The notes beneath the pieces are model-generated. The model did not search any database, had not been told where the DNA came from, and was given only the letters and a program-made list of their open reading frames with translations. Source: Lytechinus pictus (taxonomy: Eukaryota). Taken from it: a DNA stretch of 64,000 nt. The translations under genes and the position numbers were made by a program. The first letter of the stretch is position 1. Every line of letters starts with the position of its first letter. Of the stretch, positions 1 through 64,000 are shown in pieces. The stretch spans positions 46,624,001-46,688,000 of the forward strand of contig NC_087246.1 in NCBI RefSeq assembly GCF_037042905.1. Reading direction: 5' to 3'.

Positions 1-733
1 TTAAATACATGAACACTTCATATTGACTGGATATTATAATTGCACATGGAAACAAACACACTTTATTATTAAATTCTTTGTTTTAATGAGTAATGCATCT
101 AAACATATATTGCCATTTTATACCGATTTTATTTTTCTATCTTTGTAAACCCCGACTAGTGAGGAGAGCTTCATAACAGAAACTAGTTTTTCTTTTAGTC
201 ATCCTCGGGCACTAGTTGGTGGTAATTTATTCCTCTTGTACATATTCTTGTTGTCTTTTGCCTGAAAAAAAAATATTAAAAAAATATTAAAAAATTGGGC
301 AATCACTTTAAGTAGTCATGAAAGAGAAGCATATGTCAATTAATAAAACAATAATAATTCGAAGTGCGAGGAAATATATTTGGTGTATATTGACTTGAAA
401 ACGGGATGTTTTAGTACAACAGGATTATATATCTCGTTAAATAGACAATGCGAACACCAGGAACAATGAAGACATTGGCCCTGAGCAAATTATGTTTCAT
501 AAAGTTATGAACTTGTTTTTATTTGTATGTAATATAACATAACATAACATAATTATAATATAATATTATAGTAAACAATAATTTATTCTTTTTTGGGTGG
601 GGGGGGGGGGGGGGCACGTGCTGTTTTGCCTCTTTAAATCATTGTCACACAGTGTTGAAAGCGGTGACGAGTTTTTTCTATTATTATTATTCTATTGGCT
701 CTGTCCGACCTGTATTATCTCTAAAAGACTGAA

Positions 734-1164
734 AGAAGAATTTCACCCTGACAATTAGTTGGTTCCAATAATATAAGAAAAAATTGAAAAAAGTCATCGT
801 GGAGGTCTGACGAAAATCCTTTGGAAAAAACGGAGTTATGAAAATTTAAAGTTTTTATTTTTTGAGGTCACAAACAGGCAACTCATCCATATGCCGTGTG
901 ACACAATTCCCACAAATTGGCATTATCTAAAAAAGGAACTGAACTGGATTTAACTTGTTGGATTATCCTCAGACACGTCATTTCATACCCCTTTCTGTAA
1001 GAAAATAATTTTTACTCATCATTATGGACGAGCTGCTAAAAAAAATAAAGACTTTGACAATTTACAAATCTCTTAACGGATTTCATCAAACCTTCACCAA
1101 TGTTTTTCTATATTTTTGTTCTGCTTTTATTAAAATTAACTCGTCATCAGGGTGACCTTCCCCT
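734..1164. mobile_element. Non-autonomous TTAA-type (Kolobok-like) MITE, degenerate
   Basis: Left end aagaatttcaccctgac, right end tcatcagggtgaccttcccct|ttaa. The same terminus (aaaggggaagttcaccctgatga) recurs at 57281. Confidence 0.55.
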
Positions 1165-1715
1165 TTAAACTGACACTCACGGCTGAAAATAATATAATAA
1201 TTAAAAATGTATGAATATATAAAGCTAAATCAGACATATAACACTGGACATTTCATCGAAATCGAATAAGTAACAACTAAGTCATGGCACTATAGTTTAT
1301 ATCATTTCGGCAAATACATGTCTTCATAAATATGCATGCAGTAAGCGAGCTGAAATTATATTTATTGGAATTTTGTCTTCCAAAAATGTACACTGCAATA
1401 TGATTTACTGCAACTTATTTTGTTACGAGGGCACTTTTTATATGCACACATGTACGAAAATATGAAATGGTTATCATTTCATGTAATGAAAAAAAAAGGG
1501 GGGGGGGTGGGTAAAGAGGGTGCCTGACATCATAAGCCTACATATTTCATGCATATTATTGCTATTGTTTTCACAAAATATTGCTAAATTTTAAAATTCA
1601 ATAACTTCGTTCTTATTTGCTTTCGATGAAAATTTTCAACGTTTCTTCGATCGTTTTGGTTTAATCTATCTATTTAGACATGACTATTCAACCTGGAGTA
1701 TATGCACCCCTCTAA

Positions 1716-1865
<150 letters not shown>

Positions 1866-2889
1866 TAAGTGAATTCCTCACTACTGTTATTACCCTGCCC
1901 TTTTTCCATTAATCGTACCAATTATATGTAAATATTGTGATTATGTTTGTGATTGCTAACCCAATAAAACACATAATTTAAAAAAAAAGTAACTGAATTC
2001 AAGGCATATTACTTTTGGGTATATAAATTCAATTACAAAACAGATCACTTCAAGATGAATCTGGATGTACTTATTACAAGCAAAGCTAAGTCACCATTTC
2101 CGTCAGCAGATGCTAAGAAATACACTGTTAGAAAATTTATCCTTAAAATAAAAGAAGTTCCTGCAGCAGAGTCTCGAGAACACCTGCAATCTTACCAGAT
2201 TGCGTAATCTTACATTGGGTCATTCCATGCCAATTCACCCAATGAATGTGCAATTTTGCACCCGACCCTCTCGGAATTCGTTGTAATTTGGTACACATAA
2301 AATTCACCATGGCCCACACACAAAACAAAAAAATAGGTCCAATTGGTCCGTTGGTTCTCGCGCTACGGCCCGCCCTTTTCTCCTTGTTTTGACAAAAATG
2401 GGCGTGACCCTCAACTTTAAATGGCCACTGCGTCGTAATGTGTTGACCAATTTTCATGAAACTGGTACCATTTATTAGGAAATTAAGAGAGGAATCCAAA
2501 ACATGCATCACATAATGTATTGGAGCGATTTATAAGGTCTCGACCTTTGACCTTGAGTTTGACCCCCAGACAAATAATTTTTTAACTTGATTTTCGTGTA
2601 TGTTAATTATTAGTATGATATTGACAAAATATGTTAAAATCAATGATGATATTTTATTTCTTCACCTTTTAAAACTCTTCCAAAGATACCATTAAATTTC
2701 ACTCTAGTCCTACATACTGATATTCATGTTAGTATAGTGTTTACCAGTTACATGATTTCTTCCAATCTTAAGTTACAGTATGAATGCACATGAAAAGAAA
2801 TTAAGCTCATCAGTTCACAAATGAAACATTAAACATTTATGCTCATGAATAGGTATCTGTTTAGGCATTTTTATGTTCAGCAATATATA

Positions 2890-3747
2890 GGGGAAGGCGG
2901 GGTAAGTTGTGACACTTTTTGCATTTTGCATGTTAGAATTGATATGACTAATAATATTGTAGAAATAAGTACCTTGCCTTTAAATTTGATTCTTGGGAAA
3001 TATTTTTCACCTATATATAACTTTCTACCCCCACACTGAAATTCATTGTGACCTTTGAAAAAAAAAATGTCAAATGGCTCAACTTGCCCCATATGTGGGG
3101 TAAGTTGTGCCACCTTCTGGGGTAAGTTGAGCCACAAAAACTATGTACAAAATGTATGCGGGAAGAAGCAGCATGTCAATTTTTTATTTCAAGTCTTTTC
3201 ACTTGCTAATTCTCTATAAATACTAACATCCTCTAAAAGAAAAGAACTGTCATGAAAATTTACACCATTCTGCCTGCATATCAATGGCTTTTCAAGGTTT
3301 TTTAATTTTTTTATTCTTATTATCATAAGAATTACCATGGCTCAACTTGCCCCATGTTGGCTGGCTCAAAGTACCCCAGTCCGAACTTAATGCGATATTT
3401 TCACATCCACACATTTCTTATGCATCCATCATTTAAAATACTATGACAATAATGAAGATCTATACCTGGACAAACAATATTGTTCTTATTTCTTTGTTAT
3501 ATTTAAAGACGTTTGTGGGTAAAAAGCACTCCTCTATTTTACACCCTTTTTACTATTTTGGCTGAAATTTGTATTTTTCCGTTTAAAAAAGTACTTTTTG
3601 TTTCAAAGTCAAAAACAATGTGGTTGGGTAAAGGGTTATGTAATGGGTCATCAATACATGACACCACCACAATGTCTGACTCATTCATTATTGGCTTGGG
3701 GGTGGTGGCTCAACTTGCCCCTATGTTCAACATACCCCGCCTTCCCC
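2890..3747. mobile_element. Tc1/mariner/pogo-type MITE
   Basis: ta|ggggaaggcggggtaagttg ... caacataccccgccttcccc|ta; TA TSD; internal copies of ggggtaagttg / caacttgcccc. Confidence 0.85.
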
Positions 3748-4287
3748 TATCATATGTATATAAATTCTTGTTAGTAAATAGGCATATACTCAACAATTTG
3801 ATGATAAAAGTAAACACTTTACTAACAAGAATATATATATACATATATATGATATATATTGCTGAACATCAAAATGCCTAAACAGATACCTATTCATGAG
3901 CATAAATGTTTAATGTTTCATTTGTGAACTGATGAGCTTAATTTCTTTTCATGTGTTTGCATACTGTAACTTAAGATTGGAAGAAATCATGTAACTGGTA
4001 AACACTTTTACTAACATGAATATTACTAGTATGTGGGACTAGAGTGAAATTTCATGGTATCTATGGAAGAGTTTTAAAAGGTGAAGAAATAAAATATCAT
4101 CATTGGTTTTAACATATTTTGTCAATATCATACAAATAATTGACATACACGAAAATCAAGTTAAAAAATTATTTGTCCGGGGGTCAAACTCAAGGTCAAA
4201 GTATAGGTCAGAGAATAATGACGGCGATATGGCCATTCTAAAGGTTCACTCAAGCGTGACGCGCGCACAATAGAATATGACGTAATA

Positions 4288-5022
4288 CATTAGCATAACA
4301 ATGAAGGGTTGAATAGGGATAATTAGCATAACAATGGAAGGGTTGAATAGGGATAATTAGCATAACAATGGATGAATAGTCGGGAAAGATGGCCATTGAA
4401 TAGGGGGTCGATTAGCATAACAATGGAAGAGTAGTCTGGAAGGATGGCCATTGAATAGGGATCATTAGCATAACAATAGCGAGTGCGGAAAGATCGGATG
4501 GACATTGAATAGGGGTTGATTAGCATAACAATAGCGAGTGCGGAAAGATCGGATGGCCATTGAATAGGGGACATTTAAATAACAATAGCGAGTGCGGAAA
4601 GATCGGATGGCCATTGAATAGGGGTTGATTAGCATAACAATAGCGAGTGCGGAAAGATCGGTTGGCCATTGAATAGAGGATATTTAAATAACAATAGCGA
4701 GTGCGGAAAGATCGGATGGCCATTGAATAGGAGATATTAGCATAACAATAGCGAGTGCGGAAAGATCGGATGGCCATTGAATAGGGGACATTTAAATAAC
4801 AATAGCGAGTGCGGAAAGATCGGATGGCCATTGAATAGGGGTTGATTAGCATAACAATAGCGAGTGCGGAAAGATCGGATGGCCATTGAATAGAGGATAT
4901 TTAAATAACAATAGCGAGTGCGGAAAGATCGGATGGCCATTGAATAGGAGATATTTAAATAACAATACCGAGTGCGGAAAGATCGGATGGCCATTGAATA
5001 GGGGATCATTTAAATAACAATA
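4288..5022. repeat. 54/55-bp tandem array in left arm (10 full units plus ~4 shorter/degenerate outer units)
   Basis: Unit taacaatagcgagtgcggaaagatcggatggccattgaatag plus a variable end (gggttgattagca / ggacatttaaa / aggatatttaaa). Unit starts at 4471, 4526, 4580, 4635, 4689, 4743, 4797, 4852, 4906, 4960. Confidence 0.97.
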
Positions 5023-5307
5023 ATCGCAGTGACGTAGTAATGTTACGTATCTGTTAGAAGGGACGCGTAGTCTCCTTGGCAACGAATGAACAACCATAAA
5101 GTTGAATGGAAGGATTAAAAGAGTGTTATTGTTAGAGTAGATTTTGGGTAATATAATAGCACTGGGAAAAAAGGGCAGGAGTGTCAAAGTTTGACTTACC
5201 CTTTTAATATTTCCATTCGAGCGTCGATCGTCCAAAATATTCTCCATATTAACATTGTCATAATATTCAAAACCTAGTTTCCCATGTCCATATATTACAG
5301 TGAACAT
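4846..5307 (-). CDS. Hypothetical ORF in Polinton-like arm, running out into the tandem array
   Basis: ATG-initiated in the left arm (MFTVIYGHGKLGFEYY...). The right-arm copy has a 1-nt insertion just after the ATG (atgtttcact, ~9394). The C-terminal third is translated repeat. Confidence 0.35.
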   Translation of the reverse strand: MFTVIYGHGKLGFEYYDNVNMENILDDRRSNGNIKRVSQTLTLLPFFPSAIILPKIYSNNNTLLILPFNFMVVHSLPRRLRVPSNRYVTLLRHCDYCYLNDPLFNGHPIFPHSVLLFKYLLFNGHPIFPHSLLLFKYPLFNGHPIFPHSLLLC

Positions 5308-5368
5308 ATTTACAATGAAGATTAAGTGATGCCATTATACATATATACAACTCATATTTTATTGAAAA

Positions 5369-5812
5369 TTAATCGATTTCATCTATAGGTAAGATCCCGT
5401 TTATGGTTCCTTTGTATAGAATCTTCGACGCTGTGTATCCTTTTTTGAACCAGCATGGATGTTTGTAGAATGAGAAGGAGGCTGCTGGAATCTTCGTGCT
5501 TGCAATGTGATTGAGATAGACATCGATGAATAATTTATTATTACAAAATCGTTGAAGAATTCGTCTCTTCCACCCTTTAGACCAATCTTCTTTCAACTCG
5601 TGAGGCATGCCGTGCCTGTGTAAGAGTTCGAATTTCTCTTGGTCTGAAATAGTTTCGTAGTGATTGGAGATGAGACACCCTGGTATCGCTACGCAACGAT
5701 TTTCTATCGACGCCATCCCTGGAACACAATCCTTCTCAAACCTGTCCAGCGTGTCTTTGTGATCTCCCCAAATTAATTCCTTTGCAACTCCTTGATTTTC
5801 CATCGCTTCCAT
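5369..5812 (-). CDS. 147-aa hypothetical protein carried in left inverted arm
   Basis: Intronless ATG-TAA ORF, open in both arms, globular-looking composition; no family recognised. Confidence 0.65.
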   Translation of the reverse strand: MEAMENQGVAKELIWGDHKDTLDRFEKDCVPGMASIENRCVAIPGCLISNHYETISDQEKFELLHRHGMPHELKEDWSKGWKRRILQRFCNNKLFIDVYLNHIASTKIPAASFSFYKHPCWFKKGYTASKILYKGTINGILPIDEID

Positions 5813-5899
5813 CGATTTTTCCTCTTAATTTTGGATCTTCCCCCATACTCTTCTCCCTCTATCATCTATATTATAATAGATGAAAGAAAACGAACCATT

Positions 5900-6105
5900 C
5901 AAGATGTCATGGTCGAAAACAACCTTTGATTTTCTAACAAAGCGAGGAATGCATGAACTAATCTTTGTATCTTCACTCCAATCGGTTATTTTGGTAAACG
6001 ATAGAAAGCAAACTACTTAACGATGTCTTGGTCGAAAAAACTTTTGATTTTTCGAACAAAGCGAGGAATGTTAGAAACTAATCTTTGCATCTCCGCTCCA
6101 ATCAG
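5900..6105. repeat. Imperfect ~120-bp direct duplication upstream of the 147-aa ORF (mirrored at ~8593-8800)
   Basis: gatgtc(a/t)tggtcgaaaa...aacaaagcgaggaatg...aactaatctttg(t/c)atct..ctccaatc occurs twice; each copy carries a CCAAT. Confidence 0.8.
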
Positions 6106-6526
6106 TTCTTTCATACTTCCATAGTTTTCATTTTGACCCGCATACACGTCTCTCTTTATTGGCTTTCTGACTCACACAAATTGTATTACATAGATGGCAC
6201 TAGCTTCAGGTCAACTCCATTCACGCACATGGTGATAACATAGAACACTGTACAATTACATGTTATTATTATTCATTTTTATTCCATTTTAAGTCCAGAC
6301 ATATACACAAAGAAGATTTTGATACAAAGGTAAAAGTAATCGAAGTACGTATTGTGTAGACAAAATAATTGTTAACTGTTATATCTTCGCTGTAACACAA
6401 TCCATGTATAGGCCTATGGCTGGTATGCATATTGACGATAGAAATAATAGAGTTCAATCTGTCATTTTTGTTGACGGCGTTTTCAAGTTCTTTGATTATT
6501 TTTGTTGACAAGGTGGTGTTGTGCCT

Positions 6527-7204
6527 TTAGTTGTAGACTCCATCCTCACTCTCTGTTTCTTCATCATCGTCGTCATCGTCACCTCCATCTTGGAACTGGA
6601 ATAAACCATCAAATTGTGGACCATGCCTGGCTAAGACTCTTTGTACGGCTTTCTGGAATTCCATGCCATTTTCTAGTCTTTCCTTGAGATCAGAAACGAT
6701 CTCGTGATTGACGTCAGCTTCTCCTAGGCTAATGTTTTGCTGCAAGAACTTGGAGTAAAGATCGGAAAAGATGCGTTTGACGGCCCACAGTAATTTCACG
6801 TGCGCTTTTTCTTTAGCGTCTTCTTCTTCCATTCCCTCTGAAATATATTTCTGATATTTTTCGTCTCTCAGGTCCTTGGTGGCTGTCATGGCCTGCTCCA
6901 ACCATACTTGGTAAGCAAGGTTGTCTTCAATTTCATCCATGTTATCTGTCTCTGACATTGACGATTCATCCTCTCCATCGTTTTCTGAATCACTAGATTC
7001 TTCAACTCCCTCCGTTTGAGAGGGTGGTTCGGAGTAATCATCCTCACTTGTACCTTCTTCAGCGTCGGAAGATTCAATTTTGCCTTCATCTTCTGTATCA
7101 GGGTGAGCTTTTTGTTCATGCCTCTGCATATCAAACTTCCGACTATAGGTCCTATTGCATTGGGAACATGCGTAACGCCGGTTGGACATATCAAGAGCGT
7201 TCAT
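6527..7204 (-). CDS. 225-aa protein: N-terminal C2H2 zinc finger, acidic linker, helical C-terminal domain (Polinton accessory-type)
   Basis: YACSQCNRTYSRKFDMQRHEQKAH fits C-x2-C-x12-H-x4-H; long D/E/S tract; intact intronless ORF inside the element. Confidence 0.85.
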   Translation of the reverse strand: MNALDMSNRRYACSQCNRTYSRKFDMQRHEQKAHPDTEDEGKIESSDAEEGTSEDDYSEPPSQTEGVEESSDSENDGEDESSMSETDNMDEIEDNLAYQVWLEQAMTATKDLRDEKYQKYISEGMEEEDAKEKAHVKLLWAVKRIFSDLYSKFLQQNISLGEADVNHEIVSDLKERLENGMEFQKAVQRVLARHGPQFDGLFQFQDGGDDDDDDEETESEDGVYN

Positions 7205-7277
7205 GTTGACTCGATGCTGTTTAGGTCAGAATTGAATCAAAGTGTTATCAATCGTATCTTTATACATGATGTCAACA

Positions 7278-7440
7278 TCCATAAACGAATCCGTAGATCC
7301 GTAATGGAATCCATAGATCCGTTAAACGAATCCGTAATTCCGTTCAACGATTCCGTATAAATCCGCTAAACGAATCCGTAGATCCGTAAACGAATCCGTA
7401 AATCCACTAAACGAATCCCAAGATCCGTAAAAGGATTCGA
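7278..7440. repeat. Short (8-13 bp) ATCCGT/AAACGAATCCGT tandem repeat; inverted copy at 8133-8250
   Basis: tccgttaaacgaatccgtaattccgttcaacgattccgtataaatccgctaaacgaatccgtagatccgtaaacgaatccgtaaatccactaaacgaatcc is reverse-complemented at ~8150-8250. Confidence 0.92.
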
Positions 7441-8885
7441 ACTTCTTTGAATCATATTGATAGAATTGACAAAGTTTAATCTGTTTTAAATCAAGGAACA
7501 ACCAATGACTTTGATATTGGAGTACATATTTTATTACTACCAATGGTTTAAAGAGTTATACAGACCTCATGTAGGAATTTATGACAATACTGATGATTCG
7601 CAATATTTGGGGTTTTACTAAGGATTTATGACGTCATTACTTTTCAGATTACGCAATGCATTCTTGGATGGTGCAACGTCGAATTGATTTTGTACATGCA
7701 ATACCGTGTTATGCACGAATGATCAAGCATGCAACGGCTTCATGAGCGTGGAAAATCCTATCACTTCCCCTACTTCATTGAAAGTATAAAAAGTCAAGAT
7801 TTAATGCTCAAAATCAACTTTGTTCGTATATACGATGTTATCTGTTTGGAAAATTCAATGACACACTTTATTACCCTACCATATGTAATATTCAGCGTTA
7901 TGTAATATCGTTGCGCACGGCCGATCGAGTGGGCATAATTGACGTCATGCTTGAGGGAATACCCAATAATGTTTATCAGGGCCCCGTCTTAGAAAGAGTC
8001 AATCAATTGTAACTCTTTGGAAATCCATCCACCATATTTTTTTTCTATGGGAAATTTGCACAATATCTTTTGTAAACAAAGAGAAGCATATATAAATTTT
8101 TAAGAAAACAATGAATGCTTGCATATACATCATCGTTGAACGGAATTACGGATTCGTTTAGTGGATTTACGGATTCGTTTACGGATCTACGGATTCGTTT
8201 AGCGGATTTATACGGAATCGTTGAACGGAATTACGGATTCGTTTAACGGATTATTTCTATCGTCAATATTCATACCAGCCATAGGCCTATACATGGATTG
8301 TGTTACAGCGAAGATATAACAGTTAACAATTATTTTGTCTACACAATACGTACTTCGATTACTTTTACCTTTGTATCAAAATCTTCTTTGTGTATATGTC
8401 TGGACTTAAAATGGAATAAAAATGAATAATAATAACATATAATTGTACAGTGTTCTATGTTATCACCATGTGCGTGAATGGAGTTGACCTGAAGCTAGTG
8501 CCATCTATGTAATACAATTTGTGTGAGTCAGAAAGCCAATAAAGAGAGACGTGTATGCGGGTCAAAATGAAAACTATGGAAGTATGAAAGAACTGATTGG
8601 AGCGGAGATGCAAAGATTAGTTTCTAACATTCCTCGCTTTGTTCGAAAAATCAAAAGTTTTTTCGACCAAGACATCGTTAAGTAGTTTGCTTTCTACCGT
8701 TTACCAAAATAACCGATTGGAGTGAAGATACAAAGATTAGTTCATGCATTCCTCGCTTTGTTAGAAAATCAAAGGTTGTTTTCGACCATGACATCTTGAA
8801 TGGTTCGTTTTCTTTCATCTATTATAATATAGATGATAGAGGGAGAAGAGTATGGGGGAAGATCCAAAATTAAGAGGAAAAATCG

Positions 8886-9329
8886 ATGGAAGCGATGGAA
8901 AATCAAGGAGTTGCAAAGGAATTAATTTGGGGAGATCACAAAGACACGCTGGACAGGTTTGAGAAGGATTGTGTTCCAGGGATGGCGTCGATAGAAAATC
9001 GTTGCGTAGCGATACCAGGGTGTCTCATCTCCAATCACTACGAAACTATTTCAGACCAAGAGAAATTCGAACTCTTACACAGGCACGGCATGCCTCACGA
9101 GTTGAAAGAAGATTGGTCTAAAGGGTGGAAGAGACGAATTCTTCAACGATTTTGTAATAATAAATTATTCATCGATGTCTATCTCAATCACATTGCAAGC
9201 ACGAAGATTCCAGCAGCCTCCTTCTCATTCTACAAACATCCATGCTGGATCAAAAAAGGATACACAGCGTCGAAAATTCTATACAAAGGAACCATAAACG
9301 GGATCTTACCTATAGATGAAATCGATTAA
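8886..9329 (+). CDS. 147-aa hypothetical protein, right-arm copy
   Basis: Inverted duplicate of 5369-5812 with one amino-acid change (CWFKK to CWIKK) and one silent change that I spotted. Confidence 0.65.
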   Translation: MEAMENQGVAKELIWGDHKDTLDRFEKDCVPGMASIENRCVAIPGCLISNHYETISDQEKFELLHRHGMPHELKEDWSKGWKRRILQRFCNNKLFIDVYLNHIASTKIPAASFSFYKHPCWIKKGYTASKILYKGTINGILPIDEID

Positions 9330-9679
9330 TTTTCCATAGAATATGAGTTGTATATATGTATATTAAATGGCATCACTTAATCTTCATTGTAAATATGTTT
9401 CACTGTAATATATGGACATGGGAAACTAGGTTTTGAATATTATGACAATGTTAATATGGACAATATTTTGGACGATCGACGCTCGAATGGAAATATTAAA
9501 AGGGTAAGTCAAACTTTGACACTCCTGCCCTTTTTTCCCAGTGCTATTATATTACCCAAAATCTACTCTAACAATAACACTCTTTTAATCCTTCCATTCA
9601 ACTTTATGGTTGTTCATTCGTTGCCAAGGAAACTACGCGTCCCTTCTAACAGATACATAACATTACTACGTCACTGCGA

Positions 9680-10198
9680 TTATTGTTATTTAAATGATCC
9701 CCTATTCAATGGCCATCCGATCTTTCCGCACTCGCTATTGTTATGCTAATCAACCCCTATTCAATGGCCATCCGATCTTTCCGCACTCGGTATTGTTATT
9801 TAAATATCCCCTATTCAATGGCCATCCGATCTTTCCGCACTCGCTATTGTTATGCTAATCAACCCCTATTCAATGGCCATCCGATCTTTCCGCACTCGGT
9901 ATTGTTATTTAAATATCCCCTATTCAATGGCCATCCGATCTTTCCGCACTCGCTATTGTTATTTAAATGTCCCCTATTCAATGGCCATCCGATCTTTCCG
10001 CACTCGCTATTGTTATGCTAATGATCCCTATTCAATGGCCATCCTTCCAGACTACTCTTCCATTGTTATGCTAATCAACCCCCTATACAATGGCTATCTT
10101 TCCCGACTATTCATCCATTGTTATGCTAATTATCCCTATTCAACCCTTCCATTGTTATGCTAATTATCCCTATTTAACCCTTCATTGTTATGCTAATG
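9680..10198. repeat. 54/55-bp tandem array in right arm (6 full units plus degenerate outer units)
   Basis: Reverse complement of the left array; cctattcaatggccatccgatctttccgcactcg at ~9701, 9756, 9810, 9865, 9919, 9973. Confidence 0.97.
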
Positions 10199-11027
10199 TA
10201 TTACGTCATATTCTTTTGTGCGCGCGTCACGCTTGAGTGAACCTTTAGAATGGCCATATCGCCGTCATTATTCTCTTAGGTCAAAGGTCACGACCTTATA
10301 AATCGCTCCAATACATTATTTGATGCATGTTTTGGATTCATCTCTTAATTTCCTAATAAATGGTACCAGTTTCATGAAAATTGGTCAACACATTACGACG
10401 CAGTGGCCATTGAAAGTTGAAGGTCACGCCCATTTTTGTCAAAACAAGGAGAAATGGGCGGGCCGTAGCGCGAGAACCGAAGGACCAATTTGACTTATTT
10501 TTTTTTGTTTTGTACGTGGGCCATGGTGAATTTTATGTGTACCAAATTACAACGAATTCTGAGACGGTCGGGTGCAACCACTGGGTGAATCCAGATGGAA
10601 TGACCCCATTATATCATGTAAAATTACAGGAAATTGGTATTTGGTGTATGGAACCTTACAAACTTCCTTAAATAAATACCATTTTCCCCCTTTTAAACAG
10701 ACCTGTTCTGTTAAAGGGTATAAAAATTCCTGTTTTATGAATAAACAAAATGATTCAGTTATTGCTTTCTGCAAAATCTTGTTTTTTCTGTAAAATCAGG
10801 GTATTTTAACAGTGTAGAACTTTACCTTTTTTTTTAAATTGCAGATGATATAATTTTCCGCCAAGAAGCAAAATTACACCAATGAAACCCGGCGATGAAA
10901 TAAAATTAGACACCTTTTATGTACATGATAAGTTATGACGGGGGCGAAGCAGGGAGATATGCATTTCCATTATAATGAATTAAAAAATGTCAAATCCTCC
11001 AATTCATAAAAATATTGGGCTGCTTCA

Positions 11028-11186
11028 GGGGAGCGTTTCATGAAAGGACTTGTCGGACATTTCATCCGACAAGTCCTGTTTTATCCGACAGTTACCATAG
11101 TAACAGTGCCTCTCGGCCAATCAGATTCAAGGAAAGTTGTCAGATCTGACAACTTGGAGGACAAAAATGTTGATGAAACACTCCCC
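11028..11186. mobile_element. Small Harbinger/Tourist-like MITE carrying an X-box and CCAAT
   Basis: TIRs ggggagcgtttcat / atgaaacactcccc; internal gttaccatagtaac and ccaatcag; relatives at ~23437-23589 and ~41595-41725. Confidence 0.7.
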
Positions 11187-11419
11187 GGAACCTCGATCCA
11201 GCACCCCCGCTTCCCAGGGCCATGTGTTCAGCATCAATCGGGTCCCCAATTAGAACATCAGTTTGGCCCCCGTTACATTCGGGTTGAGTTTGCGCCCCCG
11301 AGTTCCAGATCAATATGGCACCCGTATCAACTTTGCACCCCCTGTTAAATATAAATTTGGCGCCCCAGGCGCTTCCATAAAGCCCAACGCATACTATGCG
11401 ATGAGATTGCACCAGTTAA

Positions 11420-11819
11420 AGGACAAGTCCACCCCCAACAAAAAGTCGATTTGAATAAAACAAGAAAAATCCAACAAGCAAAACACTGAAAATTTCATCA
11501 AAATCGGATGCAAAATAAGAAAGTTATGACATTTTAAAGTTTCACTTAATTTCACAAAACAGTTATATGCACATCATGGACAGTATGCAAATTAGGAGAC
11601 TGATGACGTCACCAACTCACTATTTCTTATGTATTTTATTATATGAAATATGAAATATTCTAATTTTTTCCTCATTGTCAAGTGAAACAAATATTAATTT
11701 CTCCCTGATCATATGGAAACAGCATTGCTTAATACTATATGGTTCAGTCAAGTTGGTTCTTATTGTCAAATCCGTAAAGAATGAAATATTGTATAATTTT
11801 TCTGGGGTGGACTTGACCT
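11420..11819 (-). mobile_element. Kolobok-like TTAA MITE (family A), internally deleted
   Basis: ttaa|aggacaagtccacccc ... ggggtggacttgacct|ttaa; opposite orientation to the 14326 copy. Confidence 0.88.
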
Positions 11820-11969
11820 TTAAGATCCGATTACAACAAGTTGCCAATCCCATCTCAGTGCAATCACTTACACACAAATCGATTTATTTCTGTGCACGTT
11901 ATCATGTTTATGATGATAAAAATTAACTTAAATATATGTTTTGTTTTTCTCATTTTTATTGTTTTGTAA

Positions 11970-12107
<138 letters not shown>

Positions 12108-12189
12108 TGACTGATAAACACAGACTTTGTACCTCCGCATAAGTTTAACAACATCTTAAAAGAAATGTACAAGCGATATTATTATCATG

Positions 12190-13197
12190 ATAGTAGTAAT
12201 TGTAGTAGTAATAATAGTAGTAGTAGAAGTAGTAGTAGAGTAGATGTAGTAATAGTTATAGTAACTTCAAAATAAATATGCCAGAATGCTTTTGAAAAAA
12301 GATTATAATACATCACAAATTTCTTTGTTGCAGTCACTGAAGTGGCAATCAGTAGATCAGCGTATAAAATATCAGTATTGTGTTCTTGTATATAAAGTAA
12401 TGAATGATTTAGTTCCAAATTATTTAAAACCTTTAGTATGTAAACGGCCCGTGAAATACAGGACACGGTATTCTTTACGATGCCCCCTTCAGCTTCCCAA
12501 AGCTAGAATTGAACATAAAAGAAAATCTTTCGCATATGTCGGACCCAAATTATTCAATGCACTTCCTTCAAATTTACAAGTTTGTACCTCCTTGTTTTTA
12601 AAAAATTATGCAAAGCCTTTCATACGAATTGATAGAGAGCGAAATGATATTCCATTGATTTACAATGCTATGTATGTTTAAATTGTCACTTCCCACTCTA
12701 TATTTTGGTGTTAATTGTTTCTGATGTTAGATATTTTGTATTTTTGATGTTGTTTGTTGTTGTTGTTCATAGTTATCTTGACATGTATTTTAAACTGCAG
12801 GGCGCCTTTGTAAAGCAGTTTTAAGCACTGAACAGGCCTACCCTGCAGTATAAAATAAATAAAACAAAATAAATAAATAAATGTTATTAGTAATATTAGT
12901 AGCTGTAATTAGAGTAGAATTACAAGTAGTAATTTAAAAAATAGTCGTAAAAGTAGAGTAGTAGTAGAAGAAGTTGTAGTAGTAGTAGTAAAGTATTAGC
13001 AGTAGTGGATAAAAATTAGCAGAAGTAGTCGTAAAAGTAGTAGTAGTAATAGTAGAGTAGCAGTAGAAGAAGTACTAGTAGTATAGTAGTGGTGGTGGTG
13101 GTGATAGTAATAGTAGTAGTAGTAGTAGTATTAGTAATAGTAGTAGTAATAGTAGTATTAGTAGTAGTAGTAGTAGTAGTACTAGTAGTAGTAGTAA

Positions 13198-13233
<36 letters not shown>

Positions 13234-13431
13234 ACTANNNNNNNNNNNNNNNNNNNNNNNNNNNNNNNNNNNNNNNNNNNNNNNNNNNNNNNNNNNNNNN
13301 NNNNNNNNNNNNNNNNNNNNNNNNNNNNNNNNNNNNNNNNNNNNNNNNNNNNNNNNNNNNNNNNNNNNNNNNNNNNNNNNNNNNNNNNAGAAGTAGTAAT
13401 AGTAGAAGTTGTAGTGGTCATGGTGGTGGTG
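12190..13431. repeat. (TAG/AGT)n microsatellite tract, interrupted by a LINE 3' end and an assembly gap (13238-13388)
   Basis: Direct inspection. Confidence 0.95.
12284..12881 (+). mobile_element. 5'-truncated L2/Crack-type LINE 3' remnant
   Basis: LKWQSVDQRIKYQYCVLVYKVMNDLVPNYL...KSFAYVGPKLFNALP is a typical L2/CR1-group ORF2 C-terminus; ends in an (AAAT)n-like tail. Confidence 0.85.
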
Positions 13432-13432
13432 G

Positions 13433-14240
13433 TTTCGCACAACAACGCGAACGGACCTCTGCGACGCTAGTGATTTTTGGAAGAGACTTTTAGCCCCGTC
13501 GTAAAAAAAAGTGTGTGATATATCAGAAAATAAGACTTTTCGCAACCGCAACAGAGACGTTAGATCTGCGGTTCGTGTGCAAAATTCTAGTTGCTATAGC
13601 AACTAGAAATTGGTTACAGCGACATCTCCGACTTGGGATGATTTTTTTGCAACCATCGAGAACTACACGCTCGAGAGCGCCCTATAATATGGAAGCGAAC
13701 AGCCAATCAAGTCACCTCTATATACACTAGATACTTATATTTTTACTCTCTGTACACATAGTACAGGGAACCCACGGGGCATATTTCCTTCACATTGTGT
13801 GGAAGACGGCTTGCCGTTTGTAAAGGAGGAGCCAAATCAAGCGAGAAAAAAAATCCAGACTTATTACAGACGGATTTTAGCTTTGCAGATCAACGCATGA
13901 CACACGGTTTAGATTTTACAGGTGAAAGTGACCTTTGAATGTAATTGCAAGCGATCCACCAATCCATCGGCCGCTCAGATGAGCAAGGCTCTACAGTTTT
14001 TTTTTACGACGGGGCCAAAAGTCTCTTCCAAAGTCACTAGCGTCGATCGCAGAGGTCCGTTTGCGTTGTTGTGCGAGAACTCTCTAGTGACAGGCGACCT
14101 GACTGGCATGTGGCTTTCGACTTTTGAAAAAAAAAATCATCCCAAAACGGAGATGTCGCTGTAACCATAGTACCAACAATTTTTGCACACGATCGAACCG
14201 CAGATCTAACGACCCCGTTGTTGTGGTCGCGAAAAGTCTC
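13433..14240. repeat. Two interleaved inverted-repeat pairs (A-B...A'-B')
   Basis: 13433-13515 pairs with 13992-14078; 13533-13648 pairs with 14126-14240. Confidence 0.75.
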
Positions 14241-14325
14241 TATACTGTCTCACCAAACTTCAGATCGGAGGTCGTTTTCATGTACTTGCTTGGTTTATAT
14301 CCGTTATCGGTATTATTATTATTAA

Positions 14326-14916
14326 AGGTCAAGTCCACCCCAGGAAAATGCTGACTTGAATAAAAAGAGAAAAATCAAACTAGCATAGTGCTGAAAATTT
14401 CATCAAAATCGGATGTAAAATTAGAAAGTTATGACATTTTAAAGTTTCACTTATTTTTCACAAAACAGTGATATGCACAAATAGGTGAGTCAGTCGATGA
14501 TGTCCATCACTCACTTTTTCTTTTGTTTTTTATTGTTTGAATTATACAATATTTCATTTGTTATAGATTTGACAATAAGGACCAACTTGACTGAACCATA
14601 TAGTATTAAACAATGCTAATTCCACCTGTTCAGGGAGGAATTAATCGTTGTATCACTTGACAATGAGGAGAAAATTAGAATATTTCATATTTCATGTAAT
14701 AAAATACAAAAGAAATAGTGAGTGGATGACGTCATAGTCTCCTCATTTGCATACCAGCCAGGATGTGCATAAAACTGTTTTGTGAAATTAAGCGAAACTT
14801 TAAAATGTCATAACTTTCTTATTTTACATCCGATTTTGATGAAATTTTCAGTGTTATGCTTGTTGGATTTTTCTCTTTTTATTCAAATCAACTTTTTGTT
14901 GGGGTGGACTTGTCCT
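14326..14916 (+). mobile_element. Kolobok-like TTAA MITE (family A), full length
   Basis: ttaa|aggtcaagtccacccc ... ggggtggacttgtcct|ttaa; long imperfect TIRs; several other copies in the window. Confidence 0.92.
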
Positions 14917-15335
14917 TTAAATACAATAGACAGGAAATTTAATTGAATAAATAGCAATAAGGATCCCGGTCTTCGAGTTAGAAATTATTGATAAAATTTG
15001 ATAAATGGAAAGCTAGACGTGATTGATCATAGCGTGTGTATACGCGCACTGTTAAAATCACAGCGATACCATCTTACATGCGATTAATATATTTAAGCCC
15101 CGCCCATAGATAGGTTCCCCCCCCCCTTTTTTTTTAATAACTATTAACGGCTTGGGGTCCTATTCCCGCGGCTTATGACGTCAGATGTCGGAAATCATGC
15201 GGCATTTTTTTTTGCCAATCTCGAGACAATGGTTGGAACTAACTTTGTTCAGGGGTTTAGACCAATCACCTGCTTAGATTTTTATCATGACGGATATAAA
15301 ATAAATTAATTTCTCAATGATCGTTTCTCTTACAG

Positions 15336-15374
15336 GTGATTCATCTCAGAGACCCACCTATAACAATAGATACG
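15336..15374 (+). CDS. GRB2: GRB2-family adaptor, 39-nt micro-exon (end of SH2)
   Basis: ttctcttacag|...|gtaagt; phase 0-0; VIHLRDPPITIDT matches GRB2 QIFLRD. Confidence 0.88.
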
Positions 15375-15548
15375 GTAAGTATATTTCTTATATAAAACCA
15401 GCAATTCATGGGCTAATGCTGGGCTTACGTATGAGGTCTCATTGTTTAGTGAATATATTGCACGCATACCTTGCTATTATAGTATTAAACACTATTCAGC
15501 GAAACGTCATATGTTGTCCATGTTTCAGTGAATATTGTGACGCTTATA

Positions 15549-15832
15549 AGGCCCGGCCCCACTGCATTACGGATGCAGAGAGGGTGTAAAACGGAAAAAG
15601 AATCTTGCCATCCGTTTGAAAACGTTATGTATCCGTTGTGTACTCTTTGCATACGTGTTACATATGCTCTATATCCATCGAGCATCCGTCCACTGTCTTT
15701 TCATTGTTCGCCCATTTTGTCCCATGTCTAGCTGGAGCAGATGAAAACGGATGGAACCACCACGAAATTTTGCTTGTCCGCAGTATCCGTTATGAATACG
15801 TTTTGCATCCGTCGGCCAGTGGGATCAGGCCT
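15549..15832. mobile_element. Harbinger-like MITE
   Basis: Imperfect TIRs aggcccggccccactg / cagtgggatcaggcct; internal atccgt/acggat motifs. Confidence 0.6.
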
Positions 15833-16399
15833 TTACCCTGTTGGGTTAAGAAATTCCCAGTTGCCAATAATCATGACACAGTGTATATGATATAGTTGTT
15901 TTAACATGAACTTTGGTTGAGAATGCAAGGAAAGTACACACACCTGCAAGGGCAGTCAATTGTGGGCATCTTTCGTAACGGTCATCAATGATTTTTCACT
16001 TCAAAATAATAAATAATAAAACAATAAATTGTCGCGATCAAATTTTGTTACGAAATATCTTTTGCAGGTCTATTTTCATTCAAACCAGGGACACGATAAG
16101 CACGTTAAGATTAGGCAAAAACATAGAAGGGTTTGCTTGTCAAAATTTCCAGCCCCTGGTCCCCGTGCCTTTGGGGAGAGATTTCCGCCCTTGCCTCTTC
16201 CCCCCTTTTTTCACCCCTACCATCCTTCACCCTGTACCATCCCCCACCCTGGAGTGTAGATCCGCCTCGACTGAAAAACACCTCAAACCATTGCATGCAG
16301 AAATGTAAACATGTTGTTTATCCACAATAATATAAACTAGATTTATTCTTATATATTATTTATTACCCGTCTTCTGCATTTTTATGTTTGATTATCCAG

Positions 16400-16432
16400 A
16401 GTAAGACACCAGATGAGCTCAGAATGCAGTTG
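16400..16432 (+). CDS. GRB2: GRB2-family adaptor, probable 33-nt linker micro-exon
   Basis: tatccag|...|gtgagt; phase 0-0; SKTPDELRMQL, open and frame-preserving; no homology support. Confidence 0.65.
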
Positions 16433-16911
16433 GTGAGTTGATATTTGTTAAAGGGCAAGTCCACCCACCCCAACAAAAAGTGGATCTGAATAAAAAGAGA
16501 AATAATATCCATCCAGCTCAACACTGAAAATTTCATTAGAATCAGAGGTAAAGTAAGAAAGTTATGGCATTTGAAAGCGTCGCTTAATTTTACAAACAGT
16601 TATATGTATATCCTGGTCTGGATTATGCAAATGGGGGGGGGGGGGGGGGGGGGGCTGGTGACGTCACCCAATCACTATTTCTTTTGTATTTCATTATATG
16701 ATATATGGTATATATCTCTTCATTGCCATGTGAAACAAAGTTATATTGCTCCCTGAACATGTGGTATTACCACTGTTTTAACATTTTATGCTTCGGTCAA
16801 GTTGGTCCTTTTTGTCAAATTTGTAAAAACTGAAATAACGTATAACTCAAACAATAAAAACAAAACAAATAGTGAGGGACATGACCGTCTCATTTGCACG
16901 TCACTGAGATG

Positions 16912-19158
16912 CAGTGGCGTAACTACGGGGGTGCATGGGGGGCACGTGCCCCCCAATCGGCTGGCAAAAAAATAAAAGGGGGAAAGGGAGAAAAGAGGGA
17001 GAAAGGAAAAAAACGTAGCGGGAAAGAGGAAATTATTGTTCATTATAATTATAATAATAATTATGTTGTTATATTACATAAGAAACATTTTTTCATAACT
17101 TTATGAAACATAATTTGCTCAGGGCCTATGTCTTCATTGTTCCGGGTGCTCACATTGTCTGTTTAAAGAGATATATAATCCTGTTGTACAAAAACCTCCC
17201 GTTTTCAAGTCAATATACTTTAAATATATTTCCTCGCACTTCGAGTTATTATTGTTTTATGTAGTGGCATAAATTTGTTTTCATGACTATATAAAGTGAT
17301 TGCCCCATTTTAAGGTCTTAAAATGTCCCTTTTTCTAATCTGAATATCAAAATTTTCAGCTCGCGCTTCGCGCTCGCATCATTCGGTTAAGCCCCTTTCA
17401 CAATTGACGTACGACCTGTTTACGACCGCCTGCAACAGTTTTTTCTTGTTGTTGCACGATCGATCTCCTGGTGTCTTGCGAGCACTCGCAGTGGTTGTAG
17501 ACGAACGCACGAATTTGAGGTGGTCGTGACTGGTCGCATCTGAATTTGAACATGTTCAAAATCCAAACGCGATCAAATACGATTGATTTACTCGCATCAG
17601 GTCGTACCATCGGTCGGGCGATCATCGTGTGAGTGTTGTTCAACGTTGTGCGACTTGGTGCGAGAGGTGACACAACTACGTATAGTCGCATTTAGTCGAC
17701 TGGAGGTCGTACAACACTTGCACATGCGCTAGATATATACCTACAGAGACCAGTCTTGCGACTGGTTGCGATAATATAAGACTGTTGCAAGACCGATCGA
17801 AATTACGGCTTACAACATTCCACTACCGTTGCATTCGCATGTATGCGACCGTACATTCCCTTTCACAATTGACATCCGACCAGTTTACGACCGCCTGCAA
17901 CAGTTTTTTTCTGCTGTTGCACGATCGATCTCTTGGTGACTTGCGAGCACTCGCACTCGTTGTAGACGGTCGCACGAACTCGAGGTGGTCTTGACTGGTC
18001 ACATCTGAACTTTGAACATGTTCAAAATCCGAACGCGATCAAATACGACCTATTCACTCGCATCAGCTCGTATCCGGGGTCGTACCATCGGTCGGGCGAT
18101 CATCGTGGGAGTGTTGTTCAACGTTGCACGACTTGGTGCGAGAGGTGGCACAACTAAGTAGTCGCATTTACTCGACTGGAGGTCGTACAACACTTGCACA
18201 TGTGCTAGCGACCTACATGTACAGAGACCTGTCTTGCGACTGGGTGCGATAATATGATGGGCCATAAGACTGTTGCAAGACCGATCGCAACGGCTTACAA
18301 CATTGCACTACCGTTGTTTGCGACCGTTCCCCTCGCAATCCCTCGTGCAACACTCGCATGTGATCGCACGAGCACAATAGGATCATAAGCGACTTACTCG
18401 TGCAAGGGGTTTTACTGGTTGTTTTTGTTGTACGACAGCTGTTGCAACTGTGAAAGCCTATGTGCGATATTATGAGATGACTGGCGATTGATGCCTGTTG
18501 CAGCCTGTCGCACGACCAAAAGGTCGCAAGTGGTCGTACGTCAATTGTGAAAGGGGCTTTAGTGAAATAGTATGGTCGTAGTGAATTCCTACAAACAAGC
18601 CTTAGAATGCCCCTCTTCAGGTCTGAATTTCCTAAATATTCAGCTCGCACTTTGCGCTCGCAATATTTGATTAGTGAGATGCGTATGATAATCGTGATTA
18701 CAATGAGTACAAAAAGTGCTTCGTGTGTTTAGTTGTAATTTTAACAAAATCAGCAGGCGCTTGGCACTCGCATTAGATGACTATGGTAAGATATATATAC
18801 TCTTAATGGATTCCTTTAAAAAATAGTCCTTAAAATATCCCTGTTTGGGGTCAATATATAAAAAACTTTCAGCTCGCGCTTCGCGCTCGCATTGTTTGTT
18901 TAGCGAGACAGGTACGTATCATGATTACAAAAATTTGCTTATAATGTCCCTTTTTAGGTCTAAATATAAAAAAATTTCAGCTCGCGCTTCGCGCTCGCAT
19001 AATTTGATCAGTGACATACATATCCGTTTAATGGCACTGTCCTTAAAATGTCTTAGGTCAGTATACCTAGCAACTGAGCACGCTTCGCGCGCTCACTAAG
19101 TGACTCAAATTTTTGTTCTTGTGCACCCCCCAATTCTGTGACCCAGGGTACGCCACTA
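16912..19158. mobile_element. Non-autonomous hAT-like element
   Basis: ctgagatg|cagtggcgta ... tacgccacta|ctgagatg (8-bp TSD); repeated ttcagctcgcgcttcgcgctcgca motifs. Confidence 0.88.
17390..18558. mobile_element. PIF/Harbinger-type non-autonomous element with ~465-bp internal tandem duplication
   Basis: tta|agcccctttcacaattgacgtacgacc ... ggtcgtacgtcaattgtgaaaggggct|tta; ~17393-17835 is repeated at ~17858-18320. Confidence 0.9.
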
Positions 19159-19807
19159 CTGAGATGTGCATATAACCTGTTTGTGAAAAATGTGCGAAAC
19201 CTTAAAACGTCATAACTTTCTTATTTTACATCCGATTTTGATGAAATTTTCAGCGTTCTGCTAGTTTGAGTTTTCTTTATTGATTCAAATCAACATTTTT
19301 ATGGGGTGGACTTGACATTCAATAATTTGGGCATGTTACTGATGAATAGTGTAGCACACTCGAAAAGCAGACATCGCTATTTTCTGATCCCAGTGATGTC
19401 ACACACTATACAGTACATGCGTGTGCGCCGGTTATGATTATCTGAATGCTGATTTTGGGGGTATTTAAGTTTCATCATAAGATATACCGGATGATTAATA
19501 TATAGTTATTATATGCAATCGGTCTAATACCCCGGGCTTTTTGTCATATTTCGTAATGATCGAATGACTCTAAAATGTATTTTTGTCTTTTCAGGGAATA
19601 TTACTAGAAGATGGCTAACAATTATAGTTTTAAATTGGCAATTCAAATTTGTAATTGAAGATAATTGTTAGCCAAGATCAACACGCTATAGCATCGGAGA
19701 GGTTGGAGGAGAGATAAATATTATATATTTTTTTAAATGTTATATTTGAACCTTGCATAATTTAGTTCAATAACGATGCAAATGCACATCAACGGTACGT
19801 ATGTAAA

Positions 19808-20261
19808 GGTTCCGTGACACTTGCTCCGGCGACAATTGCTCCGCTGTAAATTACACACACTAATGGACTGACCAACTTCAACCCTGGATTTGACACTACG
19901 GCCCGTATTCTGAAGTCAGGTTTAAAGTTGTGGTTTAAGTATGGATAGCCAATTGTTACATAAATCACTAACAGTAGAGATATCATATTTCAGCTCATTT
20001 TGCTCTCAAATCATTCATAATTGTCTATAGCCTCTAGGAAGCATAAATAGACGATTGTCTTCACCATTGAAGAATCAGGAAAGAGCACAGTAAATATAAG
20101 AAACATACAACTTAATAAAAATTTTGACACTTTTGGCTTCCCATAATTTTAGCACAGAGTAAGACCATGGTCAAAGATAAACCTGACTTCAGAATACGGG
20201 CCTATATCTTAGACGAAATGAAGCCCGGGGTGATTGTCGCCGGAGCAAATTTCGTGACACC
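19808..20261. mobile_element. Small MITE containing a second MITE (19900-20202)
   Basis: Outer ttgctccggcgacaat / attgtcgccggagcaa; inner ggcccgtattctgaagtcaggttta / taaacctgacttcagaatacgggcc. Confidence 0.78.
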
Positions 20262-20300
20262 CGTATAAAACTCGTATTCATATATATTTTACACTTGTAG

Positions 20301-20498
20301 GGTGCTGGGAAAAAGAAGTACAAGGCATTATGGGATTTCGAGGCAGTGGAAGAGGGATATATGTCTTTAAAAAAGAATGATACCATTACTCTCATCAACA
20401 AGGTAGAAGGTGATTGGTGGATGGGAGAGATCGTAACGGAAACTGGAACACGAGATGGTCTATTCCCCGCGACATATGTTGAAGAAATTCATTCTTAA
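20301..20498 (+). CDS. GRB2: GRB2-family adaptor, terminal exon encoding C-terminal SH3
   Basis: cttgtag|; GAGKKKYKALWDFEAVEEGYMSLKKNDTITLINKVEGDWWMGEIVTETGTRDGLFPATYVEEIHS* carries the ALWDF, WW and GLFPxxYV SH3 motifs; phase 0. Confidence 0.92.
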   Translation, partial: GAGKKKYKALWDFEAVEEGYMSLKKNDTITLINKVEGDWWMGEIVTETGTRDGLFPATYVEEIHS

Positions 20499-21955
20499 AA
20501 CACCGTTAAACGCCTTAAACCACGAGCACATGACCAAAAAGTCTCCCTGATTATCTGCATATATAGACATTAAGAATCGGGTAGGTAGAGGTTAACTATA
20601 TTGATAATTCATACTGCTTCTTTTAATATTTGTACATTTTTTAGAAAAGTCTTTTAGTATCAATTATGTGCGCCCAGGAATTTATTCGGAATTTTCCTTT
20701 CACAGGTACATTTTTTCAAATAAAGGATAGACATATAAAAGCTGGTAAAAATCCAGGGGCAGGGGGTATCATGAACCCACTCTACTTCGGTTCAATGAAT
20801 AAAAATGCCCGAAGATTTGTGCCCCCCCCCCTTGAAAGTGAGGAATGAAATATATCCCATTTTCCCTTATGTAATGGATCCCTATCCCCCTTCTTTTGCT
20901 TATCAGAACTTTTTTTCAAGTGAAGTTAGAGTGAACTATTTTTAGCGAGTTTAAACAATAGTTGTCAGAGTGATGGGCTTAAACAACGTGCTTAAAATGT
21001 TAAACATCGTTCAAGTTATATCCCGACTTACGAGGTCCATCAGGGGCAACTTTTGTTGTTAAGATGTTGAAAAAGTTCAGTGAAAAATTTACAGCATTTC
21101 TAAATCATTTGAGTTATCAATACGATTGTAAGAAAATGTTTAGATTTTGAAACAATTTCCATTGATTGCGTAGTAAAATAATTTTGCTTTACCATATCAC
21201 CATGATTTTTTTAATTTAAAAAGGTTTCTAAGCTGGGGGATTTACGACTGCTTTATAATGTTGAGTATATTCATTGCGTATAATTATGTTCATTGTGAGT
21301 TATAAATTTGCATATTTCGCACATCATTTTCAAAATAATTATTTAAGATTTCATTGATATTTATGATTTTTCAACATAATATATACAGTATTACTTATGG
21401 TGATGTATTTTGTTTTTGTATTGAAGAATTGTTATGTAATTATTATAGTATGTTATTTCGATAATTTTTTCAATAAAGTATAGGCTATCGGAGGATAGTA
21501 TAAATGAGTATACGAGAACAACCATTATGCTATGAAATATCACTCTTTCAATATAATTCAAATTCCCTTTTTATGGGTGAAAATATTCAAACTGGTTTAG
21601 TTTATATATTATAGAAAATAACACGAAGAGGAATTCGAAAATGACCAATGTGTATGTAAACAATGCATGTTTTTGCGATAATTTGGTTCAAGCATGTAAC
21701 CATTTATTAAATGTTATTTTAAGCACATTTTTAAAATTAATTAAATATATATATATATATGTGACTATACCTTTCATTTTTGAGAGCTATGCTCCTTTTA
21801 AAATCTACGATTTTATTTGTAGGGCATTTTCTAAACCATTTGTGATTATTTTATATATAATATATATATATATATATATTTGAGAGGATGCTATATGTAG
21901 ATACAGCGAGAATAAAGCAATGAAACGTAGCCGGGGTTCAGTTCATCAAGTTATT

Positions 21956-21993
21956 CACAAGCTTTCGGCCATAATTGGGCCTTCTTCAGGTAT
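21956..21993 (-). ncRNA. Candidate minimal hammerhead ribozyme in a Penelope-like terminal fragment
   Basis: Minus strand reads ac-CTGAAGA-a-ggcc(caattat)ggcc-GAAA-gctt-gt: both catalytic boxes, a 4-bp stem II and a palindromic AAGCTT stem III; lies beside a (TA)n tract. Confidence 0.55.
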
Positions 21994-23995
21994 CTGAAGT
22001 ACAAGAGAAACAAGTGGCCATAATGTACAAACAAATTTGCGGAATATGTATACACAGAAGAATGTTACTACAACTAAAGTAAGGCTAATTTAGGTCGTAA
22101 TTTAAGTCGTTGAAGTCAATAAGTATTGGCAGCCGCCTTATGAAAATCTATAAACAGACGTCTTAAATTACGACCTAAATTTGATGAACCTCCAGTCAAC
22201 CTTGTGAACTTGTGTTTATTATATATATATATATACATATATTTATATGTATCTATATACATGTATATATGAAGTACTAATAAAAATTAATAATTTTTTT
22301 TGCTCAAAGTAAGCATTGGAACTTATGATATCGAAAAAAATAATATTTTTTCGAATAACTTTTTTTAAGGCTACAGTTGGGGTGTGTGTGGGGTTGTATT
22401 GAAAAAAGTGTGGGTTTTAAAATTGTGCGAGCTCTTGTTTAGCCGTTTGTCGCAGAACAGACCACAAAAGAAAATGCATTCAAACAATGGTCCTTTCATG
22501 GGATATCGAGAGATTATTAAGAAACAATAATTGTCTTTGTAAATATAGGATTACAGATATTCGGGTTATAGATTTTTTTTTTTTACCCATGAAATTTATT
22601 TGGCCTTATTACCAATTTTTTTTAAAATATTTCCTGATGATCTATACGACTAAATTTACTTTTAGTATTTCGAATTCATGTATGTCACTAAACAAATATT
22701 GTGTGCGCGAAGCACAAACTGAAATTCTTTGATATACTGACCTGAAAAAGGGACGTCTGTTAAGACGTCTCAAGGAATGACCGGAGAGTTTTCACTCCGC
22801 AACGTACGAAATTTTAAAGAACACATACATTTATTAAAAATGCCCGTCTAACGACGTACAGCTGGGAGGTCTTTGTCGAAAATTGGTGATCCGGAACAGC
22901 ATGAAGTATCGTCCTAAGTTTCGGAGCTGACAAATAATTTGAGTCAAGGACTTCATCATCATCATCTGCTGTAATCTTCAAAGGGCTCTGCAGCCTATCT
23001 CGAAGATGAAATTAGACTTGGACGCACGTTATGATGAGTGGGGGATATTTTCAAGGTGACTTAAGAGCCGTTTTGATTAGCAAATTTTCGACAAAGACTT
23101 CTTGGTCATTCTTTGTCGTGAAGGACATTTTGACCAAAAAAAATCTCTGTTCTTGTATTCTCCGTACATCGCTGTGCGAAAACTCGACGCAGAACCCTTG
23201 AAGAACGTAAAAAATGAGTTACACACATGCACACAAACCTGGTACAGGAGAACAACTTTTGAAGCCCCCCCCCCCCGTTGTCTTGAAATCATGCTTTTAT
23301 TTGACTCCCCTTCTTCAACCCACCCTTTCGAGAAAGCCTCCCCCTCCCCATGCAGTTTTCTCGGAAGGGTGCGGCCACCCTCTCACGCTCCGCGAACGAA
23401 GACTGTCCTCACAAGCCAGCATGGGGAAAGGAGGAGAGGGGGTCTCACGAAAGTTGTCAGCACTGACTAGATTATTGTCAGCGCTGACAATTTCAGTGAA
23501 ATTCTTGGATTTGGATGGCTGAGATACACTGGCCTCTGAATGTTACTATGGTAACTGTCGGAGAAAGTCAACTTTTTAAAGCAAACAACTCTTATGAAAC
23601 GGTCGCCTGTTGTAAACATGGCACTGTTTCATTTATCTTCGGAATGTTAATGGAAACTCTTTAAGTATCTCTCACACAGCTCGTTTAATTGCTTTTAAGT
23701 GGTTTGGGGAAATTCCACTTACGATCTCGATTGTATGATAATAACATATTATAAAATCTGAATAGATATGACACTGTCTACTAGTTAAGCGAAGTTTTGG
23801 TTTCTTTTATCATGTTTTTCAATACATTGAATATGTAAGAACATTTGAAGTTGAGGCCAATGTAACGATGTAAGGAGTATACAACATTAATCTTGATATT
23901 TCAAATGTTTCAACCATAAACAGCATGGTTGTCGAAATGTCGCCATGAATGATACTCGGCTTTTATTTCCACTTTCTTGTGCAGTAAATGCATCG

Positions 23996-24327
23996 GTTTA
24001 TTTTCATTTGGTCCAATGCCAATTCGTCCTATTGCCAACTCGTCTGCTATCATTTGGTCTATCATCAGTTCGTCCAATATCCACACGGTCTAACTGCCAT
24101 TTCGTCCACTCACCATTTCGCCTAATAACCAGTTGGTCCAATAGTCATTTAGTCCATATACCAGTCTAATTGTCAATTTGGGCAAAATGAATGAAAATAA
24201 AAACGAATATCAGACCAACTGGTAATGAGACGGAATGGTCATAGACGAACTGGTGATAAGACGAAATAATGATTGGACCAAATGGATGTTAGACGAAATG
24301 TTGATGGACGGAATGGCAATTTACCCA
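23996..24327. mobile_element. MITE built of ~15-bp subrepeats in inverted arms
   Basis: Left catt(t)cgtcc/ggtccaa units, right agacgaa/ggacgga/ggaccaa units; ends ggttta... / ...tttaccc. Confidence 0.7.
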
Positions 24328-24639
24328 CGCATTCCCTTATATTACTACTGTATCAGTTACCAGATGATAAAAACATAAATCGCTCGCAGACTTTTTTGCA
24401 AATTAATGATTTATTACAAAACTACCAGAACAGATAAACATTGTGCGTGATATGAATAAATAATTAAATACACGTACAAACTGAGGTCCATTCAGACAGG
24501 AATAATGTATTCATATCTCAAAGGGATAGTGGGATGGAGACACTATTATGTCTTTAGGAGTACCTGGAAAACTTCGCCAGGAAGGGAAAATATTCGGACA
24601 AGCCTCCACTCCCAGAAAAAAAAAATGGAAATACCATTA

Positions 24640-24900
24640 GAGATGATAAAATAGATGTTGAAAATCCACATTTTATTGTTCGAAATAGACATGAAATGGA
24701 ATACTCGATCGTGGGCCCAGCAGCCGCTGTGCAGCGCCAGATAGACGAGGCCCTATCCCTTAAATTATTGAACGCCAAACAGGGTACGGTAGCAGCAACT
24801 CTAATCTTTTAACGTCTTTAGGTCTGACACTCTGACGCTACCGGCGTTTTAACTCCGGACCTCTCGGTTGTGAGACGGACGCTCTACCGACTGAGCCTAC
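24640..24900 (-). mobile_element. tRNA-derived SINE
   Basis: Minus strand ggctcagtcggtagagcgtccgtctcacaaccgagagg... (A box, tRNA-like head); body shared with 60115-60366. Confidence 0.8.
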
Positions 24901-25372
24901 ATTCCGTTCTTTCGAGGAGCACTCGAAAAAAAAGGCATCGTTTGTAATCCCATCTGAGGGCAGGGTGTGCTCTCTTTAACGCCTATGTTTTTATGTCATC
25001 ATGAAGGATAGATCTATCCAGATATTCATAACCAAACAACCAAATTTAATTCTCTAATGTGTCTTAAACATAGGAAATCCACTACAACTACTACGATTAT
25101 ACGACTGATGTCAACTGTACTGAAAGGGAAATGTACTTGACGATAAGACCGCAAATCACGTACCCATGGTACCATATAGAGTCAATAAAAATGGCTTGTG
25201 TCATCACATCGAGTTATCACGTCGGGTCGGGTAATCGCGTATACCCGACCATTCGTGAAAAGGACCCCCTAAATTCCGAAAGGTCGGGTCCAGTTTACCC
25301 AATGTTTTGTGAAAATGATTGCAAAATTATCGAATGGTCAGTTAAAGTGGACCCTACGTTTCGGGAATTTAG

Positions 25373-25905
25373 GGCAGGGGCGGCGAAACCGTAGGGGGGG
25401 GGGGGGCAGGGGCACAATTCATTTTGAAAAAGGGCATTTTGATTTTTTTTTCAAAATGAAAATGCCCTTTTTTCAAAATGAATGTGCCCTTTTTCAAAAT
25501 GAAATATCCTCAGTATTGAGGTAAAACCTAAGACATTTTAGGCAAAAAAAAAAAACATTTTTGGCTCGCGCTTTGCGCACGCATCAATTATTGTTCAGTA
25601 AGGCATTCAACCTGTTCATGGTTACAAAAATGCTTAGAATTTCCGGTAGAAACATCACGAATTTTCAGCTCGCGCTTGCATAATTCAATTGGTGAGATAT
25701 CCTATTCATGGGTAACTAAATGCAGTCGTTTACAGGTTCCTTTTCTGGTCAGCATATCAAAAATTTCAGCTTGTGTTTCGCGCTCGTGTTAATTCTTTAG
25801 TTAGATACACATCTTTTTCATGATTACAAAAACTGCTCAGAATGTTTGATTTTCATGTCTTATTATATGAAATGTCCAAAAGTTTGAGCTCTCGATTCGC
25901 GCTCA
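25373..25905 (+). mobile_element. Fragment related to the hAT-like family (gctcgcgc...cgctc motifs)
   Basis: Periodic ttcagctcgcgc / tcgcgctc motifs as in 18640-19100. Confidence 0.55.
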
Positions 25906-26828
25906 CATCATCTCCCAAGGATGCCCTTTTAACAATAATTAGCGCCGTAATTAACCAAAAATGCAATTTTGACTGGTTTGACTCCACATCAACTGCACAG
26001 ACTTCAGCGTCTGCAGAACATGGCCGCACGTCTTGTGTCCCTTCAAAGAAAGAGAGTCCACATTACTCCAATTCTGCGTGACCTACATTGGCTGCCTGTA
26101 AACCAGAGAATAGCCTATAAACTTGGGGTCCTCGTATTTAAAGCGCTTAAAGTATACATCCAAAGAATCAAAAGTATTTTATAATGACTTTATGTGGTCA
26201 TCATTGTAAAGGGGAAGTATACTAATCAGATATATAACTTCACTTTTCAAAATAGTGATCAGAGTTTGCAGAAATCAGCTCTCAAAAATGATTTATTTTC
26301 ATGCCATATTTCTGCCTTCCACCGGTCCTCTTGCGAGCTCCAGCTGAGTGACGTCACACAATGAGCAGTGAGCAGCTGAGCTGACAGCAGCCCATTGGAG
26401 ACAATCTTTCCAATCAGCGTTTTTTGCTCTTAGAATTGTTTATTGCTCTTAATATTGGTCTTGTTATATAGATAAAAGTTTGAATTTACTGAACAGTGAA
26501 AAAAAGTGCACATTTAACGTATTTTGGTAACCGATATTTAGCTTAGAATTTTTTTTTTTTTCAAGAAATATATGTGAATAAACAAAGCATATTTTCACGT
26601 AGAAATCACACTTGCGTCACATTAATATTATAATCAATATAAAGCATAGACATTCTTCTTTATGACTGAACAAAAATCATGAAATTTCATTAAGTAGCAA
26701 AGTCAGGAACCACAAAAAAAACACAGCAATATCCATCGCGAAATGACTGAAATTGCAGTTGAATTGCCGAAGCATTATTAGGCAACAGCGGCGAGCGGAC
26801 TTTATTACATATATTTAAAAAATGCCTT

Positions 26829-26916
26829 TCCGGTAGGGCAATGGTCTGTGGCCAAATGCGTTGGCCATTGTTTTGTCATGTGCGAGGACCCTGGTTCGAA
26901 ACTCGGATTTTTTTTT
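26829..26916 (+). pseudogene. tRNA-like Pol III unit (A box, B box, T-run) inside the Kolobok-like element
   Basis: tggtctgtgg (A-like) ... ttgtcat ... ggttcgaaac (B box) followed by T9; cloverleaf imperfect. Confidence 0.45.
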
Positions 26917-28414
26917 CTGGGCATTTTTGTTTTATTCCTTCCCCGTCCCTACCCATCTTTTTTTCTCTTTTTATTTTCTTGTGAAATTCTATTCAGACCT
27001 GTATTTATCAAATCTTGCTTATTAATTGCTGCTTTTGATTTTCAAGTTCTTGATTAGATTATTTCTACTCTTATTTGGGATGGGAGGGGTAGAGTTAAAA
27101 GTCAAGTCCACATCAACTAAAAATTATTTGAATAGAGTAATTTCCCTTGTTGTTTTTACTCAAAACAGTCATATACACAAAACAATGATATGCAAATTAG
27201 AGTTGTCACTCACATCACATTCGTTTCTATTTTTTGTGGCATTTTGTTTTTTATTCTTTGCAGATTTGACGATAGGAAACTCTTCATCTGATCACAATAG
27301 GTTATATTTACGGAACTGTTAAAATAGTAATTATATAAATTTGAATCAAAGTTTTAATGAAATTTCCTGCAATATCTTGTTATTTTTCTTTAAATTCAAA
27401 TGAATTTTTGATTGCGTGGACTTCTCCTTTACTCTTAATGTAGGGAATGCATAGCAAAATTTATCCAGAAACAAAATTGTCTTAGAATATGCAAATCAGT
27501 AATTGGACACATGTTCACTTTTCTTTCATCCAGGCCACTTCCTCACATCCACCAGGCTTTCAGTCTTATAACAAAAATGATGAACATCACACAACAGCAC
27601 ACTACATTCACAGTGCTTCACAATAAATATTTCACTTCTGTTCATACATGCAATAAATATTGTGGAAAACAAATAAAAGGCGTACCCATATTCAAATACC
27701 GTTTAAAAGGACAAATATATTATACTTTTCGAGAAAAATCAGCACGTTAAATATCTGATAACAAAACATAATTATGGGGCACTGCAAGAAACTTATGTTC
27801 AATTGCAAATCAAGCGTAAGTCTTAAATTCAAATTCAAGCGTAATAAGGTCGAGTTGCAATCGCAATTCAACTACATGTTTAATCAAAGGACTTACCCTT
27901 GATTTGGGACGTGTGATCGAGTATAACATTTCTCGCAAAATGCCCTAGTAACATTAAAATTGTTCTTTCGTTTTAAATTGTGTGTTATTATTTTTGACAA
28001 GCTGTATTCCTGTCCAAGTCAAATTTCTTAGTTCTCTCCAAAACTGTGCTCAAAATTGTTTCCAAGATTGATAAAGAAAATTTTTCTTTTGTATCATTAT
28101 CAGTCCACAACTTGCAAACCGTAGGTCCTGGAAAGAGTGAAGAAAAAAATGGCTATATCCAAATCATAGTAAAAGGACATGATGGAATCTCCCAGATTGA
28201 GGTAGCAAGCAGAGACCAGAAGTCACCAGAGTCAGCAAGTGTGCAGATCTGTGTGTAGAAGAGAGAAAAAAAGAAATAGTTTAAATAATCAAATCAAAGT
28301 ATGAATTTAATTATCGTGATGATTGATGACGTGCGGTGGCATGTAATTCCCGGTCAACAACAAATGATAGTAGGTTAAGACACCTGAAAAGTTCCACTCA
28401 GAACACTGGTGCTC

Positions 28415-28563
28415 TACCTCAAGTGATGTTTGTGTAGGCCCCACTCCACTTCACTACCGCTACACTACCGTACATGTACGCCACACCTACCCGGGTAGGT
28501 GTGTAGCGTAGTGTAGGCTGTAGCAGTAGTGAAGTGGAGACTACACGAACATCACTTGAGGTA
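28415..28563. mobile_element. 149-bp palindromic MITE (8-bp TSD, hAT-like)
   Basis: tggtgctc|tacctcaagtgatg ... catcacttgaggta|cggtgctc. Confidence 0.8.
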
Positions 28564-30915
28564 CGGTGCTCTCTGAGTCTCTGTGTCATTACAAAGATTG
28601 CATTTATCTTCATTGTTGAAGGCATTACGCATGCATATATGCAGCAACACTCTAATCAGAAAGAAACACCAGACTCTAATTTTGGCCCACCCAAGGGTTC
28701 ATTCATGCCGCCGCGCACAGAAAATTCAAGCCATAGAAGTCGTGTGTTGTGGACCCAAGAAGTGAGATCCCAGCACGCGCGACCCACTAGTTAGAAATCC
28801 ACTGCCAAACGCGGTTCGTGGTGCGAGGTTAGTATACTAATACTAACCTCGCAATACGTGTGAGTGATTTTGGCCAGGAATCAGGGTAATCACTGCTGAA
28901 AATTTGTCTGGCTTCATGACATCGGCATCATGGTGATATAATTCTGTGTATAATAAAAACTTAAACATTCCTCTGAAACAGCAGATTTTCAGCCATGGTC
29001 CATACCAGTGCTCCTAAATAATTTAATCGCCTGCCTGAGTCCTGAACAGTTTTAGAAATCTGAAGAAAAAATCTGCTGGAATTGTGCAAAAACATTATTT
29101 CTAAAATAAAGACTTTTTAATTTTAATAGTATACGCCAAAATGCATGATTCTAAACTTATATCAGATCTGTATATGTCATCTGACCTGAATGCATCGTCA
29201 GAACAAGTAGAGTTTCCAAACATGCTTACCTTGACTTTTGACTGGATCAAACAGCGTAACCTGCAACATGCATCGGGAGCAAGTGAATGGGACCGTGCAG
29301 CTTGGAGTTTTTCAATAGTTAGTAGAGCAACACAACGAAGACTGTCGAGTGGACAAAATCGATCTTTCCAGTTCACAATTCAATAAAAACCGGGCAAAAT
29401 AACACAGTTCTGGTTCCCTTATAGTCTGAAGTTGTCGAAAACAGAATTCGGATATCACAATACATGAAGAAAACGGTAAATTCGAAGAAAAATAGAGACC
29501 AGGAAGGTGAATCAGCTATCAGTGTACTGCTGGCTTGCACAGAGCTAGAGAGCGGCTGAGTGAGTCGATCATCATGTGACGTCATTATTCTCGACTGTAT
29601 TTGATAGCGTTATTGTCTGTCTGGGGGCGGCTGGGGGGCTGAGAAGGGTCTCTAATAATTTCATTTCTTGCATTTCCACGACATCAATAAGACTTTTTAG
29701 TGACATATTTGTGTATAAAAATACAAGACCTTTCCATTCATATATAATTTGTCTATAATCATCACTTTCGTGAATTTTCTTTGGATGTATACTTTAACGA
29801 TAAATCTCCACCCTACATATCAGAGCTCTTATCTCAGCATAGACCAACACGCAGTCTCAGATCAGCAGATCAAGCATTGCTGACAGAATCTCTCAGCCAC
29901 ACAACTTGGGGTGACAGAGCCTTCTACATCTCTGGACCAAAGCTGTGGAATAGCCTTCCCCAATTTATCAGGAGAGCAGAGACCCAATCAACTTTTGAGT
30001 CTTACCTGAAGACTTTTCTGTTCCCCACTCCAACATTATTGCAAGAATAACTCAATTGTAGCATTACTAGGACAGTACTTGAACTGAATGATGATCCTAA
30101 GCACTGTTTGAAGACAATGAAATTTGTGAGATATTTCCTATTTTTGAGCAAGCGCCATGAGCGCCCAGCTGAGGCGGATACCGGCGCTATACAAGAACCC
30201 ATCATCATTATCATCATCAAAAAGCAAGCTTTACAACTACAGATTTGAAAAATTTCCCAAGCAATAAAAAAATGCCTAAATATATATCTTATCAATCAGA
30301 AATCACTTTAAAAGGGATTTGTTCAACTTAATTACTATAAAACACACAACTACTTCACGCAGATGGTAATCTCATGGTGAAAATATCCGTTTGCACCTAA
30401 ATACACATTTTGACCTATAAGTGCCCCTTCTAGCTTTGCCCCCCCCCCAAAAAAAAAAAAAAAAAAACGTTCCACCGCCCCTGATTTAGGGGGTCGCTTT
30501 CTCGAATGGTCGGGTAGGCTGTACACGATTGCCCGAGCCGACGCGATAATCCCATGGTATGGCACAAGCCATAAAAACACACTCTTTACATATCGTAAAT
30601 TATTGTGTATGATTGTGTTAATGGGACAATATGACAAGTGAGGGTATATATCTTACATGTAATTATGTATAAATTTTGGATGTGTAGATTGTACAGAACT
30701 ACTGCATTGGCCCGACCTACAGGACACGACCTCGTTCTATATCAGAATCCCTAATCGCCAATATACACAGTCTTAAACAACGAATTCACAGTGCTAAAGG
30801 TTACTTAATATTTAGCTTTCTTCGGGAGGGTGTGAGTAGAAAACTTGTAAGACAACTTTTTTTATGGAGTACCTGTTTCCGACACTCGTTTCAACTCGTG
30901 TGAAATAAAACGAGT

Positions 30916-31985
30916 TTAAAGATGTTGCTCTGTAGTATTACAGGAGATCGGATAGTTCCACTTAATGAATTCCTGGTCCCCTTTGTCCAGTTTCAAGCCC
31001 AAGTAGAAACCAATGGCGGTAAAGAGAAGGGTGGGGGTAATCTCTCTGGGGTTGTCCGCGTTGATCTCGTGCAGGTACTTGTTGATGGCCCGCCAGTAAC
31101 TTTTGTATGCATACCTCTGATTCTTGGCGATTTCGTACTTCAGCCGCTTCCAAACGTGCTCCAGGTTCAGCCCACCTATTGCTATGCATGGGACCACGAA
31201 GAACATGACCTTCTGCGCGCTGACGAGAATGTTGAGAGATCTTATGAGATCGGGAGTGCGATGGGGGTCATGAACATCCATGTTGCTGTAGATGAGATAG
31301 TTCCAGGTGAGGTGAGCGGTCAGTCCCCAAGTGGCGACGACCATGGTGAATGCCATCCACCACCGGATCAAACGACGCAGAATGTGGTAATGCTCGTAGA
31401 AGCTCAGTATCCGTCTGCGTACCCCGTCTATATTCTTCGCGGAGGCCTGGTCGCGCGCGAATTTGGAAATCTGACGCACCTCGCATTGAAACGAAACGCG
31501 CTCGATGTGGATGAGATAGCAAAAACAGCCGTAAAAGATGTACCCGACAAGAGCGCTCCAGTGAGAGACTTCTTTGTAGACTGCCAAGCGACTGTGACAG
31601 TTAGATCCGATCCGGTAATCGTTGGCCAACCTGAGCGTAGCATTCGTAATCGGCCATGCGAGGAAGCAGACGAGACGAAACCAGGACAGACCTTTGGCGC
31701 CAAAACGTGAGCCAGTCAAAATCTTTACGCGCCTCGACAAGAATCCACGAAAGAGCGGAGAACCTTGCCTGTAACGCGTTCCCATGGTGATGAAGCCAAT
31801 CCGGGAGAAGAGGCATGCGAATGGAATGACCATTACCTGAAAGAGGTAAGTGGAGTAAGACACAAGGTGAAGGATGTCGCTTTTCTTTCCCCAGAAGTTT
31901 CTGAAGTAAGTCTGGAAATCATACGTCAACAGAGCGCACGACAAAAGAAGATAAAGGACAGCGATGACGTCAGAGATCAGACGAC
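30916..31985 (-). CDS. Multi-pass membrane protein, large terminal exon (candidate GRL/7TMIC family)
   Basis: GC-rich open frame after tatttcag| (phase 1); about seven hydrophobic segments. Confidence 0.88.
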
Positions 31986-34831
31986 CTGAAATATAATTAT
32001 ATACAAATTGAGAGGATTTACAATTGGATAATATTTGTGAATTGCCTTCAAAGGCGGCAATGATAATGAGATGCCTATGTAGAAGGAAATGGTCCTGCCC
32101 CTTCCCCATATCAAGATTCCATCAATATAGTCATTTCCAACATGCAATGTATGCCCGTGTATAGTAGTAGTACATCATGTCTTTATTAAGGATCAAGCAT
32201 AACAAGATCCAGGCCCGGCAACCTATCAGGTTGGCCGGCAGGTTAAAATTACATTATTACATGATACATAAATCACAGTATATTATACATTACAATCATA
32301 ATACATTATTATACTACTGTTCGATACAGTAATATACCCCTTAATTATGCGGCTGATAGCAGCATAATTTGTTCGTAAAATCGGAGGAGGACCAGAGTTA
32401 TCCGCATTATTTTGATGCTGCAAGTATCCGCATAATAGCAGCATCGGGACAATATTTTGAGTTTATGAACGTATTTCCAAATAATGCGGATAATTGCCAT
32501 GGTGCGGTCACAAGGTCACCCTTTTCCAACACAACCGCATCGGAGGGGGCGTGTCCAGTTGTCATGACGATTATCCGCCTTTTTCAGGACGGGCGCTCGT
32601 AAAAATAATGCGGATAATTTTCGGAGTTTGTGAACGCAATTTTTATTGAATTATCCGCATTACTATTAGGCGGCTAATTGGAGGATAGGTTTATGAAAGA
32701 TTGATAAAATCCCAACAGAAGATGACCAACACCAATCAACCCAAAGTGTGCCCCCCTTTTTTAAAGTGAAAAGTGAAGACCTTTTTTTTTTTTCCTTGTC
32801 AAACTTTTTCGTGGACGAAATGATGCCCTTCATTTTTTATTAAAAACCTTTTAATCAACCTGTTAATTTCATAACCAATCATTATAATTGTGTTAGCGAA
32901 ATAGGAAGAAAAAATATGTCTACTTTATTCTTATATGTATTGTCTTCAAAGTACGATTTTACCCAAAGCAGAGCCATTTTGATTATTTTAGTGTCTCTGC
33001 TGATTCAAAAAGTTTCATGTAGCGCCATCTTCCATCTCAATGATCAATTAGTATTCTGCTGGTTTCATGGGCATAAAACATTTACCATAGACTAGTGTGT
33101 TAAAATGGCACTTTAAAAAATATCATTTAAAAATAATAATGTTTACTACCGGTGGACAGGATATATATCTGGCAATCCATATCTGACCAGGTAAGGGTCC
33201 CTCGACCGGCTTATTTTTAAAATAGATCGGCATTTATAAAGGCATCTCCTGAGGGATCAAATTCATCACTAGTCATGAAGCAGTAAAATAGCCCTTATCC
33301 TTTCTCCATGCAGTCAAAATATAGTTCCAAAGTTGGTGATATTTCTTCTCAATTAGGGAAAAGGAAGTTCAGTAATTACCAAAAATAGAATCAGTGTTAG
33401 ATGGACGATCATATTCATACACTTTGTAAATCAGCCATTTCAAAAAAAAAGAAAAGAGAATAGGTTGGCTCGAATGAATATCTGTATACCTTCCCGTTGT
33501 TAATAGCCCCGTGTGACTTGCTCATGATGAAAGTAAATCCATTGAGAAGTGAGTACGTAAAGAATGACAAACACATTCATGAAAGATTGGTTTATAATTA
33601 CCATTAAGAAGCAATTAATTTTTTATTTTCACATGATCATGGTATTGATGATTATACACCGTGTCGTATTTCATGATCATGATAACACAATTTTGTGTGG
33701 CATTCATGGTTTCAGAATTTCTCAAATGGGCTGTGTATATTACCGAGGCCATTGGCCGAGGTTAAAATATATAGTCCACGGTTATGACTGCACAGCTTGA
33801 AGTATGCTCTATCATGTCTATGTTATACAAGATGATTAGAAAAATATCAAAAGCCTTTAAAAAACATGGTTTAGATTGAAGCATCCACTACAGTCATAAT
33901 TAATATGTTTACAGCAAAATCATTATTACGTCACAAATTTATAGTATAGAAAAGTATGCAATGCAACATGCCCCATGTTGGGCCACATCATGGAGGCCCC
34001 CGTGGCCCCAAAGAGGTAGGTGGCATTTCGAAGGAGCGCAAAAACGTAAAAGAAAGAGAAAATGGAGATGATAAAGGATTTTCTCCTGGATTTCGCAGCT
34101 TCACCCCCCCCCCCTCATTTAGAAGTGAAATTAATGCATCAAAGCTTGTCTTTGTACTGTCTTTACAGGTTTCAAAGAGCACAAATCTTTTAAAGCTCGG
34201 TCGCTTTGCTCGATCTTATACGGTCCCACGTTGAATCGTAATTATATGCAACTTATTTTAATAGGGACCATCGGGGTCCAGAGATTGCAGTACTTTAAGA
34301 GTTTAAAATCAATGTGAAAAACAAATTTGACATCAAAGGACGGCGATTTGAAAGGGTTGAGACGTCGCAAAAATGAAATGTGACAAGTCCCATTTGAAGG
34401 CGAGCACAGTATTTAAACTAGTTTATTTAAACTTTAGAAACTTTAATTAAACTTGTTAAAGGGCTTTTTTTTGGGGGGGGGTAAAGATTGATCGCTCACA
34501 TGTTTCCAATCAAAATCGCACAATTTCTCGCCCATCATACTCTTGAAACTTTTTTTTTAAAGATAAAATCTAGGATTATGCGAGATGAATATTTCCAGAT
34601 TATGCGAGTCGGGTATAGAAATGGACAGAGCTATTGAAATTAAACATGTTATAAGTAATAAATTGGGGTAGATTATCGATATACTTGATCATATTGATTG
34701 TTAACTGAATAGTGTATTTGAAATGATCATTAATTTGTACAATCCCCTCCATTCAACACGAATTTGAAATCTTAAGTTGATTTTATTGTCTTGTTTTCAG
34801 ACATAACGTAACGATTTAAAATGATACGTAC

Positions 34832-35228
34832 GTTTTCTCTTGTTGACCATGTCGATTTTATTTTCGTTCTCGTCGAAAAGAACGCCGTCTGACGATTTTT
34901 CCAAATGGATTCCGTCATCGTCATCATGGTCATCACCCGGGAGCATGGTGACGACCGTATGCTTGCAATGGACGTTCAGGTTGGCCTTCGAAGGCGACAT
35001 CGGTGAGGGGCTCCACAGCCCGAGCAGCCCGAGGGTGAATTGGAGAACGGCTGGTAAAGATTGGTACGACCCATTCACGCGTTCTTTCCCGTTCCGTTGA
35101 CGGTCGTGGCTTGGGCTGGACGATGGGGAGGACGAAATACTCGACATGCTCGAGCTGTCCGATGAATAGGTGTCCCGCAAGGGGGTATGCTCGTCTAAGT
35201 GGTGGGCCATATCATGTATTCTATGCAT
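34832..35228 (-). CDS. Probable first coding exon of the membrane-protein gene
   Basis: ATG at 35228, GC-rich, Ser-rich N-terminus, LQFTLGLLGLW segment; donor c|gtacgt is phase 1 and joins in frame to 31985 (488 aa in total). Confidence 0.75.
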
Positions 35229-36009
35229 GGTGAAATCGATGTCGGAAAGTTTAGATCTGAACTAGAGAATGGTGTCAACGCGATTTTGTCTTGTATACTC
35301 TTTCGAATATTCCTCAATTCTGGGTTTGAATAATCAGATCAACGTATGTAATTGAACTGCATGCTTTGTGCAGGACTTGAAACCAAGAGTAGGATAACTT
35401 TTAGGGTGTCGCTTACTAACACAATTTATCGTTGACTCGTTCTATAATATATATATATATATATATATGCAAAATCTCACGACAAAGTCATCTTGACTAA
35501 GATTGTCTTGGATGGCACAGAGCTCGGCAGATCGTATTAATAACGAAAATGAAAACTTGTCTCCAATGACTAGAAATTTACCTTGTTTCTATTTCCCTCT
35601 CTCTCCCTCTCCCTCCCTTCCTGTCTCTCTCTCCTTCAACTCCTCTCTCTCTCACTTCCTCTCTACCTTTTAGGAAGGACTTGAGAGAAAAGATCATTTA
35701 TGATCACACACAATGTAGCAAATCAATTATTCATCAGTTGGCCTTAATATTGCGCAAGTGACCACATTTTCTTTTACTTTCGATCTTGTGCTATTAATGA
35801 AAGTGAGCTTTGTCACAACTGACCTTAACAGGTTGCTAATTTGAGAATTGAATAGAATGATCTAATATTTCAGAAATCCCAAACTAAGTTTATGCAACTT
35901 TCACGATACAATTTGCTTTATTAGATTAATACTAAAGTCAAATATTCATCAATATATATAGACAATTCATGATGGTATATGATCTGCCTGTCGATTCCTG
36001 ATAAAATGC

Positions 36010-36903
36010 CCATTACATTTCACTGCAAACTGTACGGAATCTAGNNNNNNNNNNNNNNNNNNNNNNNNNNNNNNNNNNNNNNNNNNNNNNNNNNNNNNNN
36101 NNNNNNNNNNNNNNNNNNNNNNNNNNNNNNNNNNNNNNNNNNNNNNNNNNNNNNNNNNNNNNNNNNNNNNNNNNNNNNNNNNNNNNNNNNNNNNNNNNNN
36201 NNNNNNNNNNNNNNNNNNNNNNNNNNNNNNNNNNNNNNNNNNNNNNNNNNNNNNNNNNNNNNNNNNNNNNNNNNNNNNNNNNNNNNNNNNNNGGCGAAAA
36301 GGAAGAAGAAGAAAAAGAAAAAGAAGAAAAAGAAGAAAAGAAGAAGAAAAAAAGGAGGAGAAAATGAGGAAGAAGAAAAAAAAATAAGAGAACATGAGAA
36401 GGAAGATATTTTTCAGCCATTTTTGTTTTGTTTATTTATACATGTAAAGGTATATATGCTGTATCTTAAGGGAGACACGAATTCAGAGCTAATGTACAGA
36501 TGTATATCTGCACAATTTTGAAACATACTGAATAATGCCAGATTGTCCGCCGTTATTTTGACACTGCAAACTGTACCGAATCTATATCCTTTACTCCAGA
36601 AGAAAAAAAAGAAGAAGAAGAGGAAGAAAAGAAGGAGAAGAAGAAAAAGAATAGGAAGGAGAAGAAGAAGAAGAGGAAGAAGAAGAAGAAAAAAGAAGAG
36701 GAAAGAGAAGAAGAAGAACAGGAAGAAGAGGGGAAGAAGAAGAAGAAGGAAAAAATGAGGCAGAAGAAGAAAAAAAATAAGAGAAGGAAGATATTTTTCG
36801 CAATTTTTGTTTTGTTTATTTATACTTGTAAAGGTATTAACTGTATCTTATGGGAGACAGATATATACAGTTATAGCTGCACAATTTTGAAACATACTGA
36901 ATG
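36010..36903. repeat. Tandemly duplicated unit containing a (GAA)n-rich microsatellite; gap at 36045-36292
   Basis: cactgcaaactgtac(g/c)gaatcta at ~36021 and ~36562; gaaggaagatatttt...ttttgaaacatactgaat at ~36398-36533 and ~36783-36902. Confidence 0.85.
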
Positions 36904-37486
36904 AAGTGGGGGTTGGTTATAAGATGAAATGGTAATAAGCCAATCTCCACTTACCGACTTTATGCGTGTAGAGACATCCGACAGACAATCCTCCAATATA
37001 TTCAAAGTGCTCCAATCATTGCACGATCCCAATATTTGTATGTATACGTGCATATTATACACAAAATCACACAGATATTATCACAAAAACTAACTTGGCT
37101 AGCACAAGCGGTATTTTGGATTTTTCTCTTAGTGGAATGACGGAGAAATAAAAGGGTAGTACGAAAACTTGTTGAATATGAAGTAGAAGATACAATGGAT
37201 GAATTTGCTCTAAGTGAGACGATGGAAGTCCACAAAAGTATTAAGTAATTTGACGACGTTCTCAAAACACGTGTTTACTAAAGACGAAAACTTTGAGAAG
37301 TGTGTCAGAAAAGAAAGTAGTAGTTTTCATCCCAAATGTGATGTAGGATGTAAACAAAGAGAGAGGGGAGAGAGAGGTACCAATTCAGAGAATTTATAGT
37401 GAGTCACAGGTGAGCATGGTGAGTGCTGTGTGAGGGTCATTATTGACGACATGTTGGCATGTTTATTGCTAAGGACTCCTAAGTAC

Positions 37487-39037
37487 TGCACTGTTGGAAA
37501 GACATTCGCCCGAGTGATCCTGAACAGACTGCATTTGCTTGCAGCCCGTGTGTACCCAGAATCACAGTGTGGATTTCGGGCTGGAAGATCAACCATTGAC
37601 ATGGTATTCTCCATTCGCCAACTGCAGGAGAAAAGCCGTGAGCAGAGACAGCCATTGTACATTGCGTTCATCGACCTGACCAAGGCCTTTGACCTAGTCA
37701 GCAGAAAGGTTATCTTCAATTTGCTACAGAAGATAGGATGCCCTCCCACACTGCTTCAGCTTATTGTATCATTCCATGATGATATGCATGGCACCATCCA
37801 GTATGACGGCTCTACTTCTGCCCCATTCCCAATCAAGAATGGAGTCAAGCAGGGATGTGTGCTTGCCCCTATGCTCTTTGGGATCTTCTTTTCTGTGCTG
37901 CTTTCACACGCCTTCAGATCATCTAAGGACGGTGTGTACCTACACACAAGAAGCGATGGAAAACTACTCAATCTTGCACGACTTCAGGCTGAGACGAAAG
38001 TGAGGAAAATCCTGATTAGAGACATGCTGTTTGCTGATGATGTCGCTCTGTCATCCCAATCCGAGGAAGGCCCTCAGAGACTGATTGACTGCTTTTCAGA
38101 AGCTTGTGAAGACTTTTGCCTCACCATCAGCCTCAGGAAAACAAACATCATGGGCCAGGATGTACGCAGTGTTCCAGATATCTCCATTGGAAACTACACC
38201 CTTCAAGTGGTTGAAAACTTCACCTATCTCGGCTCCATGATTTCCAGCAAACTCTCCCTTGATCCCGAGCTCAACGTACGCATTGGCAAAGCAGCAACTA
38301 TGATAATGTCTAGACTCTCAAAGCGGCCCTGGGAGAAAACTTCACTTACCACCAACACAAAAATGAAGATCTATCAGGCCTGTGTGCTCAGCACTCTCCT
38401 GTATGGCAGTGAGTCATGGACCTTGTATGCACGCCAGGAGCGTCGTCTGAACGTCCTCCATCTCCGCTGTCTGAGACGAATCATGAACATCAAATGGCAG
38501 GACCACATCCCAAACAAGGATGTCCTCAAGAACTTCGGAGGAATGACAACCATCTATGCTTATCTAACACAACGACGACTGAGATGGCTTGGGCATGTCA
38601 CTAGAATGGACGACGGCCGTATTCCGAAAGACATATTGTACGGAGAGCTAGCGACCGGGACCAGGGCTGTTGGAAGACCTGTCCTCCGCTTCAAGGATGT
38701 GTGCAAGAGGGATATGAAGACCAGTGAAATCAACACTACAAACTGGGAAGCCCTAGCTGCAGATCGCCCCAAATGGAGACATGCTGTGAAGATGGGCATC
38801 CAAAGGAGCGAACAGAGAAGAGTAGAACAATGGGATGAGAAAAGACAACTAAGACGACAGTTAGCCATGGCTCCAACAGCTCAGCCACAAGTGACATTTG
38901 TATGCAGCAACTGCACCAAGACCTGCCTCTCAAGGATTGGACTATCTAGTCATCGCAGGAGCTGCACTTTATGAATTAGGAACTAAAAGAAACTACCAGC
39001 GCAAACTCTATTATCTCTCGAGACAGACAGATGCCAA
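37487..39037 (+). mobile_element. 5'-truncated RTE (BovB-like) LINE with uninterrupted RT ORF (to 38974)
   Basis: PESQCGFRAGRSTIDM, FIDLTKAFD, GVKQGCVLAP, LFADD and FTYLGS motifs; C-terminal CSNC...HRRSC; no endonuclease domain. Confidence 0.95.
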
Positions 39038-40657
39038 TGGGGGGAAGTAACTGGTATCCAAGGGTAATGTTCTCTCGAAGATGATGAGCAATAGACAGAT
39101 AGAAGGCAAAGTTGAGAAATTATGTAGGATGAAATTTGGAAAATACTACATGAATAATGCCAGATTGTTCGCCATTATTTTGACACCTGAATTATTTGAA
39201 CCTTTGAAAACGACAGTTTTACAATTTTTTAATTATATACTATAAATAGTTTTTAATTTATACATTCTATTCATTATTCAATATTGCTTACTATATTTTG
39301 AATCAAATTGCCAAACTGAAATCAGAAGCAATGCGAAACAGAAACAGTGGCAAGTTATCGAAAGCATTAACAGCATGAACAGTGAGCAGATTTATTCAAT
39401 TGATAAGTCATATTTCATAATAAATAATGTACTTTATTAAATCAGCTGGTTAGGGTAACAACTAATTGCGGTTTTTTGTTTCATCCAACAATTATGTACT
39501 ACTAATTAATTAACCTTGACTGCAACCATGCAGCATGATCCTGCTTTCGACCTGGAATGCATTTTAATTGGGCTATTAGATCGTTTTCTTTTTTTTTGGA
39601 CAGCAATATTTCGAAGACTTCGTTAGAATGGCCATGATTGCCAACATTCTCCAAATAATACACAACGATGTATAGTTTTGTACAATTAAGCACACAACTG
39701 AAGCAAGAGCAGTAAGTTCATATTCATATACGGTATACGTGTTTATTCATGATAATCTGCCAATGCCTATCACTTGCCCTTCCACCATGGAGGTAAAAAG
39801 AATGGAGTGACAACGATATGCAAATAGCTTCCAATTTCTAAAGAAGTACAAAAGAAACACACAGGTGCAATGTAACCTTTGGTGGCGATCTGTGATGCCG
39901 CCAATTTCATGGAAAAACTGAAAAATGATTTGTTGCTAAAAAAGATGACTGGGAAATTTCCATTTTTATTTGAGCACAAACATAGATATTGAACACAAAC
40001 ATGGATATTAAACACATGACGAAATATGTATCAAAGGCGTATTGTGTCCTGATATTGGGCGAAATATTGAATGATAACAGTTTCAAAATGTGATAAAACC
40101 GAATAATTTGACATTTTTTCAATCAACATTTTACAAAATCCCACACACTATACAAATGTTATGATTAGTTTGATGGATTGTATCACTTTGTGATGCTATG
40201 TGTCAGAACTGCGGCCAAATGCGGCCAGTCGAGTGATTTCAAATCAGATTTCAAGAAATATTGCAACATTCATTTTTGTTGTCCCCTGTAAAAGTGAGCA
40301 ATGTGTCTGCTCATATTATCCGACCAGAAGCAGCGTAAAGTAATTATCATTACAAAAGCATTTTCCTTATTTTTAATTCGCCTGTAAGTCTGTAGTTAGG
40401 CAGGAATCTTTGTCTACAATCTGCAAGATATATGCAATGAAACACATGTCTAACATATTTTAGCATTGCGGCATCAAAGTGGCTATAAACATGATAAAGG
40501 GAAAGTATTGGATGGTTCTTCATGTCTCAAAACTCCTTGCCTCCACCCAACACTCATTTTCACAAGTGCTTGCTTCGCCTTTTCCTTCAACCTCTTGATT
40601 AATTTTCAGATAATGCATTATATACTTTCGTATCTATAATGTACTTCAGTTTGTTAA

Positions 40658-41234
40658 AGGTCAAGTCCACGCTAGAAAAAAATGTAGATTTGAATCAATA
40701 GAGAAAAATCAGACAAGCATCATGCTGAAAATTTTATCAAAATCAGGTGTAAAATAAGATAGTTATGACATTTTAAAGTTTCGCTTATTTTTCACCAAAT
40801 AGTTTTATGCACAATTTAGTCACATGCAAATGAGAGAATCGATGATATCCCTCACTCACTATTTGTTTTGTTTTTTATTGTTTGAATTATACAATATTTT
40901 AATTTTTACATGCAGATTTGAAAAGGCTTGACTGAACAATGGTAATTCCATATGTTCGGGGAAAAATAAAACTTTGTTTCACAGGACAATGAGGAGAAAG
41001 TAAGAATATTTCATATAATAAAATACAAAGAAATAGTGAGTAAGTGATGTCATCAGTTCCCTCATTTGCATTCCGACCGGGATGTGCAAATAACTATTTT
41101 TCTGAAATCAAGCGAAATTTAGAAATGTCATAACTTTCTTATTTTTCATCCGATTTTGATGAGTTTTCAGTGTTAAGCTAGTTGGATTTTTTTCTTTTCA
41201 TTCAAATCAACTTTTGTTTGGGTGGACTTGTCCT
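40658..41234 (+). mobile_element. Kolobok-like TTAA MITE (family A)
   Basis: ttaa|aggtcaagtccac ... gggtggacttgtcct|ttaa. Confidence 0.9.
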
Positions 41235-44029
41235 TTAATGAAGTTTATTAATATTGTATTGTATTGTATGTGTGTAGTTTTAAGTAGTTTGAAACCCGGA
41301 AGCGACCTTGTACAAGTTCTTTAACCTCTGTTGTCTTTCACGAGACAGGAATTTTTTTCATAACTTGTCTGAATAAAAACAATTTAATTCAACACTGAGT
41401 GCTTATGTAATTCTAAAATTGGCAGGTATTTTTTTTTTTTTTGGGGGGGGGCTGGGGTGTATTTTGGCAAGTGGTTGTAGGGCTAGCACTCCTTTTCGTC
41501 GTATGCTTTTATTGGCAATCTACTTTTAACCACCCTTTTCCGTCCGGCAGTAATAAAACAAATCATAAAATATCCTCATTAGCCGACATGATCTGGGGCC
41601 CGTTTCATAAAGACCTGTATATTATATGGAATCCTTGATTGTAATTGGCTGCTTAGTAATGTTACCATGGTAGTTACAATAATTGTTCATTTAAAATAGT
41701 TGTAAGTCTTTATGAAATGGACCCCAGTTTATAGATCTTCCGTTGAAAGTGGTGTCGCCTCGGGTGTCTCGCCCACCGGCTCGCCCACTGTTTGTAGTCT
41801 CGCCCGAACCATGGACCTATCGTAGGTCTATGCCTAAACGAAGTTCTGCAGAGACCTTCTAAACACTTTTCCTGTTGGTCTGTTAATCTGTTTAAAAAAA
41901 AATTAAATTTGATTTTATCAAAGGTTGTCTAGGGGTAAAAGGTCAAATGATAAGAGGTCATATCCTTCCCTTTTTCAAGTTTTTGTTCAACTTGCTCTCA
42001 TTTCTTTGAATCTGCATCAATTGTGTTTTTACTTGGTTCAAATTATTTTTGGTTGATACCACATGGGTGTTCTTGAGGATGACAAGGTCAAGGTCATCTA
42101 GGGGGTCATAAGACCATATTGCATATTTTATTGAACGCAAAATCAGGCGAGACTCGTGGTTCGTGAACCACCTTGTTATTCTTGCGATCATTCGGAATTC
42201 GTGAAGTTTGTCGATCAGTGAGACCCTTCAGGCTTGAACGGTGCAGTCTAGCGCCATCTATATTCTTGCGAAATCTTGTTTATAGAGGAAAAAGAAAATT
42301 CTTACTAGTATAGTAGTTGACGAGGTAATTACTTTTTTTTACACAGAAGTTGGGCAATGAGGAGAAGAATATTCCTGTCAACTTATTTTGTCATTTAGTA
42401 AGTTCCACGACGTAGAAATAAAGAGGAAAGAAGGGGGACTTGCACTTGAAAAGAAAGAAGAAAAAAAACTACGATATGATTTTCTGAATAAATAAAATTC
42501 TATTACGAAATTTGATTTTCATTTTAAAAAGGTAAAAACTTCCTCCTTGCTTGTTTTGTTTGCTCTCAGTGTTTTTTTTTATGAGAAATATTTTCCCGAA
42601 CGCCATTTTAGGCACATTACACCACTGATTAGCCTTATCATCACCATTAGCCTCAGCAGGGGCAGATCCAGATTCACCAGAAATACTGGGGGAGACATTT
42701 CCAAAAATATACAATCTACACGGGAAGAACTTTGCTCGCATTACATTTGTGGACAAGCAAGGCAAAGCCCGCTCAGTCATTATCGTTATGACCAACATAC
42801 TCACGAACCTCACTATTCTCATCATCCTCATATCCCACCCTCGCCACAAGATCAAAGGCAAATTATGAGGCCATGTACCGCACACCTTACAATGATTTGG
42901 TCTGCTACCCAATTTGGAATAAAACGTAGTAGAATTTGATGCTAATAATTATTGAAACATGGAATATCTTACTGTATAATGTTGTAGATCATCGTACGAA
43001 TACTGATGTTCAAATCTGTGATTATGCTATCATCCTTATCAGAATCAAAGCGAATTTAATATCTAGTCCTGATGACGTCATACCAATCGTACGATTGGCT
43101 ACGATTTGAAACTAATTTGGCTTGCAGTCATCCAAAAAAGAAAATATATTAATGTTCTTTGAGTTAATCATTTTGGACCTAAAATAAAAAAGTTACTTTT
43201 CATTCACAATTTCAGAAAAAGAGCAAAATGCGATTTGTTCCAAAATCGAATCGAGGGCCAGTCTTATGGTGTGCGGTGGCTTTAAAACATATTGGCATCT
43301 TCTCAATCACCATCATTGCCACCATGATTTATCAAATTCACCATTGTCATCACTACCACCATCAGGGCGATTCCATACGTGTTGTACGGTACATTTTGAC
43401 AACAATTTCTAGTTTCCTAGCCGAATGCTTGAGCAATAAAATATTCTTTTTTGTCAATGATAAAGCTATAGTGGGTAGTCATGTGAAAAACTAATAACCA
43501 ACACAAAAAAATGTTTATGGGTAAATTATTGGTGAAAATGTGTGTCGTACGGGGCGCAGAAATGTCCCGTACGACACGCAAAGCTCTAATTCACGTATGG
43601 GCAACATGTTTTTGTTGGTTGTCAGTTTCTTGCATGTCTCCCCAGTAGTACTGTAATATTACCACAAAGCAAATTGAAGTTCTTCGTTCATTTGGACAGT
43701 AGGTTGTAAAATGTTGTGAAAATTTCTGATTTTTCTGCATGGAATCACCCATCACCATGATCACCACCATTGTTGCACAATTTTAATTGCCACTCAATGA
43801 TGTCCCAAAGTCATCAGAAAGAAGACGGCATAAAACAGATTTGATTTGTATTGGTTTTAATTCATGCTGCTTCATTCCGCAAGACACTTTCTTGACTTTC
43901 GACATGAATTGCTCCGAGTTTCATCAAAACTGCTGTCAAATCTCGCTCAGTCACATTGAATGTGATATTGTGCAGTGGGTCTCAAAGCGGCCTACTCTAT
44001 CTCCACATTGTCCTTTTCTGCCATGGCTT

Positions 44030-44900
44030 TTGTTAAGCCTTGAACACGTCCGAAGGTGACTTTGGTCTTTTCTTCATCAGAATTGGCTTTTATAATGTCC
44101 ATTGTCCACCTAAGGTACAAGAAGATGTTCCTTTGCTCAATCTACTGCACCATCTTCTTCTGCCATTCCTTGAATCGTGCCTGCGCAATATATGCGAAAT
44201 TATCCTTCACCACAATGTATCAGTGTACGAGGGATTATGTCTGTTCAATGGTCCATCTCACCGACAAGAAGATTTTCCTCGATCAGGTGCAACATCATCT
44301 TCTTCCGCCAGACCTTCAACGAGCCTGCCTAAGGTGACTTTGGGGAGAGCTGGTTTCCTTCACCAGGATTTCAAGAAATAATGGTGGCTATAACGTGGTC
44401 CATCCAACTCCCACTTCCCTGGTCCATCTCAACTTAAACCTCCGGCAATTTATTTTCTTGATCAATCAACTGCATCATCTTCTTCCGTAATACACTGAAA
44501 GCCTATCTTGGGCGATTGGCTTATTGACTTTTCCTTGGATGCAGATTATCTATCATTACTTGGCTAGCGAGTCAGAAAGTCCGCCTTTCAAAGAAGATAG
44601 TGTTCTTGACAACAAGAGTGTCAAAGAACTATCCGGTCTATCATACCGGAAGCCCTCCTCTGCAACGAAGGTCGTTTGAAGGGAATCCCACATCTTCTTC
44701 ATTTTCCTTTTCCATTCCGTTCTGGGAAGGTGTCGCAGGCCAGAAAGAAGAGATATCATGGTGGATAGCTGACTGCAATCTAGTATAGCCTGGTTGTGCA
44801 AGAAATTCTTACTTGCTCAATCTACTGCATCATCTTCTTCTTCCAAGCCTTGAACTGGGCTCTCCTAAGAAGACTGTGTTCTGCACAGGTCTCCTTCACC
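44030..44900 (-). repeat. Degenerate tandem copies (~150-210 bp) of the last coding segment and stop codon of the MGC gene
   Basis: gaagaagatg(a/g)tg.. recurs on the minus strand at ~44835, 44695, 44480, 44298, 44155, with flanking ggtgaagga and gatggac motifs. Confidence 0.75.
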
Positions 44901-45016
44901 AGGATGTAGTGAAAGCTGTCAATGGCTCTCTCTGTCATAGTGGCTGTCATCAGGTCGAACTCTTCCTCAGCCTTCCTCAGAGACGCCAACCGTTTCTTAT
45001 TCCTCTTTGCATTGTC
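44822..45016 (-). CDS. MGC-lipidated stathmin-motif protein, exon 5 (terminal)
   Basis: ttttaag| phase 0; DNAKRNKKRLASLRKAEEEFD...KAWKKKMMQ*. Confidence 0.75.
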   Translation of the reverse strand, partial: DNAKRNKKRLASLRKAEEEFDLMTATMTERAIDSFHYILVKETCAEHSLLRRAQFKAWKKKMMQ

Positions 45017-45316
45017 CTTAAAACAAACCAGCAAGAAACAAAAACAAATATTATTCCAATTATCCGTTTATACCAAAGACACGGTAGTGTCTTTGCTTAC
45101 ACCGATATCTTCAGGATATCACTTGGTGAGAGAAAAAACTTCTTAAAGTATTCTAGCATTAAATGTTTTGAAATATGTACGTAGGCCTATTTGCTTTTTC
45201 GTAAGCACTAACATGAATTTAAAACGAATTATGACGTACATGTATCTCTGTTGTAATGTATCCAACTCAATTAAAACAAAAAACAATTCTCCAAAATCTG
45301 GACCCGCTCCACTTAC

Positions 45317-45729
45317 ATTCATTGCAAGAACTTTGTTGGCCACCCATACATCGTCAGTTTCTTTGATGACGTCATGCTCGCTCCACCCATCTTTAGCAAT
45401 GAGTGACGTCACTTTGCTGAGAGTCTTGAGTTGTTGGTTCTGCTCCTCGTTATCGCTGAAATCGATCTCAAAAGCCATGCCTTCCTTAGCGTGACGTGTG
45501 CAGCTCACGGTTGTGATTGGTGAACTCGGGAGAGACATCTCTGAAACCTCTGCAGAAGGAGCAAGAGATTGGTCTGCTGTGATCTCGAAAGCCACGCCCC
45601 CACGGCTGACTTTGACGTCTGTCACATCTGTGATATGGTCAAAGTTATTCGCAACTTCAAAAGCCACACCCCCAGGGCGTGCTTTGATTTGAGTGATGTG
45701 AGCCGAGTTATCTTCGTCTTCGCCATGAT
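45317..45729 (-). CDS. MGC-lipidated stathmin-motif protein, exon 4
   Basis: ctgcag|...|gtaagt; phase 1-0; contains RPGGVAFEV, SRGGVAFEI and KEGMAFEI. Confidence 0.85.
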
Positions 45730-45983
45730 CTGCAGAGAAAAGCAAAGAAGAACATAAAGCGTGTTTAATATTATTATTCGTAAATCGAGATTTAAATAAG
45801 GAAAGTTAAAAGTAAGCATCAATTTCTAGATCCATGGGCTTAAATATCCCTACTTCAGATATTTTTTTTTGTATTTCACTATCCGTTAATATTGTACCAT
45901 AATCTTAATCATCCCAGGCTATCCTACTTCCCTTTGTGATTAATTCCTATTGTGTTACTTCTCTTTATAGAGAGACGACCTAC

Positions 45984-46115
45984 CAATGACGAGGATGTCA
46001 CTACTCTTCTTGATCTTTCCTGGTGGGTATGACATTGATGGTTGTTTTTGCTTGACGACGTTGTCATTGAAGTCAGAATCGCTATCATCAAGAATAGTAC
46101 TGGCCAAGAATCGTT
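45984..46115 (-). CDS. MGC-lipidated stathmin-motif protein, exon 3
   Basis: ttttcatag|...|gtaggt; 132 nt, phase 1-1, open. Confidence 0.8.
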
Positions 46116-46339
46116 CTATGAAAACAGGAAATCAAAATGGGAAATGTTTAGAAGATAGGCCAGTGAATTGTAAATTATAAAAAAAACAAAGAAATTTAAA
46201 GAAGAATCTTCAAAAAGTAAGACAATTTGACAAGAACTTATTGGATTAAAGATTCTTCAAATTAAAAGGCGCTGCCTTTTTGTAATTATAATCCTACCGT
46301 TCTTACGAATATTTTCTAAATTACATATTCATGACATAC

Positions 46340-46442
46340 CATAAGCCAGGAATTCTTGAGGGTTGACATTTTCGTCTCTGGGATATGATGTCGAAGGCTG
46401 GTTGATGACTTCATCAATGTCGCAGAAATTGGTTGGTGCCAC
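46340..46442 (-). CDS. MGC-lipidated stathmin-motif protein, exon 2
   Basis: caacag|...|gtatgt; 103 nt, phase 0-1; VAPTNFCDIDEVINQPSTSYPRDENVNPQEFLAY. Confidence 0.8.
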
Positions 46443-47071
46443 CTGTTGATGAGTATGATTCATGAATATAGCACTTGATTATGCTTATGTGTGTATTCTT
46501 CATACAAGCTGTTAAGGGACGCACCATTAGATATCCAGGGGGGCTGGATTTTTTATAAACTTGACTTGCTATATGAGCAACAACAAAAAAAATGACTCAC
46601 CATCAGAGTAAAAATAAAACTTGGTCCACTGACAAATCATCTGAAAGGGGGATAAAAAGCTTGTCTCAATGGAATAAGGACTTTACTCAAAGAAGAAAGG
46701 AAAAAAAATTGCATCAACCCAAAGTTCCAGCCCCCCTTGCAAATTTGTCAGCCACTGGGTTGCGAGACAATCAGAAAGTATACCATGAGTAATTCTTTCA
46801 ATCCCCTTCCATCCGCCCCCTCTCTCTCTCTTATGTTTTCTCCATCCACTGTGACAGTAACCAAGGTCAATAATTAATAGTCATACCATTCTTGTTTTTT
46901 CAACCTTTTTTTCCAATCAGCTTCGTAAAAAGTTCATTTTAATAAAGTCATTAGTACTTTTAGCGCTTGCAGCATTCGAATTTACTTTAAAAATTATACT
47001 AAACATTGTAGACGGTCGGCCCCTAATGTTTTTCTTACCCCCCCCCCTTCTAAAATTTGAGTGTTTCTTAC

Positions 47072-47206
47072 TTTATTTCTCCGGCAGAACACCTTTTTCA
47101 ATGCCTTCAACAATGATCTCCCATTACGTTTTTGACGCCGAGTTTGTGAAGTTTCCACCACCAAACCCATCGGCAGAGGACATACTTTTGAATTTGTACA
47201 TCCCAT
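47072..47206 (-). CDS. MGC-lipidated stathmin-motif protein, exon 1
   Basis: MGCTNSK (G2 myristoylation / C3 palmitoylation consensus); donor |gtaaga phase 0; all five exons chain in frame to 325 aa. Confidence 0.82.
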
Positions 47207-47329
47207 GATGAAGATTTGGAAAATACCGAAGATTTGTAAAGAATTATCAGAGAAACCGCTGAATGCAAGTTCACTCGGATAAGATTATTACAATAATCAC
47301 TGTGATAAAATAGAGGCGTTCCCAGGGTG

Positions 47330-47415
47330 ACTACTGTGACGCGCTTCGAGTTTCATGTATGTGACGTCACATTTGATGCTCTTCGCGTTTCATGAGATTG
47401 TCAAGCGCATGCGTA
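47330..47415 (-). promoter_or_regulatory. Probable promoter of the MGC gene: CRE palindrome and NRF1-like site
   Basis: atgtgacgtcacat (47359-47372) and gcgcatgcgt (47405-47414), 150-210 bp upstream of the ATG in a CpG-enriched patch. Confidence 0.5.
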
Positions 47416-48122
47416 TTGTAGAAAGAGGCTATAGCTTTCCCTATATTCCTTTCATATGACTAAAAATTAGTGATCCATTGTAATTTAGGAAGTTGTTAGC
47501 AGAACAATGTCATTTGAATTATAGCGTACGATCGCCCACCCAGTCCCACAGACTTTGAAGTTCTCATGACACCATTCTCCGTAGTTACCCACCTTTTAAA
47601 ACAAAGATTACACTATAGGTGATAGTGCCTTTGTTAGTGCTGTGCACACCCACACTCTCCCATTTTTAATAAGCAGTGATTTATCTATTACCTTCTTCAA
47701 AAATAAACTGAAACCTACCATTTTCAAGAGAGTATCAATAAATAAGTCACTTTTTGTTATATAATTTGTAGAGATATAGGCTTCCCTTTTCCAGTAATTA
47801 GAACTTAATCGAACTTTCGTGTATTTATCTTAACTATTTTACCTTTTATTATTGTAATGCGCGGTTGAGTATTTACAAATAAATGTACAATTATTAGTAC
47901 GATACTCTCTATCAACACGTCTGATGGAAAAAAGGTTGGCAGTCTTGGTATACCAAAGTCCACCATAACAACAAATTGGTGAACCATTTTTTATTGAAAA
48001 ATTAATGAAAATCGGATGTGAGATGAGGAAAGTTTTCTAATTAAGCTTTGCTTAATTATTTTCATATAATGTGATGGTATCACCCACTTATATATTGTGT
48101 ACTTCATTGTAATTAACATTAA

Positions 48123-48691
48123 AGGGGAATTAAACCTTCGGAACAGGTGAGCTTGTGTGGAACCAGAAAAATCAAAGAATATAGGATAAAATAGGATAAA
48201 AAAAGTTTGAGAAAAATCAGACAAAATTTAATGAGACAAAAGTTATAGCATTTGAACCGATTTGGCGGTGGGTGATGCAACTGACATTGTTGTAATGTCA
48301 CATGTGATCAACTCTCCCCTTAATGGACTATAAATTACTCCAAAAATGTCTTTTTTTGCTCTTTCTCATGGTTACACAAACTCTTCATCTGTAATGTATA
48401 GTACATGCCCTCTTATAAGAAAGAATAAGTAATCTACTGATAGATGTGATAAAAGAGGGATTATTTGAAATATATACAAAAGTAATGGCAAAGTTGTTCA
48501 CATTGTGACATCACGCATCTCGTTGCAATGGGAGGATCTACATTACAATAAAATAATGATATGAACTACAAAAATAATGCTCATTATTTTTCTTATTATC
48601 TATTCAATTTTTCTCAAACTTTCCTTGATCTGTGTCTTTGATTTGTCTGTTTTTGAACAGGCTATCTTGTTCCATATGTTTCATTTTTCCT
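48123..48691. mobile_element. Kolobok-like TTAA MITE (another family)
   Basis: ttaa|aggggaattaaacc ... tttcatttttcct|ttaa with degenerate long inverted arms. Confidence 0.7.
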
Positions 48692-48957
48692 TTAAATAGG
48701 CCCCTATTTCAATTTTTCTGGATCTGATAGAGATGCTTTCTATTTACTCGCGATATAAAATCATTGTTTATTTTTAAAATTGTCCATCTATATGACAAAT
48801 GAATTCAAGATTTACATTATTATTTTGAGAAAAGTGATGAATATTTATATTCAAAATATAAGAGAATAAAGCACCCAAAGATAAGCTCGGTCGCTTTGCT
48901 CCCTAGTTTTCATGTTCAAAATTTGTTATGTGTCTTGCCTCCCCAGAAGAAAAAAAA

Positions 48958-49446
48958 TTCATTCTGTAAAAGAGACCCTGAAACATTTGTACATATATTT
49001 TGTGATTGTCCGGCGGTTAACATTGTATGGGATGATCTTTTATCTATAATAAACCAAAAACAACATTCGAATATTATCCTTTCCCCCTTTGTAAAGATTT
49101 TTGGTATTCAAGGTGATAATTTTCTAACATTCATTTTCCTTGCTTTCAAATACTATGTTCACTTTTGTAAATTTAATAACAAAAACCCCAATATTGTGGA
49201 ATTCAAAGCTCGTATCAAAGGTATTAAGGATATTGAATATGTTTTGGCGAAGAAAAATGGTGAATTACCTGTACATTTTAAAAAGTGGAGATTTGATGTC
49301 TAATTTGTTTTATCTATCTGTCTTGACAAGTATATAGCTACATGTACGTAAGTGCTGCTCTGTTTAATCATGTAAATAGCTTGTTGATTTGTTTGATTTG
49401 TACTGTGATTTATTTTTTTATCAATAAAGATTGAAAGAAAAAAAAA
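48958..49446 (+). mobile_element. L1/Tx1-type LINE 3' remnant
   Basis: FCKRDPETFVHIFCDC (zinc-knuckle remnant) ... HFKKW*; aataaa plus A-rich tail; gaaagaaaaaaaa on both flanks (possible TSD). Confidence 0.85.
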
Positions 49447-49808
49447 TGCGTTCGGCTGCTACGGCCATGTATCAGGGAGTGCATATTCGGTTGGGGCGAG
49501 GCACTTTTTTCTCATTGACCATAATATACAGAAACGTGAAAAATGACGATCAAATAGTTATTTTATGTATATGCCCCCCCCCCCACTAGCACATTCGTTC
49601 CAGGGCTCCCTTATGTATTGTACTTGTTATTTATTTTCTTTTCATCGTTCTTTCCTTTCAAAATATGATGATGACAAAAAGGAACAGTGAGAAATAGAAA
49701 ATTATAGATAAAGATTTAAAATTCTTCTCCTTCTTCAGGTTACATTATATATCTGCCTAATTCAGGGTTGAAGATTCTTGCAGATGGTAATTGTGACATT
49801 ATTGTGAC

Positions 49809-50015
49809 TAGGGGCGGATCCAGGATTTTTTAAAAGGGGGGGACACATTTTCCCGAGGAAAAAAAAAGAGAAAGGTCTTCACTTTCGAAAGGGGGGAGGG
49901 AGGGGTGGGCACACTTCTGTTTTAACGGCATTTTTACATTACACATTTTAATTGTGCCTCTCAAAAGGGGGGCATATGGGCCGGCTGTGCCCCCCCCCCC
50001 CTGGATCCGCCAGTG
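49809..50015. mobile_element. hAT-like MITE
   Basis: attgtgac|taggggcggatccagg ... cctggatccgccagtg|attgtgac. Confidence 0.88.
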
Positions 50016-50307
50016 ATTGTGACATTATGACACTAGACAAAATTGCAAATTCAATGAGCAAATTTTCTCGTACCGGTAAACATTGTATCCGCTCATATAT
50101 ACGACCACATAGTACGACGTGCTCGTAGCTAGCTGCGCTAGCTTGATGCGCGCGCGTTCGTATTGCGCAATTTTCACATGTCCTCTGCATTTCGACGAAG
50201 GTGATCCAACGATCCGTCTCTCAAGCCTAAAATAACTCATTTCCAAAGATCATATCACATTATTCTGGAATATTTCGACGGAGAAAAATCTTAGGATACT
50301 CTAGAAT

Positions 50308-50496
50308 ATGGCTACTGTCTTGAGAGTCAGACGAAAGCGTTCCAGTGATCCAAGTGAAGCTCTCATCTTTTCTTGTAAGAAGGCCCGTACTTCTGGAGAT
50401 GGCAGCGGGAAAGGGAGTGCCACTGCTGCCGGAGCTGCGGGCGGTGGGGCAGACATCAAGACGGTGTTCAAGTTCGCTGGAACTGTTGATAAAAAG
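50308..50496 (+). CDS. SLC7A6OS: First coding exon of RNA polymerase II nuclear-import factor SLC7A6OS (Iwr1 homologue)
   Basis: MATVLRVRRKRSSDPSEALIFSCKKAR...VFKFAGTV resembles the SLC7A6OS N-terminus (AVLRVKRKRSAEPAEALVLACKR...VFHLVATV); donor aag|gtaaga; CpG-rich upstream region. No downstream exon recognised in the window. Confidence 0.85.
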
Positions 50497-53400
50497 GTAA
50501 GAAACTTACTGAAGTCTTATATTAATGAGTGCTGGGCCAAATTTTACAATTTGATTACATCACTATGTAATATGTGAAATCTAGATACAAAGTCTGATGC
50601 ATTATTTGTGCCCTCTAACGTTAATTATTCCAACTAAAGTTAGCATTGCCAGGCATTAGACAGCTGGCAAGTGGCAGCCGTCTGTTTCAAGGAGTTATCA
50701 TTAGGGGGTTAACAAATAACAATGCAAAATCCCCCCAACTGGGCTCATCGATATTTGTCTTTATTTCATAAAAATATTTAAAAAGAACTACCAAATTAAC
50801 GATTATTATTCCATTTTGGCCTGAAATGCACCAAAACGGGGAAAAATAAACTTAAAAGAGGGAAAAAACAGTGACTTACTTCGGCTGTTGCGCAACTTCC
50901 CTTTTCCTGTTTTAATACATAAACATATGGCCATTGAGTCCCTGTACAGATCGAGCTAGAACTTCGGTCTCTGTATTTGGTGAGTGGAGCCAACAGAGTT
51001 CAGCAGCAGGAATATCAAATCTTTTCATTTCGATTTCGATTTTTGGTGACGATGGCATGATTGAGGAGGAGGTCATTCACAGACGCTCGCAATTTCTAGT
51101 TCAGTGCACATTTCCAATAGGGTAATCCCAAGCCTGTAACACTTCAATTGCACAGAAGCTAAATCCAAGGTTTATTTTTCTGTCAAGTAAAATTTAGAAA
51201 CGCTATCCTGTAAGAAAAATGAATTCACGGAAAATATGAAAACTATGAAATAATATAGGCTATATTATTTCATAGTTTTCATATTTTTCATGAATTCGTT
51301 TTCGTTGAAATTTTCAATGTATTGGTATGTTTATTTTATTTATTTTTCTGTTTGTTTCCAAACCAACTGGCAACTCACTAACTACTAAGAGTAGATCTAT
51401 GGCAAAATAATGCAGACAGATACATGTAGGAGCGAGCATTTAAATATAGGATTTAGAAAATATTGCAAGGTCTTGTTTTTTGCATTAAAATGAAACGTAT
51501 ATCAGTTTGTAGATTTTGACTTGCAGATGCAGAGTAATTTTCAGTTTTCTTTTGAATTGAAAGAAATGGACACCTCATAGATTTACATAGATACATGTAC
51601 ACATAGGCATTTGCCATAGTTTAGTGTGCACAACTTTTTGTTGGGATGGCTTGACTTTGATTTAAAGGAGAATTAAAGAGAGGAAACCTCTGAAAGCGGT
51701 TGAATTCATGTAAAAGAGAAAAATCAAAGTTCAACAGATCAATGAGTTTGAGAAAATTTAAATGAATGATAAGAAAGTTAATGAGCACATTTAATAAATT
51801 GAGATTACTAATGCTTGTAGATCATCCTTTTAGCAATGCAGATGAGATCTGTGATGTCTGTAGAAAATAATTTTATTTTTAGAGGCTGTATTTTTTGCCT
51901 AATTGGGTGGTGGCTGAATTTGGGGGGCTATTTCCTTAATAATTTCAAGGCTTCTTTTTTCCCAGTGAGCCATTATGCTATAGGCCTACATGGTAAAGCA
52001 TTATTCTCGTGTTTGGAGAATCAATATTTATTTTCCTAATGTTCTTGAATACCGATGGGGCAGACATTGGGGCACTGTTCAAGATGGTCAGCCCAAAGCA
52101 TTTCGTTTTCCAAACGTAGGGTAGGGGCAATATTTGCTGTCATGAGGGCGAAACCGCCCATCGCTCTCATTCATACAAGTCATAGTTAATTGGAAGACGT
52201 GAAATGGTGTGAAGATTTTCATAGAACTTTTTTTTTTTTAATGTGAATTTGATGAAACCATTGGTGTATAAACGGGCCTCAATGTACCGGTACACATATA
52301 TGATATTGTTGCTCTCTCCTTGTTCTGTTAACTTTCATGTTGGCTACATGCACAGGTTGTCTTTTCTTGTCTTGTATTGTTTTGACTGGGGCTGAGTTGG
52401 CATATATTCAGGCTAGATGTACAAAAATGTGCATGTACACGTACTCCACCAACTTTGTTGAATTTGTAGCTCACTGGGCTGTGGATGACTTTTGTGTCCA
52501 GGAGCAGTGTGTCATCCTTCAGTCAATAGAACTCCTGAGTTGTGTAAGGGAAGAGGCTGAATATGTGGTATGGGCATCGCTTTTCAAGAAATGATGCTGA
52601 AGCTTGATGCTGTTCCCTCTAGTCTGTACTCTTGTCTGAAGTCACTAGGGTCGATGGCAACTAGGCCTTGTTACGATGTCAAACATTTTGCAGAGTCTGC
52701 TATTTTTTTTTTGTCTAACTCAATTCCCAATTTACAGACCTCAGACCTGTAGCATTAGTTTCATACTGCTGGTTCGCCTGTGTAGCCCTCATTAAAAGAA
52801 TTGGAGGTCATTTCATTTGCTTCTATTTTGAATATAATTTGAGCCTAAGAGGGAAATCATCAGAACCAAATAGCATTCTTTAGTGAAGAAAGAAAGATAG
52901 GACTCTTGACAAAAACACGTTGATCATGTTTTACAATGTATTTTGTTTAATCTGTAGTGTGTTTATTTGAATATTTTGTCTCCTCTTATGTCTGAGAGTG
53001 ATGACCTTGCTTGTTGTTTTGGACAATCTTTCATGCTGACATTCTAAACCAATTGATTTTCACTTTGATGGGCACTGGGCAGACGAGGCTGACTCCCCTT
53101 TATACTTTGCTTGAGTGCCTTGCAATAATAGCCTACTGCTTGCAGTGTCATCTAGAATGCACAACTTGTACCTTTTAACTCGCCCTCAAATAGTACGGAT
53201 CAGATAAGTGCTGACCCGGAAATAAAGATTATGTTCTTTATTTCCTCTATTAACTCTTATTTTCTTTGTTTTAGAAGTTCAGCAAGGGAATAGTGTGGAA
53301 GAGAATCATCGTAATTCTGCTAGTGATAAAGCATGCAAATTGTGATGCTTTTTGAATTTTGATTTCATATGCAGTTATGCACCATGTTCCCAGTGGAGTG

Positions 53401-54435
53401 CTGGTGCTAACACTTTTTTCAGAATACCATCCCTGGGTTGAGTGCAGCTCAATAATATGATGAATTTCTTGGCAAAGGAGTTTGATACTGTTTAAGGATT
53501 CCGGTTTTAGCATGCACTGATTCTTTTTTCTTTCTTCTTATATTTTCTATTTGAAGTCCCCTTCCATTGATTCATTCCATCTCAATCAGAGTGTTCCCCC
53601 GATCGCTCGTCACATTGTAATAAGATAAAAGGGCCTCTATGTTGAAGTCATGTTCGTTAGGCTGCCATGTTGAGAGGCAGATGGGTAGAAAAAACATAAT
53701 TAAATTAGGCATGACATTATTGACAAGAGAGAGAGAGAGAAGGTTGGACGCCTTGGAGTAGAGGGAATGTTGAGTCAATTTCGTTGGATTTAGCATGGAC
53801 CCTACCATGGATTTAGTGACCATCTTCGGGGTCCACTCCTGTCTTATCTGTAGTGCAAACAACATACTGTACGTACATAAACACTAATATTTGTGCAGTA
53901 CATACATAGGCCTTCATGTACAGTGCCTTTGCATACAACTAGTAATACAGGCATGTGCTATAAAGGGGTAAATGCACTATTTCTATAATGCTGTTTATAA
54001 CAGGATTGTGTAATTTGCAGTAATGGAATTACAACTGGATATACAGTACATTGTGTACTCATGGCCACAGAATCCTCAATTACGCTTTCTTTGAGATTTA
54101 TGTACATGTAAGTAGATAGACCTTTGTTGTAGGGTTTAATACATTATGATGCAGGTCTGCATTGGGTGTAGTCTGCAGGCACAGACTCATATTTGACACT
54201 TTAACCAATTAATAACAGGTCTAGAGTCAAGACTAGACTCCAAAGACTCTGTCTGTGTCAAAATAGAGCCTGCCACAGTACATAGTGAATCTAGTCTCAC
54301 TAATTCAGACTTTGCATTATGTACTATGCGAAAACCAAGGATATGTGCATGATTTTAGAAAGTTCTTTGTATGTTGGTTGCCTATATTACCCTAAAGTAT
54401 AAATCCTCTTCATCGTCTCGAAGACCACCATACTA

Positions 54436-54687
54436 CCAGCACCACCATTATTNNNNNNNNNNNNNNNNNNNNNNNNNNNNNNNNNNNNNNNNNNNNNNNN
54501 NNNNNNNNNNNNNNNNNNNNNNNNNNNNNNNNNNNNNNNNNNNNNNNNNNNNNNNNNNNNNNNNNNNNNNNNNNNNNNNNNNNNNNNTCATCACCACCAT
54601 CAATATCATCACCATCATCGTCGTCATCACCATCATCATCACCATCATCATCACCATCATCATCACCATCAACATCAGTATCATCAT
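54436..54687. repeat. (CAT/CAC)n microsatellite spanning a gap (54453-54587)
   Basis: Direct inspection. Confidence 0.95.
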
Positions 54688-55080
54688 TCAGTTTATAATG
54701 TACAACTTTTATTTTTACAAACTGTATGATGCTATATTCTTCTAGGATTCATGGGTTCTACCAAGGCATGGAGTATTACTGTGCAACCTATCCATCATAC
54801 ACAATGTACATTATGCTTGACGGATGGATATCAGGCCATACATCTTTGATTGGTGATGGTTTTGTTTCACTTCATTTCACACCCATCTGTGTCCTCCGAC
54901 TCCTCTCTGTTATAATAGAGAATGGGTAACACGTCGCCTTCATCATCTGATGAGGCAATTCCATTTTGCAATCACATTGATGCTATTTGTGAACTTACAT
55001 GTGTTAGGACCCTACATGTGTGCACGTTAATTAGAAGTTTGGTAACTTTTTAAGAAAAGTTGATTCATGCATGTTGAAGA

Positions 55081-55431
55081 CACTAGCGTACCTACGGAGG
55101 GGGGGGGGGCAGAGGGGGTAGTCTGCCCCCCCCCCCTGACGAGCCACAACCCATGCAAAGGACGTATCCCTGCCCCCCCTGACGAGCTTGAAGACCTTTA
55201 TTGCCCCCCTGACGTGCTTGAAGACTCTTTTTTTTCTGGTACGAAATCCTTCATTTGTGATTGAAGACCTTTTTCTTTTTTTCTTTTTTTTTTGCTTGTC
55301 AAATTTTTTACTGGTACGATATCCTTCATTTGTGATTGAAGACCTTTTTTTTAAATTTTTTTTGCTTGTCAAATTTTTTGGCGGACGGTTTTGCCCCCCC
55401 CCCCCTGTGAAAAATCCCAGATACGCCACTG
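55081..55431. mobile_element. hAT-like MITE
   Basis: gttgaaga|cactagcgta ... tacgccactg|gttgaaga; internal ~80-bp duplication. Confidence 0.85.
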
Positions 55432-55854
55432 GTTGAAGATGATGACTTGTAGGTCAAATACATGTATTTATTGAGCAAAATAAAACAAGAATGCTCTTAA
55501 AGGGAAATTGCAGTGTGTGTGGGGGGGGGGGGGGGGCAGTAGGATTCAGTTCTTAATCAACCATGCATTGAATCACAACTGTTTAATCACCTACGGTAAT
55601 ATATTTGCACGTCTGTGGGTTTTGGACTCATCCATTTACTGCTTTGATGAAGATTATAGCAATTTCATAATTAGTTTTTAATGGCAAACTAAGAATAGGT
55701 GTTGGGGTTTTGACCATGCACTCTGGTTTTAGGTTGAGAGAAGATATTCATGATGATTATACCAAAGGACTGACCAATTAGAGTAAAAGCCCAAGGGAAA
55801 TAGTACATTGTACATATTTTATTTACTTTAATAATCATAATAATTTTTCAAAGA

Positions 55855-56272
55855 ATACTGTATTTTATAGAGGTCCTCATCTTTGGAGTACTATTCCAAA
55901 TCATCTTAAGAATCAACTTTCTGTTAATAGCTTTAAACATTCCTTTCGACTATTTTTATTAAACTTGTACTCAGTAACTTGATATTATACATGTACATGT
56001 ATGTTTACCACAACTTTTTCTTTTTTGTCCCCCCCCCCCCCTTCTTACTATGATGTATTTATTTTGGGGTCAATGCTCAACAAGGCAAATTGCTCTTTTT
56101 TGTTGACCCCTCATTTGACATAAATTGTTTTCTTTGTTCTCTTATGTTATTTTTTCTATAATCATGAATTTATATGTTCATCATTGTTTTTTAATTATAT
56201 GTATTGACTTTTATACAGTGTATGTGTTTTTATGAAGAATGAAATAAATCAAATCAAATCCAATCCAATCCA
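55855..56272 (+). mobile_element. CR1/L2-group LINE 3' remnant
   Basis: TVFYRGPHLWSTIPNHLKNQLSVNSFKHSFRLFLL; (AAATC)n/(AATCC)n tail. Confidence 0.7.
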
Positions 56273-57442
56273 ACGATGCTTGTAGGACTACACCTGTTCA
56301 TTGATCAGTGGAAATAATATACACAATGATCCATACTTATCAGTTTCAAGTAGTCGCATGTTGCAAAGTCGTACATTAGCAGCATCCTTCCAGCGATAAT
56401 ATTGTACGTGTTGGTTCTTATAAAAGGTTCATGTACACGTAGGCTACATATATTAACATTGAATTGCATTCAATGGAGGTTTTACACACACGTACATTGA
56501 ACAGATAATAAAGAAAACCTTGAAATACATATTTGTGAGAAACTTGGGATATTTGGAACAATTTTTTTAGCAAAGCTCAAATCATGGAGATCTGTTGCCT
56601 ACTTTCCAAATATCTATATTATCATGAGAAATATCATGCACAGCATGAAAGGGGAACTTTCCTCAAAATATTGATGTCAAATCTAGGTCTGTTTACGATT
56701 GATATGGAGAGATAAAGATGACCAGAAAGTCGTCAGTAATTGGCATCCAGCCATGGGAAAACAATTCAGCATCGTTCTCAATCCAAGAGGCACCTTGTAC
56801 GCATGAGAATAGTAATATGATAAAGCAACCAGTCATTATGGGGTTATGTTATGCGTTATGTTCATCCCCATGTCTTGGGAATGTGATTGGTTTCGACACA
56901 TGAGCCTTTTGCATGCAAGGGCTTGTGATGTTCAGTCAGTTTGCATAAAGAAGAGAAGAGATCCTTTGTTGTTGGGTGTACATTGTAGTCTTTGATGTTA
57001 TAATGGTATATAAAAACTGCAGGCTTAGTGCTCTCAATTCACGCTTTGTTTCCAATGTATTGAAATATGACAAATTATCCATTCCAAATTGAAATAAAGT
57101 TGCTTTTGTTTAATTTGTCATGATGGCATCTTAGATCTTCATCAGACCTTGAAAGAGATCTCAAAGTGCACAAAATTGAATATCATTCCTAATTCTTTTG
57201 TAAGTCTTGTAGGATTGAAAAGGTGTGGTTAAATATGTACCTGAATATGGATGGTGCTTATACTGTATATGCCAAGGCTCAAAGGGGAAGTTCACCCTGA
57301 TGAAAAGCTTACGGTATTGTAAAAATATCAAGAAATAAATAATAAAAACACTGGTGAAGGTAATTATTTTTATTTATGACGTCATATATAAATGCCCCAT
57401 ATGTTCATAATATTACATGTACTGTACATGCAAAATTCATAA

Positions 57443-58400
57443 TTTTTGTCTCACCTGTATAGCAGAGTGAGACTATAGGCGCCGCTTTTCCGACGGCGGC
57501 GGCGGCGGCGGCGTCAACACCAAATCTTAACCTGAGGTTAAGTTTTTGAAATGACAGCATAACTTAGAAAGTATATGGACCTCGTTCATGAAACTTGGCC
57601 ATAAGGTTAATCAAGTATTACTGAACATCCTGCCTGAGTTTCATGTCACATGACCAAGGTCAAAGGTCATTTAGGGTCAATGAACTTAGACCATGTTGGG
57701 GGAATCAACATCAAAATCTTAACCTAAGGTTAAGTTTTTGAAATGTCATCATAACTTAGAAAATATATGGACCTAGCTCATGAAACTTATACATAAGGTT
57801 AATCAAGTATCACTGAACATCCTGCATGAGTTTCACATCACATGACCAAGGTCAAAGGTCATTTAGGGTCAATGAACTTTGGCCGAATTGGGGGTATCTG
57901 TTGAATTACCATCTTAACTTTGAAAGTTTATGGATCTGATTCATGAAACTTGGACATAATAGTAATCAAGTATTACTGAATATCCTGTGCAAGTTTCAGG
58001 TCACATGATCAAGGTCAAAGGTCATTTAGGGTCAATGAACTTTGGCCAAATTGGGGTATTTGTTGAATTACAGCCATAAATTTGAAAGTGTGTTGGTCTA
58101 GTTCATAAAACTTGGACATAATAGTAATCAAGTATCACTGAACATCCTGTGCGAGTTTCAGGTCACATGATTAAGGTCAAAGGTCATGTAAGGTCAAAGA
58201 ACTTTGGCCACGTTGGGGGTATTTGTTGAATTGCCATCATATCTCTATAAGTGTATTGGTCTAGTTCATAAAACGTGGAAATAAGAGTAACCAAGTATCA
58301 CTGAACATCTTGTGCGAGTTATAGTAGTTTTCAAAATCAGCACTGCTGCTATATTGAATCGCGTGATGCAGGTGAGACGGCCAGAGGCATTCCACTTGTT
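57443..58400 (+). mobile_element. Helentron-associated non-autonomous element (HINE/DINE-1-like) with minisatellite, inserted in a TTAA-type MITE (~57281-58597)
   Basis: 5' tttttgtctcacctg, subterminal inverted copy caggtgagac, (GGC)n microsatellite, tandem units of 192/163/162/163 bp, 3' end cttgtt, no TSD. Confidence 0.8.
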
Positions 58401-60114
58401 TGTCTGTTGATATATATTCAAAATCATTTTTATTTTTTAATAGAAAAGGACATTTCCTGGATGTATTGCTACACAATGTATGTGAAAGCAGCTAGTACAT
58501 CACAGACCTGTACAAAAAATAAAACTCTAATAACTTTTTGGATTTTTTTTATGTGTTTAACTCAAACCTTCACCAATATCAGGTTGAAATTCCTTCAAGT
58601 CTTCAATCATGAAGCCATTATGACATTAATAAGCTTCCTAATGTCTTTTTATGGTACATGTACCTACTCAGTTGAAGAGCATGGTCATGTTTAGACTTTG
58701 TTGGATGCGCCATAGCTTGTGCTCGATGCCTGCTGACATGGAAATATCTAAATAGAAAATGTATTATGATAGGAGAGGAACTACATGTATTCAAGGTCTT
58801 CATGTGCTTTATAAAGACATGCATGTAGATAAAGGAGGAGAGAGAGAGAGAGAGAAAAGAAGAAAGGAAAGAAATGGAGAGAGTGAGTGAGAGAGAGGGG
58901 GGGGGGGGTGAGGGATGAAATGAAAGTGGGAAATGAAAAAGAATAAAAGAAAAGAAAAGGCAGACATAAAGTGTGTGTAGATGAAGCCGGGGGGGGGGGG
59001 CATAAAAAAGAATGAATAAGAAATACTTGTACGTTTTATATGATCATTTATATGTACACTGTATGGGGAACTACAAATTTGAATTAAAAATAAACTCAAG
59101 TGGTGTGGAGAAGGAATAATGAAATGTTAATGTGGATAAAATGTATATGAGTGAAATCTTTAAAGTCATTTGTAGCAATTGGGGGGGGGGGGCTGTGGTG
59201 TATTTTGAATTTTGTACAGAATTCTGTTATAGAAGGTGTCTTCCCCCCCCCCCCCCGAAAGATGTGACAAAAGCCTTAAGAATCATAACCAACTAGTTTG
59301 GATGTTAGACAAGATTACAACTCATGGTTTTAGTATTTTTAGTAATAATAGTATCACCATTCCTCCTGATTGCTGCATAAGTGCATATCATTTTTCCTAC
59401 TTAAGCATACAATCATAGCTGCTAATAAGGTGCATCTTTATAGCATTTCAAGAAAGATATATATATTTCAAAATTCAAAAATGTCATTGTTGTGTCCAAT
59501 ATGCAATATATCAATCCAACAACTTCTGCTCTTCATTTCAATAGAATAAAAAAAAATAGTTGGTACATGTGTATCCTCTATTATTATGTCCAAAATATCA
59601 GATGCGCATGTCACTAACTCTTAATGCATAATCTAGTTTAGGATGTCATATGGTAAGATAATATGACACAGTGTATTGCGGTTATGGTTTGGTCTTCTTT
59701 GTCTGTAGTCTGTGCACTGTTATCAAGGGTGACAGTTACCCTCCTGTAATTGATCTTTCTGAAGATGATTCTCTCTGACAACCATCGGACATCGGCCCAT
59801 CTTCATCAACCTGCAGGAGTATTCGACCCATCCTACTGATATTGCACTGCAAGAAACTGGTTATCAACATAGTTTACATGTAACAATCAAATTAGTTGCA
59901 AGGATTCTCCTACTGATGGGAATGTTATTTTTTAATTCCATGATCAGGATTGATAACAATATTTTGATCATAATGACATCTCTGAACAGATTTCAGATCC
60001 TGGCTTGAATTTGTGCACTTCCTCCCCTCCCTGGGGAGCATCCCATCGAAAGTTTAAACACTCAATTGCTAGGCATATATGTACTACATGTTACATCTTA
60101 TACATTGAAAGTCC

Positions 60115-60366
60115 ATAAATTATTGTTCGAAATATAAATCTGAACAGAAATACTCCTAAAATTTGTTTTGCCCAGTGATCATGCATGGGTCTAGCAGCCA
60201 CTGTGCAGTGCCAGATTGACGTAGCTCTATCCCTTGGATCTTTAAATGCAAAACAGGGTAGCAGCAACTCCCATCTTTTAACATGTTTTGGTCTGACGCG
60301 GCCGGGTTTTGATCTCCCGACCTCCCGGTTGTGAGGCGGATGCTCTACCAACAGAGCCAACACACC
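60115..60366 (-). mobile_element. tRNA-derived SINE (same family as 24640-24900)
   Basis: Minus strand tggctctgttggtagagcatccgcctcacaaccgggaggtcggga...; shared body. Confidence 0.8.
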
Positions 60367-60528
60367 ATTGTCTTTTGCAGCCTGCAGGGTGCCTATTTAG
60401 CATTTGGGTGGAGGGTAGCAAAGTGTGGATCGATGCCTTGCCAAAGGACGCTAGGCCGCGGTTAATCCAGATTGGACGTTGTAGAAGCTTGGCACTTGGT
60501 GAGGGATTGGGGATGAGGCCCTCCATAC

Positions 60529-60933
60529 AGGCGGTGCTGCACCATCCCGAGTTAGCTCAATCTCGAGATTTTAGCCCGATCGGCCCTCTTCGCGAATAAT
60601 CTTGAGATTCAAGAAACCCTGTCTCCACCATCGCAAGAAGAGCGATTCCTGCTCGAGCGAGGCATCGATGCATTATGGTCTGACGCCATGAATAGATAAT
60701 CCCGAGTGCATCTGCACCTACGAATTAGCGCGATAATTCGTAAAATAGCGCGCTATTTTGCAAATAATCCCAAGTTGACTTGGGATTGCAATCTCGAGAT
60801 TAATCCTACGAACTACATGGAGCGATAATTGCGTCTCCATTGCAAATAATCTCGAGATTGTTCAGATCGGGATAATTTGCCGGGTCATAAATAGCGCGCT
60901 AATTTGAAAACTCGGGATGGTGCAGACAGCCCT
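60529..60933. mobile_element. Harbinger-like MITE inside a second SINE-like remnant (~60395-61072)
   Basis: tac|aggcggtgctgcaccatcccgagtt ... aactcgggatggtgcagacagccct|tac. Confidence 0.8.
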
Positions 60934-61239
60934 TACATGTAGATTTTAGCTTTGGAAAAGAGAGCTTCACCGATATCTAATCTGGACTAGGCCGCATGGG
61001 ATTCGGACGCATGACCCTCTGATCAAAAGGTGGGAGTCAGAACCTCTACACCACATTGTGGCCAGACTAGGGCTGATTGAGATCCACCTAGATTCATGTA
61101 CATGATTGATGATGATTTGGACTGACAGTCTGACATGTGTAAAGGGGAAGGTGCCTTGTAGCGTTCTATTATCCCCTCATCATGTGTCTCTTCATACCAC
61201 ACATTCTGAACTTACATGTAAATGTGCTTTAAAGCTTAA

Positions 61240-61832
61240 AGGTCAACTGTCCACCCCAGAAAAATGTTGATTTGAATAAATAGAGAAAAATCAAACTAGC
61301 ATAACGCTGAAAATTTAATCAAAATCGGATGTAAAATAAGAAAGTTATCGCATTTTAAATTTTAGCTTATTTTTCACAAAAGAGTGATGTGCACAACTGA
61401 GTGACAATAGTTGATGATGTCCCTCACTCACTATTTCTTTTATTTATTATTGTTTGAATTATACAATATTTCATTTTTTACAAATTTGACAATAAGGACC
61501 GACTTGACTGAACCATATAGTATCAAACTGCTAATTCCACATGTTCAGGGAGGAATTAATCGTTGTTTCACTTGACAATGAGGAGAAAATTCGAATATTT
61601 CATATTTCATATAATAAAATACAAAAGAAATAGTGAGTGGATGACGTCATCACTCTCCTCATTTGCATACCAACCAGTATGTGCATATAACTGTTTTGTG
61701 AAATTAAGGGAAACTGTATAATGTCATAACTTTCTTATTTTACATCCGATTTTGATGAAATTTTCAGTGTTATGTTTGTTGGATTTTTCTCTTTTTATTC
61801 AAATCAACTTTTTGTTTGAGTGGACTTGTCCT
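61240..61832 (+). mobile_element. Kolobok-like TTAA MITE (family A)
   Basis: ttaa|aggtcaactgtccacccc ... gtggacttgtcct|ttaa. Confidence 0.9.
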
Positions 61833-64000
61833 TTAAATATGTAATCGCAAACTAATATCTAAGAGGTATCAAACAATGTTATAACTGTGAATTGTGGTGT
61901 ATCGTAGGGTGTTGTAATATTTTATTCCATTTCAATGATATTTTGATATAATTTAGAGGCAACAGTATAGTTGATTGGAAATGAAATTATGTTAGAAAGG
62001 GAAAAAAAGACAAGTGAATAGTTACAGGAAGGTGTTTTATAGAACTAGAAGAGAAAAGAAGAGAGAGAGAAAGGGGGGGGGGGGAGAATGAAATAAAAAT
62101 GAAAGACCGAGGGACAAACAAGAATATTTCAAAAGATCATATAGTGAATACAAGAATTTGTATGAAATCATGAATTTGTTACTAGCATTTTAAATGCCAC
62201 CCCACACTTAAACCTCTTTTTTTTTTACTATCATTTGTATGCTTCATTGCAGTGTTCCTCAATTTGAGTTTTTTAGACTACTTCCACATCAAAAGTAGAT
62301 CACTATTTATGGAAAAACATGAGTATGTACTCTACTCATTTGTTTTTAAACTATCATCCTCATTAATAACTTTGTTTGAAACTTGTTTAGCAACAACCTA
62401 TATGGGACAAATGGATTATAATCATTTCCAAGGGACTTAAATCATGATTGTTTATCGAAATGGTTTTCACTCATGGTATCATAACTTGTGAAATAATCCA
62501 TAAAAATTGCATACCGGTTGAACTGTGAGTAGCATGATCTTGATAGATCTATCAATGTTTGATTCTTTTCTTGATTCAGCTTCATAACCAGCAAATTAAA
62601 AAGAACTGAAATTGTTTTGATTATTAAATTTAGTGTCATTACATGTTTACACACCATTCATTCCCTATGTTTCTTTGGCATCTCTTATTCTCTTTTTGAG
62701 GCAACATGATGTTGCTTTATATATCAAACTGAATGGAAAGTTCCCTTGAAGCATGATGTATTACACCTGTGCAATATGAGAATGCCTTTTTTAAATTGGC
62801 ATTTACCTTTAATAACCAATTTGGCCTTGAATAAAATACATTTTGAATGACTGTAATTTTCACTGTACCTGTAAATCCCCTGAAATTGTAATATATATGT
62901 GTAGATGTCCACCTACATGTACAATAGCACACCTACCATTTCCATTCCATTCCTTGTTTTTATTTGGCAATAAGTCATGATTGACTATTTTTGCCACCCA
63001 CTGTATGAAAAGTAGGGTAACAATTTTATTTATTATTATTATTTTTATATTACTTTTTTATTATTATTTCTTGTATATTCATTCCTTTTTTTTTATTGAA
63101 AATTGATTTGTATAGCCTAAGACCCAAGCATTTTTTTTCTTCAATTTTTATGATTCATTTTACTTTTTTATACAAAAACACTGAATTTATACTTTATGTT
63201 GGACTGTTAAAACTTCAGTGAACAGAGATAGAATAATTGAGATAGGATCTACATGTGGAATCATGCTATGAGAAATACTTCAGATTTTCTTAAAATGAAT
63301 TTCTCTGAAACCAACCTTTTACAGATACCTTTGGCTGGAAGTTAGGCCATCAATATGGCAGCTATTAGAGTGTGGTTGATATTGTCCCCTGATTAGATGG
63401 ACTGGTTTTGTTTCCAAGAATAGCATTTAGGTCAAATAAATAGGTTACTAGATATCTGTGTCATGAGCAATGCCATATATCGGACTCGGACTTCTACTTT
63501 CTCATTATCTTCAAATTTACTGTTCTGAAGACAAAATGTGGGACTTGATTTTCACCTCTCTCTGTTTCAGTGCTTCTTGTTGTTTCTTCCTTCCATCCTT
63601 TGCACTGCTGTGTCGTTCAATATTATGACAACACAATCCTTTGTGTGATGGAACTAAAATGTCATATTGTAAAATTATACTTTGAACAGCTTTTATTTTC
63701 ATGTTACCAAGTTTAAAAACACAGAGATCAATATTATCTCAAGTTTTGAAAAAAGGATAAAATAGAGAGATAACCCTGTCAAGTATTTCCTATAATTAAA
63801 CATTAATGCAATGAGGAATACGGTACAAATAAAAATGTGTGCTCAAACTGCTCATACACATTACCCCCCCCCCCCCCCTACGGAACTGATGATTTCTTTT
63901 AAACTTATATTCATAATTTTTTTATGGGAAAGCGCTTCTAAAAATTGTGATAACTCTCGGTCTTTTTTTTTTGTCAGAAAATATTTTGCCCCTCCTGACA

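Follow-up and report, generated by a model that had tools for sequence, protein, structure and literature searches.

A 6,067-bp insertion in Lytechinus pictus, spanning positions 4210-10276 of the window (i.e., the whole 64,000-nucleotide stretch of DNA analyzed here), is a member of a young, multi-copy, non-autonomous family of elements. This family is part of an old echinoderm lineage, recognizable by AGAGAA or AGTAGT ends, TSDs (target site duplications) of 6 bp and a single conserved gene, termed ORF225. The insertion is palindromic, and its structure supports its being a fold-back (copy-back) derivative of a non-palindromic standard form. Taken as a whole, the best explanation, held tentatively and with slightly less than even confidence, is that the element is a copy-back derivative of a Polinton-dependent, non-autonomous echinoderm family.

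The insertion and its target site

Examination of the termini revealed that the element starts with AGAGAATAATGACGG at position 4210, directly after a left flank ending in TAGGTC, and closes with TTCTCT at position 10276, where TAGGTC is again encountered. As such, both the perfect 6-bp TSD and the AGAGA...TCTCT ends reported in an earlier note on this DNA could be read directly. Within the window, exactly two occurrences of the 29-nt terminal sequence were counted, one on each strand, where 0 would be expected. The element lies within a copy of a host repeat, and insertion is confirmed by a paralogous unoccupied site in the same window (Table 1), where the left flank runs into the right flank, the two being joined directly save for a 12-bp indel at the join. 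Dada elements target small-RNA genes; an Rfam scan of the region found no RNA family, so that no such target is involved here.

Table 1. Features of the palindromic element and its surroundings (window coordinates).
Feature	Position	Strand	Remarks
Paralogous unoccupied site	2256..2889	-	94-95% copy of host repeat
TSD, left copy (TAGGTC)	4204..4209	.	Read directly; same hexamer at 10277-10282
Left arm, 2,239 bp	4210..6448	+	97-99% identity with 8250-10276, inverted
34-bp and 54/55-bp tandem repeats of left arm	4289-5022		Tandem-repeat analysis
Inner TIR segment, left arm	5023-5155		
ORF147, left copy	5369..5812	-	Orphan reading frame
Segment of left half only, carries ORF225	6449..7312	+	Skipped in left/right arm comparison
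ORF225	6527..7204	-	N-terminal single C2H2 finger, acidic linker, C-terminal helical domain of ~110 residues
21-bp tandem repeats, left block	7282..7438	+	TRF; inverted match to 8132-8251
Central unique spacer (palindrome loop), ~0.7 kb	7437..8131	+	Collinear with the centre of standard copies
21-bp tandem repeats, inverted block, turn-back point	8132..8252	-	TRF and inverted match; standard copies go on into segment X here
Right arm, 2,027 bp	8250..10276	-	Reverse complement of left arm, minus one 217/218-bp repeat unit
ORF147, right copy	8886..9329	+	1 residue differs from left copy
TSD, right copy (TAGGTC)	10277..10282	.	Read directly

Architecture of the two arms

The near-identical inverted arms of 2.0-2.2 kb described earlier were recovered at the lengths and identity given in Table 1. 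Read from the outside inward, the left arm comprises a 79-bp unique terminus beginning with AGAGAA, tandem repeats, an inner segment of the terminal inverted repeat (TIR), ORF147 and non-coding DNA, with 4210-5155 being the only part in common with the opposite end of standard copies. The left arm is the longer by one higher-order unit (217/218 bp) of its 54/55-bp subterminal repeats, and the core repeat motif is counted 12 times there, as compared to 8 times in the right arm. The right half is also without the ~0.86-kb segment that carries ORF225, a segment retained in both arms of another palindromic copy (L005). A further inverted match (94%), overlooked in the earlier note, pairs the 21-bp repeats at 7317-7436 with those at 8132-8251. 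Because these blocks also match in inverted orientation, the true loop of the palindrome is reduced to ~0.7 kb. Of the internal junctions listed previously (7977, 8133 and 8250), two mark where the repeat block and the arm of the right-hand side begin on their inner edges, whereas the third is without counterpart, standard copies being collinear across it.

It was considered whether a chimeric fold-back long read could have been assembled as a palindrome, an artefact that the earlier note had named as a possible objection. Certain other copies do present an artefact-like pattern, with arms 99-100% identical and spacers of 22-57 nt. The arms in the window, however, differ by substitutions and by two indels, with differences of a 218-bp repeat unit and a 0.86-kb segment. 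The flanks, moreover, are unique and non-palindromic, a TSD is present and the unoccupied site was recovered as a paralog. Such an artefact is accordingly the least credible of all the explanations weighed here.

Copies of the element and the standard form

The L. pictus sample comprised eight elements, namely, the window element, a main copy and a fragment at locus L002, and those at L003-L007. Together with relatives from elsewhere, six elements could be read at both ends, and in all six the 6-bp TSD is perfect, each hexamer being different. The window copy (TAGGTC) and two further copies, L002 (GTAGTA) and L005 (TATACT), present AGAGAA...TTCTCT ends, while three relatives, L003 (AAAGCA), L007 (AGCATT) and L015 from the brittle star Amphiura (GGCATA), end in exactly AGTAGT...ACTACT, with L007 lending itself to an alternative reading as a 4-bp TSD with TAGTAG ends. 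At L004 and L006 (AGAGAA) and at L016 (AGTAGT), left ends only were read; the right ends of L004 and L006 are displaced past the examined stretch by nested retroelements, and these copies stand outside the TSD count. The claim of a transposed, multi-copy element is hence upheld. Other copies thus share the same ends but differ in their 6-bp TSDs, yet the palindromic junctions of the window copy, which the earlier note had suggested looking for elsewhere, were found in none of the other copies sampled. The L. pictus copies are less than 1% apart in a star-like pattern, pointing to a recent burst.

The standard form, as seen at L002, L004 and L006, is not palindromic and measures ~4.7-5.5 kb. 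Its components are ordered as TIR, segment X (660 bp), centre, 21-bp repeats, ORF225, ORF147 and TIR, and the junction between the centre and segment X is identical at these three different loci. Each standard TIR spans ~0.7-0.95 kb and is divided into a unique terminus, an array built of 54/55-bp repeats and an inner part of 130 bp; shorter TIRs are found at L003 (~0.3 kb) and in Amphiura (~0.5 kb). Wherever seen, the brittle star included, family members measure 3.5-6.4 kb.

These dimensions bear on the second alternative offered earlier, whereby the element would be what deletion had left of a large Polinton whose TIRs, several kb in length, were exceptionally long and coding. Outward ORFs within arms of 2.0-2.2 kb are what such a relic could present. 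On the other hand, the TIRs of standard copies are of ordinary length, with the unrelated segment X on the other side, and arm length varies from copy to copy along with the turn-round point. Moreover, the brittle star member is small (3.5 kb), with ORF225 lying between ordinary TIRs, ORF147 is unconserved, and neither pPolB nor integrase was detected in the ~20-kb stretches around seven other L. pictus ORF225 loci or in ~31 kb in Amphiura. The relic origin is thus highly improbable and was abandoned.

Recurrent fold-back

Relative to the standard form, the window copy has the ORF147 side, copied in inverted orientation, in place of segment X, such that the inner TIR is of the ORF147-side type in both arms and segment X is absent. 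The two termini of the window element have two private variants in common, and the outermost 240 nt of the TIRs present zero diagnostic left/right differences by which copy-back could be told from repair in place. Palindromes with other turn-round points were found at L005, L007 and L003, as well as at L012, a distant relative in another organism. The L005 palindrome has a 57-nt spacer and turns at an inverted microhomology of 9 of 10 nt, the L007 palindrome has a 22-nt spacer, and at L005, L007 and L003 the arms are 99-100% identical. Independent palindromes hence account for at least four of the eight sampled L. pictus elements, to which L012 is added, and the differing turn-round points indicate that fold-back is recurrent. 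The copy-back alternative put forward in the earlier note is in agreement with this anatomy, i.e., with the non-palindromic relatives, the ORF147-side inner TIR in both arms and the other palindromes.

Two models were weighed for the stage at which the palindrome originated. In one model, the palindrome arises as the element is copied. In the other, it forms after insertion, when a standard copy is broken and the TIR-bearing end invades the opposite inverted TIR and copies inward, so that repair or gene conversion lengthens the inverted repeat where it stands; the family and the question of the helper would be the same. A break repaired in place with the opposite TIR as template would give rise to the same final structure, and standard copies already hold 0.7-0.95 kb of inverted homology with which to begin. 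Either model requires just one seamless transition and one microhomology junction, and the 99-100% identity of the arms at L005, L007 and L003 would also fit continuing arm-to-arm conversion. Still, that so many of the sampled elements, together with L012, are independently palindromic resembles a by-product of copying and not a series of rare local accidents. Repair in place is therefore deemed an unlikely origin, albeit one to be taken seriously.

ORF225 and ORF147

As claimed earlier, all ORFs of the element are directed outward and core viral genes are lacking, the sole match to come out of Pfam and PHROGs scans of the element ORFs being one C2H2 finger, weakly scored, in ORF225. Of the three ORFs, ORF225 alone behaves as a gene. 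Its profile matches C2H2 fingers (E = 2.8e-12), 62 relatives extending to a brittle star were found, and dN/dS values of 0.11-0.42 show ORF225 to be under purifying selection. In an AF2 model (pLDDT 68.7), helices were assigned at residues 87-202, and no fold match beyond the zinc finger was found in PDB or BFVD. ORF225 is outside the set of known Polinton genes, and no relatives were found in the viral contigs of IMG/VR.

By contrast, the two copies of ORF147 are orphans. Neither a Pfam nor a PHROG match was obtained, and neither the 5.8 billion clusters nor the 1.84 billion representatives searched contained a relative save for one spurious match, i.e., a plant PPR repeat protein returned by the full HMMER search; a word-indexed search also gave nothing. 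ORF147 is confined to the ~99% identical L. pictus family and is absent from related subfamilies. It is probably not a conserved gene, and its reading as a gene or as a THAP-like finger was rejected on these grounds.

Search for a helper

No pPolB, rve integrase, capsid, packaging ATPase or maturation protease was detected in the window element (14 ORFs against Pfam, two against PHROGs) or in stretches of ~20 kb around seven other L. pictus ORF225 loci, where long ORFs and called genes were compared to Pfam. The autonomous copies that the earlier note had envisaged as bearing these ORFs were thus not encountered at those loci. Likewise, ~31 kb around the Amphiura locus contained no Polinton enzymes, and the gene lists of three ENA contigs with ORF225 relatives included no Polinton domains. 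No DDE transposase was found near any copy examined, nor was an autonomous partner with these termini seen in the stretches around the sampled copies. A search of IMG/VR with a conserved terminal 16-mer gave 19 matches, all internal and 0 at a contig end, which is the level expected by chance. A candidate extra gene of the element at L002 (4802-8788) proved to be a nested non-LTR retroelement and unrelated DNA. Since no polymerase, integrase or transposase is encoded, the elements must be moved in trans, and the family probably depends on a helper.

Comparison with known elements

The suggested link to Polintons is drawn entirely from features of the ends. In vertebrate Mavericks, the ends read (AG)3//(CT)3 or (AGT)2//(ACT)2, the TSDs measure 6 bp and the TIRs range from 46 to 1,447 bp (PMC8097293). 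AGAGAA agrees with (AG)3 at 5 of 6 positions and AGTAGT is identical to (AGT)2, such that the description of the ends as Polinton-like was well founded. Standard copies, with TIRs of ~0.3-0.95 kb, are in line with Polinton TIRs of hundreds of bp to ~1.4 kb, while the arms in the window exceed the published Maverick range because of the fold-back. Polintons, too, generate 6-bp TSDs (PMC10045372) and are present in echinoderms, with Polinton-1_SP of the purple sea urchin having been mentioned (PMC3014272). The present elements differ from Polintons in being 3.5-6.4 kb rather than 12-25 kb in length, in containing none of the eight core genes, in carrying ORF225 and in the frequency of palindromic copies.

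Other elements merit comparison. Drosophila FB and sea urchin TU elements give rise to 8-9-bp target duplications, whereas the duplication here is 6 bp in six of six elements, the ends are AG/AGT-reiterated and the arms contain a conserved protein gene. At the same time, such fold-back transposons (FB and Tetris, PMC4079207, and TU) resemble the present family in having long inverted arms composed in part of subterminal tandem repeats and variable, modular middles, with TU also residing in a sea urchin.

Copy-back (snap-back) defective genomes offer a further comparison. They arise in replicators of linear double-stranded DNA that rely on protein priming, such as adenovirus. As in the window element, both ends of such a genome derive from one genome end, a single turn occurs at a short inverted microhomology, the other end is lost and two functional termini result. 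The elements considered here differ in being integrated with TSDs and are known from chromosomal copies, the free linear form, terminal protein and helper being unobserved.

Fold-back derivatives of cut-and-paste elements are also well known. The family could be non-autonomous and of the fold-back type, partnered with a DDE transposon whose insertion gives 6-bp TSDs, whether IS3EU/GingerRoot-like or of an undescribed superfamily, with palindromes arising by template switching in gap repair after excision. Tetris is an example of a fold-back element (PMC4079207), IS3EU and GingerRoot share the 6-bp duplication (PMC10045372), and no Polinton gene was found near any copy. In addition, a separate fold-back element in the same genome is found at L007 15200-18806, where TA..TA ends and a TSD of 6 bp accompany subterminal tandem repeats, indicating that repeat-rich, long inverted arms together with 6-bp TSDs are not exclusive to the ORF225 family. 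Yet IS3EU and GingerRoot encode a DDE transposase and have TA..TA or, occasionally, TG..CA ends (PMC10045372), while the ends here are AG..CT in six of six elements and never of either kind. Furthermore, the two published Maverick motifs are matched, exactly or nearly so, by both types of end, and a DDE transposase is just as absent near every copy. A DDE partner is thus considered improbable, slightly more so than repair in place.

Proposed mechanism and significance

Under the favored explanation of a Polinton-dependent family, a resident Polinton/Maverick would most likely supply the helper acting in trans, namely, its integrase and probably also its protein-primed polymerase. The reiterated AG/AGT ends may serve jump-back initiation, in keeping with the link drawn between end reiteration in Mavericks and jump-back in protein-primed replication (PMC8097293), and the repeat arrays may be protein-binding sites, possibly for ORF225. 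Synthesis would begin at the ORF147-side terminus, change templates where a short inverted microhomology is met and then copy back out to the same terminus, yielding a molecule whose two ends are identical and competent for integration. This fold-back molecule would then be inserted with a 6-bp duplication. A loss of 0.86 kb, either later or simultaneous, would have deleted ORF225 from the right half.

The broader reading is put forward more guardedly still. The family may represent an ancient, gene-bearing "satellite" lineage of 3.5-6-kb elements in sea urchins and brittle stars, with Polinton-type ends and integration, that has kept its own ORF225 as a dependent parasite, not a product of decay, and whose copying repeatedly yields integrated copy-back palindromes. 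To our knowledge, non-autonomous partners of Polintons/Mavericks have barely been described, and the mode of Polinton replication in animals has been inferred and not observed. Were the Polinton link true, the turn-round junctions would be footprints of template switching, providing a sequence-level record of how the elements are copied, and Polintons would have dependent satellites, as do giant viruses and adenoviruses. Were the helper instead a DDE transposase, the family would be an ordinary, though well-documented, fold-back family.

Finally, the family seeds gene models in the host annotation. At six loci in L. pictus, ORF225 has been entered as a gene of the host, and one SH3/SH2 gene model begins within the arm of the element.

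Structure of the window insertion

On direct reading, TAGGTC adjoins the window element on both flanks, and the 29-nt terminus of the element was found at two places in the window, these being the two element ends, when none was expected. Arms spanning 4210-6448 and 8250-10276 showed 97-99% complementarity, with the arm difference corresponding to one 217/218-bp higher-order unit of 54/55-bp subterminal tandem repeats (core repeat motif count: 12 in the left arm versus 8 in the right). A second inverted match involves 21-bp tandem-repeat blocks at 7317-7436 and 8132-8251. As such, the right half lacks the ~0.86-kb stretch at 6449-7312 that contains ORF225 and that is present in the left half only, while the truly unpaired part of the element amounts to ~0.7 kb (7437-8131). 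The element contains two copies of ORF147, one per arm, and a single ORF225, all pointing outward. None of its ORFs matched a polymerase, integrase, capsid, ATPase or protease, bearing out the absence of core viral genes claimed earlier, and an Rfam scan of the region returned no family.

A paralog of the flanking host repeat lies on the reverse strand at 2256-2889 (94-95% identity), in which the left flank is continuous with the right flank, save for a 12-bp indel. Since this paralog is uninterrupted, an insertion bounded by 4210 and 10276 is confirmed. Moreover, a fold-back read artefact was ruled out as the source of the palindrome, because the arms have diverged by both substitutions and indels. 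The palindromic insertion described in the earlier note was thus confirmed and extended.

Family members and the standard form

Lytechinus pictus (GCA_037042905.1) has ORF225 among its annotated proteins, and the 90% cluster of ORF225 comprises five sequences at six loci. The window locus was compared with the other five loci of this cluster (L002 and L004-L007), as well as with L003, the locus of a more distant paralog. Within the ~99% family, copies are separated by 0-7 substitutions in 729 bp, with a star-like pattern, and this indicates a recent burst. Elements and their termini are listed in the table.

Coordinates, termini and TSDs of elements and repeats at the window and related loci
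Feature	Coordinates	Ends and other details	TSD
Window element	4210-10276	AGAGAA	TAGGTC
Window element, left bound	4210	begins AGAGAATAATGACGG; 10276 end is the exact reverse complement	
L002 element	3884-12561	AGAGAA	GTAGTA
L005 element	5276-12684	AGAGAA	TATACT
L003 element (82% related subfamily)	6638-12779	AGTAGT...ACTACT	AAAGCA
L007 element	8487-14526	AGTAGT...ACTACT	AGCATT
Amphiura element	L015 8672-12196 (3,525 bp)	AGTAGT	GGCATA
Separate fold-back element	L007 15200-18806 (3.6 kb)	TACGAAG...CTTCGTA, subterminal tandem repeats	CCATCG
~0.6-kb interspersed repeat	window 11417-11798, 14322-14919, 40654-41237, 61236-61835, others		

At three different loci (L002, L004 and L006), a single non-palindromic architecture with one and the same junction was found, in the order TIR, 660-bp segment X, centre, 21-bp repeats, ORF225, ORF147 and second TIR. 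The TIR of these standard copies (~0.7-0.95 kb) consists of a unique terminus, a repeat array and a 130-bp inner part, which differs by ~10-13% from one TIR to the other. All three copies contain nested retroelements, which displace the second TIR of L004 and L006 beyond the fetched range.

Segment X is missing from the window copy, in which the inner TIR is of the ORF147-side type in both arms, and two private variants are common to both termini. Given these three features, the window element is, by its sequence, half of a standard copy, on the ORF147 side, joined to its own reverse complement through one turn-round.

Origin and recurrence of the palindromes

For the window palindrome, a copy-back origin is favoured from the structure of the element. 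Synthesis would initiate at the ORF147-side terminus, switch template once where there is a short inverted microhomology and then return to the ORF147-side terminus where it had begun, with the two-ended product subsequently integrating to create the 6-bp duplication. Alternatively, in-place repair of a break, with the opposite TIR as template, would yield an identical structure and may be the source of the palindrome.

Palindromes recur at other loci. At L005, the palindrome is near-perfect, each arm holding ORF225, and it has a 57-nt spacer and turns at a 9-of-10-nt inverted microhomology; one TIR of this element holds a nested non-LTR 3' end. L007 presents a palindrome of opposite polarity, with inward-pointing genes, 3-kb arms of 100% identity, a 22-nt spacer and a turn-round that falls within ORF147. 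At L003, two ORF225-like genes form an inverted pair and are accompanied by a third copy, which is partial. L012, a metagenome contig from another organism, encodes an ORF225 homolog of 30% identity, part of which is duplicated in inverted orientation. Because every junction differs, the palindromes represent independent events. The internal junctions of the window element, which the earlier note had proposed to seek in other copies, had no match among the copies sampled. Such frequency and independence fit palindromes being a by-product of the copying mode. The interpretation offered earlier was supported in part, with copy-back being the favoured one of its two readings. The other reading, a Polinton relic whose multi-kb TIRs were coding, is contradicted both by the form of the standard copies and by the lineage being small in all species seen.

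The four palindromic elements (window, 6,067 bp; L003, 6,142 bp; L005, ~6,378 bp without the nested insertion; L007, 6,040 bp) all measure 6.0-6.4 kb though their turn-round points differ, which, in this small sample, may reflect chance or a size constraint. Separately, a 92%-identical family fragment containing part of ORF147, ORF225 and the 21-bp repeats is enclosed by a unit at L002 14733-20663 that is bounded by inverted repeats and has low-complexity G/C runs; this may represent either a nested arrangement or a related subfamily.

Mobilising machinery

Mavericks present 6-bp TSDs, TIRs of 46-1,447 bp and ends of (AG)3//(CT)3 or (AGT)2//(ACT)2, motifs that allow jump-back during protein-primed replication (PMC8097293). 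Both end types were seen in the ORF225-bearing family, as were 6-bp TSDs in six of six elements, with the L007 element having an alternative reading of TAGTAG ends and a 4-bp duplication. On the indirect evidence of these two likenesses, the family is probably mobilised by Polinton-type machinery. No pPolB or integrase genes were found near any copy in the fetched stretches round the L. pictus and Amphiura loci or in the gene lists of three ENA contigs. The family would probably be one of small, gene-bearing, Polinton-dependent elements prone to copy-back.

IS3EU/GingerRoot, the other superfamily with 6-bp TSDs, has TA..TA ends (PMC10045372), and its published hallmarks match an unrelated fold-back element at L007, which has TA..TA ends and a 6-bp TSD. 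Given the presence of this element in the same genome, the palindromes of the ORF225-bearing family are not to be over-read. Pieces related to it were noted at L006 ~1199-1379 and 6056-6185. Another fold-back element, 4.3 kb long with arms of ~1.8 kb, is found in the brittle star Amphiura filiformis (L015 4117-8411), at a distance of 260 bp from the ORF225 element. Since this fold-back element has ends beginning TAGTCGG and a duplication of at most 3 bp, it belongs to a different family.

Tandem AGGTCA/TGACCT motifs occur in the TIRs of AGTAGT-type elements (L003 6660-6710, L015 8730-8800 and L016 4690-4750, the last a further contig with an ORF225 relative), and the insertion site of the window copy is an AGGTCA-rich stretch of the host repeat (4185-4209 and 10277-10295).

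ORF225 and ORF147

In ORF225, a single C2H2 finger (profile E=2.8e-12) is joined through an acidic linker, which is variable, to a helical domain of ~110 residues, which is conserved. The dN/dS between subfamilies is 0.11-0.42. A profile search revealed 62 relatives, including sequences labelled as purple sea urchin in origin and one from Amphiura filiformis; no viral relatives were detected by sequence or fold. The Amphiura element has TIRs of ~0.5 kb with tandem repeats and a single ORF225 homolog bearing one frameshift. The L016 element opens with AGTAGTACAGGACGTC, a sequence close to that of the Amphiura terminus, and its opposite end is outside the contig.

Protein sequence searches found no relatives of ORF147, which is not present in other subfamilies and which in L005 contains one frameshift, seen in each of the two arms. 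It was treated as a presumed chance or very young frame.

Other features of the window

The NCBI model of the flanking SH3/SH2-domain gene (L001 gene range 1-7763) begins in the right arm at ~9442, 14 nt upstream of the ATG of outward ORF 9456-9749, which hints at an outward promoter there or at a chimeric model. Three N runs are present (13238-13388, 36045-36292 and 54453-54587). A 397-aa ORF (30916-32109) with no Pfam match, overlapped on the other strand by a 262-aa ORF, is located where the GC content of the window is highest (0.45). A 514-aa ORF at 37430-38974 contains a reverse transcriptase domain (RVT_1; E=3.9e-27) and represents a retroelement. Finally, the ~0.6-kb interspersed repeat, which has an internal inverted structure and is found many times in the window and also at L004 and L007 (77-89% identity), is probably a MITE-like element.
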